This document shows, piece by piece, positions 1-50,887 of a stretch of 50,887 nt of DNA. The position numbers and the translations under genes were made by a program. The stretch comes from an uncultured Candidatus Saccharibacteria bacterium (GTDB taxonomy: Bacteria > Patescibacteriota > Minisyncoccia > UBA6257 > GWB1-50-10), in the NCBI GenBank assembly GCA_964525595.1, contig CAZGHF010000002.1, positions 1-50,887 on the forward strand. The letters run 5' to 3'. The stretch's first letter is position 1. Each line of letters opens with the position of its first letter. The notes beneath the pieces were generated by a model that was not told the DNA's origin, did not search any database, and saw only the letters and a list, made by a program, of their open reading frames with translations.

Positions 1-1095
1 TTCCTGAAAGATTCAATGAACTGCCAGAATTGTTTTGCCTCGGCCAACTTGCGAGGCAAGAAATACTGCATTTTTAACAAACCTTACACCAAAGAGGATT
101 ATTTTAAAGAAATCGCCAAGTGGGATTTGGGTTCTTATAAGACATATCAAGAAGTTAAGAAGATGGCCGAGGAGCATTGGCAGAAGTTTCCGCCCAAGCC
201 TGTTATGGATGATTTTTCTGCCAATTGCAGCGGCAGCCACCTTTTCCAATCCAAGAATTGTAAGGAAAGCTATGAAGTAGTCGGCGCCGAAGATTCCAAG
301 TTCATTTTTGATTGCGACTCCAGCGTAAAGGATTGCTACGACATTTCCAATTGGGGCAACAACCTCACTCTTTCTTATGAAGGCTGTGTCATAGGAGAAA
401 ATTGTTCCAATATGAAATTTTGCCAGGAGGCCGGCATAAATTTTTATAATGCTGAATATTGCAAACTCTCAACCGGTGGTTCAAATCATGTCGGTTGTGT
501 ATCTGTCAGGAAAGGTGAGTATGTAATTTTCAACAAGCGAGACTCGGAGGACGAGTCTCACAAAATGCGGGAGAAAATCATCGGACACATGAATGACGTG
601 CCTTACATTGATAGAAAAGGAGTGGAGTATAGGTATGGTGAATTTTTCCCGATAGAATTTTCTTCTTTTGCTTATAATGAAACGGTGGCGAATGATTTCT
701 TCCCTCTTTCCCGGCCGGAAATCGAAGAAAAGGGCTATCGCTGGTGCGAGCCGGAGGAGCGGACGCACGCGGTAACAATGGCGCCTGATAAGTTGCCGGA
801 CCACATCAAAGACGCAAAAGACGATATTTTGAAGGAAATAATCGGCTGTAAAAAATGCGGCCGGGGATTTAAGATAATTCAGATGGAGCTTAATTTCCTG
901 CGGGAGAGAAATTTGCCTCTGCCCCGGCAATGCCCTTTCTGCCGTATTGATGAGAAGTTCAGGCAATGGATTAAAAACCTGCGGGTTGTAGAAAGAACCT
1001 GCAGTAAGTGCAGCGCTGAATTTGAAACTAATTATCCCAAAGAGGAAGTCGATTATATTCTTTGTAAAAAATGTTATCTTAAAGAAGTAATCTAG
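1..1095 (+). CDS. Cys-rich multi-zinc-ribbon protein, paralog 1 (5' end lies outside the window)
   Basis: The frame is open from base 1 (FLKDSMNCQNCF...). This aligns with the mid-protein motif WFLKNCxxCxxCFGC of the downstream paralogs. It shares the C-terminal CxxC..F.II..E.NF....LPLPR.CP.CR ribbon and the terminal CSKC...YILCKKCY ribbon. Confidence 0.8.
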   Translation, partial: FLKDSMNCQNCFASANLRGKKYCIFNKPYTKEDYFKEIAKWDLGSYKTYQEVKKMAEEHWQKFPPKPVMDDFSANCSGSHLFQSKNCKESYEVVGAEDSKFIFDCDSSVKDCYDISNWGNNLTLSYEGCVIGENCSNMKFCQEAGINFYNAEYCKLSTGGSNHVGCVSVRKGEYVIFNKRDSEDESHKMREKIIGHMNDVPYIDRKGVEYRYGEFFPIEFSSFAYNETVANDFFPLSRPEIEEKGYRWCEPEERTHAVTMAPDKLPDHIKDAKDDILKEIIGCKKCGRGFKIIQMELNFLRERNLPLPRQCPFCRIDEKFRQWIKNLRVVERTCSKCSAEFETNYPKEEVDYILCKKCYLKEVI

Positions 1096-1098
1096 ATT

Positions 1099-1128
1099 TA
1101 CGTATTTTAATACGTATTTAATTACGTA
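1099..1128. promoter_or_regulatory. Three TACGTA palindromic hexamers at exact 12-bp phasing (1099, 1111, 1123) in the gap before paralog 2
   Basis: Read directly: TTTACGTATTTTAATACGTATTTAATTACGTAATTAAA. The same TACGTA-N6-TACGTA arrangement recurs at 30032/30044. Confidence 0.3.
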
Positions 1129-1136
1129 ATTAAATC

Positions 1137-2909
1137 ATGAAAATAAAAGGCGCAAATAAAAAAGAAGAATCAAGAAATTGCCGGAGCTGTAAACAGGATT
1201 TTATAATAGAACCCGACGACTTCGGTTTTTATGAGAAAATACAAGTTCCGCCGCCAACCTGGTGTCCGGATTGTCGTCAGCAGAGGAGATATGCCTGGCG
1301 GAACGAAAGAGTGCTCTACCGTCGCAAGTGTGATTTATGCAGCAAGAGCACGGTAACTATTTATTCGCCGAACAAGCCCTACAAAGTGTACTGTCCGCCC
1401 TGTTGGTGGAGCGATAATTGGGATCCGATGGAATACGGCCGCGATTTTGACGAATCAAAACCTTTTTTGGAACAATGGCATGAATTGCAGCTTGTGGCGC
1501 CGCGGATAGCGCTTCTTACCAAAAACAGCGTAAATTCCGAATACACCAATCACTCGTCCGATAATAAGGACGCCTATCTTTGCTTCGGTACTTTTGATTC
1601 GGAAAATGCCATGTATTGCACCAATGTTTGGGGCGGCAAAACAAAAGATTGTATGGATTGTTACCGCATTCTAGGGGGTAATGAGCTTCTTTATGGATGT
1701 ATCGATTCGGAAAGGTGCTATCGCTGTCAATACGGTATTCGGCTCAGAGATTGCACCGATTGCTTTTATTGTTTTGACTGCCGCGGTTCTTCCAACTGTT
1801 TTTTGTCGTCAAATCTTCGTAACAAGCAATATCACATTTTGAACAAACCCCACAAGAAGGAAGAGTATCTTAAAAAAATTGAAGAGTTTAACTTGGATTC
1901 CAGCAAAGCAAGAAAAGAGCTTTATGATAAGTGGCTGGATTTAATGGAGAAAGAGAGTCTTCACCGTTTCGCCGTTATTGAAAAATCAACAGAGGTTACC
2001 GGCAATAATATTTTGAATTCAAAGCGGGCTTATCATGCTTTTGACGGTAATGACCTGGAAGACGTTAAATATTCCGCCCTCTCGGTGGAAATGAAAGATT
2101 CAATGGATTTTTATCACGTCGGTTTCGGTTGCGAACTCATATACGAAGGGCACGGTATGATTTACAACTATCACGCTCTTTTCAATCATTTGAGTTATCA
2201 CAACAGAGATATCACTTATTGTGACGGCTGTCAGGATAGCGAAAATCTTTTTGGCTGTGTAAGCGTGAAAAACAAAAAATACTGCATTTTAAATAAACAA
2301 TACAGTGAGGAAGAGTATAAAAAATTGAAAGATAAAATAATCCGGCACATGAATGAAATGCCTTATGTCGACAAAGTTGGTAATGAGTTCAGGTATGGCG
2401 AGTTTTTCCCGGGCACCCTCTCACCGATTGGCTACAACGAAACCCAAGGGATGGTTTATATGCCCCTAAGCAAAGATGAAGCCCTTAAAAAAGGGTATAG
2501 GTGGGAAAATGAAGAATTCGGAACTTTCGGAAAAGAAACAGTGGAGCCGGAAAATATCCCGGATAATATAGGCGATGTTGAGGAGGGTTTTCTGAAAGAA
2601 GTTTTCCGTTGCGAAGACTGCTCTATAAATTACAACGTAATTGGCCGGGAATTATCTTTTTATAAAAAAGAAAATATCCCTTTTCCCCGGCTTTGTCCGA
2701 ATTGCCGGTATAAGTGTCGTATTGCTCTGCGCCTGCCGCGCAAACTCTGGCACCGTCAGTGTATGTGCGATTATAAAGTCCATAAAAATACCACGGAACA
2801 TTCCCATCACCCAACTGGCAGATGCCTCAACGAATTCGAAACCTCTTATTCTCCGGAGAGAAAAGAAGTCGTCTACTGCGAGGAGTGCTACAACGCAGAG
2901 GTAGTTTAA
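1137..2909 (+). CDS. Cys-rich multi-zinc-ribbon protein, paralog 2 (long C-terminal ribbon subtype)
   Basis: 590-aa ORF. N-terminal CRSC..F.I.PDDFGFYEK..VPPP.WCPDCRQQRR, then CDLC...YKVYCPPCWWSDNWDP. Central CxxC-rich repeats (CMDC, CYRC, CTDCFYCFDC, CDGC). C-terminal CEDC...FYKK...PFPRLCPNCR and CMCD..H..H..C.NEFETSY...YCEECY. Confidence 0.85.
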   Translation: MKIKGANKKEESRNCRSCKQDFIIEPDDFGFYEKIQVPPPTWCPDCRQQRRYAWRNERVLYRRKCDLCSKSTVTIYSPNKPYKVYCPPCWWSDNWDPMEYGRDFDESKPFLEQWHELQLVAPRIALLTKNSVNSEYTNHSSDNKDAYLCFGTFDSENAMYCTNVWGGKTKDCMDCYRILGGNELLYGCIDSERCYRCQYGIRLRDCTDCFYCFDCRGSSNCFLSSNLRNKQYHILNKPHKKEEYLKKIEEFNLDSSKARKELYDKWLDLMEKESLHRFAVIEKSTEVTGNNILNSKRAYHAFDGNDLEDVKYSALSVEMKDSMDFYHVGFGCELIYEGHGMIYNYHALFNHLSYHNRDITYCDGCQDSENLFGCVSVKNKKYCILNKQYSEEEYKKLKDKIIRHMNEMPYVDKVGNEFRYGEFFPGTLSPIGYNETQGMVYMPLSKDEALKKGYRWENEEFGTFGKETVEPENIPDNIGDVEEGFLKEVFRCEDCSINYNVIGRELSFYKKENIPFPRLCPNCRYKCRIALRLPRKLWHRQCMCDYKVHKNTTEHSHHPTGRCLNEFETSYSPERKEVVYCEECYNAEVV

Positions 2910-2994
2910 GCATCGGCTCAAGCTCGGTTTTGGGTCGCAAACATATTTGAGTCAAGAAAGAACTTCTTGGTAAGAAGGAATTTTTTCTGATAGA

Positions 2995-4473
2995 ATGGCT
3001 AAATACGTTCTTATGAGGGTTAAAATTACTCGAAAAGTTGATAAAAAGACGGCGCCGGTATTCGTTTTAAAAGAAAAGCAGAAACCGGATAATCACCCCT
3101 TTTTTAAGCTTATTTCCAAGGAGGATCAGGCCAACCTTCGGGCTTTTGCCGGCCATGCCCACCGGGAGGGCGGTTATGAGCACGTGGTGTTGCTCTCCGG
3201 CGGCAGGCATGCCCTCATTTTCGGAATTCCAAAAGAATTTAATCACCGGAAGGCAATCAAGCTTATGCGCCGGGTGGTAGCAGTTGCAAGAAAAGAGAAA
3301 GTAAGCAAAATCGCCGTTAACCTGGATGATTTCAATGTATCAAGATTGAATCTCGATAATTTTGCGGAAATACTGGCCACTCAACTTGAGATTGCGAATT
3401 TTGAGTTTGTTCAATACAAGGAGAAACCGAAAGACGGGTGGTTTTTTGTAAATGAGACTCAGGTCTACATAAAAGGAAACGCGAGAATTCAGCAAGCTTT
3501 GAATAGAGGAAAAATAATCGGTGAGGAAATAAACCACACCCGGATTCTTTCAAACACGCCGGGCGGCGACATGACCCCTAAGAAACTTGCCGAGGCAGCA
3601 AGGCGAGCCGGTAGGCGAGCCGGGTTTAAGGTTAAGGTTTTGGAGGAGAGCGCGATTCGCAAGCTTAAAATGGGCGGTGTCTTGGGAGTTTCTCAGGGTT
3701 CGGATGAACGACCAAAGTTTGTGATTATGGAATATATGAAAGGTGGGAAGAAAGAAAAACCCGTTGTTTTAGTGGGGAAGGGTGTGACTTTTGACACTGG
3801 CGGTTTAAATTTGAAGTCGAGCGAAGGAATTTATGAGATGCATATGGACATGTCCGGCGGGGCGGCGGTTATTCACACGATGGCGGCTCTTGCCCGTCTT
3901 AAGGTTAAGAAAAACCTCATCGCTCTCGTGCCGGCGGTTGAAAACATGCCCTCCGGCGGCAGTTATCGGCCGGGAGACCTGTTAAAGACGATGTCCGGTA
4001 AAACCATTGAGGTTTTGAATACTGACGCCGAAGGCCGGATAATTCTTGCCGATGCTCTGGAGTACGCCAAGCGTTACAAGCCGCGGCTTGTGATTGACGT
4101 GGCAACTCTAACCGGAGCGGCGATTGTTGCTTTAGGCCCTCGGGCTTCGGCGGTTTTTTCAACTGACGAAAGGTTTACTGAAAAACTGCAAAAAGCAGGG
4201 GAAACGATTGGTGACTTTGTCTGGCCGCTCCCACTTTGGGAAGAGTATGAAGAAGACATTAAAGGAACTTTTGGTGACGTTGCAAATACGGCAACCCAGA
4301 AAAATCGCGGAGTAAGCACCAGTGCGGCATTCCTCTGGCAGTTCATAAAAGGATACAATTGGGTTCACCTCGACATTTCCCCGCGAATGACTGCAGTTAA
4401 ATCGGATAATTTGGCCAAAGGCGCCGCCGGTGCTCCGGTTGCACTCCTTACGCAGTTTTTGAGAAATTTTTAG
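2995..4473 (+). CDS. pepA: Leucyl aminopeptidase (M17 family)
   Basis: M17 signature NTDAEGRIILADAL, plus VGKGVTFDTGG and the metal-ligand region. 492 aa. The start could instead be the ATG at 3013. Confidence 0.9.
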   Translation: MAKYVLMRVKITRKVDKKTAPVFVLKEKQKPDNHPFFKLISKEDQANLRAFAGHAHREGGYEHVVLLSGGRHALIFGIPKEFNHRKAIKLMRRVVAVARKEKVSKIAVNLDDFNVSRLNLDNFAEILATQLEIANFEFVQYKEKPKDGWFFVNETQVYIKGNARIQQALNRGKIIGEEINHTRILSNTPGGDMTPKKLAEAARRAGRRAGFKVKVLEESAIRKLKMGGVLGVSQGSDERPKFVIMEYMKGGKKEKPVVLVGKGVTFDTGGLNLKSSEGIYEMHMDMSGGAAVIHTMAALARLKVKKNLIALVPAVENMPSGGSYRPGDLLKTMSGKTIEVLNTDAEGRIILADALEYAKRYKPRLVIDVATLTGAAIVALGPRASAVFSTDERFTEKLQKAGETIGDFVWPLPLWEEYEEDIKGTFGDVANTATQKNRGVSTSAAFLWQFIKGYNWVHLDISPRMTAVKSDNLAKGAAGAPVALLTQFLRNF

Positions 4474-4477
4474 ATTT

Positions 4478-6199
4478 ATGAACTCAGAAACAAAGCAATG
4501 CCAAAGTTGCAAGCAGAGCTTTGTTATTGAACCGGCTGATTTTGATTTTTACAGGAAAATTTCTGTCCCGCCACCCACATGTTGCCCGCAGTGCCGGATG
4601 CTCCGGCGCTGGATTTGGCGTAACGACAGACGCTTATTCAGAAGAAAAGACGTTGTCTCCGGCAAGGAGATTTTTTCCAATTTTCCACCGCAGGTGAAGG
4701 CAAAAGTTGTAGATATTGAATATTGGAAGTCCGATGCTTGGGATCCGTTGGAATACGGGCGGGACTACGATTTTTCGCGTCCTTTTTTCGAGCAGTTCAA
4801 GGAGCTCTTGTATTCAGTGCCCTGGCCGGCAAAAAGCGTTCAACAAATGGTCAATTCCGACTACTGCGACCAGGCCGGTTATTTCAAAAACTGCTACCTT
4901 TGTTTCAACGGTGATGGAATGGAAGACTCGGCTTATTGTGTGAACGGTTCTTTTTTAAAGAACTGTTTTGACCTGCGGGAGGCCAGTTCAAACGAGCTGT
5001 GTTATGACAGTGTTGTAATCGGTTCCAGCTACAAAACTTTTTTCGCGGTAAGTTCCGAAAATTGCCGCGATTCCTGGTTTCTGAAAAACTGCAGCGGTTG
5101 TACCGACTGTTTCGGCTGTGTGAATTTGAAAAACAAGTCCTATCACATTTGGAATGAACCCCACGCAAAAGAGGAATATTTCCGGAAATTAAAAGAATTT
5201 AATCTCGGTTCTTACGAATCACTGGTTAAATTAAGAAAGAAAGCAGAAGAGTTTCGGTCCGGATTCCCGGTTAAGTACAGGTACGGCGTAAGAAACGTTA
5301 ATTCTTCCGGGGAACTTGTTTTTGACGCCAAGGACGCAAAAGATTGCTATTCGATTTTGGATGTCGAAAATCTTCGCTACTGCCAATTCGTTTACCGGAA
5401 GGTAGCCGATTGTTACGACTATTCGGTTTGGGGCAATGCTTCCTCCGAAATGTACGAGTGTATGACTTGCGGTGACCAGTCCAGTCGGATGAAATTTTGC
5501 TGGGAGGTTTGGCCCGGATGCAATGACGTTGAATATTCAATGTTTTGCCGGTCCTCCTCTGACCTTTTCGGCTGTGTCAGTTTGAAGAAGAAACAGTATT
5601 GTATCTTTAATAAGCCCTATTCAAAAGAAGAATATATCACTTTAAGGGAAAAAATTGTGAGACAGATGACCGAGAGCGGGGAGTACGGCGAGTTTTTTCC
5701 GATAAAGCTTTCTCCCTTTGCTTATAACGAAACGATTTGTCAGGATTATTTTCCTTTGTCCGCCGAAGCAGCGGCAAAAAAGGCGGGTTACCGCTGGCGA
5801 GAACCGGAACTGCGGGAGTTTGAGACGACAATGGATGCGAAGGAATTGCCTGATAATATCCGGGATGTCGAAGAAGACGTTTTGAAGGAAATAATCAAGT
5901 GCTCGTCCTGCGGCCGGGCTTACCGCATTATTGAAATGGAATTCAATTTTTTAAAACAGATGAACGTTCCTCTGCCGCGATTGTGTGTTGATTGCCGCTA
6001 CAAGAAGAGGTTTGAGCACATCAATCCACCTAAATTTTGGCATCGGCAGTGTATGTGCGATTATAAGGCGTATGATAATTTCTCGAAGCACGAATGGCAT
6101 CCGGAAGGCAGGTGCCCTAACGAGTTTGAAACGAGCTATGCGCCAGAGAGAAAAGAAATTATTTATTGTGAGGAATGTTATCAAAAGGAATTAATATAA
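4478..6199 (+). CDS. Cys-rich multi-zinc-ribbon protein, paralog 3 (long C-terminal subtype)
   Basis: 573 aa with the same N-terminal, central and C-terminal motif order as paralog 2. It starts 4 nt after the pepA stop. Confidence 0.85.
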   Translation: MNSETKQCQSCKQSFVIEPADFDFYRKISVPPPTCCPQCRMLRRWIWRNDRRLFRRKDVVSGKEIFSNFPPQVKAKVVDIEYWKSDAWDPLEYGRDYDFSRPFFEQFKELLYSVPWPAKSVQQMVNSDYCDQAGYFKNCYLCFNGDGMEDSAYCVNGSFLKNCFDLREASSNELCYDSVVIGSSYKTFFAVSSENCRDSWFLKNCSGCTDCFGCVNLKNKSYHIWNEPHAKEEYFRKLKEFNLGSYESLVKLRKKAEEFRSGFPVKYRYGVRNVNSSGELVFDAKDAKDCYSILDVENLRYCQFVYRKVADCYDYSVWGNASSEMYECMTCGDQSSRMKFCWEVWPGCNDVEYSMFCRSSSDLFGCVSLKKKQYCIFNKPYSKEEYITLREKIVRQMTESGEYGEFFPIKLSPFAYNETICQDYFPLSAEAAAKKAGYRWREPELREFETTMDAKELPDNIRDVEEDVLKEIIKCSSCGRAYRIIEMEFNFLKQMNVPLPRLCVDCRYKKRFEHINPPKFWHRQCMCDYKAYDNFSKHEWHPEGRCPNEFETSYAPERKEIIYCEECYQKELI

Positions 6200-6227
6200 G
6201 TGATTGATAACCAATAACTGGTAACTT

Positions 6228-7913
6228 ATGGCAGTTGAAAACAAAAACACTTCGATAAACTCAGCATCTTCGACTTGCAAACAGTGTAACACCCAATTTG
6301 AAATAACGGCTGATGATTTGGGATTTTACGAGAAAATCGATGTGCCGGCGCCGAGTTTGTGTCCCCGTTGCCGTCAGCAAAGGAGAATTTTATTCCGGAA
6401 TTTTAAAACGCTCTACAAGCGGAAATCCGATAAGTCAGGAAAGTCGGTAGTTTCAATGTATTCTGAGAAAGCTCCCTTTCCGGTGTGGAGCCACGATGAA
6501 TGGTGGGCTGACGACTGGGACGCGAAAGAGTACGGTCGTGACATCGACTTTAACCGTTCTTTTCTTGAGCAATTCAAGGAATTGCAGAATAGCGTTCCTC
6601 ATTACGCGGTTATGAATACCAAAAGCGAAAATTGCGAGTATTCAAACCTGACTTTCAACAGTAAAAATTGCTATTTGGTTTTCGGGTGCGTTGATGATGA
6701 AAATTCTGCGTATGGCCATATTGTCTGGAATTCCAAAGATTGTTTTGACAATCTCTACGTATATAAAGGAGAACTTTGTTACGAGTGCGTTGATTGTCTG
6801 AATTCTTATCGGCTTCTTTATTCGCAGGAATGTGAGGACTGCGCTGATAGTGTTGGGCTCTACGATTGCCGGGGATGTTCAAGCTGTATAGGGTGTGTTG
6901 GCTTGAAACAAAAGTCTTATCATGTTTTTAACGAAAATGTTGGCAAGGAAGGATACGAAAAGTTTCTAAATGAACATCCTCTGCATGACCCTAGGGCAAT
7001 ATCTTTGATTTTGAAGAAACAGCAGGAACTTCGAAAGAAGGTTCCGCAAAGACACTTTTTCGGGTCTCATAATACCGACGTTTCCGGTAATCACATTTAT
7101 AATTCCAGAAATGTTCACTATTCTTTTGATGTGAAAAGCGGCGAGAACTCAAAATACGTTTTCACTCTCAGGAAAGCTATTGATACCTATGACACTTCTT
7201 TTTCTCCTGATTTGGAGTTGTGTTACCAGGTTCTCGCGGGTCAGGGCATGCAGCAATTCTTTTCTCGGAACTGCGCAAATTGTACAAATATTTACCATTC
7301 CGAAGATTGTTTCAGTTCTCACGACATTTTTGGCTGTGTCGGTTTGAAAAGCGGGGAATACTGCATTTTAAACAAACAGTATTCTAAAGAAGACTACAAA
7401 TCTTTGAAATCAAAAATTATTGAGCATATGAAAAATAGCGGAGAGTGGGGAGAACACCACCCCCCGGAACTATCTGCTTTTGCCTACAACGAATCTATCG
7501 TAAATGAATATATGCCTCTTACAAAGAAGAAGGCTCTAGCTCAAGGTTTCCGTTGGGAGGACGACATTCCTGCAACGAGCGGACAAGAAACCATCTCTTA
7601 CGAGGAGCTTCCGGCAAACCCCAAGGGTTATTCCGATGGTTTAACAAAGCATGTTTTGAAGTGCGAAGTTTGCGAAAGAAATTATCGTCTCATTAAAATG
7701 GAGATTGGTTTCTATAAAAAACTCGAACTTCCTCTCCCAAAAGAATGTTTTAATTGCCGGCATCAGAGAAGAATGAACTCAAGAACCCCGCGCGAGCTTT
7801 GGCCGGGGAAGTGCGCAAACTGTGGGACAGAATTCCAAACTTCCTATTTGCCCGAGAGCCAAAAAGAATACAAGATTTTTTGCGAGAAGTGTTATCTTGA
7901 GGAATTAGGATGA
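6228..7913 (+). CDS. Cys-rich multi-zinc-ribbon protein, paralog 4 (short C-terminal subtype)
   Basis: 561 aa with the family motifs CKQC..F.ITADDLGFYEK..VP.P..CPRCRQQRR ... CEVC..NYRLIKMEIGFYKK..LPLPK.CFNCR ... CANCG..FQTSY...FCEKCY. Confidence 0.85.
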   Translation: MAVENKNTSINSASSTCKQCNTQFEITADDLGFYEKIDVPAPSLCPRCRQQRRILFRNFKTLYKRKSDKSGKSVVSMYSEKAPFPVWSHDEWWADDWDAKEYGRDIDFNRSFLEQFKELQNSVPHYAVMNTKSENCEYSNLTFNSKNCYLVFGCVDDENSAYGHIVWNSKDCFDNLYVYKGELCYECVDCLNSYRLLYSQECEDCADSVGLYDCRGCSSCIGCVGLKQKSYHVFNENVGKEGYEKFLNEHPLHDPRAISLILKKQQELRKKVPQRHFFGSHNTDVSGNHIYNSRNVHYSFDVKSGENSKYVFTLRKAIDTYDTSFSPDLELCYQVLAGQGMQQFFSRNCANCTNIYHSEDCFSSHDIFGCVGLKSGEYCILNKQYSKEDYKSLKSKIIEHMKNSGEWGEHHPPELSAFAYNESIVNEYMPLTKKKALAQGFRWEDDIPATSGQETISYEELPANPKGYSDGLTKHVLKCEVCERNYRLIKMEIGFYKKLELPLPKECFNCRHQRRMNSRTPRELWPGKCANCGTEFQTSYLPESQKEYKIFCEKCYLEELG

Positions 7914-9583
7914 ATCAAGTAGAAGCAAAAAACTGCAAACAGTGCGGGAGTCAGTTCGAAGTAACGGCTGACGACTTGGGATTTTACGAGAAAATGGGCG
8001 TGCCGGTACCGGTTCTCTGTCCCGAGTGCCGCTTCAAGAGACGGGCGGTTTTCAGGAATGAGATGCGGCTTTATTCCCGGACTTGTGATTTATGTAAGAG
8101 GTCAACTCTCGCCATGTATCACCCAGATTCGCCTTATAAGGTTTATTGCCGCGATTGCTGGATGTCTGACAAGTGGGATCCTTATGAATACGGCCGGGAG
8201 TATGACCTCAACCGCCCCTTTTTTGAGCAGTTTGCCGAAATGGTTTTAGAGGTGCCGAAAGTCGGAATATTTGCCTCCACCGATATGGGACCGAACATTA
8301 ACAGCGATTGGACTAACTTTGCCGGCGCGAACAAGGATTGTTATTTGGTTTTTAATTCCGGTCCGCGGAACGAAAACTGCGCTTACTCTCGCGGGTTAAT
8401 AGAGAGTCGTGATACTTTTGATGCCTATTTTGGCGACAATGTGGAGCGAGTTTACGAATGTGTGAATGTTCACAAAAGTTCCGGCGTGGTTTGGGGACAG
8501 AATGTTCTGGATTCCATAGATTCTTGGTTTCTTTTAAATTGTACTGATTGTCAGAATTGTTTTGGGTGTGTTAATTTAAGGCATAAACAATACCACTTTT
8601 TTAACGAACTGCTTGACAAAGAAGAATGGCAAAGGCGGGTTGATGAAATTATCGGCAGTTACGAGAAGTTGGAAGAAGTGCGCAAAAAGTTTGACGATTT
8701 CTCGCTCAAGTTTCCGAGGCGGGAAAATAATAACCTGAAAAACACCAACTGCACGGGTGATTATATTTTTGAATCTAAAAACTGCAAAGAGTGTTTTGAA
8801 GCTTCTTTTTCCGAGGATTGCAAATATTTGTTCTCAAATAAGTACACCAAAGATAGTTATGACCTTTTAGGTCATGGTCGTCAGGCAGAAATGATTCTTG
8901 AAGGCATTGCGGTTGGTAGTGGTACACGTATTATCGGCTCTTGGTGGTGCGTTAACGGCCACGATATTGAATATTCAATAGCTCTTCAGGGCGGCGAGTA
9001 TTGTTTCGGTTGTGATAGTTTGAAAAAAGGTAAGTATTCGATTTTGAACAAACGGTATGATGAAGCTAAATACCAAAAAATTCGCAACCACATTGTAAAT
9101 GAATTGAAAGAGAAAGGTTTGTATGGTCTCTATTTTCCGCCTCAAATGGCTTTCTTCGCTTATAACGAAACCATAGCTCAAGACAATCTTCCTTTAACTA
9201 AGGAAGAGGCGATAAAGCAGGGTTTTCGCTGGCAGGATGACTTGCAGATGACGACCGGCAAGGAAACCGTTAAACCGGAGGAAATTTCTGACCACATCAA
9301 AGACGTCTCGGATGATATTTTGAAAGAAACGCTGGCTTGTATTGAATGCGGCAGGAATTACCGGTTTATAAAACCGGAATTGGATTTTTACAAACGAATG
9401 AGTATTCCCATCCCCCGAAAGTGCTTTTACTGCCGCCACACCGATCGTCTCCGCCGCCGCGGACCTTTCAAACTCTTTGCTCGCGAGTGCGCAAAGTGCA
9501 GTAAAGAAATAAAAACCACTTATGCTCTGGAGAGACCGGAGGTGGTTTACTGCGAAGCTTGCTACCAAAACGAAGTTATATAA
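7910..9583 (+). CDS. Cys-rich multi-zinc-ribbon protein, paralog 5 (short C-terminal subtype)
   Basis: 557 aa. Its start overlaps the stop of paralog 4 (ATGA at 7910-7913). Family motifs are present throughout. Confidence 0.85.
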   Translation: MNQVEAKNCKQCGSQFEVTADDLGFYEKMGVPVPVLCPECRFKRRAVFRNEMRLYSRTCDLCKRSTLAMYHPDSPYKVYCRDCWMSDKWDPYEYGREYDLNRPFFEQFAEMVLEVPKVGIFASTDMGPNINSDWTNFAGANKDCYLVFNSGPRNENCAYSRGLIESRDTFDAYFGDNVERVYECVNVHKSSGVVWGQNVLDSIDSWFLLNCTDCQNCFGCVNLRHKQYHFFNELLDKEEWQRRVDEIIGSYEKLEEVRKKFDDFSLKFPRRENNNLKNTNCTGDYIFESKNCKECFEASFSEDCKYLFSNKYTKDSYDLLGHGRQAEMILEGIAVGSGTRIIGSWWCVNGHDIEYSIALQGGEYCFGCDSLKKGKYSILNKRYDEAKYQKIRNHIVNELKEKGLYGLYFPPQMAFFAYNETIAQDNLPLTKEEAIKQGFRWQDDLQMTTGKETVKPEEISDHIKDVSDDILKETLACIECGRNYRFIKPELDFYKRMSIPIPRKCFYCRHTDRLRRRGPFKLFARECAKCSKEIKTTYALERPEVVYCEACYQNEVI

Positions 9584-9632
9584 TGAAAAGTAAGCGAAGT
9601 CCCGCCGAAGCTTTAGCGAAGGCGGACGAAGA

Positions 9633-11396
9633 ATGTTATCAAAGAGAAGTGATATGAGCAAAACTCCACAATTTGATAAAGCGCTAAGGGATTACTATGC
9701 ATCGCTAAAACTGGACGAAAAGGGCGGGCAAGAGCGAAAATGCCGTTTTTCAGGAAACTCATTTTATGTCACTTCAGAAGATATAAGTTTTTACAAAAGA
9801 GTCGGAGAGCCGATGACTACTCTTGAGCCACACGAGCGTCGCCGCGGGCGGTCGGGGTTTATGAATTGTTATAAGCTTTTTAAGAATAAATCTGCAGCGA
9901 CAGACAAAACCATAATTACAATGTACCCGCCGGGGTCGCCGTACAAAATTTACGAGCACGGTTATTGGTACTCGGACAAATGGGATCCCGGAGAATATGA
10001 AAGGAATTACGATCCTCGGAAAAGTTTTTTTGACCAATACGGTGAATTACAGCGGGATGTTCCCCGGCCGAGTTTATTGTCTGACGTGAGTAACGTAAAT
10101 AGCGACTACACTAACAGCAGTAAGAACCTCAAGAATTGTTACTTAACCTTTGACCAGAACAAAGGGGAAAATTTGTACTACCATCAGTGCTGTGAAGATG
10201 ACAAAAATTGCATTGAGTGCTGGGCGCTTGATTTTTGCGAGACATGCTATGGGTGCAAGGTGGGTCACCACCTTTTCAGATGTTTTTACTGCGAACAGTG
10301 CTCTAACTGTTTGGATAGTTATTTCCTTTATGACTGCAGGGGATGCAGTCATTGTTTTATGTCTTCAAACTTGAGGAATAAGAAGTATTACTTTAGGAAC
10401 GAGTTTGCCGGCAAGGAGGAATATGAAAAACGGATGCGTGAGGTGTATCTTGGTAGCAACCGCAAGAAGTTGGTGCTTGAGGAGGAATATGAAGAGTTGA
10501 AGAAAAAAGCGATAAGAAAGCCGGACTGGAATGAAAAATCATCAAATTCTTCGGGGAATTTTATAAAAAATTCCAAAAATATAAAAGATGGTTTCTGGGT
10601 TGTTAATTCGGAAAATATTGTGCACTCCGAAGGGATTTACAATTCGAAGGATTCTTATGATGCGTTAGGTGTATCAGATTCAGAATTGTGCTACGCCATA
10701 GCAAGTCTTTGGGGAGGCAAGAACTATCTCGTAAAGTTTTCCGCACACGTTGATAATTGCCGTGAAGTTGAGTACTCAGAATACCTTAAGAATTGCACAA
10801 ATTGCCTCGGGTGCATTGGTTTGAAAAACAAAAAGTTTCACATTTTCAATAAGGCATATTCTGAAGACGATTACTACAAGAAAATCGAAGAGATAAAAAC
10901 AAAAATGCTTGCAGTCAAAGAATACGGTGAGTTTTTCCCACTGAACCTTTTCCCGTTTTCTTACAAAGTCTCGGATGTTACAAGTTATAGAGGATATAGG
11001 GATTATGAAAATGCCGAGAAGTATGGATATGATATGAGTGACATGCCTGAGACCGCTAGTTCGGTAGAGGGAGAGGTTTTGCGTGCTGATGAATTGCCGG
11101 ATGATATTAAGGATGTAGGTAATGATATTTTGGAGAAAACGATTCTTGACGAAAAAAATAATAAGAAGTTTCGCTATATTAAACCTGAGCTGGAGTTTTA
11201 CAGAACGCATGGCATTGCACCGCCAAGAGAGCATCCGTCAATCCGAATGGATAGATGGCGCGACAGTTTTGAGGTTGTCACAAGAACATTCAGACATTCT
11301 TGCCTTAGCTGCGGCGTTGAAGTTGAGACAATGTATCCTTCTGATGATGACGTAAGGGTGTATTGTGAAAAATGTTACCAAGCCAAGGTGGTGTAG
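9633..11396 (+). CDS. Cys-rich family paralog 6, divergent copy with several zinc-ligand cysteines lost
   Basis: The family scaffold is conserved (SFYVTSEDISFYKR, YKIYEHGYWYSDKWDP, NCLGCIGLKNKKFHIFNKAYSEDDY, FRYIKPELEFYR). However the N-terminal CxxC/CPxC/CxLC/YCxxC positions and the penultimate ribbon lack Cys. An alternative start is the ATG at 9654. Confidence 0.75.
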   Translation: MLSKRSDMSKTPQFDKALRDYYASLKLDEKGGQERKCRFSGNSFYVTSEDISFYKRVGEPMTTLEPHERRRGRSGFMNCYKLFKNKSAATDKTIITMYPPGSPYKIYEHGYWYSDKWDPGEYERNYDPRKSFFDQYGELQRDVPRPSLLSDVSNVNSDYTNSSKNLKNCYLTFDQNKGENLYYHQCCEDDKNCIECWALDFCETCYGCKVGHHLFRCFYCEQCSNCLDSYFLYDCRGCSHCFMSSNLRNKKYYFRNEFAGKEEYEKRMREVYLGSNRKKLVLEEEYEELKKKAIRKPDWNEKSSNSSGNFIKNSKNIKDGFWVVNSENIVHSEGIYNSKDSYDALGVSDSELCYAIASLWGGKNYLVKFSAHVDNCREVEYSEYLKNCTNCLGCIGLKNKKFHIFNKAYSEDDYYKKIEEIKTKMLAVKEYGEFFPLNLFPFSYKVSDVTSYRGYRDYENAEKYGYDMSDMPETASSVEGEVLRADELPDDIKDVGNDILEKTILDEKNNKKFRYIKPELEFYRTHGIAPPREHPSIRMDRWRDSFEVVTRTFRHSCLSCGVEVETMYPSDDDVRVYCEKCYQAKVV

Positions 11397-11421
11397 TTAA
11401 GTACATCACCCACTTAAGAAC

Positions 11422-13122
11422 ATGAATCGAGAAACAAAACAATGCCAAAACTGTAAGCGGGATTTCACGATAGAGCCGGAGGATTTCAAGTTTTACGAAA
11501 AACTAAAAGTCCCGCCGCCGACTTTTTGCCCGGAATGCCGGTTTCAGCGGCGGCTTATGTTCAGAAATGAACGCACTTTTTACAAGCGCGATTGCGAGCT
11601 TTGCGGAAAAAGCGTTGTTGCTCTTTTTGCTCCGGAACGGGGGAGACGAGTTTACTGCCAGCCTTGCTGGTGGTCGGATAATTGGGACGGCACCGATTAT
11701 GGTATGGATTACGACCCCACCCGGAATTTTTTCGAGCAACTTAGAGAGTTAACTCTCAAAACTCCCTACATGTCGCTTATTACGGATTATTCCACGCTTG
11801 TAAACAGCGAGTACACCAACCACGTCGGTTCACTTAAAAATTGCTACCTCGTATTTAACGCCGATTATTGCGAAAATCTTTATTACGGCGCAGTCGTTAT
11901 TCACGCCAAAGATTCGATGGATGTTCTTTGTTTTGGTGAATCAGAGCTTTGTTATGAAGTTATTATGACTGGAAAATCCTATCAGACATTTTTTTCGGAG
12001 GACTGTAATAGCTGTACGGACGTATATTTTTCCAAGGCCTTGAGCGGTTGTGACCACTGTTTTGGCTGTATTAATTTACGTAACAAAAGTTACTATATTT
12101 TCAACAAAAAGTATTCTAAGGAAGATTACGAAAAAGAGATAAAAAAATACAAACTTGATTCTTTTTCTTCCGTAGAAGAACTAAAAAGGAAAGCCCGGGA
12201 TTTTTGGAATAAATTTCCCAATAAGTTTATGCATGGTACTCATAATTCAAATGTTTCGGGGGATTATATCGGCGCATCTAAAAACGCCCATTATATGTAT
12301 CAGGTAAGGCACGTGGAAGATGGTAGATACTGCCAGTTTATTACTCTTCCTCCGGCCAAAGACGTTTACGACCTTACGGAATGGGGAGCCGGGGCCGAGC
12401 TTGTTTGCGATAGCGTTACCGTGGGCGGCAACTCCCAGAATATCCAGTTTTGTTTTGCTTCTTGGTCGGGAGCGGTGAATACCCAGTATTGTATGTTTAC
12501 ACCTTCCTGTCAGAACCTTTTCGGTTGTGTAAATTTGCACAAGAAACAGTACTGCATCTTGAACAAGCAATACAGTAAAAATGAATATGAAACGTTGCGG
12601 AAGAAGATTTTGGCTGACATGGAAAGAAATCCTTACGTTGATAAAGTTGGGAGAGTATGGAAATATGGGGAGTTTTTACCCTATAACCTGAGCCCCTTTG
12701 CCTATAACGAAACCCATGCGGCTCAATTCTGGCCGCTTAACGAAAACCAAGTATCGGAGAAAGGATGGGAATGGCAAGAGCCTGTGCGTAGTTCACATCA
12801 GGTAACGATTCAACCTGATAAAATTCCGGACAGTATTAACGATGTCGATGAATCAATATTGCGGGAGGTTTTGAGTTGCGCTGACTGCAATAAAGCCTTT
12901 AAGTTAGTAAAAGGAGGATACGATATTCTAAAAAGATTCGGTTTTCCAATCCCGCGAAAGTGCCCGAACTGCCGGCATATGGAGAGAATGTCGCGCGTTA
13001 ACCCGCCGCGTTTGTGGGGGAGGGAATGCGCAAAATGTGGAAAAGACATTCAAACATCATATTCCCCGGACAGGAAGGAAATTGTGTATTGCGAAGAATG
13101 TTATCAGAAGGAAGTAATATGA
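11422..13122 (+). CDS. Cys-rich multi-zinc-ribbon protein, paralog 7 (short C-terminal subtype)
   Basis: 566 aa with the full motif set (CQNCKRDFTIEPEDFKFYEKLKVPPPTFCPECRFQRR ... CADC..AFKL ... CPNCR ... CAKCG..IQTSY..YCEECY). Confidence 0.85.
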   Translation: MNRETKQCQNCKRDFTIEPEDFKFYEKLKVPPPTFCPECRFQRRLMFRNERTFYKRDCELCGKSVVALFAPERGRRVYCQPCWWSDNWDGTDYGMDYDPTRNFFEQLRELTLKTPYMSLITDYSTLVNSEYTNHVGSLKNCYLVFNADYCENLYYGAVVIHAKDSMDVLCFGESELCYEVIMTGKSYQTFFSEDCNSCTDVYFSKALSGCDHCFGCINLRNKSYYIFNKKYSKEDYEKEIKKYKLDSFSSVEELKRKARDFWNKFPNKFMHGTHNSNVSGDYIGASKNAHYMYQVRHVEDGRYCQFITLPPAKDVYDLTEWGAGAELVCDSVTVGGNSQNIQFCFASWSGAVNTQYCMFTPSCQNLFGCVNLHKKQYCILNKQYSKNEYETLRKKILADMERNPYVDKVGRVWKYGEFLPYNLSPFAYNETHAAQFWPLNENQVSEKGWEWQEPVRSSHQVTIQPDKIPDSINDVDESILREVLSCADCNKAFKLVKGGYDILKRFGFPIPRKCPNCRHMERMSRVNPPRLWGRECAKCGKDIQTSYSPDRKEIVYCEECYQKEVI

Positions 13123-14876
13123 CAGAAACCAAAACCTGCCAAAACTGTAAACAGTCATTCACGATTGAACCCGAAGATTTCAACTTCTACAAAAAGATTG
13201 ATGTCCCGGCACCGACTTTTTGCTCCGATTGCCGGATGCAAAGGCGGATGCTGTGGCGCAACGAGAGGATTTTGCATAGGAGGAAATCAAGTCTTTCGGG
13301 TAAAGATTTGATTAGTCAATATCCCAAAGAAACTTCTTTCCCGGTCTACGGTGTAAGAGAATTTTATTCCCGCGACTGGGACCCGCCTTCCTTGAAATAT
13401 GATTCAAACCGGAGTTTTCTCGCTCAATTCCAAAGCTTATTATTGAAGACGCCGCGTTGTGCTCTTCTCACGGATATTCAGTCTCTTGATAATGGCAGTA
13501 TTTACCAGAACTCGGCCAGTCGGAACAAAAATTGCTATATGGTCAGCGCTTCGGGAGACAACGAAGATTGCCTTTATAGCAACAACCTCGATTACGCAAA
13601 AAACTCCATTGATTGTCTTTGGTGCCGGAGAGTTGAACATGCTTATGAATGTGTGGATTCAATTGATTGTGCCAGAACTTTCTTTTGTGACGAGTGCAGG
13701 CAATGCGTTGATTCTTGGTTTTTATACAATTGCCGGAACTGTCTTAATTGTTTCGGTTGCGTCGGTCTTCGGAGCAAATCATATTGTCTATGGAATAAAC
13801 AGCTGACTAAAGAAGAATACGAGTCACAGGTCGGAAAAATACTGGAAAGTTTGATTTTAGAACGAGTCCTTGAATTTCAATCAAAGCTCAAAAATATGGC
13901 ACTCGCTTTTCCGAGGAAGTACGCTCATATAGATCCTAAAAGCGCTCCGACTTGCACAGGTGATTACATTATCGATTCTCAGAACGTGTTTCAGGGTTTT
14001 ACGGTTCACGAGAGCCAGAACGTTCGGTATTGTTCCAAGCTCATAGCCGGCAAAGAGTGTCTGGATGTTAACGATTGGGGAGATCCGGCCGAGTTGTGTT
14101 ATGAAAGCATCACCGTCGGTAAGGGCGCCTATAAAGTTTTCTTTTCCTCAAATTGCTGGCCGGAATGCCGAGAGCTTCAGTATTGCGAATCCTGCTCAAG
14201 CTCTCACCACCTCTTTGGCTGCGTGGGATTGAAAAACGCATCGTATTGTATTTTGAACAAACAATATACAGAAGAAGAGTACAATCGGATTGTTCCGGAA
14301 ATAATCGACGAAATGAAGCGGCGCAAGGAATACGGCGAATTCTTCCCGAAAGAATTTTCTCCCTTTCCTTACAACGAAAGCATTGCCCAGGAGAATTTTC
14401 CTTTAACCAGAAAAGAAGCGGTTGAAAAAGGTTTTATCTGGCGGGAGAGCGACAGAAGGGATTATGAGATAACGATGAAAACTATGGATATTTCCCGGAG
14501 TATAAAACAGGTAGATGACTCTATGTTGCGGGAAATTATAGGTTGCGTCCACGGCGGCAAGTGCAATCACGAGTGTGCAACTGCTTTTAAAATTGTATCG
14601 GAGGAACTCAAGTTTTATAGGCGGTTCGGCTTACCCTTACCTCAACTTTGCTTTAATTGCCGGCACGCGGCGAGATTCAACCTGCGGAATCTGCCTAAAG
14701 TTTGGAAAGACTCATGTAAATGCGCCGGTAAAAAATCGGAAAACGGGATTTATCAAAACACCACCGAACACTTCCACGAAGCGGGGAAGTGTCCCAATGA
14801 ATTTGAGACATCATACTCTCCGGACAAAAAAGAAATAGTTTATTGCGGACAATGCTACAACGCTGAAATAATTTAA
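13119..14876 (+). CDS. Cys-rich multi-zinc-ribbon protein, paralog 8 (long C-terminal subtype)
   Basis: The family N-terminus MTETKTCQNCKQSFTIEPEDFNFY begins at the ATG at 13119, which overlaps the paralog 7 stop (ATGA). The 13014 start in the ORF track would add 35 non-homologous residues inside the upstream gene. Confidence 0.8.
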   Translation: MTETKTCQNCKQSFTIEPEDFNFYKKIDVPAPTFCSDCRMQRRMLWRNERILHRRKSSLSGKDLISQYPKETSFPVYGVREFYSRDWDPPSLKYDSNRSFLAQFQSLLLKTPRCALLTDIQSLDNGSIYQNSASRNKNCYMVSASGDNEDCLYSNNLDYAKNSIDCLWCRRVEHAYECVDSIDCARTFFCDECRQCVDSWFLYNCRNCLNCFGCVGLRSKSYCLWNKQLTKEEYESQVGKILESLILERVLEFQSKLKNMALAFPRKYAHIDPKSAPTCTGDYIIDSQNVFQGFTVHESQNVRYCSKLIAGKECLDVNDWGDPAELCYESITVGKGAYKVFFSSNCWPECRELQYCESCSSSHHLFGCVGLKNASYCILNKQYTEEEYNRIVPEIIDEMKRRKEYGEFFPKEFSPFPYNESIAQENFPLTRKEAVEKGFIWRESDRRDYEITMKTMDISRSIKQVDDSMLREIIGCVHGGKCNHECATAFKIVSEELKFYRRFGLPLPQLCFNCRHAARFNLRNLPKVWKDSCKCAGKKSENGIYQNTTEHFHEAGKCPNEFETSYSPDKKEIVYCGQCYNAEII

Positions 14877-15170
14877 ATGACTTTCAAGATTTACAATAAG
14901 AACTACAACATTCGGGATTTAGTGAGAAAGCTGGGATACAAGCCGTTGGGGTATACGCCGAAAGGTGAGTTAAACTGCGTGCGGCCCCTGGGCGGCGATT
15001 ATCCGCGCTTCCATATTTACCTGAAGAAGGATAAAGATATCATTACTTTCAATATCCACCTTGACCAAAAGAAGCCGATTTACAAGGGTGTAACCGCCCA
15101 CAGCGGCGACTATGACGGCGAGGTGGTTGAAGGCGAGGTTCAGCGAATTAAGGATATAATTTTTAGATGA
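14877..15170 (+). CDS. Hypothetical 97-aa protein, translationally abutting the last paralog
   Basis: The ORF starts directly after the paralog 8 stop (TAAATG). I recognise no family motif. Confidence 0.5.
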   Translation: MTFKIYNKNYNIRDLVRKLGYKPLGYTPKGELNCVRPLGGDYPRFHIYLKKDKDIITFNIHLDQKKPIYKGVTAHSGDYDGEVVEGEVQRIKDIIFR

Positions 15171-15196
15171 AACCCGAAGTTAAAAATTGCTCAAGA

Positions 15197-16933
15197 TTAA
15201 TTATCTGCAAAAACTCCTTTAAGTGAAAAGTTTTTTAATTCAATTTCAGTATCAAAAGCCCCTATTATTTCCCAAGCGGTGTCAATGTGAACCAGCTCAT
15301 AATCGGTAAAATCAATATCTGTACCAAATTTGGCATTGTAATAATTGATTCCATCTTCAGCAAACTTTTTCAAATCAACATTATAGTTTAACCACTGCCC
15401 TTCTTTTAGGATGGGGTGCGTGTTGTCAACGGAAGATATGATATTGCGCATTGGCGGATGATACATTGGAATTCCATTACCGTCATTCATTATATATTCT
15501 CCACTATTTGATGCGCATTCTTTATTCCCGGATTCTCCACGATCATATGCTCCTCGCCACCAATGCTTGCTGCAAGAATCTATTAACAGCCAGTACAGAT
15601 TCTGTGGACCATAACCTTCTCCTTTAAGTTTTAATAGAAAAACAATCCCGAATCCACCGTATCTATCAATGATTGCGCCATATTTTGTACATTTTTGTTC
15701 GAAGATAGTTGGTTCAAACTTGTTCAGTCTTACACTTAAGCTAAAGTTTAGCTCCTCAAAGTCAGTAAAATCTATGGATGTTTGTTGTTTTAGGCCGTAA
15801 TAGGTCCAGCTTTTTCTCGGCGGAGTGCTTTTATAACTAGTGATAATACAACCTTCTTTTTCTTCTGCGCTGGTATCTAGCTCAAGCTTTATCCTGCCGT
15901 CTTTGTAGGAAGAAATCTTTTTGTGTCCTCCCTCTGATTCAAATATTATTATCGGCTCTGTTGACTTAGGATTAGGAAGATTTTGGCAAAGATGAGTTTC
16001 GGTAGCTACTTCTGAAACTGCCCAGGCAGGTTCCTGCTCGCCAATAGGCATTTCGCACCATTGGTCCTGAGGAACATTACTTTCTGTGAATTCACCAAAT
16101 CCCCACTCAAATTTAGTGTCCTTAATAAGTTCTATTTCTTCATCCTTGGGCCTACATTCAGCGTTATAACATACATAGCCGTCAGAACAGGATTTGGGTT
16201 CATAAAATTCGTCGGTGCAACATTCATAAGGACAATCTGCCTCTACAACCACATCTTCTTTTCCGACAGATTTAATTTCAACATCATCTATTAAAAATTC
16301 TGAATTAGCAATAACGGAAAAAGAAACTGCGCCGGAGAGAATAGGGGCTTCTACGTCTTCATGTTTTATTAAAAAGTTGTCATCCAAATAAATGTTAATG
16401 ATATTATCACGAACTTTTATCTCAAGCGTGTGCCAATCCCTATAATGATCAAAATTAACTCTATGGGATATTAAATTATGGTTTGCATTGATTTGTTTGC
16501 TCAAATTTATTGCCGTTCCCTTATCATTTCCCAAACCAATCCAATATGTACTGTTCTCCTCTTCTGAGCGATATTCCCTAAAATTAACTATCATTGAACC
16601 CTTTATCCTCTTGAATCTGAATTTTAAACTGTAATCTTTCAAATCTTTATCAACCCTTGCCCAATAGGGACCCACAGCTCTTAAAACCTTGTTGTCGTCC
16701 ACTTTTTCTATATTTGCCTTGGCTGATTTTGATTCGCCATTGTGATAAAAAGACCAAGCACTTTTCTTTCTGTTAAAATTATCGCTGAAGTAAGTTCCTT
16801 CATCAGGTTCTTCTCCATTGTTTTGAGTGAGGAGGAAATATACACTAATGGCTAATACAATTACCAATATTAAAATTCCTAATTTTAAAGTCGTTTTTCT
16901 CATGTTATTCCTATAGTCCTTATATTTTACCAT
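15197..16933 (-). CDS. Membrane-anchored extracytoplasmic protein with a concanavalin/LamG-like (DUF1080-like) domain
   Basis: One N-terminal TM helix (LKLGILILVIVLAISVYFLL). A jelly-roll-like segment follows (WSFY...VLRAVGPYWARV...YSLKFRFKRI...WHTLEIKV.DN.INIYLDD...GAVSFSV...IDDVEI), then a Cys-rich linker. Confidence 0.4.
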   Translation of the reverse strand: MVKYKDYRNNMRKTTLKLGILILVIVLAISVYFLLTQNNGEEPDEGTYFSDNFNRKKSAWSFYHNGESKSAKANIEKVDDNKVLRAVGPYWARVDKDLKDYSLKFRFKRIKGSMIVNFREYRSEEENSTYWIGLGNDKGTAINLSKQINANHNLISHRVNFDHYRDWHTLEIKVRDNIINIYLDDNFLIKHEDVEAPILSGAVSFSVIANSEFLIDDVEIKSVGKEDVVVEADCPYECCTDEFYEPKSCSDGYVCYNAECRPKDEEIELIKDTKFEWGFGEFTESNVPQDQWCEMPIGEQEPAWAVSEVATETHLCQNLPNPKSTEPIIIFESEGGHKKISSYKDGRIKLELDTSAEEKEGCIITSYKSTPPRKSWTYYGLKQQTSIDFTDFEELNFSLSVRLNKFEPTIFEQKCTKYGAIIDRYGGFGIVFLLKLKGEGYGPQNLYWLLIDSCSKHWWRGAYDRGESGNKECASNSGEYIMNDGNGIPMYHPPMRNIISSVDNTHPILKEGQWLNYNVDLKKFAEDGINYYNAKFGTDIDFTDYELVHIDTAWEIIGAFDTEIELKNFSLKGVFADN

Positions 16934-17005
16934 ACCAATACGAAAATAAACGGCTCAGTTTAGAGCTGAGTTGTAAGCCCCTATTTCTTTTGCTAAAATA
17001 GGTGA

Positions 17006-18259
17006 ATGCTGCAATCTGAACTTTTTACAAGAACCTTAAAGGAGGCTCCAAAAGATGAAGTAAGTGCGAACGCCAAGCTCTTAACGAGGGGCGGTTTTAT
17101 CTATAAAAATTCGGCCGGGGTCTATACCTATCTGCCGCTCGGCTGGCGGGTAATAAGGAAGATTGCCGACATTATTCGCGAAGAGATGAACGCCATCGGC
17201 GGTGAGGAAATGTTCATGCCGGCAATGGTGGAGAAAAAATACTGGGATGCCTCGGGTCGCTGGGACTTGGAAGTCGGTTTTGAAGCCAAAGGCAAGAAGG
17301 AAAAGAACTCGAACTTTATCCTTGGCTGGAGTCACGAGGAAGTGCTCGCAGAGATTGCTTCCAAGTACATTAGTTCTTACGAGGACCTGCCTTTTTATGC
17401 CTACCAGATTCAGACTAAATTCCGGAACGAGTCCCGGGCTAAATCGGGTCTTCTTCGGGGGCGGGAGTTTATGATGAAGGATTTGTACAGTTTTCACACT
17501 TCGGAAAAGGATCTTTTTCGCTATTACGAAGAAGTTAAGAAGGCGTATCTCAAAATCTTCAACCGGTGCGGCCTGAAAGCGATTTATACTACCGCCGCTG
17601 GCGGCGATTTTACGCTTTCAGACACCCATGAATTTCAGGTCGCAACGGAGACGGGCGAGGATGAGATTATTCTCTGTCGGCTCTGCGGCTTTGCCGAGAA
17701 TAAGGAAATCACCAAGTATAAAGCGAAAGAACGCTGTCCCAAGTGCAATAAGGGTGTTCTTGAGAAGCTCAGAACCGTTGAAGTGGGAAATATTTTCCCG
17801 CTTGGCACCAAATATGCAGAGGCTTTCAATCTTCAGTTTACGACGAAAGAAGGGAGAAAGAAGCACGTGGTAATGGGTTCTTACGGTATCGGTCTCGGCC
17901 GGGTGATGGGTACGATTGTGGAGGTTTATCATGACAAGGAGGGGATTATCTGGTCGGAGTCAGTTGCTCCTTTTCTGGTCCATCTCCTTTTGGTCGGAGA
18001 GGCAACGGCGGATTTGAAGAAAAAAACTCTTGACGTTTACAATAAATTTAAGAAAGCCGGCGTTGAAGTGCTCTATGACGACCGCGAGGGAGTTTCGGCC
18101 GGCGAGAAATTTGCCGATGCCGACTTGCTTGGTATTCCTTACCGTCTGGTTGTGAGTGAGAAAACAATTGTTCAGAACAAAATTGAAATCAAGAAAAGAA
18201 ATGAGGATAAAGCAAAATTAGTAAAGCCGGAAGAATTGTTACAAGTCATAAATCAATAG
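17006..18259 (+). CDS. proS: Prolyl-tRNA synthetase, short form lacking the INS editing domain
   Basis: Class II ProRS N-terminus (FTRTLKEAP.DE.S.NAKLLTRGGFI...GVYTYLPLGWRV). C-terminal anticodon-binding domain (LYDDREGVSAGEKFADADLLGIPYRLVVSEK). Only 417 aa long. Confidence 0.85.
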   Translation: MLQSELFTRTLKEAPKDEVSANAKLLTRGGFIYKNSAGVYTYLPLGWRVIRKIADIIREEMNAIGGEEMFMPAMVEKKYWDASGRWDLEVGFEAKGKKEKNSNFILGWSHEEVLAEIASKYISSYEDLPFYAYQIQTKFRNESRAKSGLLRGREFMMKDLYSFHTSEKDLFRYYEEVKKAYLKIFNRCGLKAIYTTAAGGDFTLSDTHEFQVATETGEDEIILCRLCGFAENKEITKYKAKERCPKCNKGVLEKLRTVEVGNIFPLGTKYAEAFNLQFTTKEGRKKHVVMGSYGIGLGRVMGTIVEVYHDKEGIIWSESVAPFLVHLLLVGEATADLKKKTLDVYNKFKKAGVEVLYDDREGVSAGEKFADADLLGIPYRLVVSEKTIVQNKIEIKKRNEDKAKLVKPEELLQVINQ

Positions 18260-18262
18260 TCA

Positions 18263-19297
18263 TTGGTTGCTAAGATGATTTTCAAAAAAAGCATCGGTAT
18301 AGATTTGGGAACTGACACCACTCAGATATATCTCGTCGGGGGCGGGGTGGTTTTGAACGAACCGTCAATCGCCGCTTTTAACAACCGGACGAACCGGGTG
18401 ATAGCTTACGGCTCGGAGGCTAAGAAAATGCTCTCGCGAACTCCGACTCATATTACCGTTGCCCGGCCGATCACTCACGGCGGCCTTGCCGATCTTGACA
18501 TGGCTCGGTAAATGGTCCGACGGTTTATGAAGGGCACGCGACTACGCTGGTCCTGGCTTACCCGGGTTGTGGTGAGCGTTCCCACTAATCTCACCGAAGT
18601 TGAAAGAAAATCGGTTGAAGACTTAATCAAAGAATCCGGTGCTAATGAGATTTACCTTGTCGAGCAGCCGCTTGCGGCCGCTCTAGGCAGTCAGCTGGAC
18701 ATTGAAGAACCCACCGCCTATTTGGTTTTGGACATCGGGGCCGGTACCACCGACATGGCGATTATTTCTATGAACGGCATTGTTACGTCAAAACGCCTCA
18801 AGGTTGCCGGTGATTATCTGAACAATGAAATAGTAAAGGCAACAAGAGACGAATTAAAACTTCATATTGGTGAACCAACGGCTGAGGAGATAAAAGTCAT
18901 GGTTGGTGCCGCTGTGCCCCAGTCTGAGCGTTTGGAGATTTCGGTAAGGGGAAGAGACATCTCGAGCGGCCTACCTCGCGAGGTGGTGGTGAAAGATACG
19001 CAGGTTAGAAACTGGCTTACAAAACCGCTTAAACTCATTATTGAAGGACTAAAGGATTTAATAGAATCTTCACCGCCGGAGCTCGTCGGCGACATTCACA
19101 AAAACGGCATTTACATGTGCGGCGGAATGAGCCAGCTTCGGGGTTTGGATGAACTTTTTGAGAAGGAAACAGGTGTGGGAGTAAAACTTGTTGACGAGCC
19201 CCTGACCTGCGTTGTGAGAGGGACGGGAATTATTGTCGAGAATTTTGAAAAGTATCGCCATCTTTTAGATAATTTTTCCACTTTAAAAATGGGATGA
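18263..19297 (+). pseudogene. mreB: Rod-shape protein MreB interrupted by a single in-frame TAA (18509-18511)
   Basis: The two track ORFs (18263-18511 and 18512-19297) are contiguous and in the same frame. Joined, they read as a full MreB (IGIDLGT...ARPITHGGLADLDMAR*MVRRFMK...LVLDIGAGTTD...MCGGMSQLRGL). The likely true start is the ATG at 18275. Confidence 0.8.
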
Positions 19298-19995
19298 CTC
19301 CAATAACTAAATCACCACGATTTTTTTTAGGCATTCTTTTTATTGTAGTTCTTCTCCTCACGACCTTTTTTTATCGCAACGAAACCCTTTCTTTTTTAGG
19401 GGTTATCCGCTCTTTTCAGTACGAAGAACTGGAAGCGCTTGAACTTGAGAACTTGGTGCTTAGAGCAGAAGTCGAAGAGTTGAGGGAGAAGAGCGATGTC
19501 GTTGGCGATTCCTACGTTGAAGCAAAAGTTTATTCCCGCTATCCCTTTAACGACCGTAGGTCTGTAGTTGTGAATCTTGGAGGGAAGGATGGTATTCGTA
19601 AAGGGATGCCGGTGCTTGCAAGGGAGGGCGTTCTTCTTGGCAAGGTGAAAAGTGTTTTTGGAAGACAAAGTCTGGTGGAGACTATTTTTGACCCCGCTTG
19701 GCGTTCAAGCGCCATTATTGGCGGTCCCGGCGGCTCGGGAGAATCTTCGGTTGGAGTTAAAGCTCTCGTTGAAGGCGGGATAAATCCATCCCTCACTCTT
19801 ATCTCAAAGGAATCAATCATTGTGCCGGGGGACCGGGTGTGGAATATTTCACCGGAATTTCCTTTTGGGCTTTTGCTGGGTGAGTTGAGCAAGGTGAAAC
19901 CGACGTCGGATGATATCTGGCTTGCGGCTGAGCTTCATACTCTCTATGACTTCGAGGACTTGACGAAGGTTTTAATAGTTACAAACTTCCCTTGA
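19294..19995 (+). CDS. mreC: Rod-shape protein MreC
   Basis: N-terminal TM helix, then a coiled coil (LENLVLRAEVEELREK), then the beta-barrel segment GKDGIRKGMPVL...GVLLGKV. Position is directly after mreB. Confidence 0.75.
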   Translation: MTPITKSPRFFLGILFIVVLLLTTFFYRNETLSFLGVIRSFQYEELEALELENLVLRAEVEELREKSDVVGDSYVEAKVYSRYPFNDRRSVVVNLGGKDGIRKGMPVLAREGVLLGKVKSVFGRQSLVETIFDPAWRSSAIIGGPGGSGESSVGVKALVEGGINPSLTLISKESIIVPGDRVWNISPEFPFGLLLGELSKVKPTSDDIWLAAELHTLYDFEDLTKVLIVTNFP

Positions 19996-20002
19996 TTTCT
20001 AC

Positions 20003-20470
20003 ATGAGAATTTTATCAGCCGTTGCGTTAACCATTGTTTTTTTTATTTTTCAGCAATCTCAATTCCTTAGCATCTACGGCATAAATCCAAATCTTCTTCT
20101 TGTTATTTTTCTTCTGTTTACCTTTAAAGCGGACCTGCTCGGCCAGGCAATTCAAGTTCGGCTTTTGGGCGTTCTTTTTGCAGTTTTAGCCGTTCTCGTA
20201 CTCCTTTTTGTGCCGTTTTGGTTTCTCTATTTTGCCGGCATCTTGGTAGTTGTTCTTATTTTTAACTTTCTGAAGAACTTTATGACTGGAGTCAGGTTCT
20301 TTGATTTTTTGATTAGCGTAATTTTAGGGACGTTTCTTTTCTATTTAATTATCAATTTCTTTGGACTTGGATTACCTTATGTTTTAATCTTATGGGAGGT
20401 TGTGTATAACTTTGTAACAGGGTCGTTATTATACTGGGTATGCTGCACAAAAAATCACAAGTTAATCTAG
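20003..20470 (+). CDS. mreD: Polytopic membrane protein, probable MreD
   Basis: 155-aa, multi-TM ORF located between mreC and PBP2. The assignment rests on position and topology, not on a motif. Confidence 0.5.
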   Translation: MRILSAVALTIVFFIFQQSQFLSIYGINPNLLLVIFLLFTFKADLLGQAIQVRLLGVLFAVLAVLVLLFVPFWFLYFAGILVVVLIFNFLKNFMTGVRFFDFLISVILGTFLFYLIINFFGLGLPYVLILWEVVYNFVTGSLLYWVCCTKNHKLI

Positions 20471-22272
20471 AGGATATTTTATCCGACCACCTGCGGGAAG
20501 ACGACTTAATTGAGGTTCCCTTAAGCTCACAGGTCTTTAGGGGTTTTTGGATAATCATTCTTCTTCTTACTGCCGCGGTTTCTTTTCGGTTTCTGAATCT
20601 GAGTATTACTGACCACTCTTTTTACCGGACTCGGGCTCTTGCTAATATGAGTTACTCGCTTCAGGAATCTGCGCCGCGGGGCGTTATTTTTGACCGTAAT
20701 GGTTTTCCCCTTGTGGAGAATAAACCTGTCCTGGATGTCTTTCTCGTTCCTCACGAGCTTCCAAAAGAGAAGGGAGAGCGCGCCGAAGTTTTGGCATTAG
20801 TTGCGGGGCATCTCGGCCTGGATAAAGGAGAACTTGAGGCGAAACTCAAGGAAAAAGATTGGCATTTCAGCGAGAAATTTCTTCTGAAGAGTAACCCCAG
20901 TTACACCGAAATTGCCACTCTTGAATCAAACAGTTTTTCCGGAGTTCGGATTGAATCAACTTTTCTGAGAACATACCTCGACCCGATGGTTTTTTCTCAT
21001 GTTCTGGGATTTGTGGGTCTTACTGACCGGGAAGAATTAGAAAATAATCCCGAACTTTTCATTGATGACAAGATTGGTAAAGCCGGCCTTGAACTTTACT
21101 ACGATGACAAACTGCGGGGTAAGAGCGGTCGCGAAGTCTACCTTCGCGACGCCTTAGGTGAAGTAAGAGAAAAAGGTACTTCGGTCGAGAGCGTTGCCGG
21201 GGAAGATTTGAAAACTTTTATCGATGCGGAATTCCAAGGATATTTTTATGGGCGGCTCGCTCAGGGGCTAAAAGAGCTTGGTCGGAGCATTGGGGTTGGT
21301 ATTGCTTTAAATCCTAAAAACGGCGAAGTGCTTGCCCTTTTTAACATTCCCGGCGTTGACGTTTCAGAACCAGCCCTTTTTTTAGACGACAAGAACCAGC
21401 CCTTTTTCAACCGGGCAGTGAACGGCCTTTATGCTCCCGGTTCCGCAATAAAGCCGCTCCACGCTGCAGCCGCTCTTGCCGAGGGAGTAATAGATCCCTC
21501 ACACCAAATATTCTCCGCGGGATTTATTGAAATACCGAATCCTTATGACCCGTCACGTCCGAGCCGGTTTGTAGACTGGAAGCCGCACGGCTGGGTGGAT
21601 ATGAAAGCGGCCCTCGCGCGTTCTTCAAACATTTATTTTTATGAGGTTGGCGGAGGTTTTGAGAGCCAGATAGGTTTGGGTATTGAACGCTTGCGTAAGT
21701 GGTGGCAAAAATTCGGCCTCGCCGGGGAAACCGGCATCGATTTACCGGGCGAAGCAAAAGGGTTCTTGCCGAGCCCCTCCTGGAAAGAGAAGGCATTAGA
21801 CGATTCTTGGCGGCTAGGGGACACTTATAACGTCTCAATAGGCCAAGGCGACCTTCTTGTTACTCCGATTGAACTTCTAAATTATATAAGTTCAATTGCC
21901 GCCGACGGAATATTCTACAAGCCAAGGGTGGCGGATTTGGGTAACGATTCCGAGATTATAAACGATTTAAGCGGTGAAATAGGCGGTTATTTAGAGACGA
22001 TTCAGGAAGGAATGAGAGATGCTGTAAGGCAGCCCTACGGCACGGCGGTGATGCTCAGCAGTTTGCCGGTCGAAGCGGCGGCAAAAACCGGTACGGCTCA
22101 GGTTCTGAATAATGAAAAGGTAAATGCCTTTTTCGTGGGTTACGCTCCCTATGACGACCCGGAAATTGCAATTCTTGTTCTTATTGAAGATGCCCGGGAG
22201 GGAAGCTTGAACACTGTACCCATAGCTTACGACGTTCTTTTATGGTACTATAACAACCGATTATGGAAGTAA
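20440..22272 (+). CDS. mrdA: Penicillin-binding protein 2 (elongasome transpeptidase)
   Basis: SxxK (PGSAIKP), SxN (RSSNIYF) and KTG (KTGTAQV) motifs. N-terminal TM anchor. Lies in the mre operon. Confidence 0.85.
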   Translation: MLHKKSQVNLEDILSDHLREDDLIEVPLSSQVFRGFWIIILLLTAAVSFRFLNLSITDHSFYRTRALANMSYSLQESAPRGVIFDRNGFPLVENKPVLDVFLVPHELPKEKGERAEVLALVAGHLGLDKGELEAKLKEKDWHFSEKFLLKSNPSYTEIATLESNSFSGVRIESTFLRTYLDPMVFSHVLGFVGLTDREELENNPELFIDDKIGKAGLELYYDDKLRGKSGREVYLRDALGEVREKGTSVESVAGEDLKTFIDAEFQGYFYGRLAQGLKELGRSIGVGIALNPKNGEVLALFNIPGVDVSEPALFLDDKNQPFFNRAVNGLYAPGSAIKPLHAAAALAEGVIDPSHQIFSAGFIEIPNPYDPSRPSRFVDWKPHGWVDMKAALARSSNIYFYEVGGGFESQIGLGIERLRKWWQKFGLAGETGIDLPGEAKGFLPSPSWKEKALDDSWRLGDTYNVSIGQGDLLVTPIELLNYISSIAADGIFYKPRVADLGNDSEIINDLSGEIGGYLETIQEGMRDAVRQPYGTAVMLSSLPVEAAAKTGTAQVLNNEKVNAFFVGYAPYDDPEIAILVLIEDAREGSLNTVPIAYDVLLWYYNNRLWK

Positions 22273-22724
22273 ATTATCTATCCCAAGAACGCTACGACGA
22301 AATTCAAAAAGAAATCAAAGAACTTAAGACCGATGGCCGGCTTGAGGTGGCAAAGCGTCTAAAGCAAGCTAAAGAACTTGGTGATCTTTCGGAAAACTCT
22401 GAGTATCAGGAGGCAAAAGCGGCTCAGGCAGAACTTGAGAGGAGAATTAATGAGCTGAACGGAACCCTGCGGAACGCCTCCATTATTAAAAAATCAGTCG
22501 GGGCCGCGACTGTAAGAATTGGTTCTCAGGTTCATCTTGAAAAAGACGATAAAAGCGAGGTTAGTTATGCGATTGTCGGCTCAAGCGAGGCTTCGCCAAT
22601 CAAGGGTTTTATTTCCAACGAGTCGCCGCTTGGTCGGGCGATTCTCGGCAAGAAGATAGATGACGTCGTTCAAATTGAAACACCTGTTGGCAAGAAAGGT
22701 TACAAAATCTTGGCTATTGAGTAA
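22263..22724 (+). CDS. greA: Transcription elongation factor GreA
   Basis: GreA coiled-coil region with GDLSENSEYQEAK, and the C-terminal ...ISNESPLGRAILGKK.DD. Confidence 0.9.
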   Translation: MEVNYLSQERYDEIQKEIKELKTDGRLEVAKRLKQAKELGDLSENSEYQEAKAAQAELERRINELNGTLRNASIIKKSVGAATVRIGSQVHLEKDDKSEVSYAIVGSSEASPIKGFISNESPLGRAILGKKIDDVVQIETPVGKKGYKILAIE

Positions 22725-22742
22725 CGGACCTAAAAATTAAGC

Positions 22743-24182
22743 ATGCTCGATGATTTAATCAAAGAGAAAAGGCGGAAGCTTGAAAAGTACGCTGAAACGG
22801 AAGAACCTTATCCGGCCGAAGTTAAACGCGATTTTCCTTTAGACAAAATAACGGGCAACTTTGGAAAATTTGAAGGAAAAAATTTATCTGTTGTCGGACG
22901 GGTGATGGCTTGTCGTGACCAGGGAAAAATAATTTTTCTGGTCGTTAATGACGGTTCAGGCCGTCTTCAGTTGGTTATAAGTGAAAAGAAGACGGATAAT
23001 TTTAAACTTATTAAGGAGACTTTTGATATTGGCGATTTCGTGGAGGCTGAAGGCAGGGTTTTTAAAACAGAGCGCGGCGAGAAAAGTCTTGAGGTAAAAA
23101 GAGCGAAAATCATTGCCAAAAGCTTGCGGCCGCTCCCAGCCGAATGGTTTGGCATTGAAGACGTTGAAACGCGCTTGCGGGAAAGATATCTGGATATTCT
23201 TTTCCGCCCTGAGGTAAAGGAAATGTTCATTAAAAAAAGCCGCTTTTGGGATGAAGTTAGGGCTTTTATGAAAAAAGAGGATTTTTTGGAAGTGGAAATG
23301 CCGATATTTGAAAATGTTCCTGGCGGAGCGGACGCTGAGCCGTTTGTAACCCATATGAATGCCCTGGACAGAGATTTCTATCTTCGGATTTCTCTTGAGC
23401 TGCCCTTGAAAAAACTTCTGGTCGGCGGCTACGAAAAAGTTTTCGAGGTGGGAAGGATTTTCCGTAATGAGGGGATAGACAAAGAGCATCTTCAGGACTA
23501 CACCCAAATGGAATGTTATTGGGCCTATGCCGATTACAACGATATGATGAAGTTGATGGAAAGTTTGTACAAGCACGTGATAAAAAAAGTTTTCGGGACA
23601 ATGAAGATAAAATCATACGGAGTTATGGTTGATTGGTCCAAGGGTTGGAAGAGGGTAGATTATTATAAGATTTTCAAACGGGAAGCCGGCCTTGATTTAA
23701 AAACGGCAACCCGGGACGACCTTTTTAAGAGAGCTCAAGGTTTAAGGTTGGGGCCGGATAAGAACGCGAGCAAGGGGCGGCTCATTGACCTTATTTTTAA
23801 AAATACTGCCCGGAAAAAGCTTGTAGAACCGTCATTTTTGGTTGACCCGCCGGTTGAAATAGAGCCGCTTGCCAAACGCAGCCGGAGCGACCCGGGGCGG
23901 GTGAAAAGATTTCAGATTGTGGCTCACGGTACTGAACTTGGTAAGGGATTTTCGGAACTAAATAATCCGATTGACCAGCGGGAAAGATTCGAGGAGCAGA
24001 TGAAGTTAAGAGCTGAAGGCGATAAGGAAGCTCAACAGCTTGACGAAGAATACTTGCGGGCGATGGAGTACGGCATGCCGCCATCAGCCGGCTTTGGCAT
24101 GTCCGAAAGACTCTTCGCCGTTTTAATGGACAAGCCGGTAAGGGAAACGGTCGTCTTTCCCTTAATGAGAGAAAAAGAATAG
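22743..24182 (+). CDS. lysS: Lysyl-tRNA synthetase, class II
   Basis: OB anticodon-binding N-domain, RYLD, motif 2 (FRNEGID..H..DYT.ME.Y.AY.DY) and motif 3 (GMPPSAGFGMSERL). Confidence 0.9.
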   Translation: MLDDLIKEKRRKLEKYAETEEPYPAEVKRDFPLDKITGNFGKFEGKNLSVVGRVMACRDQGKIIFLVVNDGSGRLQLVISEKKTDNFKLIKETFDIGDFVEAEGRVFKTERGEKSLEVKRAKIIAKSLRPLPAEWFGIEDVETRLRERYLDILFRPEVKEMFIKKSRFWDEVRAFMKKEDFLEVEMPIFENVPGGADAEPFVTHMNALDRDFYLRISLELPLKKLLVGGYEKVFEVGRIFRNEGIDKEHLQDYTQMECYWAYADYNDMMKLMESLYKHVIKKVFGTMKIKSYGVMVDWSKGWKRVDYYKIFKREAGLDLKTATRDDLFKRAQGLRLGPDKNASKGRLIDLIFKNTARKKLVEPSFLVDPPVEIEPLAKRSRSDPGRVKRFQIVAHGTELGKGFSELNNPIDQRERFEEQMKLRAEGDKEAQQLDEEYLRAMEYGMPPSAGFGMSERLFAVLMDKPVRETVVFPLMREKE

Positions 24183-24187
24183 GTAGT

Positions 24188-24568
24188 ATGAAGCGAGTAA
24201 TGGTATTCGGTACATTTGACGGCCTTCACGAAGGCCACCGGGCCTTTTTGAAGGAAGCCGGAGCCCACGGTGATTATCTTATTGCCGTTATTCCCGCAGA
24301 CGTTATTGTCGAACACTTAAAAGGTCATTTGCCTAAGTTAAATCTTGCCGAGAGGTTTGAAAATCTTAAAAAGGAAGACAAGGTTGATGAAGTCGTGGTT
24401 GGCGATGAAAAATTGGGAACTTGGGAAGTGGTTAAAAAACATAAACCGGATATAATTGCAATAGGTTACGATCAATATACCTTGAGAAAAGATTTGGAAA
24501 GTCATCTTGATGACTTGGGTTTTACCCCCGAGATAAAAGTAATGCACAGCTACGAGAAAAATGCTTGA
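24188..24568 (+). CDS. Cytidylyltransferase-like nucleotidyltransferase (RibL/FAD-synthase-like family)
   Basis: N-terminal GTFDGLHEGH (HxGH-type nucleotidyltransferase motif). 126 aa. Confidence 0.6.
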   Translation: MKRVMVFGTFDGLHEGHRAFLKEAGAHGDYLIAVIPADVIVEHLKGHLPKLNLAERFENLKKEDKVDEVVVGDEKLGTWEVVKKHKPDIIAIGYDQYTLRKDLESHLDDLGFTPEIKVMHSYEKNA

Positions 24569-25862
24569 CGTAAATCTAATCCGGCAGGACCCGGAAAAAG
24601 TTAAAAAAGGGATAGAAAAAAAAGGAGTTGACCCTAAGCTGGTTGATAAATTCCTCCGTCTTGACGAGAAATGGCGTAAAGTCTCGGAACTTCTTGGTAA
24701 TCTTCAGGCTGAACAGAACAAAATTTCCAAGAGCATTGCCGGGGATAAAAGCGACCATCTTATGAGTCAAGCTCAGGTCTTGAAGAAAAGAATCGCAGAG
24801 GTGGGAGAAGAGGAAAGAGAGCTGAAGGAAAAAAGAGACGAGATTTTGTATCAGTTGCCGAATTTGCCTTTCGACGAAGTCCCGGTCGGTAAGAACGAAA
24901 GCGAAAACAAGGTTTTGCGTGAGGTTGGAAAGAAGCCGAATTTTGATTTTAAGTTTAAAGATTATCTGACTTTAGGTGAATCTCTTGATCTGATAGATGT
25001 AAAAACCGCCTCGCTGGTTTCCGGTACGCGGTTCGGTTATTTGAAGAGAGAGGTAGTCATGCTTGAATTCGCCCTTGTCTGGTACACGATGAAGACCCTT
25101 GCCGACGAAAAGGAACTTTCCAAAATAGCGAAAAAATTCGGCCTCGGAAACGCGAGCGTTAAACCGTTTATTCCGGTTGTCCCTCCGCAAATGGTCAAGG
25201 CCGAGGTTATGCAAAAAATGGCTCGTCTTGAACCGAAGGAAGAGCGGTATCACATACCTTCTGACGATTTGTACTTGATAGGAAGCGCCGAGCATTCCCT
25301 GGGTCCGATGCATATGAATCAGACGTTCTCGGAAGAAGAATTGCCGGTCAGATACATCGGTTTCTCAACTGCTTTTCGCCGGGAAGCCGGCTCCTACGGA
25401 AAGGACACTAGGGGAATTTTGCGGGTTCATCAATTCGACAAATTGGAAATGGAATCTTTTTGTTTGCCGGAGGCTTCGCGGAAGGAACTTGAATTCTTTG
25501 TTGCCTGTCAGGAATATCTGATGCAGGGACTGGAAATATCGTATCAGGTGGTTGAAATCTGTACCGGTGATATGGGCGGACCGGATGCGAAACAGATAGA
25601 TATCGAAGCCTGGCTGCCGAGCGAGAACCGTTACCGGGAAACGCACACTGCCGACCTTATGACTGATTATCAGTCGCGTCGTTTGGGTACCAAAGTTAAA
25701 GTCGGGAGTAAAACGGAATTCGTTCATATGATTGACGCGACTGCATTTGCCGTCGGCCGGACGCTTATAGCTATCATCGAAAACTATCAAACCAAGGATG
25801 GTACCATCAAAATCCCCAAAGCGCTCCAGAAATACGTTGGCAAAAAAGAAATAGGGAAGTAA
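24561..25862 (+). CDS. serS: Seryl-tRNA synthetase
   Basis: LD.N.IR..PE.V N-terminal coiled-coil arm. Class II core (FRREAGSYGKDTRGILRVHQF.K.E; TAFAVGRTLIAIIENYQ). Confidence 0.9.
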   Translation: MLDVNLIRQDPEKVKKGIEKKGVDPKLVDKFLRLDEKWRKVSELLGNLQAEQNKISKSIAGDKSDHLMSQAQVLKKRIAEVGEEERELKEKRDEILYQLPNLPFDEVPVGKNESENKVLREVGKKPNFDFKFKDYLTLGESLDLIDVKTASLVSGTRFGYLKREVVMLEFALVWYTMKTLADEKELSKIAKKFGLGNASVKPFIPVVPPQMVKAEVMQKMARLEPKEERYHIPSDDLYLIGSAEHSLGPMHMNQTFSEEELPVRYIGFSTAFRREAGSYGKDTRGILRVHQFDKLEMESFCLPEASRKELEFFVACQEYLMQGLEISYQVVEICTGDMGGPDAKQIDIEAWLPSENRYRETHTADLMTDYQSRRLGTKVKVGSKTEFVHMIDATAFAVGRTLIAIIENYQTKDGTIKIPKALQKYVGKKEIGK

Positions 25863-25912
25863 CCCCGCTCCTGGTTGATGAGCTTGAGACGGGGGATTAT
25901 TATTAAGGTATT

Positions 25913-26704
25913 GTGAGTGACCTTGTTTTTGAGAAACGGAAAAGGCGGACGCGGGGGAAGTTTTTGCTTTGGTCCGGTATTTTCCTGATTCTTGGCGGGA
26001 TTCTCGTCGGTGCCGCCTATTTTGTTCTTTATTCCGATTTTTTCAAAGTTGAGAGTTTTGAGATTGTTCAGTCCCGGTATACGCCGGATAACGTTCTTCT
26101 TACGGCACTTGATATCGAAATGATTGCCCGTTCCCGGTTTCTTTCGATACTTGGGACGGATAACATTCTTTTTTGGGAGTTTGGTAAAAAACCCGAAACC
26201 TTGACCGCCCTGCCGCTTATTGCTCGGATATCGGTTGAGACCGACCTTACTGCCCGAAAAGTTCTAATAAAAGCGGAAGAGCGTGATTTTTTGGGCATTT
26301 GGTGCCTACCGAGCGGAGATTGTTACGCCTTTGATGATGAAGGTATTATTTTCGCCCGAGCGCCGGAGGCGGAAGGCGCACTTATTTTGAAAGTGACGAG
26401 TGAGAACGACAGGCCAGTTGTTTTGGGTAATCCTATTTTTGTAAACCCAGCCTGGCGGAATAACTTTTTTCAGACTCTGGAGATTATTAAAAAACACGGC
26501 TTGGTTATCTCCCGGGTAACCGTAAAAGATTTTCAAATTGAAGAATGGGAAATTAAAGTTGCCGAAGGGCCGGTTTTCCAATTTAATTTTAATTTTACAC
26601 CGCCTAATTTAGGGAGGATTTTGGAAAATCTCGACGATAAGTTTGAGCTCGACAGAGTCACTTATTTTGATTTCCGAGTGGAGAACAGAATTTATTATGA
26701 GTAG
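25913..26704 (+). CDS. FtsQ/DivIB-like cell-division protein (TM helix plus POTRA-like region)
   Basis: GTG start. Basic N-terminus, one TM helix (FLLWSGIFLILGGILVGAAYFVL), then an F.VE.FEI segment typical of POTRA. The similarity is weak and judged by eye only. Confidence 0.45.
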   Translation: MSDLVFEKRKRRTRGKFLLWSGIFLILGGILVGAAYFVLYSDFFKVESFEIVQSRYTPDNVLLTALDIEMIARSRFLSILGTDNILFWEFGKKPETLTALPLIARISVETDLTARKVLIKAEERDFLGIWCLPSGDCYAFDDEGIIFARAPEAEGALILKVTSENDRPVVLGNPIFVNPAWRNNFFQTLEIIKKHGLVISRVTVKDFQIEEWEIKVAEGPVFQFNFNFTPPNLGRILENLDDKFELDRVTYFDFRVENRIYYE

Positions 26705-26735
26705 CCCCGCGGCGGGGCAAGTTTGCTTTTTTCCG
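26704..26735 (+). terminator. Intrinsic terminator after the ftsQ-like gene
   Basis: GCCCCGC-G-GCGGGGC hairpin (26704-26718) followed by AAGTTTGCTTTTTT. Confidence 0.7.
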
Positions 26736-26811
26736 GCTGTTCCCGTAACTTGGTAGACAGCACGAGATTTGAAAACTGCCTAATTCGAAAACTACCTGAG
26801 GAGGTGGAATT

Positions 26812-27531
26812 ATGTCGTCGAACGGGATTTTCAGCTCCGCCGAGATTGCCGAGATGGGCCAGGAGGAAATCCTTCGGCTCACTCCCGAGGACTTCCGTGG
26901 GGACATGGACCAGCGTACGCTCCAGCGCATTCTGGAGAAATGCGGCGCCCTCTGGCTTCATTCGAGTGACCCGGCCGCGCCGCACGCCGAACTCCCTTCA
27001 AGGGAGTGCAGTAACGGGTTCGTGGATGTAAGCTGCGTTCTCCAGTACCCGAACCTCTGCGAGCTTCTCGCGAGATTGCTCGTTCGCAAGCTTCGGGCCA
27101 ACTACTTCCGCGGCGTTCGCTGGGTGGCTACCTCGGATGAGGCGGCGGCACCTCTCGCCTCGGCAGTGGCCGACTGCATCAGTCTCACTAAGGAAGGACC
27201 GAAGAGCACCCGGGTTTGGGAGTCGTCCATTCCCATCCAACCCGATGAGCCGGTGCTCCAGGTGGAGGGTGAGGTAATCACCCTGGACGCGCTCGAGAGG
27301 ACGCGTCGGAGTATTCGGGAGGAAAATCCGGACGGAGTGACTTTCGCCTCAGCGGTTCTCACCGTCGTCCATCACCCCACTTTCCACTGGCTTGAGGGTG
27401 GTTCGCTCGTTGCCTTCCTTTTTCGTGTGGATATCGAGACGTGGGAACAAGAGGAATGTCCTCTCTGCAAGGCGGGCTCCGAGCGCCTCCGGCTCGGGCA
27501 AGACTGGGCCAAGCTCACGAGACGGGCCTGA
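26812..27531 (+). CDS. Divergent phosphoribosyltransferase-like (PyrE-like) protein, GC-rich ORF
   Basis: HAELPSRECSNGFVD resembles the H.EL.SG.HS..F.. segment of PyrE-like PRTases. The C-terminal CPLCKAGS tail is typical of that group. The PRPP loop is degenerate (VLQVEGEVITLDA instead of V..VDDV.TTG). Confidence 0.45.
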   Translation: MSSNGIFSSAEIAEMGQEEILRLTPEDFRGDMDQRTLQRILEKCGALWLHSSDPAAPHAELPSRECSNGFVDVSCVLQYPNLCELLARLLVRKLRANYFRGVRWVATSDEAAAPLASAVADCISLTKEGPKSTRVWESSIPIQPDEPVLQVEGEVITLDALERTRRSIREENPDGVTFASAVLTVVHHPTFHWLEGGSLVAFLFRVDIETWEQEECPLCKAGSERLRLGQDWAKLTRRA

Positions 27532-27556
27532 AAATCAGGCCCCCAGCAAAAAGCTA

Positions 27557-27590
27557 AGCGGCACCGATTCCCTGGTGCCGCTTTTCACAT
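27557..27590 (+). terminator. Intrinsic terminator
   Basis: AGCGGCACC-GATTCCCT-GGTGCCGCT hairpin followed by a T-rich tract. Confidence 0.7.
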
Positions 27591-27600
27591 TTTACTTTTG

Positions 27601-27609
27601 TGTTATAAT
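27601..27609 (+). promoter_or_regulatory. Extended -10 promoter element (TGTTATAAT) for the metK leader
   Basis: TGnTATAAT lies about 20 nt upstream of the riboswitch P1 helix. Confidence 0.55.
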
Positions 27610-27625
27610 GCCTGTTACAACCGAA

Positions 27626-27776
27626 TAGTTATCAAGAGCGCGGGGAGGGGACTGGCCCAGTGATCCGCCAACAACTTGTCCCGACGCGAGGTCGGGATAA
27701 AGTGCTAAATCCAGCCCTGTTTAGGGAAAGATAAAATTTTATCCTTCTTTCCTTCTTCAGGAAAGATTTTATTTTT
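27626..27776 (+). promoter_or_regulatory. SAM-I (S-box) riboswitch plus expression platform upstream of metK
   Basis: TTATCAAGAG...GGGGAGGGGACTGGCCCAGTGATCC...CCAACAAC...AAAGTGCTAAATCCAGC...AAAGATAA matches the S-box core, with P1 formed by TTATC/GATAA. It is followed by a CTTTCC-N7-GGAAAG hairpin and ATTTTATTTTT just before the ATG. Confidence 0.85.
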
Positions 27777-28832
27777 ATGTTTCACACGCCGAAAATTTAC
27801 ACAGTTGAGTCCGTTACTTCCGGCCATCCGGACAAAGTTTGCGACCAGATTTCTGACGCAATTTTGGATGAGTGTCTGCGGCAGGACCCAACCTCCCGGG
27901 CTGGCATTGAGGCTTTCGGCAGTCACGACCTTTTAGTTGTGGGTGGTGAGGTAACAACCAAAGCAAAAGTGGATTACAAGAGCATCGCCGCCCAGGTTTA
28001 TCGTGACATTGGCTACACCGATGATTTGAAAATCATTGTAAATGTCAGTGAGCAGTCGCCGGATATCGCCCAGGGGGTGGATACCGGCGGGGCCGGTGAC
28101 CAGGGGATTATGTACGGCTACGCTACGGATGAAACGCCGGATTGCTATATGCCAAAGGGAGTGATGCTGGTTCATAAACTGGCCCGGGGTTTGGAAGATT
28201 TGCGCCGGAGCGGCAAGTTCAATTGGTTGGGACCCGACGGCAAAACGCAGGCAACTCTCGATAACGGCAGAATTACCAAGATTTTAGTGAGTACCCAGCA
28301 CGACGACTCAGTTGAGCAGGCCGAAATTCGGGAGGCGCTTATTGAGAACTTGATAAAGCCTTTAGTGGAAGATTTAAACGACGTGGAAATTTTGGTAAAT
28401 CCCACCGGTAAGTTCCTTGTGGGCGGCTTTACGGCCGATACGGGTCTTACCGGCCGGAAAATAATGGTGGATACCTACGGCGGTCTTGCCCCTCATGGCG
28501 GCGGCTGTTTCTCCGGCAAGGACCCGACCAAAGTGGACCGCTCCGCCGCTTACATGTGCCGGTATATCGCCAAAAACGTGGTTGCCAAGGGTCTTGCCAA
28601 AAAGTGCCTTGTTTCCGTCTCTTACGCCATCGGTCGGGCCGAGCCCTTGATGGTTGAGATTCAAAACGAGGAAGGTAAAAGTTTGAGCGGGTTTTTGGAA
28701 GATAATAACTTTGATTTCCGGCCGGCGGCAATAATCGAGCGCTTGGACTTGCGCCGCCCGATATATTTTAAAACAGCCGCTTACGGCCACTTCGGCCGCC
28801 CGGGTTTCTCCTGGGAAGCTGTTCTTAATTAA
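27777..28832 (+). CDS. metK: S-adenosylmethionine synthetase
   Basis: ESVTSGHPDKVCDQISDAILD, GAGDQGIMYGYA and GGGCFSGKDPTKVDRSAAY signatures. Confidence 0.9.
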   Translation: MFHTPKIYTVESVTSGHPDKVCDQISDAILDECLRQDPTSRAGIEAFGSHDLLVVGGEVTTKAKVDYKSIAAQVYRDIGYTDDLKIIVNVSEQSPDIAQGVDTGGAGDQGIMYGYATDETPDCYMPKGVMLVHKLARGLEDLRRSGKFNWLGPDGKTQATLDNGRITKILVSTQHDDSVEQAEIREALIENLIKPLVEDLNDVEILVNPTGKFLVGGFTADTGLTGRKIMVDTYGGLAPHGGGCFSGKDPTKVDRSAAYMCRYIAKNVVAKGLAKKCLVSVSYAIGRAEPLMVEIQNEEGKSLSGFLEDNNFDFRPAAIIERLDLRRPIYFKTAAYGHFGRPGFSWEAVLN

Positions 28833-28920
28833 ATCTGTAAAAGTTGACTATTTTTGAAAAATGGTTTATTCTATTTTTAGCAGATCCAAATTTTGACCCT
28901 ACAGACCATGGAGGTAAAGG

Positions 28921-29304
28921 ATGCCACTCACGGGAGAGAAACTTGAAAGGCTACGGCTTCTTCTTTCCTTGGAGCCGAAGAAGCTCACCGACGATGAGAT
29001 TACGGATCTCCTTGAGAACAGGGAGGAGCTCGCCGGTTTCACCCGCATATCCCGGGGGTTTCCCTACACCGTGGAGGCGGTGCAACGCTATCGGGCTCGT
29101 AGGACGGACCTCTCGCTGAAGTCCACGAAAGATCTCGAGGCGCTCTTGGAGAGTATCCTGGCTAGGCGGCGGGAAGATCTCGGCGAGGACGACTCAAGGG
29201 ATCCGATGAGTTCTCCCGTCACCAATTCGTCCGCCAATCTCGACGAACGCATCATCCGTGAACTCCTCGAGGAGCGGGAAGCGGCAAGTGCCGTTGCGAC
29301 CTGA
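28921..29304 (+). CDS. Hypothetical 127-aa protein, GC-rich ORF
   Basis: Good SD (GGAGGTAAAGGATG), an upstream TTGACT-N17-TATTCT element and a downstream terminator. No recognisable family motif. Confidence 0.55.
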   Translation: MPLTGEKLERLRLLLSLEPKKLTDDEITDLLENREELAGFTRISRGFPYTVEAVQRYRARRTDLSLKSTKDLEALLESILARRREDLGEDDSRDPMSSPVTNSSANLDERIIRELLEEREAASAVAT

Positions 29305-29334
29305 CCATGGGGCAAGAGGGAACAACAACAGCAT

Positions 29335-29368
29335 ACAGGGCAAGCTTCGGCTTGTCCTGTGTTTTTTT
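29335..29368 (+). terminator. Intrinsic terminator
   Basis: ACAGGGCAAGC-TTCG-GCTTGTCCTGT hairpin followed by GTTTTTTT. Confidence 0.75.
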
Positions 29369-29454
29369 GAAATCCTTTTTGAACTCCTTAGTTTTATTGC
29401 CAGAACGCTGTTTTAGTTATATTCTGTTTTTAGTAACCCAAAAAGGAGGTGGTT

Positions 29455-29544
29455 ATGAATACGCCCCTATTGGCTGTGGTTATAATCGGCCTGTTCCTGG
29501 TGATTATGGTAGAGGAAAAGCCTTCTTCCGGCACTCGCCAGTAG
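29455..29544 (+). CDS. Possible 29-aa hydrophobic peptide (MNTPLLAVVIIGLFLVIMVEEKPSSGTRQ)
   Basis: Strong SD (AAAGGAGGTGGTTATG). The ORF is below the track's size cut-off. One predicted TM segment. Confidence 0.35.
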   Translation: MNTPLLAVVIIGLFLVIMVEEKPSSGTRQ

Positions 29545-29705
29545 TGCCGATTGGGAGAACCGGCCGGAGCAAATGACCGTCGTTGGCACAAGCCGCGGCG
29601 GTTACTTCTTTTTGTATTTGTTGACAAAATAGACATTTCTTTATATGCTTTTCGCCAGCATTAGGTTGTAAACCAGGCAAATGACTGATAATCCAGGAGG
29701 AGAAA

Positions 29706-29885
29706 ATGAACAATCCTGAAGGCGAAGTTCACACGCTCATTAGTGGACGGCCGCCCTGCGGTTTCTCCGATGATGTGCCGGGAAACTGGCCGCCGGGGCA
29801 CCTCTGGACCGATTACCGGGACGTGAAAAACATCACTTGTCCGGGCTGCAGGGAAGCTGCAGAAAAACTGCAGAGAAGCGAATGA
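29706..29885 (+). CDS. Hypothetical 59-aa Cys-containing protein (MNNPEGEVHTLISGRPPCGF...CPGCREAAEKLQRSE)
   Basis: SD CCAGGAGGAGAAAATG. Upstream TTGACA (29621-29626)-N17-TATGCT. Followed by a terminator. GC-rich like its left-hand neighbours. Confidence 0.5.
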   Translation: MNNPEGEVHTLISGRPPCGFSDDVPGNWPPGHLWTDYRDVKNITCPGCREAAEKLQRSE

Positions 29886-29925
29886 AAACACCGTAAAAAC
29901 TACGGTCATTCTAAGCAAACCAATC

Positions 29926-29965
29926 ATGCCCCCGAGGTTAAACAACCGAGGGGGCATTCTTTGTT
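29926..29965 (+). terminator. Intrinsic terminator
   Basis: ATGCCCCC...GGGGGCAT GC-rich stem followed by TCTTTGTTG. Confidence 0.55.
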
Positions 29966-29968
29966 GTG

Positions 29969-30028
29969 GTTGCCCCATGTTTTAACATATGTTAAAACAT
30001 GGGGCAACATTGGTTTAGGTGGGGTTTG
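29969..30028. repeat. 60-bp repeat, copy 1: 40-bp perfect palindrome plus a 20-bp tail
   Basis: GTTGCCCCATGTTTTAACAT|ATGTTAAAACATGGGGCAAC followed by ATTGGTTTAGGTGGGGTTTG. Identical to 31117-31176. Confidence 0.95.
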
Positions 30029-30088
30029 ATTTACGTACTTATTTACGTAAATTATTTATGCCGAATTTATTGAGGTATAATAGGGGAT

Positions 30089-30142
30089 ATGGCTAAACGC
30101 TCTGACAAAAGGGATATTAGGAAACTAACCCGCCTGGGCTAA
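30089..30142 (+). pseudogene. 17-codon remnant resembling the N-terminus of an AbrB/SpoVT-type protein
   Basis: MAKRSDKRDIRKLTRLG* parallels MTEKNIRKITKMAGGG of the intact AbrB-like gene at 31257. Both lie downstream of a copy of the 60-bp repeat and a TGAGGT..TATAAT element. Confidence 0.3.
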
Positions 30143-30146
30143 ACTT

Positions 30147-31028
30147 ATGAATTTTGAGGTTAATAAATCAGAACAAGGAGAGTCAACTCCAGAAATAGTT
30201 GAAGACCCGCGTATTGAAGAAATATTAGAAGATTTACGCAAGCCAGAGAATAGACAATCAGACGAGGCATTTTTTAGTGCTCATATTGAGGCAGTGACAC
30301 GATTAGAAGAGTTGTTTCCAGAAGAATCAGAGATGTCAGAGGTTGCGCAGATAAAATATTTGGCAGAAATTTTTCATTATGAGGTGGATCGTCTTATCAT
30401 AGAAGATGTAGGAAAGAATTATCTGCATCAAGCCATAGAGGTTAGTATGCCTATAGAGCTTATTAGTCTTAGTTTTGAACACGAGGCAGCGCATCAAGAA
30501 AGAGCAGATGAAATAAAAGACCAAATTCATGATAAAAAAGCAGCTCTTGTTGTTGAACTTTTAGATAATACAGAGGAGGAGTTATACCAACACTTAGGCG
30601 AGAATTTTTTAGAGAGAATAGATAGTGATACTCAAGAAAGAGTGGAGGGATTATTAAGACATTTTCAGGATAGCCTTCCGTATAAGTTAGATAAAGATAA
30701 AAAAGAAGAAGCATTACAAAGAGAACAAGAACGTATTGAAAAGAGCGGCGAAGCTAGAAGATATGTAATAGCGAGCAAGATCCAAGAGTTTCTTTTAGAG
30801 AATAATATCTTGCCCGGCAGTACTTATTTTTTGGGTCCAAAACGGATAAGGGAAATCTTGGAGGTAGTAAGTGAAATAAAGGATTCGCAATTAGCCAAAG
30901 GCTACGCTCATGTAATCAGAAACCGTTTGGTGGGTTCGTCAATAGTTCAGATGTTTGATAAATCTTCAGTGTCACCGCTCGACTCAGTAGAGGTTGAGAA
31001 GTTTGTTTTAGAATTAGTAGGGAAGTAA
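30147..31028 (+). CDS. Hypothetical acidic, predicted all-helical 293-aa protein
   Basis: Long ORF bracketed by the two 60-bp repeat copies. No recognisable motif. A GGCTAATTCG-TG-CGAATTAGCC hairpin follows at 31079-31100. Confidence 0.6.
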   Translation: MNFEVNKSEQGESTPEIVEDPRIEEILEDLRKPENRQSDEAFFSAHIEAVTRLEELFPEESEMSEVAQIKYLAEIFHYEVDRLIIEDVGKNYLHQAIEVSMPIELISLSFEHEAAHQERADEIKDQIHDKKAALVVELLDNTEEELYQHLGENFLERIDSDTQERVEGLLRHFQDSLPYKLDKDKKEEALQREQERIEKSGEARRYVIASKIQEFLLENNILPGSTYFLGPKRIREILEVVSEIKDSQLAKGYAHVIRNRLVGSSIVQMFDKSSVSPLDSVEVEKFVLELVGK

Positions 31029-31116
31029 AAATAAATAAGAACATATTGATTTCTTTGAAATTTGAAATCCGGCTCATCGGCTAATTCGTGCGAATTAGCC
31101 AATGGGGTTGGGGAAT

Positions 31117-31176
31117 GTTGCCCCATGTTTTAACATATGTTAAAACATGGGGCAACATTGGTTTAGGTGGGGTTTG
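31117..31176. repeat. 60-bp repeat, copy 2
   Basis: Identical by eye to 29969-30028. Confidence 0.95.
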
Positions 31177-31181
31177 TGAGG

Positions 31182-31240
31182 TGATATAATTAATTCATAG
31201 ATTAATTACTGAATTAAATCAGTAATTAAATCAGTAATTC
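31182..31240 (+). promoter_or_regulatory. Extended -10 (TGATATAAT) plus repeat-type operator before the AbrB-like gene
   Basis: ATTAATTACTGA (31201-31212) is the inverted copy of TCAGTAATTAA(A). AATTAAATCAGT is tandemly repeated at 31212-31235. Confidence 0.45.
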
Positions 31241-31256
31241 TATGGGGAGGAGAAAA

Positions 31257-31451
31257 ATGACGGAAAAGAATATAAGAAAAATCACCAAAATGGCCGGTGG
31301 CGGAAGTTTTGGTATTACCTTGCCGATTGAGATGGTGCGCAAGTTAAAGTGGAGAGAAAAGCAGAAGGTGGTTGTAAAATTGAGAGGTAAGAAAATCACA
31401 GTGGAGGATTGGCCTGCCTCGCCGAAGCGCAGCACAGGCGGGAAGAAGTAA
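31257..31451 (+). CDS. AbrB/MazE/SpoVT-family DNA-binding protein
   Basis: GGSFGITLPIEMVRKLKWREKQKVVVKLRGKKITVE is a typical swapped-hairpin beta-barrel motif. SD GGGGAGGAG lies before the ATG at 31257. Confidence 0.75.
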   Translation: MTEKNIRKITKMAGGGSFGITLPIEMVRKLKWREKQKVVVKLRGKKITVEDWPASPKRSTGGKK

Positions 31452-31452
31452 T

Positions 31453-32289
31453 ATGGAACAAATAACGATAACGAAAGATTTCTATTTAAAATTAGGCGTT
31501 TCTGCAAACGAGCTTAAGATAGTAAACAAAGGATTAGCCTTGTCAGCTGGACTAAAATTAAGCCCTTTTGCTAGACCCCGTCGGGTTGAAATGTTGCAAG
31601 AAGCAATAAGTTGGCCGAAAGGTAAGAATCAAGAAGATCGCAAAATCACAAAACTATATAAAGCCGGCGGTTTTGAAGTTGTTGTTGGTAAACCTGGCAA
31701 AGAAGCTGCCCCCGATTTTAGAGGAAGACATTATATAACAGGTGAGGTGACGAACAATGCGAACGATATGAATCCTTCAATTTTAAAAAGAGGTAAGAAG
31801 ATTGAAGGTGATTTAACTTTTAGTGATATGTTTGAGAAAATCGAACATCTTATGCATGCCGATGTTTTCGGATTAGAAATTCTTGGTATGTTAATTTTCC
31901 GTATGGCATTTATGTTAGATCATCAAAAAGACAAAAAAGAACACTGGCGATATATTCCTCCAGAGACCTCGCTACGTTCACTCAAAAAACGAATACTTAA
32001 AATCAATGATGTCCCAATAGAGATATTTTTGTATTTCTTGGATGTTTTAGCACTAAACGAGGATGTTAAAATGCATACTCTAGGTTATGAGAATGCACGG
32101 CATGACTACGGACGAATAAATACTCTTCTAACCTTTGTTAATTTAATAGCTGTTCTATTGAATCGGCGTTCTCTCGCTAAATTTGCTGGTGCATTTGCTA
32201 GGCCACCTTCTGGTATGGCGCCCTTGCCTAAAATTAAAGATCTTTTTGATACTTTTCCTCTTTTGTCGCCTAACTTCTTAAAATCTTAA
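31453..32289 (+). CDS. Hypothetical 278-aa protein, translationally coupled to the AbrB-like gene (candidate toxin or restriction component)
   Basis: The start is 1 nt after the AbrB-like stop (TAATATG). The 3' end overlaps the convergent methyltransferase gene by 4 nt. I could not identify a nuclease motif with confidence. Confidence 0.6.
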   Translation: MEQITITKDFYLKLGVSANELKIVNKGLALSAGLKLSPFARPRRVEMLQEAISWPKGKNQEDRKITKLYKAGGFEVVVGKPGKEAAPDFRGRHYITGEVTNNANDMNPSILKRGKKIEGDLTFSDMFEKIEHLMHADVFGLEILGMLIFRMAFMLDHQKDKKEHWRYIPPETSLRSLKKRILKINDVPIEIFLYFLDVLALNEDVKMHTLGYENARHDYGRINTLLTFVNLIAVLLNRRSLAKFAGAFARPPSGMAPLPKIKDLFDTFPLLSPNFLKS

Positions 32290-33737
32290 ATTCGTTTTCG
32301 TCCTCGAATTAGCTTATATTTTGGAGTAATATAACCGTTAGCTAAACGGTCGTTTATTATATTGCAATAATTTTTATCAATTTCAGCTGAGATAAATCGT
32401 CGGTTTAGTTTTTTGCAGACATCTATTTCTGCTCCACTACCTCCAAAAAGAACAAAAACAACGTTTTTAGGTCTTGTCGATGCTTTTATCAGCACTTCAG
32501 TTAGTTTTTGAGGAATTTGACAAGCGTGATAGGTTTTTTCCTTGCTGACATTTTTGACGAGGTTGAATTCGAGCCACGAATACGGCATTCGACCCGCCGA
32601 GCCATTTGCTAAATTCCGTTTAATTCTTCGGTCGTTAGGATTTTTATAAGGAAGAGCAACGGCGTTTTTGAAGAATTTATTTTTTGCATTTTTTCGAACA
32701 TGTAGAATGCTGCGGTGTGCCGTTGTGAATCGTTTTGGTGTATGTCCTACATTGGTGTTATAAACCCAAACATATTCGTTAATATTTGGAAAATGTGAGT
32801 CTAAATATTTAACACGAAGGTGAGCGTTTTGTTGAGGATAATTCATCGTAAAAAAATTGCCGTCTTTTTTAAGTACACGCATTGATTCTCTTGTGAGTTC
32901 TATATACCAATTAATATAATCATCAAATTTCTTCTTGTAATTATTTTCACCATATCTTACGCCAACGTTATAATCCGGGTCACCAAAAATCATATCAATG
33001 CTGTTGTCTGGCAAGTCTCTAAGAACGTTCATCACATCGCCATTATAAACTTTGTTAACGTAGTCTGATATTTTACCTCGTTGTTTTTCACTTTTCTTTG
33101 AAGACAAGACAAAAGTATTAACTGGTTGTTCTGTTTCGTTACTTCTTATTACATCAATTAATATCCCTTGGATTTTAATATCTCTTTCACCTCTCTTTAT
33201 AATTATCGGTTCAAAGTTTTTATTCGCTGACTGCAAGCGGATGTGGCCGCGTTCTTTGTAGAATTTTTTTAAAGTCGCTTCGGAGTTATCAATCAACGCG
33301 ACTACTTTTTGGCCATTCTCAGCGGTTCGTTGGTGTCGGACTAAAATGATGTCGCCGTCTTTTACACCTTCTTCAATCATGCTTTCACCCTCTACTCGCA
33401 GGGCATAGATTTCTGATGAGGGAGGTATTTTATTCTTTGGAACCGCGATGGTTTCGCTTGGAACGTCAAATAAAGTTAGTGGCCGGCCGGCGGCGATTGT
33501 ACCGAGTAAGGGAACTTGAATCATGGGCACTGATTCTACTATTTCAATTCCTCTTTTATGATTTCTATTTAGTTTGATTTGCCCTTTCTTTTCTATCTTT
33601 TGCAGGTGTTCTTGAACAGTCCCTAAAGATTTTAGCCGGAAGTTTTTGGCTATCTCCTCAAAGGTGGGGGAGTAGCTATTTTTTTTGATATAGCTTTTTA
33701 CGAAATCAAAAACCTCTTTTTGTCGGACTGTAAGCAT
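32286..33737 (-). CDS. Fusion protein: full-length LexA (wHTH plus S24 peptidase) joined to a beta-class N6A/N4C DNA methyltransferase
   Basis: LexA part: MLTVRQKEVFDFV...SPTFEEIA, an Ala-Gly site in GTIAAGRP, catalytic Ser in VEGESM and Lys in EATLKKF. MTase part: motif IV FGDPDYNVG, followed much later by motif I VLFGGSGAE (PF01555-like order). The track start, GTG at 33752, is an alternative. Confidence 0.85.
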   Translation of the reverse strand: MLTVRQKEVFDFVKSYIKKNSYSPTFEEIAKNFRLKSLGTVQEHLQKIEKKGQIKLNRNHKRGIEIVESVPMIQVPLLGTIAAGRPLTLFDVPSETIAVPKNKIPPSSEIYALRVEGESMIEEGVKDGDIILVRHQRTAENGQKVVALIDNSEATLKKFYKERGHIRLQSANKNFEPIIIKRGERDIKIQGILIDVIRSNETEQPVNTFVLSSKKSEKQRGKISDYVNKVYNGDVMNVLRDLPDNSIDMIFGDPDYNVGVRYGENNYKKKFDDYINWYIELTRESMRVLKKDGNFFTMNYPQQNAHLRVKYLDSHFPNINEYVWVYNTNVGHTPKRFTTAHRSILHVRKNAKNKFFKNAVALPYKNPNDRRIKRNLANGSAGRMPYSWLEFNLVKNVSKEKTYHACQIPQKLTEVLIKASTRPKNVVFVLFGGSGAEIDVCKKLNRRFISAEIDKNYCNIINDRLANGYITPKYKLIRGRKRI

Positions 33738-33750
33738 TTTATAGTTATCC

Positions 33751-33821
33751 ACAACCTACGGCTTTTCTACGGTATAAATATATTATAATCAAAGATGACC
33801 CGTAGATAAACCGTAGGTTGT
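33751..33821. promoter_or_regulatory. Quasi-palindromic divergent promoter/operator region
   Basis: ACAACCTACGG (33751-33761) faces CCGTAGGTTGT (33811-33821). CTACGG occurs at 33756 and 33767. CCGTAG occurs at 33800 and 33811. Spacing within each pair is 11 bp. TATAAATATATTATAAT sits in the centre. Confidence 0.6.
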
Positions 33822-33861
33822 CCACAGGGTAAAGGTCGTAGAAGTAATTAAATTCAATAAA

Positions 33862-34083
33862 ATGGCTATTTCTGAAGAGACTAAAAAAGCTTTACGTAAG
33901 CGTGCCGGTGGTAGATGCGAATGTACTATGCTTGTCTGTGATCATCGTGGTAGAAGATGTCAGCGTGGCCTTTCTACTGAATATTGGGATGCCCATCGTC
34001 GTGATGCTGGTGGCCTTTATATTCTAAGTAACCTTATCGCTATGTGCGCAACCTGTCACAAGAATACTCGTACTTACGGTTGA
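33862..34083 (+). CDS. Mini HNH endonuclease-domain protein (73 aa)
   Basis: CECTMLVCDH...DAHRRDAGG...SNLIAMCATCH fits the zinc-bound HNH (C..C...H...N...C..CH) pattern. Confidence 0.75.
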   Translation: MAISEETKKALRKRAGGRCECTMLVCDHRGRRCQRGLSTEYWDAHRRDAGGLYILSNLIAMCATCHKNTRTYG

Positions 34084-34103
34084 TGAGGTAAAATAAAGGT
34101 ACC

Positions 34104-34125
34104 AACCCGCCGCGGGGTGGAGGAG
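34104..34125. repeat. GC-rich intergenic motif, a-type (AACCCGCCGCGGGGTGGAGGAG)
   Basis: Differs by 1 nt from the copy at 36486-36507. Confidence 0.8.
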
Positions 34126-34188
34126 TAAGTCTGATCACGGATTTGTTAAAAATGAGCCTCGTTTTGGTGTTTTTGTTAGAATAAACTT

Positions 34189-35823
34189 ATGCCCGAAGAT
34201 CCTGTACATAGGAATCTTAAAAATAAGCTGAAAGAAGTTTTGGACAGATGCGGCTTTATTAATGACCGGGAATTGTCGTTTAACTTTGACGGCGCGACTG
34301 ATCAAGATGGTAAGTTGATTGAAAATACTAGTATAGATGTAGCTTCATTAATTAATTACAATGCACGAAAGTGCTTAATTTTGTTTGAGGTAAAGAAGAG
34401 TAGACCTAGTCAAATCACCAGGATTTTCTCGGCTTGGCAAAGTCATATCAGTGATATTAAGAAAGGGAATTTTGCAGTCTTAAACTCAGACGATAAAAGG
34501 ATAAGAAAAGCCGACTTAGGGAACTTAGACTATATTGTATTTTGTTTAGTCGTTGGAGAAAAAAACGTTCCAAGGTCTAGCAGGAAGAATTTTTATTCGT
34601 GGAGTATAGACGCGTTGAAATATTACGATAAAGTATCGTCAGTCCTGGGGGAATGGACTAGGTATGAAATTTTCAAAGATTTTGATTTGTTTTTAGAATC
34701 TAGTGGCACTTACACGGAGGACGCTTTAAAAATTAGTCAGGGCAATAATAAGTTATATATATTTGGAATGCATCCAGATGCTTTGTTGAAGATATGTTAT
34801 GTGTCTCGTAGGTCTTCTACTAAGAGTTTGGCGTATCAGAGGCTACTGAGCAAGAACAGGGTTAGAGAGATACACGACTATTTACTAAACTCGAACGTTC
34901 TATTACCCAACGCAATTATTTTAGCGTTCGATAACACTTCCACAATCAAGTTTGACCACACTAATAAAAAAATAGACTTGCCCAAGGTTTATTGTTCTGC
35001 CTGGATAGTTGATGGACAGCATCGCGTTTTTGGTTTCTTGAAGAATAAAAAGTATTACGGTGTACCAGAGAACCAATATAAGTATTTCCAATTACCGGTG
35101 ATAGCTTTTAAAGATGCTGACGAAAAAACGCAGAGTAAAGTTTTTATTGATATCAACTATTACCAAAAGAAAATTGATCCATCTTTATTATGTGATTTAT
35201 CAACGGTTATAAAGAATCTCAAGAGCGAATTAACGTGGGCGAGTTTATTAGTCAAAGAACTTAATAGTAGGAGTGACGTTTTGCAAGATAGAATAAAGGT
35301 GTCTGAGTTAGATAGTAGAGGAAAAAAGATTTCATTATCCAGCGCTGTTAAATATGGGTTGTTAGAATCGCTGTTGGGCTACAATAAGAAAACTAAAAGA
35401 TACGATGGTGCCCTGTACAAATATGCGCCTTTTAATGTTAACGCTAAGTTTGAAAACGAGAATAATCAGAGAATGTTCGAAAAACAATGCAAGTTGTTAG
35501 ATAGATTTTTTAAGGCAATCTACCTGAACACTAAACCTCGTAGATCTACACCAAAGGATCCTTGGGAAAATGTAAGGCACTATTCTTTACTGAAGCCAAC
35601 TGGTGTCAATGCGTTATATCTAGTTCTAAACAGAATTTTAGAAAAATATCCCAGCGCCGGACTCAATTTGGATACATATTTACAACCTATTAATAAGGAT
35701 ATGTTTGAAAGAAAAAAAGTCGCAAAATACGGTGGGGGATGGAAGGGTTTTCGTGGCTTGGCAGATAAGATGTTGGAAGTAATCAATCGGAAAAATAACG
35801 ATAGTCTGAGATTATATAGTTAA
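34189..35823 (+). CDS. DGQHR-domain protein (DndB/ParB-like)
   Basis: Exact WIVDGQHRVFGF motif, with the downstream FIDINYYQKKI segment typical of DndB-like proteins. Confidence 0.75.
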   Translation: MPEDPVHRNLKNKLKEVLDRCGFINDRELSFNFDGATDQDGKLIENTSIDVASLINYNARKCLILFEVKKSRPSQITRIFSAWQSHISDIKKGNFAVLNSDDKRIRKADLGNLDYIVFCLVVGEKNVPRSSRKNFYSWSIDALKYYDKVSSVLGEWTRYEIFKDFDLFLESSGTYTEDALKISQGNNKLYIFGMHPDALLKICYVSRRSSTKSLAYQRLLSKNRVREIHDYLLNSNVLLPNAIILAFDNTSTIKFDHTNKKIDLPKVYCSAWIVDGQHRVFGFLKNKKYYGVPENQYKYFQLPVIAFKDADEKTQSKVFIDINYYQKKIDPSLLCDLSTVIKNLKSELTWASLLVKELNSRSDVLQDRIKVSELDSRGKKISLSSAVKYGLLESLLGYNKKTKRYDGALYKYAPFNVNAKFENENNQRMFEKQCKLLDRFFKAIYLNTKPRRSTPKDPWENVRHYSLLKPTGVNALYLVLNRILEKYPSAGLNLDTYLQPINKDMFERKKVAKYGGGWKGFRGLADKMLEVINRKNNDSLRLYS

Positions 35824-35847
35824 AGTAATAGAAAAAACTGGAAACTA

Positions 35848-35875
35848 ACCCATCGCGCCCCGGAGGAGGTGGAGA
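35848..35875. repeat. GC-rich intergenic motif, a-type variant (AACCCATCGCGCCCCGGAGGAGGTGGAG)
   Basis: Shares the AACCC lead and the GGTGGAG core. Confidence 0.6.
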
Positions 35876-35889
35876 TTTATAAAAATTAA

Positions 35890-36435
35890 ATGTCTGTGAA
35901 AATTACTTATTTTGTGCATGGTACTACGACGGATAATGAAAAGGGAATCTCGTCGGGGTGGCATGATGTTGAACTTTCTGAATTGGGCGTAAAGCAATCA
36001 ATAGAGCTTAGAGGTAAGATAAAGGACAAGAAATTTGACGTTGTGTTTTGCTCTGATTTAAAAAGAGCGGTTGATTCTGCGAAACTGGCTTTTGAAGGAG
36101 TGGCGCCGATTGCGGCGGATAAAAGATTGCGGGAATGCAATTATGGAAAATATAATGCGCAGCCATCAGGTGTTGTTGAGCCGATGCAGGAGAAACGCAC
36201 AACGGAAAGGTTTCCGGAAGGGGAGAGTTATGAAGACGTAAAAGCGCGAATGGCTGATTTCTTGAAGTTTTTGAAAGAAAATTATGACGGGAAAAGCATT
36301 GTGATAGTGGCGCATAAAGCACCCCAGCTTTCGCTTGATGTGCTTTTAAGAGGTAAAACGTGGGAAGAGGCATTCGCGGAGGACTGGAGAAAAACAAAAT
36401 CATGGCAACCCGGATGGGAATATGAGTTGAAATAG
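35890..36435 (+). CDS. Histidine-phosphatase (phosphoglycerate-mutase) superfamily protein, atypical VHG motif
   Basis: ITYFVHGTTTDN (RHG to VHG), SDLKRAVDSA, ECNYG, PEGESYEDV and VIVAHKAP follow the superfamily order. Confidence 0.65.
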   Translation: MSVKITYFVHGTTTDNEKGISSGWHDVELSELGVKQSIELRGKIKDKKFDVVFCSDLKRAVDSAKLAFEGVAPIAADKRLRECNYGKYNAQPSGVVEPMQEKRTTERFPEGESYEDVKARMADFLKFLKENYDGKSIVIVAHKAPQLSLDVLLRGKTWEEAFAEDWRKTKSWQPGWEYELK

Positions 36436-36485
36436 TGGTTTATAAGGAGGTTAAGATTGTTAAAGAGTAGGTATATAATTTAAAT

Positions 36486-36507
36486 AACCCACCGCGGGGT
36501 GGAGGAG
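36486..36507. repeat. GC-rich intergenic motif, a-type (AACCCACCGCGGGGTGGAGGAG)
   Basis: Near-identical to 34104-34125. Confidence 0.8.
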
Positions 36508-36580
36508 AAAAAAGAGGTCGAAAATGATATAACTTAAAAATTAGTTACATCTTTCGAAGGAAATTGGTAATATTAAAAAT

Positions 36581-38221
36581 ATGGCTGACGTCCTGACCCC
36601 GACGCAACGTTCCTATAACATGTCGATGATCCGGTCGCGGAATACCGGTCCCGAGGCTTTACTTGCGGAGATGCTTATCCGGAATGGTTTTTGTGTCTAT
36701 GAATTCAGTCCGGGGGATATTCCGGGGAAACCTGATTTTTACTTTCGCAAGCAAAAAGTAGCTGTGTTTGTCGACGGCTGTTTCTGGCATCGATGCAAGC
36801 GATGTTTCAAGGCTCCTGAAACCAACACTGAATTTTGGAACAGGAAAATAACTGCGAACATTGCAAGAGACCGGAAAACCAACCGTATTTTGAGCAGGGA
36901 AAACATCCGGGTAGTCAGGATCAAGGAACACGAACTAAAAAAGGATCAGAAAAAGGTTTTACAGAAACTCAAAGCTGTTTTAGTAGAGACCCGCCAGCTC
37001 AAAACACTCGATTTATTTGCAGGCGCTGGGGGTTTCTCGGAAGGTTTTATACATGCCGGATGTGATATGGTCGCACACGTCGAAATGGATAAAGATGCGT
37101 GTAATACCATTCGCACAAGAATGATCTATCATGCACTTAAGAAAAAAGGGTTGATACGCGAATACAAAAAGTATCTGCTCAGCCGAATAAGTATCGCCGA
37201 ACTTGTGGCAAAATACGGTTTGCAAAAAGAATATGACTCAGTCATTCAGGCAAGGATTGACAAGGGTAACTATGCGGAACTTATAAATCAAGTGAGGGAA
37301 CGTCTCGGAAATCATGACCTCGATATAATAATCGGCGGTCCCCCTTGTCAGGCCTACTCGCATATCGGTCGCTCATCAGATAAAAAGCGGATGAGGAGAG
37401 ATAAACGAAAGTTCCTGTACGAATATTATATTGAGTTTTTAAAAGCATTTCGACCGAAGGTGTTTGTGTTTGAAAATGTGCCGGGACTCCTGAGTGCGGG
37501 CGGGGGTATTTATCTGAGTAAAATGCGGAAACTTATGCGTGAAGCCGGATATCGCACAGACTATCAGGTATTGAATGCAGCTGACTTCGGTGTACCTCAA
37601 GACAGGAAACGGATTATTCTGATCGGCTGGAATAAAAAATCAGGTATTGATAAATACCCCAATTTTGAGTCGGTAAACAGAAGTTATACGGCCGAGGATT
37701 TCCTGAAAGATCTTCCGGTACTGAAAAGCGGCGACGGGGAGAGCGCTCTTGAATTTAAAAGCAGGTCATCTCTTTTACACAGACTCGGAATTATTCAGCA
37801 GAATATACCTGTCCTACTTGGTCATGTTGCTCGTCCTCACACTAAACAGGACCTGGAAATATACCGGCTGGCAGTAAAACATAAAAATAAAGGCAAAAAT
37901 ATCAAATACAATGAACTACCGGAACGATTAAAGACACATAAAAATCAGACCGGCTTCCTTGACCGCTTCAAGGTGGTTGATGCTACTGCGGTAACGAGTC
38001 ATACTGTCATCGCCCATATTTCGAAGGACGGTCATTATTATATTCACCCAGATATCAGACAGAATAGATCATTAACGCCACGTGAGGCAGCCCGTCTCCA
38101 GACGTTTCCTGACAATTTTAAGTTTGAGGGTAGTAGAACCTCCCAGTTTAGACAAATCGGGAACGCCGTGCCCCCTATGCTTTCCAAAATAATCGCCAAA
38201 ACGATACTTAACTTCACATAA
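36581..38221 (+). CDS. Fusion protein: Vsr very-short-patch-repair endonuclease joined to a C5-cytosine DNA methyltransferase
   Basis: Vsr part: LTPTQRSYNMSMIRSRNTGPE...GKPDFYF...VFVDGCFWHRC. Dcm part: motif I LDLFAGAGGFSEGF, motif IV GGPPCQAYS, motif VI ENVPGL, motif VIII PQDRKRIILIG, and motifs IX/X TPREAARLQTFPDNF...QIGNAVPP. Confidence 0.9.
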   Translation: MADVLTPTQRSYNMSMIRSRNTGPEALLAEMLIRNGFCVYEFSPGDIPGKPDFYFRKQKVAVFVDGCFWHRCKRCFKAPETNTEFWNRKITANIARDRKTNRILSRENIRVVRIKEHELKKDQKKVLQKLKAVLVETRQLKTLDLFAGAGGFSEGFIHAGCDMVAHVEMDKDACNTIRTRMIYHALKKKGLIREYKKYLLSRISIAELVAKYGLQKEYDSVIQARIDKGNYAELINQVRERLGNHDLDIIIGGPPCQAYSHIGRSSDKKRMRRDKRKFLYEYYIEFLKAFRPKVFVFENVPGLLSAGGGIYLSKMRKLMREAGYRTDYQVLNAADFGVPQDRKRIILIGWNKKSGIDKYPNFESVNRSYTAEDFLKDLPVLKSGDGESALEFKSRSSLLHRLGIIQQNIPVLLGHVARPHTKQDLEIYRLAVKHKNKGKNIKYNELPERLKTHKNQTGFLDRFKVVDATAVTSHTVIAHISKDGHYYIHPDIRQNRSLTPREAARLQTFPDNFKFEGSRTSQFRQIGNAVPPMLSKIIAKTILNFT

Positions 38222-38222
38222 T

Positions 38223-40418
38223 ATGGCTCGAGAAAAAAATAAAACAGGTGTTTTTAAAATCAAACCGGCAGCCAGACATATATTGACTATCGGTCGTGAC
38301 TTGATAAAAGATAACGCAACCGCTCTTTTAGAGCTGGTTAAAAACAGTTATGACGCCGATGCAACGCAGGTGACCATTGAATTTTCTTCCGTAAAAAGTA
38401 GGCGGGGGGCGGGTATAAAGATTAGCGTGCAGGATAATGGTCTTGGCATGAATTATCAGACAGTGACTACAGTGTGGATGGTTCCATCAACTCTCTACAA
38501 ACAACAGAAGGAGTTTTTGAGCGAAATAAAACAGCGTCCGTTACAAGGAAGGAAAGGTATCGGAAGATATGCCGCTTCTATTTTAGGAGATGAGCTTCAT
38601 CTTAAAACAACTCAAGAAAGAGAAGTAACTACTCTTTCGATATATTGGAAAGATTTTGAAGAAAAAGAATATCTTGATGATATTGAAATCTCAATTAACA
38701 GGGGAAAAACAAGTGACCCCGCCGGTACATGTATTGAAATTATCGGTAGTACTGACAAATTAAGAGAGTGGGATAAGCCTCAAATCGAGAGCTTTATAAA
38801 AGAATTGCGGCGCCTTATTTCTCCTATACACGAAAAGGATATAAAAACCGATTTTGAAATAAAACTCCTTTTTAAAGATTTTCCGGTTGATGCATATAAG
38901 AACGAAACAATAACCATCGAACCATTTCCAATTCTGGAGGTATTCGATTATCGCATATCGGGAGAAGTATCAGGGACCGGTGAAGCAAATCTTGTATTTG
39001 AAAATGGGACCGCCGGAACTGTTAGTGAAAAGTTTAAAATTCACATTCTCCTTGATGACGGAGCAAAATACTGCGGTAAGTTAAGCGTGGATTTTAAAAT
39101 ATATGACAAGGACGCTGACTCTATAGAGAATCTTATAGAAAAAATTGGAGACCGGACGAATGGTTCTAAATCTGGCGAAAAACTCAGTAAGAATGAAGCA
39201 AGAAGCCTCCTAAAACAAATTTGTGGTATTGCTGTTTATCGGGGTGGCTTTCGCATCCGTCCGCACGGAGATCCGGGATATGATTGGCTCCAACTTGACC
39301 GCCGGCGCGTTCAAAAACCAGGAGTGCGCGTAGGCAGTGACCGAGTAAGCGGATTCATTGAAATAGAACCCGAGGAAAGATCTTGTCTGGAAGAGAAAGC
39401 AAGTCGTGACGGCTTAAAAGAAAATAAGTACTTCCTTGGTCTTACTCAGATTGCCACCCGTATCCTTCTTGAGGCGGAAAATAAGCGTTATCAATTTAAG
39501 CTGAAAACAGGTCAGGAAAACTCACAGCGTAATCTTATTAGGAAACTCGAGAATCTCTTTGATTTTTCAGATGTTACCCAGAGTATAGAAAAAAAACTCG
39601 CGGATCATGAGATGCCGAAATCGGAGCGTAAAAAGATTGTCGGTTTAATTGATGCGCGTGTCGAGGAAAGTAACAAGGTTGTTGAAGATGTAAAACGCAT
39701 CATTGCCATCTATCAAGGACAAGCTACACTCGGAAAGATTGTCAGGGTAGTCCTACACGAAGGCAGGAATCCCTTAAGCTATTTTCAGAATCAAATACCC
39801 GTCATTAAAAAGTGGGTTGATGAGTTAAAAACGGAATTTAATAAAAATCTTCTAAATCAACTCGTTGACCGCCTCGACGCTATTAAACGACAGGCTGAGT
39901 TGCTAATTAATCTTTTTAGAAAAATCAGTCCCCTGGCCGCCCAACGCAAGGCAAACCCCGCTACTTTTTATTTGAAGAAAAACCTGGAGGAGATCATCGA
40001 TATTTTCTCGCAAGAATTCAAAGAGAAAAAGATCAAAATTAGACTGGATTGTGATCCTGATATACAAGTTACTGCGTGGCCTGAAGATATAAGCCAGACA
40101 ATAGTAAATCTCCTTGACAACAGTTTGTACTGGCTTGCACAGAATAAAAATAGCGCCAGGAAAGTTACAATAACCGGAACGATTATGGGTGACACGTTTC
40201 AGTTGACTTACAAAGACAATGGCCCAGGAATTGAAAAAAAGTTTATACGGGATGAACTCATATTTGAGCCGGGATTTACAACAAAACCTGATGGAACTGG
40301 TCTCGGGTTGGCAATTGCGGGAGAGGCTATGGAAAGGAGCGGGGGTAAGTTGACCGCTGTTTATTCAGAATCTGGTGCACATTTTGAGATAGATTTTCCT
40401 TTACAATCAAAAAAGTAA
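38223..40418 (+). CDS. Cytoplasmic MORC/Hsp90-like GHKL ATPase domain fused to a histidine-kinase core (HisKA plus HATPase_c)
   Basis: N-terminal part: LLELVKNSYDADATQVTIEF...VQDNGLGM...GRKGIGRYAASILG. C-terminal part: H-box VLHEGRNPLSYF, N-box VNLLDNSLYW, G1 DNGPGI, G2 GTGLGLAIAGE. No TM segment. The start is 1 nt after the Vsr-Dcm stop. Confidence 0.8.
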   Translation: MAREKNKTGVFKIKPAARHILTIGRDLIKDNATALLELVKNSYDADATQVTIEFSSVKSRRGAGIKISVQDNGLGMNYQTVTTVWMVPSTLYKQQKEFLSEIKQRPLQGRKGIGRYAASILGDELHLKTTQEREVTTLSIYWKDFEEKEYLDDIEISINRGKTSDPAGTCIEIIGSTDKLREWDKPQIESFIKELRRLISPIHEKDIKTDFEIKLLFKDFPVDAYKNETITIEPFPILEVFDYRISGEVSGTGEANLVFENGTAGTVSEKFKIHILLDDGAKYCGKLSVDFKIYDKDADSIENLIEKIGDRTNGSKSGEKLSKNEARSLLKQICGIAVYRGGFRIRPHGDPGYDWLQLDRRRVQKPGVRVGSDRVSGFIEIEPEERSCLEEKASRDGLKENKYFLGLTQIATRILLEAENKRYQFKLKTGQENSQRNLIRKLENLFDFSDVTQSIEKKLADHEMPKSERKKIVGLIDARVEESNKVVEDVKRIIAIYQGQATLGKIVRVVLHEGRNPLSYFQNQIPVIKKWVDELKTEFNKNLLNQLVDRLDAIKRQAELLINLFRKISPLAAQRKANPATFYLKKNLEEIIDIFSQEFKEKKIKIRLDCDPDIQVTAWPEDISQTIVNLLDNSLYWLAQNKNSARKVTITGTIMGDTFQLTYKDNGPGIEKKFIRDELIFEPGFTTKPDGTGLGLAIAGEAMERSGGKLTAVYSESGAHFEIDFPLQSKK

Positions 40419-40431
40419 AGAATTCAATTAT

Positions 40432-41544
40432 ATGAAACTTATAATTGTTGAGGACGATAAAGATCAAATCATTTCCTATCTGGATACAATCACAGTCGTA
40501 AATTCATCTGGTGGTGGTCATAATATAGAAAACCCTAAGGTAGTGGGAACTTTAACAGAAGCACTCGAGGCGATAGAAAACAAGCACTTTGACGGAGCAA
40601 TAGTCGATCTGAAACTTTCTCGTAGTAACCGAGACAAGACCGACGGAAACGAAATCATCGGGCAGATTGTAAATTTAAAAAGGTTTCCTGTTTTTGTTTA
40701 CTCATCTTTTCTTGAAGATATTGACCCCGCCATAGAGAATTCTTTTTTCTTTCAGCAATTTGAAAGGACTACTGTCCCGTTTCGGGATGTTGTAATAAAA
40801 CTTCATGATATTTATAAAACCGGAGTAACAAAAATTCTTGGTCGAGACGGTGCCATAGAAAGCCATCTGACTAAAATCTTCTGGAAGCATGTGGCTGAGT
40901 CATTTGAGGGTTTATGTCAAAAAGGGATTACCGAGAAGCAACTCCTTCGATATATTACTGGGCATTTATATGAATATCTTGAACTCGATGATATGGCTGA
41001 GTCATTTAAAAAATATTTACCGGAAGAGGTTTATATTAAACCCTCTATAAAACTTAATTTTTTTACGGGGGGTATCATTAAAGACAAAAACTCCCAGAGA
41101 AACTTTATAATTCTCACACCATCCTGCGACATCGTCCAAAACAAAGCTAAAAGTATGCTTCTGGCGTCTGTCCGTAGCCTTACAGATGATCCTGTACGCG
41201 ATCTCAAAACCAAATCTACAAACAGAATTCCTGCTGATCTTCGGGGAGCACAGAGGCAAGTTGCGGAGGAAGAAAAAAAGACGGCTAAAAAACAGCTTGA
41301 AGATTTAATACGAAATAATTATTCTCACAAATATTATTTCCTGCCCAGAAGCAAGAATTTCGAGGGAGGTTTAATTAATTTCCAGGATTTGGAATCCGTA
41401 GAACCAGCCGCAATGAACGGGAGATTTGATATTATTGCAACTATAAATAATCAATTTCTGAAAGACATCGTCGCAAAGTTTTCGTTTTATTATTCCCGTC
41501 AGGGCGCACCGGAAGTCGACTTTTCTGTTGCTGATCTCCCGTAG
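40432..41544 (+). CDS. Receiver (REC)-domain protein with an uncharacterised C-terminal domain of about 250 aa
   Basis: MKLIIVEDDKDQI..., phospho-acceptor context FDGAIVDLKL, and VFVYSS. The remaining 250 aa have no motif I recognise. The start is 13 nt after the kinase gene. Confidence 0.7.
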   Translation: MKLIIVEDDKDQIISYLDTITVVNSSGGGHNIENPKVVGTLTEALEAIENKHFDGAIVDLKLSRSNRDKTDGNEIIGQIVNLKRFPVFVYSSFLEDIDPAIENSFFFQQFERTTVPFRDVVIKLHDIYKTGVTKILGRDGAIESHLTKIFWKHVAESFEGLCQKGITEKQLLRYITGHLYEYLELDDMAESFKKYLPEEVYIKPSIKLNFFTGGIIKDKNSQRNFIILTPSCDIVQNKAKSMLLASVRSLTDDPVRDLKTKSTNRIPADLRGAQRQVAEEEKKTAKKQLEDLIRNNYSHKYYFLPRSKNFEGGLINFQDLESVEPAAMNGRFDIIATINNQFLKDIVAKFSFYYSRQGAPEVDFSVADLP

Positions 41545-41604
41545 ATATGACGAGCACACAAATCCAAAAAAATTAGGATAAATCCCACATCCTCCACCGG
41601 TATA

Positions 41605-41838
41605 ATGAAAAGAGATAAAAATTGCGGTTTATGTAAAGAGGGACATAATTTTGATGACCACTTAGTAATGCTTGCGATGGGACACCTGTTGATTGAGCAC
41701 CATCCTAAAAATGGATTTACGGAAGACGAAATATTTGAAAAGTGTAATGCGCTCTCAGCGAATGTTGCACATGAAAATATTCACAGCAACATCGAGCTGA
41801 TTTCCGCGCAATTCAATGAATTAGGAGTAGAAAAATAA
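41605..41838 (+). CDS. Hypothetical 77-aa Cys/His-containing protein
   Basis: ORF bounded by copies of the GC-rich intergenic motif. CGLCKEGH...H..H residues. Confidence 0.45.
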   Translation: MKRDKNCGLCKEGHNFDDHLVMLAMGHLLIEHHPKNGFTEDEIFEKCNALSANVAHENIHSNIELISAQFNELGVEK

Positions 41839-41858
41839 CCCTCCACCGGCGGGGCGGG
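41837..41858. repeat. GC-rich intergenic motif, b-type (AACCCTCCACCGGCGGGGCGGG)
   Basis: The CCTCCACC core is the inverse of the a-type GGTGGAGG core. It overlaps the upstream stop codon. A degenerate copy lies at 41584-41602. Confidence 0.75.
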
Positions 41859-41869
41859 AAATTAGATTC

Positions 41870-42259
41870 ATGGAATACAAAGGCGTAATAATTGAGGAAA
41901 GCTTGGAGAATAAAGACGTTTTGGGTAACGTGAAAATTTTGAGTACTAAAATCGAGCCAGTGACGGAAAACCACAAAACGCCTTGGATAAAGCAATGGAC
42001 GCTTCATACGGTTGAGGTTTCGAAAAGTGATGCCGAAGAAATTGCCGAAAAAATAAGCAAATCGCTGGATAGTGAGCATAACTGGTACGCCGATTTTAAA
42101 AACGAAGAAACTCATTTCATTATCTTTCGCGGCAGAGTTTTTAAGGTGAACAGGACTAAAAAAGAGGAATACGACACCGCGACAAAATACGGCCTTACTC
42201 TCGGCATCCCAGATTACCAACTTGACTTCTCGTCGCATATCAAGAAGTGGGAAAGATAA
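41870..42259 (+). CDS. Hypothetical 129-aa protein
   Basis: ORF bounded by copies of the GC-rich motif. Its upstream AAATTAGATTCATGG resembles AAATAGATTAATGG upstream of the next gene. Confidence 0.5.
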   Translation: MEYKGVIIEESLENKDVLGNVKILSTKIEPVTENHKTPWIKQWTLHTVEVSKSDAEEIAEKISKSLDSEHNWYADFKNEETHFIIFRGRVFKVNRTKKEEYDTATKYGLTLGIPDYQLDFSSHIKKWER

Positions 42260-42264
42260 TTCTA

Positions 42265-42284
42265 CCCCCTCCACCGGCGGGGTA
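42265..42284. repeat. GC-rich intergenic motif, b-type (CCCCCTCCACCGGCGGGGTA)
   Basis: Same CCTCCACCGGCGGGG core. Confidence 0.8.
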
Positions 42285-42299
42285 TAGAGAAATAGATTA

Positions 42300-43007
42300 A
42301 TGGATATTATTTTTCAGTATGCTTATGCGGTGTTAGTCGTGCCTTTTGCGGTGGCGTGGGTTTTGATTTTTATTTTCAGCAAGAATACCAGGAAGGAACA
42401 ACTTATCATGAGCATTTTGCTGATTCCTGTTGGTCCGATTAGTGAATTGATTTATTTTCAGGATTATTGGACCCCCGGCAGTATTTTTTCTTTTTCCATC
42501 GGTCCGGTACTCATATTGATTGAGGATATCCTCTTTCTTTTTTTCATAGGCGGCATCGGGGGAGTTATATATGAAGCGTTGGTCGGCAGGCGGGCGCGAA
42601 AAATAAAAAAGTCTCCTCATTACCTCATCAGCGTTCCTATTGTAATAGCGGTTGTAGTGATTGTTTCTTTAGGGCTTTGGTTTTTAGGGGTTAACTCTAT
42701 TTTCTCAACATCACTTGGGTTTATTGCCGGTGCACTTCTTGTAGTAAGTCAGCGGAAAGACCTATTTATTAATTCATTATTGAGTGGTTTGGGCGTAATG
42801 GCGATTATGTTTGTTTCTTATTTTATTCTTTTTAGCTTCGTTACTAACTCCGAAGAAATTTTACAGCAGGGATGGCTGATCTACGGCACCCGGCTTGATA
42901 TGAGAATTCTTGGTTTGCCCCTTACGGAAATGTTTTGGGGATTTTCCTGGGGATTGCTCGTCGGCCCCATTTACGAATTCGCCCGCAAGCTACAATTGGT
43001 AAAATAA
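42300..43007 (+). CDS. Polytopic membrane protein (about 6-7 TM helices)
   Basis: Hydrophobic segments run throughout the ORF. No family assigned. Confidence 0.55.
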   Translation: MDIIFQYAYAVLVVPFAVAWVLIFIFSKNTRKEQLIMSILLIPVGPISELIYFQDYWTPGSIFSFSIGPVLILIEDILFLFFIGGIGGVIYEALVGRRARKIKKSPHYLISVPIVIAVVVIVSLGLWFLGVNSIFSTSLGFIAGALLVVSQRKDLFINSLLSGLGVMAIMFVSYFILFSFVTNSEEILQQGWLIYGTRLDMRILGLPLTEMFWGFSWGLLVGPIYEFARKLQLVK

Positions 43008-43030
43008 CCTCACCCCCTCCACCGGCGGGA
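43006..43030. repeat. GC-rich intergenic motif, b-type (AACCTCACCCCCTCCACCGGCGGGA)
   Basis: Same core. Overlaps the upstream stop codon. Confidence 0.8.
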
Positions 43031-43038
43031 TGGTTGAT

Positions 43039-43067
43039 ATACCACCCTAGGGGTGGTATTTTGTTTA
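43039..43067 (+). terminator. Hairpin terminator
   Basis: ATACCACCC-TAG-GGGTGGTAT followed by TTTGTTT. Confidence 0.55.
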
Positions 43068-43101
43068 AAGCAAATCAATCCCACTTAGCCGGAGGCGGAA
43101 G

Positions 43102-43227
43102 ATGCCGGACATCATTTTATTAGTATCGCAGCTGCTGCTTCTGGTTATCGGACTGGTTGCAGTGGTATTGGCTATTCTCGTCGGCTCATTCATCTGGGCG
43201 TTGTACCTCGAATGGAGGAGCCCTTGA
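43102..43227 (+). CDS. Possible 41-aa single-TM peptide
   Basis: SD GGAGGCGGAAGATG. Sequence MPDIILLVSQLLLLVIGLVAVVLAILVGSFIWALYLEWRSP. Followed by a terminator. Confidence 0.4.
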   Translation: MPDIILLVSQLLLLVIGLVAVVLAILVGSFIWALYLEWRSP

Positions 43228-43252
43228 TGAAAAGCGCCGCGACGACAAGCGA

Positions 43253-43290
43253 AGGGCGGTCCCCAAAAAGGACCGCCCTCAAACTTTTTA
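43253..43290 (+). terminator. Intrinsic terminator
   Basis: AGGGCGGTCC-CCAAAAA-GGACCGCCCT followed by CAAACTTTTT. Confidence 0.7.
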
Positions 43291-43320
43291 AAAAGTCGCT
43301 GTTTTGCGGTAGAGTTAAGG

Positions 43321-44520
43321 GTGATGGAACCTTTAGCTTCAAAAATCAGACCGAAGAGCTTAAAGGAATTTTTTGGCCAAGAACATTTGGTGGGGAAGGG
43401 AAAGCCTCTCCGGATTGCGATTAAGGAGAAACATCTGTTCTCCTTTATTTTGTGGGGGCCGCCCGGCTCCGGCAAAACAACGCTGGCAAAGATATATGCC
43501 AGGAGCTTAAAGGCAAAACTCTACGAGCTTTCTGCGGTTTCAGCCGGCAAAGACGATATCAAAAAAATACTGGGAGAGGGTCGTTCGCAAACTAACTCAA
43601 GAGGGTGTTTCCGGGGCGACGCCCAAGTCTTACCCTCTATCGCCAGTTCGCTCACTCCCGTTCCGAAGATTTTATTTTTGGACGAAATCCACCGATTCAA
43701 CAAGGCCCAGCAGGACTTTCTTTTGCCGTATGTAGAATCAGGAGAACTTACCTTAATTGGAGCTACAACGGAGAATCCAAGCTTTGAGATTATTTCGCCC
43801 CTGCTTTCGAGGTGCCGGGTGTTTGTATTAAACGAGCTCTCTGCAGAAGAAATGGCAAAGATAATAAAGCGGACGGGCTTAAAGCTGGACAAGAAAGCTA
43901 CAGACTGGCTTTGCGCTATGGCTAACGGAGATGCCAGACAGGCCATTTTAATGCTTGAGAACACCAAAGAACTCTACGGGACAATTAGCGTTGAAACACT
44001 TAAAGATACGCTCCAGGCAAAGTTTCTCCGATATGACAAGAAAGGGGATGAGCATTACAACACCATTTCAGCCTTTATTAAGAGCATGAGAGCATCCCAG
44101 CCCGATGCCGCCTTGTATTACCTGGCAAGAATGATTGATGCAGGAGAAGATCCAAAGTTCATAGCAAGAAGAATGGTCATCTTTGCCTCAGAAGACATCG
44201 GATTAGCCCAACCCACGGCTCTTGTTGTTGCAAATGAGGTATTTCATGCAGTAGAGATGATTGGGCTTCCGGAATGTGCCATTAACCTGGCGCACGGGGT
44301 AGCCTACCTGTGTAAATGCGAAAAGGACAGGAGCTCATACGAGGCATACTTTCGCGCCGTGGATGATGTGAAAGAATTTGGTAATCTGCCGGTTCCTTTA
44401 AAGTTGAGGAATGCCCCGACCAAACTCATGGAAGAATTAGAATACGGAAAGGGGTATGAGAAGTACGCAAAGGATGATTTTTTACCGAAGAAGCTGAAAG
44501 GAAAGAAGTATTTAAGATAA
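43321..44520 (+). CDS. rarA: Replication-associated recombination protein A (AAA+ ATPase)
   Basis: RPKSL.EF.GQEHL, Walker A WGPPGSGKTT, Walker B ILFLDEIHRFNK.QQD.LLP.VE.G, GDAR, and the MgsA C-terminal domain (SA.IKSMR.S.PDAALYYLARM...GEDP.FI.RR). GTG at 43321 or ATG at 43324. Confidence 0.9.
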   Translation: MMEPLASKIRPKSLKEFFGQEHLVGKGKPLRIAIKEKHLFSFILWGPPGSGKTTLAKIYARSLKAKLYELSAVSAGKDDIKKILGEGRSQTNSRGCFRGDAQVLPSIASSLTPVPKILFLDEIHRFNKAQQDFLLPYVESGELTLIGATTENPSFEIISPLLSRCRVFVLNELSAEEMAKIIKRTGLKLDKKATDWLCAMANGDARQAILMLENTKELYGTISVETLKDTLQAKFLRYDKKGDEHYNTISAFIKSMRASQPDAALYYLARMIDAGEDPKFIARRMVIFASEDIGLAQPTALVVANEVFHAVEMIGLPECAINLAHGVAYLCKCEKDRSSYEAYFRAVDDVKEFGNLPVPLKLRNAPTKLMEELEYGKGYEKYAKDDFLPKKLKGKKYLR

Positions 44521-44541
44521 GTACGCTATACTATATATAAT

Positions 44542-47328
44542 ATGACCCGAAGAAGTCTCACTCTGTATATTATCTACGGCCTGGTAGTACTCTTTGCTTT
44601 AATCGTCCTGCCCCGCCTTTTTCAACTGTTGACCGACTGGTACTGGTTTGGAGAAATTGGCTTTAGTAATATTTTTACCACCATACTTTTTTCCAAGATT
44701 CTCCTGGGATTAGGAGTGGGCGTTCTGACCTTTTTTATTATCTACGGCAATCTTTGGCTTACCAGGCGGCTTGTTACGTCAAAGCCGCTGGTTATAAATG
44801 AAGGTGTACAAGGCGGAGTCATTAAGCTTAGAGAATTAGACGCGGGGAAATATATTGATAAAATCATTTTGCCCGTTTCACTTGTACTCGGGCTTTTTAC
44901 GGGTCTGGTTGGAGCAGGCAGTTGGGAGACGGTGCTGAAGTTTTTTAACGCAGTGCCCTTTAACACGTTCGATCCGATTTTTGGCCGCGATATTGGCTTT
45001 TACTTTTTTAGTTTGCCGTTTATTCAGTTTTTGGTCGGGCTTGGATTTTGGGTTATTATCGCTTCTTTCATAGGGGCTGCTGCAAGCTACGCCTTGCGGG
45101 GCGCCATTACAAGACAGTCGGTACCGGGCCTGCCTGCGCAGGCAGGCCTGCCTGTCGGCAAGGCAGGTGTGAGAGTATTGAAATCTTTATTTATGGAAAA
45201 GCCGGCCAAGGTCCATCTGTCAATTCTTGTCGCTCTTTTATTTGTTTTAACCAGTTTCAAGATTTATGCCATAAGAATTCCTTCTCTGCTCTACAACTCT
45301 ACCGGGTCCTTTACCGGCGCCAGCTTTACCGATGTTAATGCCGTTTTGCCGTTCCTGAAGATATTTATGTTTGTTGCCATTATCGCCGCCGTGCTGATAG
45401 TGATAAATATTTTTAAAACGAGCAACCGCTTAATTGTTATAGCTATCGGCATCTATGTCGCAACTTCTATTTTAGGCGGCTGGGCATACCCCTTCTTCCT
45501 GCAAAAACTCGTGGTTTTGCCAAATGAGCTGGTTAAGGAAACTCCTTACATAGAATATAATATTGCAGCTACGCAAAAAGCGTATGCTTTGGACACGGTG
45601 ATAGAGCGTGACCTGACGGGTGAAGCCGCGCTGACCATGTCTGATATCAACAATAACCGCTCCACTATTAGAAATGTGCGGCTCTGGGACCGCAAACCCC
45701 TACTTGACACATTTGGTCAGCTTCAGGAAATCCGCACTTACTATGATTTTGTCTCCATTGATAACGACCGTTATGACTTAAACGGCGACTATCGTCAGGT
45801 TTTGCTTTCCCCGAGAGAGCTTAACTCCGTGAGTCTCCCTCAGCGCACATTTATCAACGAGCGCTTGACCTTTACTCACGGCTTCGGGCTTACCTTAAGT
45901 CCGGTTAATGAAGTAACGCCGGAGGGTCTGCCAGTGCTGTTTTTAAAAGATCTGCCGCCTTCCTCCAGCATAAAATCGCTTGTAGTTAACAGGCCGGAAA
46001 TATACTACGGAGAGTTGACCAGCGACTGGGTTGTGGTCAATACCAAAGCCCAAGAGTTTAATTACCCATCCGGCGAAGAAAATGTCTTTGAAAATTATGA
46101 AGGACAGGGGGGCGTGAAGATTAAATCAATTTGGCGTAAAGCGCTGTTTGCCCTGGAATTCAGGTCATTAAAAACTTTTTTGTCCGACGACATAACGAAT
46201 GAGTCAAGAATAATGTATTACCGCAATATTAAAGATAGAGTCAAGCGGGTATTGCCTTTTTTGAGTCTGGATGACGACCCTTATATGGTTGTTACTGAAG
46301 GAGGGGAGCTGAAATGGATTTATGATGCTTATACAACTTCAGATTATTATCCGTACGCCGAGCGGATGAATGACGCGTTTAGTTCTTTACCGGGGAAGGA
46401 AATCAATTACATAAGAAATTCGGTTAAGGTGGTGATTGACGCTTATGACGGCAAAATGACATTTTATATCGCAGATGAAGATGACCCGATTATTAAAACC
46501 TACGCCAAGATTTTTGAGGACTCGTTTTTGCCGCTTGAACAAATGGATGAGGATTTGAGGGCTCATATCAGATACCCGGAAGATTTGTTTATTTACCAGA
46601 CGGCACTTTACACGGTGTATCACATGGATGAGGCGCAGATTTTCTATAACAAAGAAGATCAGTGGCAGATTCCATTCATTGCAAGCAGCGCGCAGGCTGA
46701 CCCAATGATGCGGCATATGATTATGAAACTGCCGGGCGAGAAGCAGGAAGAGTTTATTCTAATGATCCCGTTTACGCCTCGCGGCAAAGACAATCTCTCG
46801 GCCTGGATGGTGGCGCGCAATGACGGAGAATTTTATGGCCAGCTGGTGGTTTACCGTTTCCCCAAGCAAAAACTGGTCTTTGGGCCCAAGCAGATTACCA
46901 ATCGTATCAATCAGGACACGGAAATTTCCCGGCAGATTTCTCTTTGGGATCAAAGAGGTTCTGAGGTAATCAGAGGAAATCTTTTGGTAATCCCGATTGA
47001 AAAGTCACTTATTTATGTTCAGCCTATTTATTTGCGGGCTGAAGGCGGCAGGATTCCGGAACTTAAAAGAGTGATTGTGGCTCACGAAAACCGCATTGCC
47101 ATGGAAGAAACTCTGGACTTAGCTCTGGAGAGGGTGTTTGGCGGCCAAGTTATGGTGGGCAGAGAGGCGACTGCGGCAGTTCCGGACAAACCGGTAATCA
47201 GCCAGGATTTAATTCAGCAAGCTAAGGACCATTTTGATCGGGCTATGTCTGCCCAGCGCCGCGGCGACTGGGCTTTGTATGGTGAAGAAATTAGAAAGTT
47301 AGATGAGGTATTTGAGAGTGTGAGGTAG
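44542..47328 (+). CDS. UPF0182-family large membrane protein
   Basis: 928 aa with N-terminal multi-TM segments and a large soluble domain. The C-terminal LIYVQPIYLRAEGGRIPELKRVIVAHENRIAMEETLDLAL matches my recollection of the UPF0182 (COG1615) consensus. Confidence 0.6.
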   Translation: MTRRSLTLYIIYGLVVLFALIVLPRLFQLLTDWYWFGEIGFSNIFTTILFSKILLGLGVGVLTFFIIYGNLWLTRRLVTSKPLVINEGVQGGVIKLRELDAGKYIDKIILPVSLVLGLFTGLVGAGSWETVLKFFNAVPFNTFDPIFGRDIGFYFFSLPFIQFLVGLGFWVIIASFIGAAASYALRGAITRQSVPGLPAQAGLPVGKAGVRVLKSLFMEKPAKVHLSILVALLFVLTSFKIYAIRIPSLLYNSTGSFTGASFTDVNAVLPFLKIFMFVAIIAAVLIVINIFKTSNRLIVIAIGIYVATSILGGWAYPFFLQKLVVLPNELVKETPYIEYNIAATQKAYALDTVIERDLTGEAALTMSDINNNRSTIRNVRLWDRKPLLDTFGQLQEIRTYYDFVSIDNDRYDLNGDYRQVLLSPRELNSVSLPQRTFINERLTFTHGFGLTLSPVNEVTPEGLPVLFLKDLPPSSSIKSLVVNRPEIYYGELTSDWVVVNTKAQEFNYPSGEENVFENYEGQGGVKIKSIWRKALFALEFRSLKTFLSDDITNESRIMYYRNIKDRVKRVLPFLSLDDDPYMVVTEGGELKWIYDAYTTSDYYPYAERMNDAFSSLPGKEINYIRNSVKVVIDAYDGKMTFYIADEDDPIIKTYAKIFEDSFLPLEQMDEDLRAHIRYPEDLFIYQTALYTVYHMDEAQIFYNKEDQWQIPFIASSAQADPMMRHMIMKLPGEKQEEFILMIPFTPRGKDNLSAWMVARNDGEFYGQLVVYRFPKQKLVFGPKQITNRINQDTEISRQISLWDQRGSEVIRGNLLVIPIEKSLIYVQPIYLRAEGGRIPELKRVIVAHENRIAMEETLDLALERVFGGQVMVGREATAAVPDKPVISQDLIQQAKDHFDRAMSAQRRGDWALYGEEIRKLDEVFESVR

Positions 47329-47335
47329 TGAAATT

Positions 47336-47818
47336 ATGAAAAAGTCGCTTTCCCGGAAACAAGCCTATATTTGCGGGCCGCTCACCGAGCTTGATCTAGA
47401 GGAATTGCCGGCGGTGAAAAATTTCTGCGAAAAATTAGCCGATGTTTGTGAGAAGGTTCTTGGGGTTAGGGCGTTCGTTCCTCACGAACATTATGATCCA
47501 ATCAAGTATGCTCACTACACCCCGTTGCAGATAGACGAAGTGGAAAGGCGGCAGGTTTGCAAAGAAACAAACCTGCTTGTTGTAGTGGCGGTTGCTCCTT
47601 CCTGGGGCGGCGGGATTGAAGTGGAAATGGCAAATGTTAACAAGATACCAGCGGTACTCCTTTGTGCCGAGAAAAAATTGAAAGATCGCAGAATTTCCCG
47701 CCTTTTACGGGGCAATCCGGCTTTCGTGGAACAGATTGTCTATAATGACGAGACGGACGCTTTAGAGAGGTTTTCCTCATTTCTCAAAAGCATAAAATCA
47801 ACTAATAGCCGGAAATAA
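47336..47818 (+). CDS. Nucleoside 2-deoxyribosyltransferase-like protein
   Basis: AYICGPL N-terminus and the later VVVAVAPSWGGGIEVEMA..NKIPAVLL resemble the NDT-like fold pattern. The match is weak and judged by eye. Confidence 0.4.
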   Translation: MKKSLSRKQAYICGPLTELDLEELPAVKNFCEKLADVCEKVLGVRAFVPHEHYDPIKYAHYTPLQIDEVERRQVCKETNLLVVVAVAPSWGGGIEVEMANVNKIPAVLLCAEKKLKDRRISRLLRGNPAFVEQIVYNDETDALERFSSFLKSIKSTNSRK

Positions 47819-47845
47819 CCTCGTCCCCGCCGGCGGGAGGAGAGG
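47817..47845. repeat. GC-rich intergenic motif, related copy (AACCTCGTCCCCGCCGGCGGGAGGAGAGG)
   Basis: AACCT lead, CCCGCC/GGCGGG hairpin and GGAGGAG tail. Overlaps the upstream stop codon. Confidence 0.6.
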
Positions 47846-47950
47846 TATTGACATATAACGCATAAACCCGTACCCTCAAGGATATTCAGAGAAGTAGAGA
47901 GGTGGTCGAGTTCTGCAACTGAAGTACAACATTAGACATAAAATTATATA

Positions 47951-48148
47951 ATGGAAGGTGTTATAAAGAGACTTACCGACAAAGGCTACGGTTTTATCGG
48001 CAGAGAAGGTGAAGAAAAAGACTTGTTTTTTCACTCTAACAGTCTGGTTGGAACAGATTTCAACAGCTTGAGAGAGGGAGATAAGGTCAAGTTTGAAGTT
48101 GAGCAGTCTGAGAAAGGCCCGAATGCCGTAAGTGTCGAAAAGCTATAA
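47951..48148 (+). CDS. Cold-shock domain protein
   Basis: KGYGFI (RNP1-like), LFFHSNSL (RNP2-like) and GDKVKFEVEQSEKGPNAVSV. 65 aa. A non-coding leader of about 100 nt lies upstream. Confidence 0.85.
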   Translation: MEGVIKRLTDKGYGFIGREGEEKDLFFHSNSLVGTDFNSLREGDKVKFEVEQSEKGPNAVSVEKL

Positions 48149-48165
48149 GCTTTTAAAGTAAGAAA

Positions 48166-48193
48166 CCAAAAAGCCCCGATTCGGGGCTTTTTT
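48166..48193 (+). terminator. Intrinsic terminator
   Basis: AAAAAGCCCCG-ATT-CGGGGCTTTTTT. Confidence 0.85.
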
Positions 48194-48207
48194 GGTAGAA
48201 TAAACCT

Positions 48208-48486
48208 ATGGCCATTATCAAGAAGAAAATCTGGAAAGAGTATTTTGATCTTGTTGCCTCCGGCAAAAAGAAAGTGGAACTGCGCCTGGCTGATTTCGAC
48301 GTTCAAGAAGGGGACACGCTGATTTTGGAAGAGTGGGATAAAGACAAAAAAGAATACACCGGCCGGACGGTTAAGGTCACGGCCACCTATGTTTTAAAAA
48401 CGAAAGACGTCACTTTTTGGTCCAAGGAAGATATTGATAAGTACGGATTTCAAATTATTCAGATAGAGCGAGAACCTCCTCAATAA
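48208..48486 (+). CDS. ASCH/DUF3850-like small RNA-binding-fold protein
   Basis: KKIWKEYFDLVASGKKKVELRLADFDVQEGDTLILEEW...YTGRTVKVTATYV is the DUF3850/ASCH pattern. Confidence 0.65.
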   Translation: MAIIKKKIWKEYFDLVASGKKKVELRLADFDVQEGDTLILEEWDKDKKEYTGRTVKVTATYVLKTKDVTFWSKEDIDKYGFQIIQIEREPPQ

Positions 48487-48519
48487 ACACTCTTTAAGAG
48501 GGTGTGATAGAATTTAATC

Positions 48520-48918
48520 ATGAAAGGTTATATCGGAGACATTGAAAAAGAAACGACGGAAAACGAAAACTTCCGCAAGGTTTTATATACGGGGAAGTTT
48601 AGTCAGCTCGTGGTGATGAGCTTGAAACCCGGCGAGGATATCGGTGAGGAAGTTCACGACGACACTGACCAGTTTCTCCGCGTGGAGGAGGGCGAAGGAA
48701 AGTTGATTTTGGACGGCGTGGAGCACATTATTGCCGACGACTACGCTGTGGTGGTTCCGGCCGGAGCCAAGCACAATATTTTGAACACCTCGGCCGATAA
48801 ACCAATGAAGCTCTACACTATTTATTCGCCGTCCCACCATCGCGACGGAATTATTCACAAAACCAAAGAAGAAGCGATGAGTGATGATGAGCACTTTGAC
48901 GGTAAGACTACGGAGTAG
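48520..48918 (+). CDS. Cupin-domain protein
   Basis: G..IGEEVHDDTDQFLRVEEGEGKL and VVVPAGAKHNI.N are the two cupin motifs. Confidence 0.7.
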   Translation: MKGYIGDIEKETTENENFRKVLYTGKFSQLVVMSLKPGEDIGEEVHDDTDQFLRVEEGEGKLILDGVEHIIADDYAVVVPAGAKHNILNTSADKPMKLYTIYSPSHHRDGIIHKTKEEAMSDDEHFDGKTTE

Positions 48919-48926
48919 ATAAGAAA

Positions 48927-49487
48927 ATGACTCTTACCAAATCTTTTGACAAGCTGAAAAAAGGCGACGAGGCGCCGGGTTTTTCGCTGAAGGGCGCCGG
49001 CGGCAGGACTTACGCTATTACTGATTTTGCCGGGAAAGAGGGAATGCTCGTAATATTTATGTGCAATCACTGCCCGTACGTGATAACGAAAATTGAGGCA
49101 ATGAAAAAGCTTTATGAGAGGTGGGGAGACAAGATTGCCATCGTAGGGATAAACAGCAATGACCCCGATTATCCGGGTGAGGGAATGGAAAACATGAAAA
49201 AATTCGTGAAAGAGAGCGGTATTTCTTTTCCGTATCTTATGGATAAAACGCAGGAGGTAGCTAAAGCGTACGGGGCAACCTGCACCCCGGACCCATTTTT
49301 ATTCGATAAAGAGCAACGCCTGGTATTTCACGGAAGAATCAATGATGAAATGGAGCCGGGTCAGAAAGTGAAGGAAAACACAATGGACGAAAACATAGAA
49401 AAACTTATTGCCGGTGAGGAAATTGACGGAAACGGGAAATATTCCATGGGCTGTTCAATTAAATGGATTAAAAGGTCGGCGGATTAG
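48927..49487 (+). CDS. Thioredoxin-fold (redoxin/TlpA-like) protein
   Basis: A..F.L.G..G..Y...DF.GK..MLVIFMCNHCPYV with a CxxC centre, and FPYL.D..QEVAKAYGA.CTPD.FLFD. Confidence 0.7.
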   Translation: MTLTKSFDKLKKGDEAPGFSLKGAGGRTYAITDFAGKEGMLVIFMCNHCPYVITKIEAMKKLYERWGDKIAIVGINSNDPDYPGEGMENMKKFVKESGISFPYLMDKTQEVAKAYGATCTPDPFLFDKEQRLVFHGRINDEMEPGQKVKENTMDENIEKLIAGEEIDGNGKYSMGCSIKWIKRSAD

Positions 49488-49511
49488 ATTAAAAGAAATT
49501 TATAATTATTT

Positions 49512-49739
49512 ATGTATTGGGGATTTAACGGTCCTTGGGATGGTTGGTTTTGGGGATTCGGTGGGTTACTTTTTGCAGTGCTTATTGTTTGGAGTCTTGT
49601 CTGGAAGGGGTTGGCTCTCTGGAGAGCTGCAAAGCACAGCCACAAAGTTTGGTTTATTGCCTTTCTTCTTATAAACACGGCCGGCATTTTGGAGATTCTT
49701 TACATTTACTTTTTCAGCAAGAAAAAGTGGGCTAAGTGA
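49512..49739 (+). CDS. Small two-TM membrane protein (DUF5652-like)
   Basis: WSLVWKGLALWRAAKHSHKVWFIAFLLINTAGILEILYIYFF matches the DUF5652 pattern as I recall it. Confidence 0.6.
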   Translation: MYWGFNGPWDGWFWGFGGLLFAVLIVWSLVWKGLALWRAAKHSHKVWFIAFLLINTAGILEILYIYFFSKKKWAK

Positions 49740-49759
49740 CCGGGGTTAGTGTATGCCGG

Positions 49760-50887
49760 TTATAATTTGTAAATGAATATTGAAGTGCCGGCGCGGGCGT
49801 AGGGTTCAACGTTCCGGAGGAAAGAGTATTCATCTTCGGGTTTGCGGTCGAGATCTTCGTCAATTTTGGCGTGGGCGCCCTGAAGAGTGTTGGCGGATAC
49901 GGCGAGCCAATTGATGCCGATGTCTTTCGGGTTGCCGCGGGCCGACCACCAACCCTCAGTTATGTCCTTGCCAAGGTGATATTGGGGACTGCCGCCGCCA
50001 AAGTAATCAACGGCAATTTTATCTATTCCTTTCTCGTCAGTGAATTTTTTCAGGAATTTCAGGTCCTGACCCCAATCGTAGTTCGAGTCGGTAACATGGC
50101 GATAGCCGTTTTTGGTTCCCCCGCCGAACTCATTGAAGTAAGAGAGGAAATGCGGAGAAACAAAGGCAGTTTCCACGAGAAACCAGACAAGGAGAATTCC
50201 CAGGAAAAGGGATTTGCCCTTCGTCGCCCTGGCCGAGTACCAGGATTTTATGGCGCCGGCCGAGAGTATGTAAATAAAAGGAATGGTAGGCAGAAGATGC
50301 CGGACACCGATGTTTAATGAGCTCTGGATGCTGTAGGCCCAATAGATAACGACGAAGAGAAGCATTGCAAATTCGGGAAAGTGAGTACCGAGATAATCGG
50401 TAAGAATTTTAAATTTTGAATTACGAATTTTGAATGTTTTTGCGATTCGCCACGAACCGAGGGCGAGAGCGAGAAAAATCAGGATTAGCGAAGGAATGGG
50501 TTCTTTGAGAAGAAAGACGACAGGGAAATAGTACCACCAGCCTTGGGCGGAGAGCTCGCCCAAGAAGTAAGCGGTGTTGCCGCCGGCGGCGCGCTGTAAA
50601 ATCATCAGAAGCCCGAAAAGGTACTGGCCGATGGGCCGGAGAACCGGGTTCTCAATAAGCCAGAAGTTAAAGTTCATAAGCCACTGCGGGTCGGAGCCGC
50701 CGAGGATGGCGGTTGCGTCAGTGAGCTGTTTCTCAGCCGGGTAGTTTAAGGTAAAGATGAAATAGACGGCGTAAATAACAATAAGAGCGATTAGAAATAT
50801 CCCGACTAAGCCCCGCAGGTATTTGAAAAAGTTTTTGCGGGCAAAAAATATAAAATAAATAATCGCAAGAAGGATGAAGTAGGGAAT
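49760..50887 (-). CDS. GT39/PMT-type (ArnT-like) membrane glycosyltransferase, 5' end outside the window
   Basis: I translated the minus-strand frame upstream of the track's ATG (50677). It stays open to base 50887 and encodes further TM helices (...IPYFILLAIIYFIFFARKNFFKYLRGLVGIFLIALIVIYAVYFIF...). The C-terminal soluble part, with TDSNYDWGQDL, is typical of this family. Confidence 0.6.
   Translation of the reverse strand: MPYFILLAIIYFIFFARKNFFKYLRGLVGIFLIALIVIYAVYFIFTLNYPAEKQLTDATAILGGSDPQWLMNFNFWLIENPVLRPIGQYLFGLLMILQRAAGGNTAYFLGELSAQGWWYYFPVVFLLKEPIPSLILIFLALALGSWRIAKTFKIRNSKFKILTDYLGTHFPEFAMLLFVVIYWAYSIQSSLNIGVRHLLPTIPFIYILSAGAIKSWYSARATKGKSLFLGILLVWFLVETAFVSPHFLSYFNEFGGGTKNGYRHVTDSNYDWGQDLKFLKKFTDEKGIDKIAVDYFGGGSPQYHLGKDITEGWWSARGNPKDIGINWLAVSANTLQGAHAKIDEDLDRKPEDEYSFLRNVEPYARAGTSIFIYKL

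Follow-up and report, generated by a model that had tools for sequence, protein, structure and literature searches.

The window, by which we mean the whole stretch of 50,887 nucleotides that was analysed, opens with eight plus-strand paralogs (p1 to p8) of one zinc-finger protein of about 570 aa, which lie in one operon and take up positions 1-14876. The features of this region are as follows.

1..1095, + strand: p1, paralog, 5' end cut by the window edge
1137..2909, + strand: p2, 590 aa; four terminal zinc fingers intact; long C-terminal subtype with extra Cys/His insert
2995..4473, + strand: pepA, M17 leucyl aminopeptidase, inside the array and interrupting the paralogs
4478..6199, + strand: p3, 573 aa; ligands of the second finger (ZnF2) lost; long C-terminal subtype
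6228..7913, + strand: p4, 561 aa; ZnF2 lost; stop overlaps the p5 start via ATGA
7910..9583, + strand: p5, 557 aa; four fingers intact
9583..9657, + strand: mini-ORF of 24 codons (MKSKRSPAEALAKADEECYQREVI*), overlapping the p6 ATG via ATGA
9654..11396, + strand: p6, 580 aa if begun at 9654, the probable start, and 587 aa if begun at 9633
11422..13122, + strand: p7, 566 aa; four fingers intact; the copy used for the structure model
13119..14876, + strand: p8, 585 aa when begun at the ATG at 13119, which overlaps the end of p7 via ATGA; long C-terminal subtype; ZnF2 lost
14877..15170, + strand: 97-aa ORF, beginning right after the p8 stop (TAAATG junction at 14874)

The original prediction, made from the sequence alone, had described a tandem run of eight same-strand ORFs sharing one architecture. 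All eight are present at the starts it gave, with pairwise identities of 30-43% over the common architecture, and the junctions that it had read at 7910, 13119 and 14874 are all correct. Some details change. The eight paralogs do lie on one strand, but the run is broken by pepA, a passenger gene unrelated to the paralogs that is found within the array in a few related lineages only (the present one, AMOR_Bin_147 and a Jorgensenbacteria MAG). Furthermore, p6 had been started at 9633, and its true start is likely the ATG at 9654. The mini-ORF in front of it, whose tail copies the C-terminus of a paralog-family protein, is not present in the sister strain L005; it is a relic or a 74-nt indel specific to the strain.

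A complete p1 of 567 aa, with four of four terminal zinc sites intact, is found in the sister contig L004; there it opens the array and comes straight after cutA. The same contig places a unit of a DUF8128 gene and an ATPase gene directly upstream of the window start in the present lineage. No ATPase gene was found in the window itself, and because the cluster lies just upstream of its edge, the original prediction could not have seen it. Downstream of the array the window continues with housekeeping genes; aminoacyl-tRNA synthetases and GreA are among the neighbours, and mreB-mreC-pbp2 follow the array.

The protein is internally duplicated. Each terminus carries a basic double treble-clef module (zf_Tbcl plus zf_Tbcl_2 type), and between them lies an acidic core in which a Cys-ladder repeat module occurs in two homologous versions; a conserved 'YGEFFP...YNET' segment comes after it. 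The N- and C-terminal finger modules are homologous to each other (hhalign E 4e-25), as are core modules A and B (E 1e-29). The isoelectric points are 8-9.6 for the ends and 5.1-6.0 for the core. The four C4 sites, each with two CxxC pairs some 17-24 residues apart, are ZnF1 (C8/C11/C36/C39), ZnF2 (C58/C61/C79/C82), ZnF3 (C486/C489/C514/C517) and ZnF4 (C536/C539/C557/C560); as zinc sites they are predicted from sequence, and among 195 members they are conserved in 97%, 59%, 87% and 96%, respectively. The degenerate copy p6 has lost the Cys ligands of ZnF1, ZnF2 and ZnF3 and keeps ZnF4 alone, a pattern also seen in orthologues elsewhere. The earlier count of at least 10 CxxC pairs per copy is only approximate, as non-overlapping counts are 8-12 in the full-length copies and p6 lacks three of its four terminal sites. 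The division into two C-terminal subtypes holds, with the long Cys/His insert in p2, p3 and p8 and the short form in p1 and p4-p7. So does the absence of a signal peptide or TM helix, there being no 19-residue window that is sufficiently hydrophobic.

In the core, the Cys ladder has a period of 12 residues that shortens to 9. Ser, Ala, Val or Leu freely take the place of its cysteines, as is expected of packing positions, and only C213 and C369 are more than 95% conserved. Each protein has 26-39 Cys (4.4-6.7% of residues), and aromatic residues, Asn, Asp or Gly occupy most of the invariant positions. Invariant Arg residues occur in the finger modules at both ends, and the extreme C-terminus (...YCExCYxxEV[IV]) is strongly conserved. 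An AF2 model of p7 (pLDDT 85, pTM 0.87) has short strands every ~12 residues in the repeat modules, which are its weakest region (pLDDT 59-68).

As the original prediction had said, the family cannot be assigned to a characterised protein, since only its small terminal fingers match Pfam or NCBIfam. The N-terminal finger of p5 passes the gathering cut-off of zf_Tbcl (25.3 vs 24 bits) and the C-terminal finger of p7 that of zf_Tbcl_2 (37.6 vs 27 bits); on these profiles the remaining paralogs reach 17-21 bits, slightly under the cut-off, and TIGR04272 on p7 is marginally under it as well (35.0 vs 36). The four terminal fingers are of the two types found in zf_Tbcl (PF13451), zf_Tbcl_2 (PF23477) and TIGR04272 proteins. 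The known proteins of this kind, however, are single domains of 40-80 aa without an assigned function, whereas here two finger pairs flank a core of ~400 aa and the genes form ancient multi-paralog arrays. Small Methanosarcina mazei proteins with the same finger type bind zinc by ICP-MS (PMC12704099). The core found no match in Pfam, NCBIfam or, for the four paralogs tested, PADLOC; the sole match was phrog_15341, a PHROG family without assigned function, to core repeat A of p2 and p8.

Several known folds resemble parts of the protein. With beta-solenoids (left-handed beta-helix acyltransferases and insect antifreeze proteins, PF02420) the core shares the 12-residue strand period and the internal Cys ladder, and a 'faint' precomputed match to PF02420 exists on orthologues. 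Foldseek of the p7 model against PDB and BFVD gave no significant match (best E 0.057, TM-scores at most 0.17, rmsd 13-21 A). The top neighbours were LbH/beta-helix proteins, and a left-handed beta-helix was rejected on these values (TM at most 0.17, E at least 0.05) together with the lack of Hexapep or AFP Pfam matches in the window proteins. Unlike in the Cys-rich antifreeze helices, disulfides are not expected here because the proteins are cytoplasmic. The last finger pair has a weak similarity to the LIM domains of CRP/MLP (PDB 1ctl E 0.002-0.011, Pfam LIM E 0.015), but the Pfam LIM score stays below the cut-off (16.0 vs 22.9 bits, p5 only), the spacer between the fingers is ~18 residues and not 2, and the ligands are all Cys. 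A (poly)ferredoxin binding 4Fe-4S was rejected as well, there being no Fer4-type match and the CxxCxxC runs of the core not being kept between paralogs. No PADLOC model of a known anti-phage defence component matched the four paralogs tested; the neighbouring ATPases weakly match the PADLOC HerA and mad8 models.

A profile search of the kind suggested with the original prediction matched all eight copies at E<1e-10 and returned thousands of homologues, so that the array is real and far beyond chance. At a threshold of E<=1e-30 the family comprises 2,313 clusters at 50% identity; phage and viral collections are essentially without it. The copies are neither artefacts nor pseudogenes, two outcomes that the original prediction had allowed for: no two copies share more than 82% identity at the DNA level, and this solely within short motifs, and sister-strain contigs carry every covered copy intact, with a pN/pS of ~0.18. 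While the paralogs are 30-43% identical to one another, each has its own one-to-one orthologue in a distant Patescibacteria genome at 48-80% identity. Among 250 arrayed family genes of other genomes, 230 are closer to a gene of another genome than to any in the array they belong to, and paralogs of one locus are never more than 60% identical. These comparisons strongly support the view, put forward before by eye, that the paralogs are an old, maintained expansion, that is, an ancient and fixed set. The family of soluble proteins is Patescibacteria-wide; in each genome some 8-10 non-redundant subfamilies make up a fixed set, which is under purifying selection and usually arrayed on one strand. 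Among the functions originally considered, a multi-subunit assembly or binding of variable specificity is favoured. Diversified immunity or host-interaction factors are disfavoured, since the set shows purifying selection and neither turnover nor recent duplication.

What is new is a reciprocal gene-neighbourhood link between the paralog arrays and a split unit that resembles a type IV coupling protein (T4CP). The order of the unit is a DUF8128 gene, a short ATPase of the TrwB/VirD4/HerA type, often CutA1, the array, and often a long ATPase paralog, which carries the same zf_Tbcl_2 finger as the paralog family and a disordered tail. In the forward direction, 30 of 81 non-redundant loci anchored on the family carry an ATPase, at a median distance of 391 bp and often on both sides, and ATPase and family genes share a strand in 43 of 44 cases. 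For the reverse direction, loci were anchored on the ATPase alone and taken from a different collection; family genes occur in 57 of these 80 loci. Where at least 3 kb of downstream sequence was available, a family gene starts within 2.5 kb downstream in 33 of 43 (77%), and the other 10 have no downstream family gene. The link persists although the order and content of the arrays are fully shuffled.

On the neighbouring ATPases, the Pfam models TrwB_AAD_bind, T4SS-DNA_transf, TraG-D_C and HerA/DUF87 all score above their cut-offs. Between lineages the short ATPase keeps 68-90% identity; this conservation, typical of housekeeping genes, points to a core function. The CxxC...CxxC finger is found in 16 of 17 long ATPases; where scored, it matched zf_Tbcl_2 with E 1.4e-14. 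The DUF8128 protein has two N-terminal TM helices and a soluble domain, and in phrog_5156 it is fused to the ATPase; the label 'DUF8128' is a precomputed annotation that our local Pfam search did not reproduce. In having T4CP-type ATPases with a 2-TM partner beside the array, the locus resembles VirD4/TrwB/TraD complexes. The paralogs, on the other hand, resemble no known adaptor, relaxosome protein or effector in sequence or in fold, as searched in Pfam, NCBIfam, PADLOC and PHROGs, by sequence against PDB, and with Foldseek. A zinc-binding adaptor of a T4CP does have a precedent in DotN of the Legionella DotL complex.

Tentatively, and with somewhat less than even confidence, we propose from the gene neighbourhood and the one small domain in common that the paralogs serve this ATPase machine as non-redundant subunits, either adaptors or clients. 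They would act in the cytoplasm on a membrane-anchored hexameric ATPase. The two basic finger modules may be the ends that bind, their target being either nucleic acid or the ATPase with its partners, and the rigid acidic repeat core could serve as a spacer or scaffold. Within a heteromeric assembly the subfamilies would then differ in specificity or position, with p6-type members, having lost three of four zinc sites, as putative structural subunits.

Patescibacteria carry about two VirD4-like T4CP genes per genome, almost never near virB4 (only 148 of 5,713), and their exaptation 'cannot be ruled out' (PMC12102498). Exaptation of these 'orphan' homologues might have been for a core cellular task, in translocation or assembly, in which the paralog family is used. 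A more far-reaching version is possible, and we regard it as doubtful: the family, the DUF8128/short ATPase pair, the long finger-bearing ATPase and CutA1 would together form an unrecognised membrane-associated machine, Paceibacteria-wide and exapted from a conjugation coupling protein, in which the 8-10 paralogs are a heteromeric adaptor or cargo-recognition set for a core task such as the handling or translocation of macromolecules at the membrane of these ultra-small bacteria, which depend on a host. The link merges two uncharacterised things into one testable system and is a first functional lead for both. It bears on the point left open in the literature (PMC12102498), and the system could show what the ATPases were exapted for and any tie to the epibiotic lifestyle. 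A large part of bacterial diversity belongs to the Patescibacteria (CPR), which have genomes of ~0.6-1 Mb and lineage-specific genes that are mostly functionally unassigned; of such a genome this family, with thousands of sequence clusters and a core without significant structural neighbours in PDB or BFVD, occupies 1-2% as a fixed set of about ten.

The ATPase neighbourhood could instead be historical synteny, as conserved synteny can persist without function in slowly rearranging small genomes, and the paralogs could be stand-alone housekeeping binders of nucleic acid (RNA, ribosome or DNA) with different targets. Some family genes are located away from any ATPase, as in the arrangement RluA (pseudouridine synthase) - family - L19, which recurs in 12 loci, and in the window the array neighbours aminoacyl-tRNA synthetases and GreA. 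The basic finger modules with their invariant Arg would suit such a role, as would the strong purifying selection and class-wide conservation, and in one source a member goes by the name 'Zn ribbon nucleic-acid-binding protein'. We nevertheless consider this unlikely. The ATPase link is reciprocal and outlasts the shuffling of the arrays, whereas pepA, MreB, RluA and L19 vary by lineage; the finger is common to the family and the long ATPase, the bulk of the protein is acidic, and beyond generic zinc ribbons no known RNA- or DNA-binding family is matched.

Substrate arrays beside secretion ATPases are known from T7SSb (essC-linked effector arrays) and T4SS (effector islands), and the paralogs could likewise be cargo that the coupling-protein-like ATPases pass to a type IV secretion channel and into the host cell of the epibiont. 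The layout resembles that of essC-linked modules, in that soluble paralogs without signal peptides or TM helices are arrayed behind a secretion-type ATPase and on its strand, and the conserved extreme C-terminus could be a recognition signal. We hold this to be improbable, as the paralogs evolve in the opposite way to effectors: the essC-linked arrays are hypervariable and strain-specific, and here ancient subfamilies are fixed, without recent duplication, under purifying selection, with orthologues 50-80% identical across lineages that probably have different hosts. The compact zinc-stabilised folds suggested by the p7 model suit unfolding-dependent export poorly, the family is essentially missing from phage and viral collections, and virB4 is rarely near the T4CP genes, as given above.

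Two further readings are very improbable. Storage of zinc or another divalent metal, or tolerance together with CutA1 ('divalent ion tolerance'), which lies between ATPase and array in many loci, would fit the cysteine-rich proteins with up to four C4 sites each, but metallothionein-like stores are small, with 15-30% Cys and few aromatics, and the paralogs (557-590 aa) have far less Cys but many aromatic residues at invariant positions; core Cys are freely exchanged, the p6 subfamily is conserved despite three lost zinc sites, and a buffer has no need for ten ancient non-redundant paralogs. A cytoskeletal polymer of solenoid-like cores in the manner of bactofilins, working with the MreB/MreC/PBP2 elongation machinery encoded nearby, would draw on the periodic strands of the model, its beta-helix neighbours (non-significant), the genes after the array in the window, and the 13 loci in which MreB is at most about 1 kb away from family genes or from the long ATPase, but this adjacency varies by lineage and is mostly with the long ATPase rather than the family, the Foldseek TM-scores are as low as stated, and no bactofilin or other cytoskeletal family match was found.

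The 97-aa ORF behind p8 has no match in any family library searched. Its homologues lie 7-11 bp from paralog-family genes in two other lineages (67% identity in L057 and 55% in L011), and it is possibly a small accessory protein.

An ORF listing returned the eight same-strand ORFs of the original prediction (the paralogs p1 to p8), coordinates included, together with the ATGA overlaps at 7910 and 13119 and the TAAATG junction at 14874. In a MAFFT alignment the eight proteins have a single architecture at pairwise identities of 30-43%, and the two C-terminal subtypes that had been described are seen there as well. The claim of at least ten CxxC pairs per protein did not hold for every copy; the non-overlapping count is 8-12. 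Family proteins are hydrophilic with an overall pI near neutral and, as predicted, have neither a TM helix nor a signal peptide. The gene p1, which is cut by the window edge, is complete on the sister-strain contig L004 (99% nucleotide identity), where it encodes 567 aa and opens the array. The array region contains the following:

1-14876, forward strand: p1 to p8, the eight paralogs
2995-4473: pepA, an M17 leucyl aminopeptidase gene that ends 4 nt before p3 and splits the array
14877-15170: an ORF of 97 aa that begins right after the stop codon of p8

We rejected pepA as a functional partner, since it is embedded in the array in three related lineages only (7 of 87 loci, redundant ones included), namely that of the window and two further ones (L002/AMOR_Bin_147 and L017/Jorgensenbacteria); we see it as a probable passenger gene. 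For the 97-aa ORF we found no family match in Pfam, NCBIfam, PADLOC or PHROGs. Two other lineages have homologues of it at a distance of 7-11 bp from family genes (L057:3743-4045 with 67% identity and L011:2685-2975 with 55%), and its product may be a small accessory protein.

At the junction of p5 and p6 there is a mini-ORF of 24 codons (9583-9657), whose end, EECYQREVI*, copies the C-terminus of the family and which has an ATGA overlap with the ATG at 9654. The sister strain L005 does not have these 74 nt; its p5 ends with ...CEGCYQREVI* and overlaps p6. Because of this structure, the start of p6 is most likely at 9654, and the 74 nt look like a strain-level indel from recombination between the 3' ends of paralogs. 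Furthermore, p1 of the window carries five substitutions relative to its allele L004:8865-9959, all inside a ten-residue stretch of the best-conserved motif ("NKRDSEDESHKMREK" vs "NKRYSEEEFKKLREK"; family consensus NKxYSxEEY), which may be local relaxation, a recombination patch or a sequencing error in the window copy.

We wanted to know whether the array could be an assembly artefact or the product of a recent duplication. Both can be ruled out, as DNA repeats between the copies are only 60-82% identical and confined to short, most conserved motifs, and the same family genes are found in three independent assemblies. Neither are the copies pseudogenes: every reading frame is intact, and the family genes differ from those of the sister strains by 35 synonymous and 26 non-synonymous substitutions (pN/pS of about 0.18).

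Next, we looked at the anatomy of the proteins. Pfam and NCBIfam recognise the small terminal fingers only, as zf_Tbcl (PF13451) and zf_Tbcl_2 (PF23477 / TIGR04272, "CxxC-x17-CxxC"), with scores that reach the gathering cut-off in p5 and p7 and stay just under it in the other paralogs. Profile-profile comparison revealed two internal homologies: the double-finger module at the N-terminus (p7 residues 3-83) pairs with the one at the C-terminus (481-561; E 4e-25), and core module A (128-243) pairs with core module B (279-396; E 1e-29). The architecture is thus internally duplicated, in the order finger pair, repeat, repeat, finger pair. Of the four terminal C4 sites, ZnF1 is intact in 97% of 195 aligned members, ZnF2 in 59%, ZnF3 in 87% and ZnF4 in 96%; among the window paralogs, p3, p4, p6 and p8 have lost ZnF2, and ZnF4 is the sole finger left in p6. 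The CxxC-x17-CxxC type of finger binds zinc in small proteins of Methanosarcina mazei, as determined by ICP-MS (PMC12704099), and the paralogs presumably bind zinc as well. With a pI of 8-9.6 the finger modules are basic, in contrast to the acidic core (pI 5.1-6.0).

Cysteines in the core form a ladder (141/153/165/177, then 186/195/198/207/210/213/216/225, with the same pattern in module B) and are freely replaced by Ser, Ala, Val or Leu among the paralogs. Judging by this sequence pattern, they behave as interior packing positions of a repeat solenoid and not as discrete metal sites, with C195/C198/C210/C213 as a conceivable further metal site. An AlphaFold2 model built from a 65-sequence alignment (pLDDT 85, pTM 0.87) predicts short strands about every 12 residues in the repeat modules, which are its weakest parts (pLDDT 59-68). 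We were not able to find any known fold for the core: Foldseek gave no significant match in the PDB, where left-handed beta-helix enzymes came closest (E of at least 0.057, TM of at most 0.17), and in the BFVD it returned isolated zinc-ribbon domains only. Sequence and profile searches of the PDB gave weak, sub-threshold LIM-like matches on the last finger only. One p6-like member with degenerate fingers, P0256 (731 aa, one cluster), carries a GNAT acetyltransferase domain at its N-terminus (Pfam E 3e-8) and may be either a real fusion or an artefact of gene calling.

As domains, the fingers are members of zf_Tbcl and zf_Tbcl_2. The whole protein could not be assigned to any characterised family, just as had been supposed: all memberships that we tested (LbH, LIM, ferredoxin, metallothionein, defence components, known T4CP adaptors and effectors) failed. 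We rejected a defence system, as no PADLOC model matched any of the four paralogs compared. Within a partial coverage of the literature, by which a prior description is possible, the proteins are new both as a family and as a gene cluster.

The family is ancient, large and, going by the named matches, confined to Patescibacteria. A word-indexed search with p7 saturated at over 6,500 matches. Those listed by name are almost exclusively from Patescibacteria, mostly Parcubacteria/Paceibacteria lineages (Brenner-, Jorgensen-, Staskawicz-, Sung-, Yanofsky-, Giovannoni-, Lipton-, Nomura- and Portnoybacteria), and every one is annotated as "hypothetical"; one match labelled Nanoarchaeota and one locus labelled Gammaproteobacteria are probable mislabels of binned genomes. 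By exhaustive profile search, the number of clusters at 50% identity is 5,584 for E<=1e-3 and 2,313 for E<=1e-30. A phage or mobile origin was ruled out, since tblastn of p2 found no match in 50,697 deposited phage genomes and IMG/VR (2.9 million contigs) gave one marginal match, at a contig end. Among the PHROGs, phrog_15341, of unknown function, weakly matches core repeat A (p2 residues 148-231, E 3.8e-7; p8 150-225, E 1.2e-4).

Orthologues of p7 are 50-74% identical, well over any pair of paralogs. A ten-gene array on a 621-kb Patescibacteria contig maps one-to-one onto the window paralogs (p1 71%, p4 80%, p2 64%, p7 64%, p5 57%, p3 50%, p6 48%) and has additional subfamilies missing from the window array. 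Distance-based clustering of 195 members gave no clean subfamilies, and members were assigned by their best reference instead. In 87 family-anchored loci we counted from 1 to 10 copies within +/-10 kb, always on a single strand, and several genomes have at least 9-10 copies over several loci. For 250 arrayed genes, the best identity to a paralog of the same locus has a median of 42% and a maximum of 60%, while the best match in another genome has a median of 63% and beats the own array in 230 of the 250. The paralogs therefore make up a fixed, ancient and non-redundant set without birth-and-death turnover, and this set is under purifying selection. The old, maintained expansion that had been proposed instead of a recent duplication is thus borne out by the low identity between copies, the intact frames, the pN/pS and the closer orthologues.

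We then clustered all non-family ORFs at 81 non-redundant family-anchored loci. The standout neighbour is a P-loop ATPase that matches TrwB_AAD_bind, T4SS-DNA_transf, TraG-D_C and HerA/DUF87 over the Pfam cut-offs; it occurs at 30 of the loci, shares the strand of the family genes in 43 of 44 cases and lies a median of 391 bp away from them, often on both sides. It exists in two paralogous forms. The short form (about 490 aa) is 68-90% identical across lineages, a conservation far above the expectation for a conjugation gene. The long form (about 610-870 aa) carries an extra zf_Tbcl_2 finger (E 1.4e-14), with the CxxC pair in 16 of 17 sequences, and a long, disordered tail that terminates in a conserved KEVPEEVLRKVLE-like motif. 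Other recurrent neighbours are CutA1 and a protein of about 460 aa, DUF8128 by precomputed annotation, with two N-terminal TM helices and a soluble domain; pepA, MreB, RluA and L19 are lineage-specific ones. The genes for DUF8128 and the short ATPase are adjacent almost everywhere (L004:4358-7815 and many of the loci L088-L167), and in the phage family phrog_5156 the two are fused, which reproduces the classical layout of a membrane-anchored coupling protein. A literature search of incomplete coverage gave no paper under the name "DUF8128".

The window itself encodes no ATPase of the T4CP-like type; immediately upstream of its start, L004 shows the order DUF8128, a 145-aa TM protein, short ATPase, CutA1 and p1. 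In the reverse test, 80 loci were retrieved by the short ATPase alone from a different collection (JGI metagenomes), and 57 of them have family genes. Where at least 3 kb of downstream sequence is available, a family gene starts within 2.5 kb in 33 of 43 loci (77%). The order, all on the same strand, is DUF8128, short ATPase, optionally CutA, one to six or more family genes and optionally the long ATPase. Between lineages the arrays are wholly shuffled in their internal order and content, and any of the eight subfamilies can come first after the ATPase, while the attachment to the ATPase persists. In summary, there is a reciprocal gene linkage between the family and a split coupling-protein-like ATPase unit bearing the same finger, and this specific context extends the main interpretation of the original prediction, which is supported.

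In the 2,918 Patescibacteria genomes of a 2025 survey there are 5,713 VirD4-like T4CP homologues, and no more than 148 of these homologues lie near virB4; its authors state that an exaptation "cannot be ruled out", and the neighbours of the t4cp genes are not described there (PMC12102498).

Given the linkage, we tentatively consider the paralogs to be cytoplasmic adaptor or client subunits of the ATPase machine. By genomic analogy, they might resemble a T4CP-associated adaptor or cargo set; Legionella DotN and T7SSb are what we take to be parallels. It is unlikely that they are stand-alone nucleic-acid-binding housekeeping factors, which would suit the basic fingers and the site next to RluA and L19 but not the robust link with the ATPase. 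Somewhat more doubtful still is that they are translocated effectors; the gene layout speaks for this, whereas the way in which the family evolved, its compact fold stabilised by zinc and the distance to virB4 speak against it. Metal buffering together with CutA1 and a solenoid cytoskeleton working with MreB are both very improbable. As adaptors or clients of the ATPase, the paralogs would use the basic fingers as binding ends and the acidic repeat core as a rigid scaffold; the p6 type, with its degenerate fingers, would be a structural subunit.

Elsewhere in the window, metK (27777-28832) is directly preceded by a SAM (S-box) riboswitch (27626-27737, 57 bits, E 1e-10), an ordinary arrangement. 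Between about 30000 and 41500 there is a low-GC island (0.37 vs about 0.44), probably a restriction or defence island, with the following genes:

34189-35823: DndB-like gene
36581-38221: fusion of a Vsr endonuclease and a Dcm cytosine methylase
38223-40418: protein with two GHKL ATPase domains

A single 488-aa ORF on the reverse strand (32286-33752) joins a LexA DNA-binding domain and Peptidase_S24 with an N6/N4 DNA methyltransferase; it is unusual for an SOS-type repressor to be fused with a methylase.

Follow-up and report, generated by a model that had tools for sequence, protein, structure and literature searches.

A LexA-type repressor fused to a DNA methyltransferase in a restriction-modification-type locus of Candidatus Saccharibacteria

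We have analyzed a gene of an uncultured Candidatus Saccharibacteria bacterium that encodes a LexA-type repressor and a DNA methyltransferase (MTase) as a single protein. The gene lies within a stretch of 50,887 nucleotides (50.9 kb), referred to here as the window, and the features of the locus are summarized in Table 1. The fusion protein consists, from N- to C-terminus, of the LexA winged helix-turn-helix (wHTH), a peptidase S24 domain, a linker and a beta-class N6/N4 DNA methyltransferase. Its reading frame is open over 32286..33752 (-), and translation from the ATG at 33737 yields 483 amino acids with neither a stop nor a frameshift. This ATG is favoured over an upstream GTG because the orthologues begin at the same MLT(K/V)RQK sequence as the fusion. 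An identical protein is encoded on 6 independent contigs. A preliminary description of this DNA had proposed a complete LexA with apparent cleavage residues joined to a methyltransferase, and had named a missed stop or frameshift between the two halves as a possible flaw. None was found; the continuous ORF matches Pfam and NCBIfam domains, and the IAAG, GESM, TLKK, DPDY and FGGSGAE motifs are all present exactly as described.

Table 1. Features of the LexA-MTase locus (positions in the window; strand "." denotes both strands)
Feature	Position	Strand	Basis or remark
Promoter/operator region of controller-partner operon	31182..31239	+	Extended -10 TGATATAAT followed by TAAATCAGTAAT repeats, both tandem and palindromic
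AbrB/MazE-fold gene, 69 aa, candidate controller (C-protein analogue)	31242..31451	+	PF04014, 28.9 bits
Convergent partner gene, 278 aa, candidate restriction endonuclease	31453..32289	+	3' end overlaps fusion by 4 nt
LexA-MTase fusion gene, 483 aa, stop codon included	32286..33737	-	Uninterrupted ORF; Pfam and NCBIfam domains; orthologues
Beta-class N6/N4 DNA methyltransferase domain, aa 223-481	32295..33071	-	PF01555, PADLOC
Variable hydrophilic inter-domain linker, aa 199-226	33060..33143	-	Low identity, low pLDDT
Peptidase S24 domain, aa 76-193	33159..33512	-	PF00717, 101.9 bits
S24 catalytic codon, Lys157	33267-33269	-	Conservation
S24 catalytic codon, Ser119	33381-33383	-	Conservation
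Ala83-Gly84 scissile-bond codons	33486..33491	-	Conserved AG
LexA wHTH DNA-binding domain, aa 2-63	33549..33734	-	PF01726, AF2
Perfect DnaA-box consensus TTATCCACA	33745..33753	+	8 nt upstream of the ATG of the fusion
Operator O1 (predicted), CTACGG-N5-CTACGG, tandem, 11-bp period	33756..33772	+	Repeat analysis
Overlapping back-to-back -10 hexamers of divergent promoters, TATAAT on each strand, between O1 and O2	33782..33789	.	Read from sequence
Operator O2 (predicted), CTACGG-N5-CTACGG, inverted relative to O1	33800..33816	-	Repeat analysis
Second DnaA-box-like 9-mer TTGTCCACA, 1 mismatch, flanks O2	33818..33826	+	Direct repeat D2
Divergent Cys-rich HNH-like gene, 73 aa, downstream of O1/O2	33862..34083	+	PF01844, sub-cutoff
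DGQHR (DndB/DpdB-like) gene, 544 aa	34189..35823	+	TIGR03187, 154 bits; PADLOC DpdB, 3.8e-27

The N-terminal part of the protein is a complete LexA. Residues 2-200 score 183.8 bits against the NCBIfam lexA equivalog TIGR00498 (cutoff 110.95) and match LexA entries in the PDB with E values down to 3e-32; residues 2-63 match the LexA_DNA_bind family of Pfam (PF01726, 62.9 bits). The LexA half is 40-47% identical to stand-alone LexAs, and fusion orthologues carry the NCBI name "transcriptional repressor LexA". In the AF2 model the wHTH domain has a pLDDT of 84-91, and its recognition helix is G39-T-V-Q-E-H44. Cleavage of LexA depends on an Ala-Gly (or Cys-Gly) bond and a Ser/Lys dyad (PMC8565304), and the fusion has these determinants as A83-G84, S119 and K157. 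They are kept in 23 of 24 close orthologues, in all 52 of a diverse set of fusions to several MTase families, and in 92 of 93 members of an independent metagenomic set (scissile AG or CG). This pattern indicates that the scissile site and the dyad are under strong purifying selection. The exception among the 24 close orthologues, P0114, has lost both the Ala-Gly and the Lys. There are also wHTH-MTase variants that have no S24 domain (L041, L044 and 4 of 40 in a further sample), and thus cleavage is not indispensable; these variants retain the wHTH, the operator and the DnaA-type box. Taken with the losses in P0114, they imply that some lineages manage without S24 catalysis, and the domain could be chiefly a means of dimerisation.

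The C-terminal part matches the N6_N4_Mtase family (PF01555) over residues 247-462 with 125.7 bits and corresponds over its full length to the PADLOC profile MTase_II (PDLC03337, 6.4e-121), which identifies it as a Type II-type MTase; M.MboIIA, CcrM and M.RsrI are among its PDB relatives. The motif order is permuted, with motif IV (DPDY, 253-256) ahead of motif I (FGGSGAE, 431-437). Motif IV departs from the canonical DPPY/(D/S)PP(Y/F) by the replacement of the second Pro with Asp, but it is invariant in 24/24 fusions, and the unfused orthologues, which were recovered by scanning with the pattern FGDPDYN, have DPDY as well. Because it is conserved, DPDY is probably functional although non-canonical. 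The MTase domains of the fusions share a mean identity of 85%, and unfused orthologues with 48-80% identity occur in many phyla. The linker is far more variable, with a mean pairwise identity among close orthologues of 0.47 compared to 0.85 for the MTase, and has a pLDDT of about 30. The AF2 model of the whole fusion was confident for the LexA half only; an alignment with hardly any variation kept the pLDDT of the MTase half <50, and this half was not used. The DNA-binding domain, for its part, is hypervariable between close orthologues while the MTase is conserved. Word avoidance gave a hint of the recognition site: GATC was the most avoided word, with an observed/expected ratio of 0.39 as against 0.57 in other CPR loci, although the control loci avoid GATC too.

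On the 3' side the fusion meets a convergent partner gene, and a convergent overlapping partner is present in all 31 fusion loci with enough sequence. The partners fall into a long class (11 loci) and a short class (20 loci) that are marginally related to each other (hhalign probability 23%, E 9e-4). Distant homologues adjoin unfused MTases in other phyla. No nuclease family was matched by the partner in Pfam, NCBIfam, PADLOC or PDB sequence searches, and its AF2 model is confident (pLDDT 86), yet the best Foldseek TM score was about 0.15 with no match to a PDB fold; a nuclease role is proposed for it from its position only. Directly upstream of the partner and in the same orientation is the AbrB/MazE-fold gene, which ends 1 nt before the partner starts; in L009 and L087 this place is taken by HTH_3 proteins. 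The repeats ahead of this small operon are unrelated in sequence to those upstream of the fusion. Sister LexA-MTase fusions pair with Tsp45I and an HTH_3 protein, or with PDDEXK_5, a PD-(D/E)XK nuclease, and a stand-alone member of the same LexA clade precedes DpnI. Judged by gene content, the combination of partner nuclease and small controller in the sister fusions is the layout of a Type II restriction-modification (R-M) system, and the convergent partner with its own candidate controller likewise points to an R-M-type cassette at the present locus. Gene context thus supports the restriction or defence setting that had been suggested for the module.

The region upstream of the fusion contains an inverted repeat (I1) with 22-nt arms at 33751-33772 and 33800-33821 that are 91% complementary. 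Within the arms are the two CTACGG-N5-CTACGG sites, O1 and O2; this sequence occurs nowhere else in the window. A tandem repeat with an 11-bp period is found at the same promoter position in 36 of 38 orthologue loci. Direct-repeat LexA boxes at this spacing are known from Alphaproteobacteria, where the sequence is GTTC-N7-GTTC (PMC8565304). The sequence of the repeat tracks residue 43 of the recognition helix: a polar residue (E/Q) accompanies ..CGG in 23 loci and an aromatic residue (F/Y) accompanies ..CTA or ..CGA in 19 loci, with no exceptions across the classes. Genes adjoining TTTCGG operators have Q or E at this position in 110/110 cases. The preliminary description had pointed to the repeats at 33751-33821 as a possible binding site of the LexA module; the arms are real, and their assignment as its operator is supported by comparison, because the repeats co-vary with the recognition helix across lineages. 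The predicted operators flank the back-to-back -10 hexamers, for which no consensus -35 element was found, in a layout by which both the fusion gene and the divergent genes would be repressed. In relatives, extended -10 promoters lie 9-11 nt 3' of the second repeat; in several of them the operator is upstream of, rather than over, the -10 of the LexA gene itself, and the strength of autorepression may therefore vary.

The fusion appears to act locally. Of 112 evaluable metagenomic copies of the composite operator element, 111 lie next to the start of a LexA-type gene, and no bare operator was found away from LexA-type loci in the 1.59 Mb scanned. The region upstream of recA in L192 has no operator. 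One contig, L009, carries two fusions of different operator classes.

The only perfect DnaA-box consensus in the window is the TTATCCACA next to O1. At least one perfect box occurs within 170 nt upstream in 27 of 34 fusion loci, as compared to 0 of 26 unfused orthologues. The presence of this box beside the operator suggests an additional input from replication status. TGTGGATAA was rejected both as a -35 element and as a component of the wHTH site, since its orientation and distance vary and it shows no co-variation with the helix. The 1.59 Mb contained neither a dnaA gene nor an oriC region with which TTATCCACA could be matched to the DnaA box of the hosts themselves.

The genes divergent to the fusion had been described as HNH and DGQHR genes. 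The DGQHR assignment holds (TIGR03187), but the 73-aa HNH-like protein of the window scores 17.6 bits against PF01844, under the cutoff of 21.4. A 74-aa gene in the same divergent position in L097, which shares the N-terminal residues MAIS.ETK with it, passes at 23.8 bits. HNH-like homologues are also divergent to the fusions in L020 and L024, a DndB-like gene to that in L005, and a HEPN AbiU2 gene to that in L122; most loci have no recognisable toxin in this position. The DGQHR gene is probably co-transcribed with the HNH-like gene. The cassette island is GC-poor. A phage or prophage origin was considered and rejected: only 3 IMG/VR loci were found, all unfused, the window has no tRNAs, and the Pfam-scanned genes flanking the island include no integrase.

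The architecture is abundant in metagenomes. The LexA-S24-MTase fusion is present in >120 clusters of full-length orthologues, 63-78% identical to it, and in about 35 species representatives; clusters that carry an organism name are mostly from Patescibacteria (CPR). Across the LexA clade as a whole, the fusion partners come from at least five MTase families (N6_N4, Eco57I/MmeI, D12, N6_Mtase and C5). The preliminary description had regarded the architecture as unfamiliar. It is not rare, but a full-text literature search, limited in reach, found no description of LexA-MTase fusions, and the architecture goes unmentioned in the CPR genomics papers examined (including PMC4742961) and in a review of R-M regulation (PMC3874152).

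These observations can be combined in a reading that we regard as fairly probable: the fusion would be the autorepressing modification MTase of an R-M-like cassette, with repression relieved by self-cleavage after DNA damage. It is read as an R-M modification enzyme because of the partner present in 31/31 loci, the Tsp45I or PDDEXK_5 of its sisters, the DpnI neighbour, the MTase_II profile and the GC-poor island. The cassette may be a horizontally acquired, Type II R-M-like unit in a CPR/Patescibacteria genome. Its S24 domain probably makes the fusion protein a dimer, whose two wHTHs could then bind CTACGG-N5-CTACGG hexamers 11 bp apart. Occupation of O1 and O2, on either side of the overlapping -10 boxes, would repress the gene itself along with the divergent HNH-like and DGQHR genes, and the concentration of MTase would set its own synthesis, as in HTH-MTases of the SsoII/EcoRII type. 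When triggered, most likely by RecA filaments on DNA that is damaged or has been restricted, the Ser119/Lys157 dyad would cut Ala83-Gly84 and part the DNA-binding domain from the S24-MTase body. Both promoters would then be derepressed, giving a burst of methylase and divergent effectors during cutting or repair of the chromosome. The presumed endonuclease, encoded by the convergent partner, would be governed by its own small AbrB-type controller, and the DnaA box beside the operators may add replication status as an input.

Other explanations differ widely in how well they account for the same data. The joining of two adjacent genes by a missed stop or frameshift has practically no chance of being correct: although the lexA and MTase genes are separate or frameshifted at a few loci (L040, L046, L079), the identical protein on 6 contigs, the same continuous ORF in the >120 clusters and a linker that is in frame and of conserved length rule out an artefact of assembly or annotation. 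The fusion could also be thought to be the housekeeping LexA, a global SOS repressor whose MTase is an orphan epigenetic enzyme, since it passes the lexA equivalog cutoff, its orthologues are named LexA and the window shows no second lexA. This we consider very improbable. The operator appears local in the sequence covered (O1 and O2 alone in the 50.9 kb window, 111/112 copies, the 1.59 Mb and the recA of L192), and a global regulon finds no support there; moreover, two fusions of different operator classes share a contig, hypervariability of the DNA-binding domain and operator contrasts with 85% conservation of the MTase, no evaluable locus lacks a convergent partner, the island is GC-poor, and sister fusions pair with known restriction enzymes.

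The two remaining alternatives concern the part played by self-cleavage. The catalytic residues of LexA form no part of its dimer interface, and the near invariance of Ala-Gly, Ser and Lys in three independent samples is therefore not needed for dimerisation alone. This argues against a pure autoregulator, in which the LexA module would be a dimeric DNA-binding domain comparable to the N-terminal HTH of M.SsoII or M.EcoRII, with S24 serving to dimerise and self-cleavage having no physiological role. Such a regulator has in its favour the S24-less wHTH-MTases that keep the same promoter module, the loss of Ala-Gly and Lys in P0114 and the fact that HTH-MTase autorepression requires no protease (PMC3874152), and we judge it unlikely. 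Cleavage might, on the other hand, destabilise or inactivate the methylase and make the fusion a suicide or abortive-infection switch, in which a damage or phage signal would reduce methylation and allow the partner nuclease and the derepressed HNH or HEPN proteins to kill the cell or destroy the DNA of replicating phage. LexA fragments are degraded by ClpXP and Lon in E. coli; the divergent genes under the same operator include effectors or toxins (HNH in the window and L097, HEPN AbiU2 in L122, DGQHR); the stand-alone clade member controls the nuclease DpnI; and CPR bacteria depend mainly on R-M and Abi systems (PMC4742961). However, there is no sign of instability in the S24-MTase fragment, MTase synthesis would rise at the same moment through derepression, and most loci lack a recognisable divergent toxin. 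We find a switch of this kind improbable.

Beyond the single locus, the observations may be read together as a general principle of SOS-gated restriction-modification in CPR/Patescibacteria, with the helix code and the DnaA-box pairing as parts of it; this broader reading is offered tentatively and with some doubt. Fast-diversifying, self-cleaving LexA paralogues would be fused in cis to at least five unrelated MTase families, or stand alone with DpnI, and each would read its own tandem operator, residue 43 E/Q specifying CGG and F/Y specifying CTA or CGA. The operator classes could then amount to "immunity groups" of regulation, comparable to the ones formed by C proteins. DNA damage (RecA*) and replication status (DnaA) would both set the expression of methylase and effectors, a feedback that would raise methylation when the cell's own chromosome is cut or re-synthesised.

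In R-M systems the nuclease is a toxin that has to be held in balance by an antitoxin, the methylase; C proteins, HTH-MTases and methylation-sensitive promoters are the solutions known so far. If the present reading is true, LexA-methylase fusions are a fourth: a signal-responsive and irreversible release from autorepression that couples DNA damage to the expression of methylase and effectors. This solution appears to be lineage-wide in CPR bacteria, where CRISPR is largely absent and defence depends on R-M and Abi systems (PMC4742961). The co-variation of residue 43 with the hexamer offers a testable DNA-recognition code for LexA-type winged helices, with a possible use as orthogonal cleavable repressors in synthetic biology, and the DnaA box near the operators raises the idea that replication status feeds into the control of defence genes. 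Many proteins annotated as LexA in Patescibacteria would be local R-M regulators, which affects reconstructions of SOS networks there.

The fusion is a variant of two established types, the HTH-MTase autoregulators and LexA. In M.SsoII, M.Ecl18kI, M.EcoRII and M.ScrFIA an N-terminal HTH represses the MTase's own promoter (PMC3874152). By comparison, the fusion also has an N-terminal DNA-binding domain on an R-M MTase and a predicted operator at its own, often divergent, promoter, so that transcription would be fed back by MTase level; as in Ecl18kI, the divergent promoters overlap. It differs in that a whole LexA, its catalytic residues conserved, forms the regulatory module and makes an induced and irreversible derepression possible, in that the operator is tandem rather than a palindrome and has a DnaA-box 9-mer alongside, and in the joining of this module to at least five MTase families. 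With canonical LexA (TIGR00498; E. coli, B. subtilis and Thermotoga; 1JHH, 3JSO, 3K2Z) it shares the two-domain fold, the Ala-Gly bond and Ser/Lys dyad, and direct-repeat boxes at the alphaproteobacterial 11-bp spacing. Unlike canonical LexA, it is covalently joined to an enzyme, appears local with no SOS regulon detected, has a DNA-binding domain and operator that are hypervariable between close orthologues, and may occur as several paralogues per genome.

C proteins such as C.PvuII, C.AhdI and C.Esp1396I are, like the LexA module, dedicated transcriptional regulators of R-M cassettes. They are small Xre-type HTH dimers that have no protease domain and usually activate R expression, whereas the regulator in the fusion is LexA-type, fused to M and a predicted repressor. 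The operator classes ..CGG, ..CTA and ..CGA, two of them on one contig, recall the incompatibility groups of C proteins. As in C-protein-controlled systems, a separate small regulator with its own operator precedes the candidate R gene, although this candidate controller has an AbrB/MazE fold while the classical C proteins are Xre-type. The S24 chemistry is found in phage CI and in SetR of integrative and conjugative elements (ICE), which are damage-responsive stand-alone repressors; the WYL-domain proteins BrxR and CapW are stand-alone defence repressors, and WYL regulators sense ligands without self-cleavage. All of these resemble the proposed role of the fusion, in which a repressor would keep the genes of a defence system or mobile element at a low level and be removed in response to DNA damage. 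To our knowledge, none of CI, SetR, BrxR or CapW is fused to a methyltransferase that it regulates.

The ORF carrying the fusion is continuous, and since all orthologues begin MLT(K/V)RQK, its start was placed at the ATG at 33737, which gives a protein of 483 aa. The preliminary description of a complete LexA and a methyltransferase (MTase) in one ORF is borne out: Pfam places both LexA domains and the MTase domain as tabulated, the score against the NCBIfam lexA equivalog is 183.8 bits (cutoff 110.95), aa 2-200 align to solved LexA structures in the PDB with E values down to 3e-32, and the C-terminal half aligns to the beta-class MTases M.MboIIA, CcrM, M.RsrI and 8URK, the last an unnamed entry titled only 'Methyltransferase'. 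The motifs named there are likewise all present (Ala83-Gly84, Ser119, Lys157, and DPDY before FGGSGAE). Motif IV, canonically DPPY, is invariably DPDY among the fused proteins; unfused MTase orthologues (loci L040-L082, across phyla) were recovered with the scan pattern FGDPDY(N).

Features of the window and of the fusion protein
Feature	Position	Strand	Size	Remarks
Tandem array	16-14876		359-620 aa	8 paralogous genes, 29-42% mutual identity
Interleaved ninth ORF	2995-4473			
SAM riboswitch	27626-27737			RF00162, 57.3 bits
S-adenosylmethionine synthetase gene	27777-28832			downstream of riboswitch
Region with long-ORF-free stretch	28921-30147			~850 nt (~29300-30150) without long ORF or Rfam match
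Perfect palindrome	31114-31159		46 nt	AATGTTGCCCCATGTTTTAACATA / TATGTTAAAACATGGGGCAACATT; between 293-aa ORF and promoter of AbrB-like gene
Controller-partner promoter region	31182-31239			TGATATAAT, then TAAATCAGTAAT repeats
AbrB/MazE-fold gene (candidate controller)	before partner		69 aa	
Partner gene	31453-32289	+	278 aa	convergent on fusion, 4-nt overlap
LexA-MTase ORF	32286-33752	-		
MTase part with DPDY	32286-33071			
LexA_DNA_bind	aa 2-63 of fusion			Pfam
Peptidase_S24	aa 76-193 of fusion			Pfam
N6_N4_Mtase	aa 247-462 of fusion			Pfam
Perfect TTATCCACA	33745-33753			8 nt from ATG; single perfect copy in window
Inverted arm	33751-33772		22 nt	CTACGG-N5-CTACGG
Inverted arm	33800-33821		22 nt	CTACGG-N5-CTACGG
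One-mismatch TTATCCACA	33818-33826			flanks other operator
Second modification/defence module	36581-41544			
Vsr-Dcm fusion	in 36581-41544		546 aa	PADLOC DrmMII-like, 5e-166
GHKL protein	after Vsr-Dcm fusion		731 aa	two GHKL ATPase domains, weak REase_II match
Third protein of module	in 36581-41544		370 aa	no assigned function

A missed stop or frameshift between the LexA and MTase parts had been named as grounds for rejecting the fusion. The fusion is instead widespread, and an artefact is excluded: the identical 483-aa protein is encoded on 6 independent contigs, and the 120 best-matching database clusters all have the three-domain architecture, with full-length identities of 63-78%. Organism-named clusters among these are mostly Patescibacteria/CPR (Woese-, Yanofsky-, Kerfeld- and Falkowbacteria, Parcubacteria), and database annotation calls members 'transcriptional repressor LexA' or 'methylase'. 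Among species-representative genomes about 35 full-length fusions were found, nearly all in CPR lineages, while from many further phyla the same scan recovered the MTase domain without LexA (48-80% identity; hosts include Rosettibacter, Treponema, Chloroflexi, Helicobacter and Thermoplasmata); IMG/VR holds 3 relatives only, each unfused. The MTase also matches PADLOC MTase_II (6.4e-121). Judged by this distribution, the Type II-type enzyme has been transferred widely, and the addition of LexA is essentially restricted to CPR lineages. Mean pairwise identity is 0.50 in the wHTH, 0.68 in the S24 core, 0.47 in the linker and 0.85 in the MTase. The island at ~30-36 kb has a GC content of 0.36-0.39, against 0.42-0.53 in its flanks.

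A search with the LexA part alone, run on representatives at 50% identity, gave as closest relatives chiefly 400-890-aa proteins that carry LexA N-terminally; ordinary LexAs of ~200 aa appear from ~45% identity downward. All 52 long representatives sampled contain LexA_DNA_bind and Peptidase_S24, with Ala-Gly, Ser and Lys invariant, joined to N6_N4_Mtase (31), Eco57I (7), D12 class (5), N6_Mtase (5), MmeI_Mtase (4), C5 (3) or TaqI_C (2) C-termini. One contig (L009) carries a C5 fusion (2795-4375) and an N6_N4 fusion (10001-11455) 5.6 kb apart, which differ in operator class (TTTCGG and ACTTTCT) and recognition helix (HEH and HYY), reminiscent of the incompatibility groups by which C proteins avoid cross-talk. 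Among stand-alone members the nearest is P0245 (213 aa, with 58% identity to the window LexA part; locus L083:1125-2551, also L084). The gene immediately downstream of it encodes a DpnI-family methyl-directed restriction endonuclease, and it has two DnaA boxes and a GTTCGG-N5-GTTCGG operator.

The divergent region upstream of the fusion gene is 108 nt long, and its two inverted arms enclose an AT-rich core with TATAAT boxes back-to-back; in the 50.9-kb window CTACGG-N5-CTACGG is found only in these arms. A tandem repeat of 11-bp period occupies the equivalent position in 36 of 38 orthologous or sister loci, and its sequence varies among lineages and tracks the recognition helix. Where helix residue 43 is E, Q, D or K the hexamers are of the ..CGG type (23 loci), and where it is F or Y they are ..CTA (14 loci) or ..CGA (5 loci), with zero exceptions (Fisher p = 2e-12, relatedness among loci ignored). 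As an independent test, metagenomes were scanned for TGTGGATAAC-TTTCGG-N5-TTTCGG, which gave at least 120 exact matches. Among the matches listed, the adjacent LexA-type genes that include the helix number 110, and residue 43 is Q in 71 of them and E in the other 39; of 93 that include the S24 region, 92 keep (A/C)G, Ser and Lys. Of 112 evaluable copies of the element, 111 lay within 260 nt of a LexA-type gene start, whether co-directional or divergent. These genes are fusions to N6_N4, D12, C5, N6_Mtase/Eco57I or MT-A70 MTases, or stand alone. No bare operator away from such loci was found in 1.59 Mb of DNA compared, nor any operator in the one recA upstream region checked. Direct-repeat LexA boxes with 11-bp spacing have a precedent in GTTC-N7-GTTC (PMC8565304). 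From position, co-variation with the helix, locus-restricted occurrence and this precedent, we conclude that the tandem hexamers are the predicted operator of this wHTH, which would act locally.

Adjoining the LexA operators is TTATCCACA, the canonical DnaA-box consensus. Of 34 fusion loci, 27 have one or more perfect copies in the 170 nt upstream, which amounts to ~5 per kb there against 0.016 per kb elsewhere (~300-fold enrichment); upstream of 26 unfused orthologues there is none. The linkage of box and operator was seen in the window, the upstream regions of L005-L087 and L091-L210, and the box is also present at the C5 fusion of L009. Since its orientation and distance vary and it shows no co-variation with the helix, the box is probably read by a protein other than the fusion, DnaA being the obvious candidate; the DNA compared contained neither dnaA nor an oriC region. 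Most of the promoters have an extended -10 and lack a good -35, so the factor that binds the box could be an activator.

Wherever a fusion locus extends far enough downstream (31 loci), a convergent partner is present, in size classes of 275-314 aa (11 loci) and 208-243 aa (20 loci). Distant homologues of the long class adjoin unfused MTase orthologues co-directionally in 7 loci of other lineages. Sister fusions repeat this arrangement with nucleases that can be recognised: in L087 a LexA-N6_N4 MTase converges with Tsp45I, which is preceded by an HTH_3 gene, and in L009 the LexA-C5 MTase converges with a PDDEXK_5 protein. By its layout, this context is that of an R-M-type cassette. The window partner matched no family in Pfam, PADLOC or PDB sequence searches, and its AF2 model is confident (pLDDT 86, pTM 0.89) yet found no PDB fold match, so it is from position that we infer a candidate nuclease. 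The controller-partner promoter sequence is unrelated to the LexA operator; the nearby palindrome may act as a bidirectional terminator or bind a protein.

Downstream of the window's second promoter lie a 73-aa HNH-like gene and a DGQHR (DndB/DpdB-like) gene. Elsewhere the divergent gene encodes a 74-aa HNH protein with the same initial residues, above the Pfam cutoff (L097:641-862), a HEPN AbiU2 abortive-infection toxin (L122:3436-4047) or a protein with a weak RnlA-toxin-like match (L158:5370-5996); at other loci the bidirectional element also faces other or unknown genes. As the element faces HNH and HEPN AbiU2 genes elsewhere too, it is plausible that control by the repeats extends to the divergent genes, as had been proposed, and the shared operator suggests LexA-gated toxins and effectors.

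In the best-supported model, the methylase would repress its own promoter in the manner of the autorepressing SsoII/EcoRII-type HTH-MTases (PMC3874152), and S24 self-cleavage would release that repression irreversibly. Restriction of under-methylated host DNA induces SOS (PMC3874152), so RecA* may be the natural trigger; cleavage would then yield more methylase exactly while the chromosome is at risk, and would derepress the divergent effectors as well. The scissile bond and dyad are near-invariant in independent fusions, which argues for cleavage being in use.

The same near-invariance makes pure autoregulation unlikely, a reading favoured by wHTH-MTase variants that lack the whole S24 domain and keep the promoter module of DnaA box and tandem operator (L041:5920-7077, L044:6001-7083, and also L105, L142, L160 and L165; 4 of 40 in the metagenomic operator-linked sample), and by one orthologue that has lost both Ala-Gly and Lys. 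These exceptions argue against a strict need for cleavage. A suicide switch acting through loss of the MTase appears more doubtful still, and a global SOS regulator is highly improbable given the absence of bare operators from the 1.59 Mb compared and of an operator at the one recA checked.

Elsewhere in the window, the second modification/defence module resembles MORC/MutL-like ATPase-associated restriction systems. The array paralogues have Cys-rich N-termini with CxxC pairs; two that were scanned had no Pfam match, and the interleaved ORF had no blastp match to the 8. GC is unusually high (0.51-0.53) across 26-30 kb around the riboswitch, and the stretch without a long ORF, which lies where this metK region borders the low-GC defence island, may mark the junction of the island. 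In the window and 30 fusion loci (363 kb) the most avoided tetranucleotide is GATC (O/E 0.39, z = -29; 0.57, less avoided, in other CPR loci), and CTAG, TCGA and GGCC are depleted too, which is consistent with heavy R-M pressure.

In a limited literature search, no R-M methyltransferase turned up that was described as having an S24 module inserted behind its HTH, so any novelty of the architecture is provisional. Domain criteria place the protein both in the LexA/S24 family and among the beta-class amino-MTases, and it is not filed as an SOS master regulator. Its likeness to the HTH-MTase autorepressors lies in the mode of working, here combined with LexA.

Follow-up and report, generated by a model that had tools for sequence, protein, structure and literature searches.

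The closest described counterparts of the locus considered here are the pairs reported by Bellieny-Rabelo, Pretorius and Moleleki (2021; PMC8011034), in which proteins combining HATPase_c_3, DHp and HATPase_c domains are accompanied by receiver-like proteins and adjoin C5-methyltransferases and Vsr. That description was computational; the authors linked the pairs to paraMORCs and proposed a regulatory function for them. Prokaryotic MORC/paraMORC GHKL ATPases of restriction-modification systems were described by Iyer, Abhiman and Aravind (2008; PMC2292703). Their C-terminal outputs vary by family (RecB-like nuclease, TIR or DUF4263), and in VcSduA, a validated Shedu protein, a paraMORC3-type GHKL controls a nuclease (PMC12137116). 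A kinase or receiver version is mentioned in neither PMC2292703 nor PMC12137116; in the text of the former, 'receiver' is absent and 'histidine kinase' appears only where GHKL is spelled out.

In the window, the whole stretch of 50,887 nucleotides that was analysed, three genes on the same strand occupy positions 36581-41544 and form one operon with gaps of 1 and 13 nt (Table 1). This arrangement had been proposed in the original prediction, and it is borne out by the ORF coordinates and by the junction letters (TAA-T-ATG between genes 1 and 2; TAA, 13 nt and ATG between genes 2 and 3). The motifs quoted there are likewise all found in the translations, namely LLELVKNSYDADA, VQDNGLGM, GRKGIGRY and VLHEGRNPL in gene 2 and IIVEDD and AIVDLKL in gene 3. 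The promoter-like site upstream of gene 1 is weak evidence, since sites of this kind are no more numerous here than shuffling would lead one to expect. The trio is chromosomal; it is surrounded by housekeeping genes and lies inside a low-GC, defence-type island together with a DndB/DpdB-like gene and a second methyltransferase. With the paraMORCs it shares an N-terminal MORC/MutL-type GHKL with intact ATP motifs and the association with a cytosine methylase and Vsr. Unlike them, it has a histidine-kinase transmitter as its output, with the effector placed on a separate receiver protein.

Table 1. Features of the three-gene locus (positions in the window).
Feature	Position	Strand	Description
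Promoter-like TTAAGA-17-TATAAT	36451-36479	+	upstream of gene 1; 10/12 consensus matches (scan)
Gene 1	36581-38221	+	546 aa, Vsr–C5-methyltransferase fusion
Gene 1 Vsr domain, aa 1-130	36581-36970	+	Pfam PF03852, TIGR00632; very-short-patch repair endonuclease
Gene 1 C5 cytosine DNA methyltransferase, aa 136-546	36986-38221	+	Pfam PF00145 DNA_methylase, TIGR00675 dcm
Gene 2	38223-40418	+	731 aa, GHKL ATPase and histidine-kinase core
Gene 2 MORC/Hsp90/MutL-type GHKL ATPase, aa 1-170	38223-38732	+	PF13589 HATPase_c_3
Gene 2 middle region, aa 171-490	38733-39692	+	conserved residues; candidate transducer and DNA-contact module
Gene 2 histidine-kinase core, DHp and CA	39714-40418	+	phospho-acceptor H512, codon 39756-39758
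Gene 3	40432-41544	+	370 aa, receiver and C-terminal domain without Pfam match
Gene 3 receiver (REC), aa 1-130	40432-40821	+	phospho-acceptor D59, codon 40606-40608
Gene 3 C-terminal effector domain, aa 131-370	40822-41544	+	helical subdomain and predicted MazF/PemK-like beta-barrel

Gene 1 had been read as a Vsr-Dcm fusion, and the profile searches agree with this assignment: the Vsr part matches PF03852 over aa 2-71 (E 9.6e-23) and TIGR00632 vsr (E 1e-33), while the methyltransferase part matches PF00145 (E 3.5e-65) and TIGR00675 dcm. The top PADLOC model for this gene is DrmMII (PDLC02649, 5e-166). DISARM was rejected, because a PADLOC scan of ten genes in the island (31453-42259) matched no Drm model apart from that of the methyltransferase itself. 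The fusion recurs in a close relative (L006), and Vsr is a gene of its own in loci L001, L005 and L095. A Vsr accompanies the trio in 27 of 69 loci and an HhH-GPD glycosylase in four, as expected for an active m5C methyltransferase. The stretch of gene 1 containing the target-recognition region is common to methyltransferases that stand beside HaeIII-type or NgoPII-type (GGCC) nucleases.

For gene 2, the two predicted Bergerat folds are recovered by Pfam as HATPase_c_3 (PF13589, aa 33-149, E 4.8e-20) and HATPase_c (aa 621-728, E 1.9e-20), and a search for transmembrane helices gave no candidate hydrophobic stretch (maximum Kyte-Doolittle 19-aa mean 1.24), in line with the soluble protein that had been predicted. 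The motifs of the N-terminal fold (E37/N41/D44/D46, D71-G73-G75 and G109-K111-G112-G114) are invariant in 40 relatives, and this part has weak PDB matches to HtpG, MORC2 and MutL. It also matches the BbrUII/HgiDII restriction-enzyme family (NF050001, 6e-17) and the PADLOC model REase_II PDLC03419. Membership of the BbrUII/HgiDII family was rejected, since the match covers only the N-terminal 124 profile positions and reaches 61 bits against a cut-off of 550. The kinase core (aa 498-728) aligns with the solved DHp and CA cores of ThkA 3a0r (E 3e-15), ZraS and FixL, further PDB kinase matches over this range being 9jfj and 4gcz, and with the NCBIfam AtoS/ZraS type over aa 500-730 (5e-29); Pfam HisKA scores merely 0.045. 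The H, N, G1 and G2 boxes expected of a canonical core (H512/E513, N629/N633, D665-G667-G669, G691-G693-G695) are invariant in the same number of relatives. Between the two folds, aa 171-490 gave no match in Pfam and PDB sequence searches; the region contains many invariants, among them G335, R340, F343, R344, R346, P347, D354, W355, R362, E384, E391 and R395, and is regarded as a candidate transducer and DNA-contact module.

Gene 3 was expected to begin with a receiver. Pfam Response_reg is sub-threshold here (E 0.057); the AlphaFold2 model (pLDDT 91.8) has a (beta-alpha)5 N-domain, and the PDB fold matches listed for this domain are receiver domains throughout. The receiver residues E7/D8, D59 (75/75), T/S91 (75/75) and K/R112 (73/75) are conserved, the window protein having Arg at 112, and together with the fold they confirm the assignment. 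The remainder had been described as free of recognisable motifs, and its C-terminal 240 aa indeed gave no match in Pfam, NCBIfam, PHROG and PDB sequence searches. In a model with pLDDT 88.7 this part is predicted to comprise helices (~131-190), a high-confidence MazF/PemK-like barrel with a two-helix insert (~205-355) and an invariant YYSRQGxP tail. MazF-type toxins account for all 50 PDB matches that Foldseek listed (best E 4.7e-4; TM, normalised to the target, 0.58-0.73), and the best matches in a viral structure library are PemK-like, so that the fold is backed by two independent structure libraries. The original prediction had allowed for an ordinary DNA-binding regulator domain at this position; the Foldseek result speaks against it.

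The modelled topology of a beta-barrel with a C-terminal helix is common to the MazF/PemK/Kid toxins. Unlike these, gene 3 adds the two-helix insert and the helical N-terminal subdomain, and its domain is fused to a receiver, not paired with an antitoxin. The catalytic Arg and Thr positions of MazF are not kept: the column equivalent to Arg29, as read off the alignment, is variable, and the invariants are instead E199, C232, D233, R356 and Q357, along with P230, G358, P360 and a third acidic residue, D345. An hhalign comparison of the gene 3 profile with four MazF sequences was not significant (E 0.47), and Pfam PemK is absent from gene 3 and the scanned relatives. The predicted likeness to MazF is therefore one of fold level only, and the effector may not be an RNase. 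The invariant Cys-Asp pair and the RQG tail suggest a chemistry different from that of MazF. The domain is represented by 1505 clusters (50% identity); among the best 150 representatives, every full-length protein consists of an N-terminal stretch of ~130 aa followed by the effector domain. The length of that stretch is that of a receiver domain.

Several features of the trio are common to the HEF_HK/Response_reg_2 modules: the soluble HATPase_c_3, DHp and HATPase_c kinase, the adjoining receiver-like protein with no other known domain, the C5-methyltransferase usually upstream, the frequent Vsr and the proposed paraMORC ancestry. The original prediction knew of no comparable system, and this part of it does not stand, as such pairs next to C5-methyltransferases were reported in PMC8011034. 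Judged by domain content, the architecture is not new and the clade is a further variant of that kind. It is called separate because neither the Pfam model HEF_HK nor Response_reg_2 gives a match. HEF_HK (PF19191), which is in the Pfam library used and weakly matches a distant Agrobacterium kinase (L091), gave no match at E<=1 in gene 2 or in the relatives scanned; Response_reg_2 (PF19192), the presence of which in the Pfam copy is unconfirmed, gave none at E<=1 in 60 relatives and further ones. Both are absent from the window proteins, from the ~80 relatives scanned and from the precomputed annotations of ~360 listed relatives. The DHp and receiver of the clade are nearer to canonical HisKA and Response_reg than those of the HEF_HK/Response_reg_2 modules, and the C-terminal domain of the partner, left uncharacterised in PMC8011034, has a predicted MazF-like fold.

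Linkage was surveyed in 80 loci, drawn from data with one genome per species. In 74 of the 75 evaluable loci the kinase gene immediately precedes that of the receiver protein, an adjacency that supports a cognate pairing of the two proteins. A C5-methyltransferase is found within 1 kb of the pair in 66/69 evaluable loci, and an orthologue of gene 1 (tblastn E<1e-90) adjoins it in 58 of these 69. Consequently, methyltransferase, kinase and receiver protein are functionally linked, which would have been doubtful for a pair normally found alone, and the trio is no chance assembly of neighbours. The loci belong to Bacteroidota, Spirochaetota, Acidobacteriota, Nitrospirales, Poribacteria, Firmicutes, Pasteurellaceae and one Woesearchaeota bin. 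Conservation in the 80 loci extends to no further flanking gene, the biggest flanking cluster occurring in only six, which makes the pair the sole constant companion of the methyltransferase. Apparently intact pairs with no methyltransferase nearby occur in Rufibacter (L008), Poribacteria (L069) and on an Enterobacter mori plasmid (L088); these are awkward if the toxin is triggered by unmethylated host DNA. More than 3600 kinase relatives were found. Distant ones are partnered by other receiver-like proteins: one of 227 aa, followed by an MBL hydrolase and beside an N6-methyltransferase, and one of 636 aa. Swappable outputs are typical of defence systems, and the variable partners of the distant kinases fit a system of that type.

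Examined as a type II restriction-modification system, the window provides a methyltransferase, and a cognate endonuclease was not found: searches with Pfam, NCBIfam and PADLOC detected no nuclease domain in genes 2 and 3 or in the neighbours at 35890-36435, 41605-41838 and 41870-42259. The Dcm-type methyltransferase and Vsr are shared with EcoRII and classical type II systems, and some related loci also contain EcoRII-N or C-protein-like HTH genes. Unlike those systems, the window and the majority of loci lack a PD-(D/E)xK catalytic domain, and the pair occupies the place of the nuclease. EcoRII-N (PF09217), the EcoRII domain that binds the CCWGG site, forms the N-terminus of three kinases encoded downstream of Vsr, an HTH gene and Dcm. 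The EcoRII-C gene is absent from two of these three loci (L095 and a JGI contig) and stands alone in the third (L005), which suggests that the kinase and receiver protein replace the nuclease arm, here the EcoRII catalytic domain. These fusions lend support to the notion of a GHKL-kinase that reads DNA, and the recognition module could be exchangeable, with the kinase middle domain serving GGCC-type methyltransferases and EcoRII-N those of CCWGG type. No flanking nuclease is conserved in the 80 loci. A complete HaeIII-type or NgoPII-type nuclease stands beside the trio in a few Firmicutes and Pasteurellaceae loci only, so the pair could also be a restriction accessory instead of a replacement.

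Collectively, these findings point to a restriction-modification-like module for distinguishing self from non-self, with a His-Asp phosphorelay standing in for the nuclease; we assign this reading a probability of roughly 50%. The Vsr-Dcm fusion would methylate a short cytosine-containing site in the host, possibly GGCC, while its Vsr part would repair the T:G mismatches arising from deamination of 5-methylcytosine. The soluble gene 2 protein would engage DNA and report unmethylated sites through its MORC/MutL-type GHKL and middle region. The DNA event would switch the kinase core, with autophosphorylation at H512 and transfer of the phosphoryl group to D59 of the gene 3 receiver. The MazF-fold domain, released by phosphorylation or unmasked by dephosphorylation, would then be the toxic effector, its target most likely being RNA or another nucleic acid. 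Entry of unmethylated foreign DNA, or loss of the methyltransferase, would end in growth arrest or abortive infection.

The original prediction of a restriction-like relay is thus partly upheld, by the linkage, by the EcoRII-N fusions and by an output fold that is not that of an ordinary DNA-binding regulator, whereas its claim of novelty is not. The relay is supported by the 74/75 and 66/69 linkage with no other constant partner, by the EcoRII-N fusions, by the resemblance of the GHKL to BbrUII/HgiDII enzymes and the GHKL-nuclease precedent of VcSduA, by the invariant catalytic residues of kinase and receiver, by the MazF/PemK fold, by the variable partners of distant kinases, by the accompanying Vsr or glycosylase genes, and by mobile and defence contexts. 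It is weakened by the fold-level nature of the MazF likeness, by the classical nucleases in some loci, by the three methyltransferase-less pairs and by PADLOC (PADLOC-DB v2.0.0), in which no histidine-kinase or receiver defence model matched the trio. A narrower version is more tentative: the restriction arm might be a signalling cascade in which a MORC-type clamp reads methylation and, by phosphotransfer, controls a receiver-gated MazF-fold toxin with an active site of its own. The residues concerned would be the invariant Glu, Cys-Asp and Arg-Gln.

A path from kinase to phosphoryl group to receiver-gated effector, as proposed for the trio, is shared, as a route of immune signalling, with Detocs, which reportedly consists of the kinase DtcA, the buffer receiver DtcB and the receiver-effector DtcC, the last usually with a PNP domain. 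Unlike Detocs, the trio and its neighbours lack a further receiver gene standing alone; as sensor, a GHKL ATPase replaces the TPR domain, no nucleoside phosphorylase is present as effector, and linkage to a methyltransferase is absent from Detocs. Membership was rejected on the single receiver gene, the missing PNP domain and the lack of a PADLOC match, and Detocs is an analogy, not a relative. PrrC-EcoprrI is similar in concept: there a nucleic-acid-targeting toxin, a latent RNase, is functionally coupled to a restriction-modification system and provides a second line of defence. It has no homology to the trio. PrrC is restrained by protein-protein contact with the type I enzyme and not by a phosphorelay.

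If the C-terminal domain of gene 3 or the middle region of gene 2 were instead a novel DNase licensed by the phosphorelay, the system would perform true restriction, destroying the unmethylated invader and leaving the host unharmed. Such an enzyme would suit the type II gene logic of the trio, the lack of any other conserved candidate nuclease, the GHKL N-terminus common to BbrUII/HgiDII enzymes, the EcoRII-N kinases that exist without EcoRII-C and the acidic effector invariants E199, D233 and D345. We consider it unlikely, given that no nuclease family or fold is found in genes 2 and 3 by Pfam, NCBIfam, PADLOC or Foldseek, that the fold matches of gene 3 are RNA-cleaving or gyrase-poison-type toxins and no DNases, and that the pair coexists with classical nucleases in some loci.

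Less probable still is a regulatory two-component system that senses a cytoplasmic cue (nucleotide pool, DNA damage or methylation state) and tunes the methyltransferase, Vsr or a linked restriction enzyme, as proposed by the authors of PMC8011034. The classical nucleases and C-protein-like HTH genes of some loci, and the pairs lacking a methyltransferase, are what it would lead one to expect; however, no known type of DNA-binding output domain is present in the receiver protein, the nuclease to be regulated is missing from most loci, the window included, an effector role is indicated where the pair stands in for EcoRII-C, and the output domain of the partner differs among relatives.

The frequent mobile context of the family speaks for a further possibility. 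Forty-one conjugative Campylobacter plasmids carry the trio, relaxase or recombinase genes neighbour it in some loci, and AIPR, DISARM-like, AbiJ, MzaB, Drt2 and type I S subunit genes are found nearby in relatives. Addiction, in which loss of the element dilutes the methyltransferase, exposes unmethylated chromosomal sites and lets the relay kill the cell, mainly stabilising a mobile element, would use the mechanism of the proposed relay and has precedent in restriction-modification systems (Kobayashi 2001, as cited in PMC8011034), but it is the least probable main role, since the window trio is chromosomal, among housekeeping genes in a defence-type island, and it is in any case compatible with defence and not mutually exclusive with it.

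Should the narrower version hold, the trio would embody an immune logic so far undemonstrated in bacteria, and no histidine kinase before gene 2 would have been shown to sense DNA methylation, nor any MazF-fold effector before gene 3 to be under receiver control. A histidine kinase that is soluble, senses DNA and has a defined ligand would also become available for study. The family has many members, is spread over many phyla and is carried by conjugative plasmids of pathogens, Campylobacter among them. Since PADLOC-DB v2.0.0 has no matching kinase or receiver model, a validated function would allow thousands of pairs annotated as "sensor histidine kinase / hypothetical protein" to be re-annotated. 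It would furthermore bear on the reading of epigenetic marks by MORC-type ATPases, which is of interest for the eukaryotic MORCs.

The three genes of the module, a Vsr–C5-methyltransferase fusion (gene 1), a GHKL-kinase (gene 2) and a receiver protein (gene 3), follow one another with intergenic gaps of 1 nt and 13 nt, and a scan for promoters and terminators gave counts not above chance. Gene 1 matches the Pfam families Vsr (E 9.6e-23) and DNA_methylase (E 3.5e-65) as well as TIGR00632 and TIGR00675, and its top PADLOC model is DrmMII (5e-166). In gene 2, Pfam places HATPase_c_3 at residues 33-149 (E 4.8e-20) and HATPase_c at residues 621-728 (E 1.9e-20); residues 498-728 can be aligned with solved histidine-kinase DHp+CA cores, and no membrane-spanning hydrophobic segment is found in the protein. 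The N-terminal ATP motifs (E37, N41, D44, D46; D71-G73-G75; G109-K111-G112-G114) and the kinase boxes (H512-E513; N629/N633; D665-G667-G669; G691-G693-G695) are invariant among 40 aligned relatives. The N-terminal domain of gene 3 is assigned as a receiver despite a sub-threshold Pfam Response_reg score, because its AlphaFold2 model (pLDDT 91.8) has a receiver fold at the N-terminus and the receiver residues E7/D8, D59, T/S91 and K/R112 are conserved across 75 diverse relatives. Open reading frames, gaps, profile scans, alignments and the model bear out, in all checked details, the domain and motif description given in the original prediction.

Positions of the features discussed, in the window unless a related locus is named
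Feature	Locus	Positions	Strand	Remarks
Gene 1	window	36581-38221	+	546 aa, Vsr–C5-methyltransferase fusion
Gene 2	window	38223-40418	+	731 aa, two Bergerat folds
Gene 3	window	40432-41544	+	370 aa, receiver and C-terminal 240 residues
Small downstream ORFs	window	41605-41838; 41870-42259		
Histidine-phosphatase-superfamily gene (His_Phos_1)	window	35890-36435	+	directly upstream of the trio
DGQHR/DndB/DpdB-like gene	window	34189-35823	+	TIGR03187 5e-45; PADLOC DpdB 4e-27
Cys-rich HNH-like ORF	window	33862-34083	+	73 aa; weak HNH match, E 0.004; adjoins DGQHR gene
LexA–N4/N6 DNA methyltransferase fusion	window	32286-33752	-	488 aa, single ORF in low-GC stretch
278-aa ORF	window	31453-32289		
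69-aa ORF	window	31242-31451		precedes 278-aa ORF
SAM riboswitch RF00162	window	27626-27737	+	57 bits; upstream of metK
metK	window	27777-28832		
Cys-rich tandem array	window	16-14876	+	eight paralogous proteins
ORF inside the array	window	2995-4473		without similarity to array members
Methylase-kinase locus	L092, Hymenobacter volaticus plasmid	3565-8699		N6-methylase, GHKL-kinase, 227-aa receiver-like protein, MBL-fold hydrolase
Kinase locus	L091, Agrobacterium plasmid	4524-10733		GHKL-kinase (weak HEF_HK match), 636-aa receiver-like protein, 614-aa protein
Split kinase	L079, Streptococcus cristatus	2542-9729		N-terminal part about 5 kb from remainder of gene
HaeIII-type nuclease, fragments only	L076	7232-7565		kinase, receiver protein and methyltransferase kept
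HaeIII-type nuclease, fragments only	L084	7684-7796		kinase, receiver protein and methyltransferase kept

Relatives of these proteins are numerous: a word-indexed search returned at least 151 full-length relatives of gene 3, its C-terminal domain is found in 1505 cluster representatives (326 at E<=1e-30), and gene 2 has more than 3600 relatives. Fragments aside, all of the best 150 of the 1505 representatives carry about 130 N-terminal aa, the length of a receiver, before the C-terminal domain. Gene order was compared in 80 loci, one genome per species, onto which the domains of the window were mapped by tblastn; they come from Bacteroidota, Spirochaetota, Acidobacteriota, Nitrospirales, Poribacteria, Anaerolineales, Desulfobacula, Kiritimatiellota, Gastranaerophilales, Firmicutes, Pasteurellaceae and one Woesearchaeota bin. 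The GHKL-kinase lies directly upstream of the receiver gene in 74 of the 75 evaluable loci, the exception being a kinase split by an insertion. A C5-methyltransferase stands within 1 kb in 66/69 evaluable loci, upstream of the kinase in 59 and downstream of the receiver gene in 7, and in 58 loci this neighbour is a clear gene 1 orthologue (E<1e-90). Vsr occurs within 5 kb in 27/69 loci, and an HhH-GPD glycosylase follows the trio in place of Vsr in four. When 503 flanking ORFs were clustered, the largest cluster covered 6 loci, and nothing else, be it a hidden nuclease or an antitoxin, proved conserved across the 80 loci; the two small ORFs downstream of the trio in the window correspond to none of the conserved flanking clusters. 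The neighbour counts, together with the lack of a further conserved gene, define the conserved unit as C5-methyltransferase, GHKL-kinase and receiver-effector, with Vsr as an optional member. The trio is real and not a chance neighbourhood, and the proposed association holds, since by the same count the pair is not normally found without a methyltransferase.

The window has a low-GC stretch at about 30-42 kb (GC 0.35-0.43 vs 0.43-0.55 in the surroundings), a DNA-modification/defence-type island on the chromosome in this metagenome assembly, and the trio forms its right-hand end. Housekeeping genes lie on both sides: aminoacyl-tRNA synthetases, PBP2 and metK with its SAM riboswitch (an ordinary arrangement) upstream, and a RarA-like AAA+ ATPase gene (MgsA_C domain) and a UPF0182 gene downstream. 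The LexA fusion in the stretch combines a complete LexA part, with DNA-binding domain and S24 autopeptidase (TIGR00498 1e-54), and a methyltransferase part (PF01555 3e-36; PADLOC MTase_II 6e-121), and is predicted to be an SOS-cleavable methyltransferase, which would be unusual. The 278-aa ORF, which overlaps it tail to tail by 4 nt, could be a nuclease partner, and the 69-aa ORF looks AbrB/SpoVT-like by eye. The DGQHR/DndB/DpdB-like gene, unaccompanied by other dnd or dpd genes, lies in the low-GC stretch too, as do the HNH-like ORF and the histidine-phosphatase-superfamily gene. The histidine-phosphatase superfamily includes the phosphohistidine phosphatase SixA; the member next to the trio is probably incidental, since it has no counterpart among the flanking clusters of the 80 loci. 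The Cys-rich array, whose first ORF lies near the window edge, comprises one protein of 359 aa and seven of 557-620 aa, with about 30-42% pairwise identity and no Pfam match.

The C-terminal 240 aa of gene 3 match no family in Pfam, NCBIfam, PADLOC or PHROGs, and a sequence-profile search of the PDB returned nothing even at E<=10. As Foldseek with the full-length model gave receiver domains only, this region was predicted again alone, which yielded the MazF matches. The model of residues 131-370, based on 20 aligned relatives, is confident (pLDDT 88.7): a helical subdomain comes first, then a beta-barrel, which carries a two-helix insert as well as a helix at its C-terminus. Every one of the 50 Foldseek matches listed from the PDB is a MazF-type toxin, with a best E of 4.7e-4 and TM values, normalised to target, of 0.58-0.73, and the top viral-model matches are PemK-like proteins, so that a MazF/PemK-like fold can be given to a region in which the original prediction had recognised no motif. 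In our own reading of the model, the element order beta-beta-helix-beta-[insert]-beta-beta-beta-helix would map one-to-one onto the MazF topology. When compared by profile with four MazF/Kid sequences, the domain showed no significant similarity, a weak test given the shallow profile, and the position equivalent to the catalytic Arg29 of MazF is variable. Invariant in the effector family are E199, P230, C232, R356, Q357, G358 and P360, and near-invariant are R173, Y201, D233, K344, D345, Y353 and Y354. Because the likeness ends at the fold, the domain is named for the fold alone, as a MazF-fold effector; its most economical reading, offered as a guess, is a nucleic-acid-directed toxic activity.

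The EcoRII N-terminal domain (PF09217), which binds CCWGG in EcoRII, is found ahead of the GHKL domain in three kinases. The order in Prolixibacter is Vsr, HTH, Dcm, EcoRII-C (alone), EcoRII-N–GHKL–kinase and receiver-effector; two other contigs keep this order and lack EcoRII-C wholly. Because EcoRII-N has moved onto the kinase and the catalytic domain has been lost, the kinase may read the target site of the methyltransferase and, together with the receiver protein, may replace the nuclease, these fusions being the strongest indication here. A HaeIII-type nuclease precedes the kinase in a relaxase-adjoining Firmicutes/Pasteurellaceae subclade, intact in 3 loci and decayed in 2, and an NgoPII-type nuclease lies upstream in one Clostridium bin; both enzyme families cleave GGCC. 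Since the methyltransferase beside these nucleases is a gene 1 orthologue, and the stretch including the target-recognition domain is conserved, GGCC is a reasonable guess for the gene 1 site. The mild depletion of GGCC in the window (observed/expected 0.66) is suggestive only, about 50 kb being too little to decide, and other palindromes are lower (GATC 0.42, CTAG 0.46). Among the 4-nt palindromes of the whole window, GATC shows the strongest depletion (68 observed vs 163 expected), which hints at a GATC-directed restriction pressure independent of the C5-methyltransferase. Distant GHKL-kinases have other receiver-like proteins and other methyltransferases as partners, and two plasmid loci are listed in the table. 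To judge from these gene neighbourhoods, the same sensor kinase seems to have been combined with differing outputs, and variable output is a common trait of defence systems.

From the architecture, intact motifs, linkage, domain swaps and fold established here, we infer a relay (probability about 0.5) in which gene 1 would methylate self DNA, the GHKL-kinase would detect unmethylated sites, and phosphotransfer from H512 of gene 2 to D59 of gene 3 would release the MazF-fold effector; DNA sensing and phosphotransfer are putative, as are the direction of the switch, the effector target and any phenotype. Counting against the relay are three loci with an intact pair and no methyltransferase nearby, and the few loci that keep a complete classical nuclease beside the pair. 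Set beside these retained nucleases and the MazF-type matches of the effector domain, an output that is a true DNase is unlikely.

Modules of this kind have already been described computationally, and the trio is not categorically new. Bellieny-Rabelo et al. 2021 (PMC8011034) described proteins with HATPase_c_3, DHp and HATPase_c ("HEF_HK"), 91.6% of them linked to receiver-like "Response_reg_2" proteins (644 regions), with C5-methylases upstream, Vsr frequent and a paraMORC origin proposed; the C-terminal domain of the partner was left uncharacterised and the study contains no experiments. The original prediction, which knew of no described system with this architecture, is superseded on this point. 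The Vsr position downstream of the partner in Flavobacteriia in that study agrees with two of the loci compared here (L017, L018). HEF_HK (PF19191) and Response_reg_2 (PF19192) match neither the window proteins nor 60 relatives, are not found in the Enterobacter, Campylobacter, Bacillus, Haemophilus, Streptococcus or archaeal homologues, and are never given in precomputed annotations of relatives; PF19191 was present in the Pfam library used, with a weak match to a distant kinase. Since the defining models were tested and gave no match, the window clade is kept out of these families; in kind it agrees with the published modules, from which the Pfam models set it apart. A blastn search of complete E. 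coli genomes with the Enterobacter pair returned nothing. ParaMORCs (Iyer 2008, PMC2292703) and GHKL-Shedu VcSduA (PMC12137116) have the sensor logic in common with gene 2, whereas theirs are fused to nucleases; Detocs has only the idea of a kinase acting on a receiver-effector in common with the trio. Identity with Detocs or DISARM was rejected on membership tests, DISARM being unrelated, and MADS (N6-methyltransferase, eight genes) was considered and rejected as unrelated. Full-text literature searches found no experimental paper on a methyltransferase–GHKL-kinase–receiver module. The 2021 authors suggested that the pair regulates methyltransferase or restriction genes, a reading that is improbable.

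Of the 45 plasmids that carry the pair, 41 are conjugative Campylobacter plasmids; the pair also adjoins recombinases, TraG, AbiJ, AIPR and DISARM-like genes; no gene 3 homologue was found in phage genomes. A chiefly addictive role on mobile elements, whose mechanism would be the same as that of the relay, is likewise improbable. The mobile Firmicutes/Pasteurellaceae subclade (L079, L076, L084) shows signs of decay, and the separation of the two kinase parts in L079 makes an insertion likely. In six loci (L016, L020, L032, L040, L060, L073), a 493-aa GHKL protein and an ATPase-like protein of about 920 aa directly follow the trio, which points to a second GHKL-based system stacked beside it; PADLOC MzaB is matched by 4 flanking ORFs (best 6e-123), probably these 493-aa proteins.

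To the published description, the present analysis adds the linkage statistics of the clade, the apparent substitution of the pair for the EcoRII catalytic domain, the GGCC-cutting nucleases seen as neighbours, and the MazF-like fold of the effector with its invariant residues. This is a large and widespread family, and the logic of a methylation-keyed sensor acting through a phosphorelay on a MazF-fold effector would be unusual.
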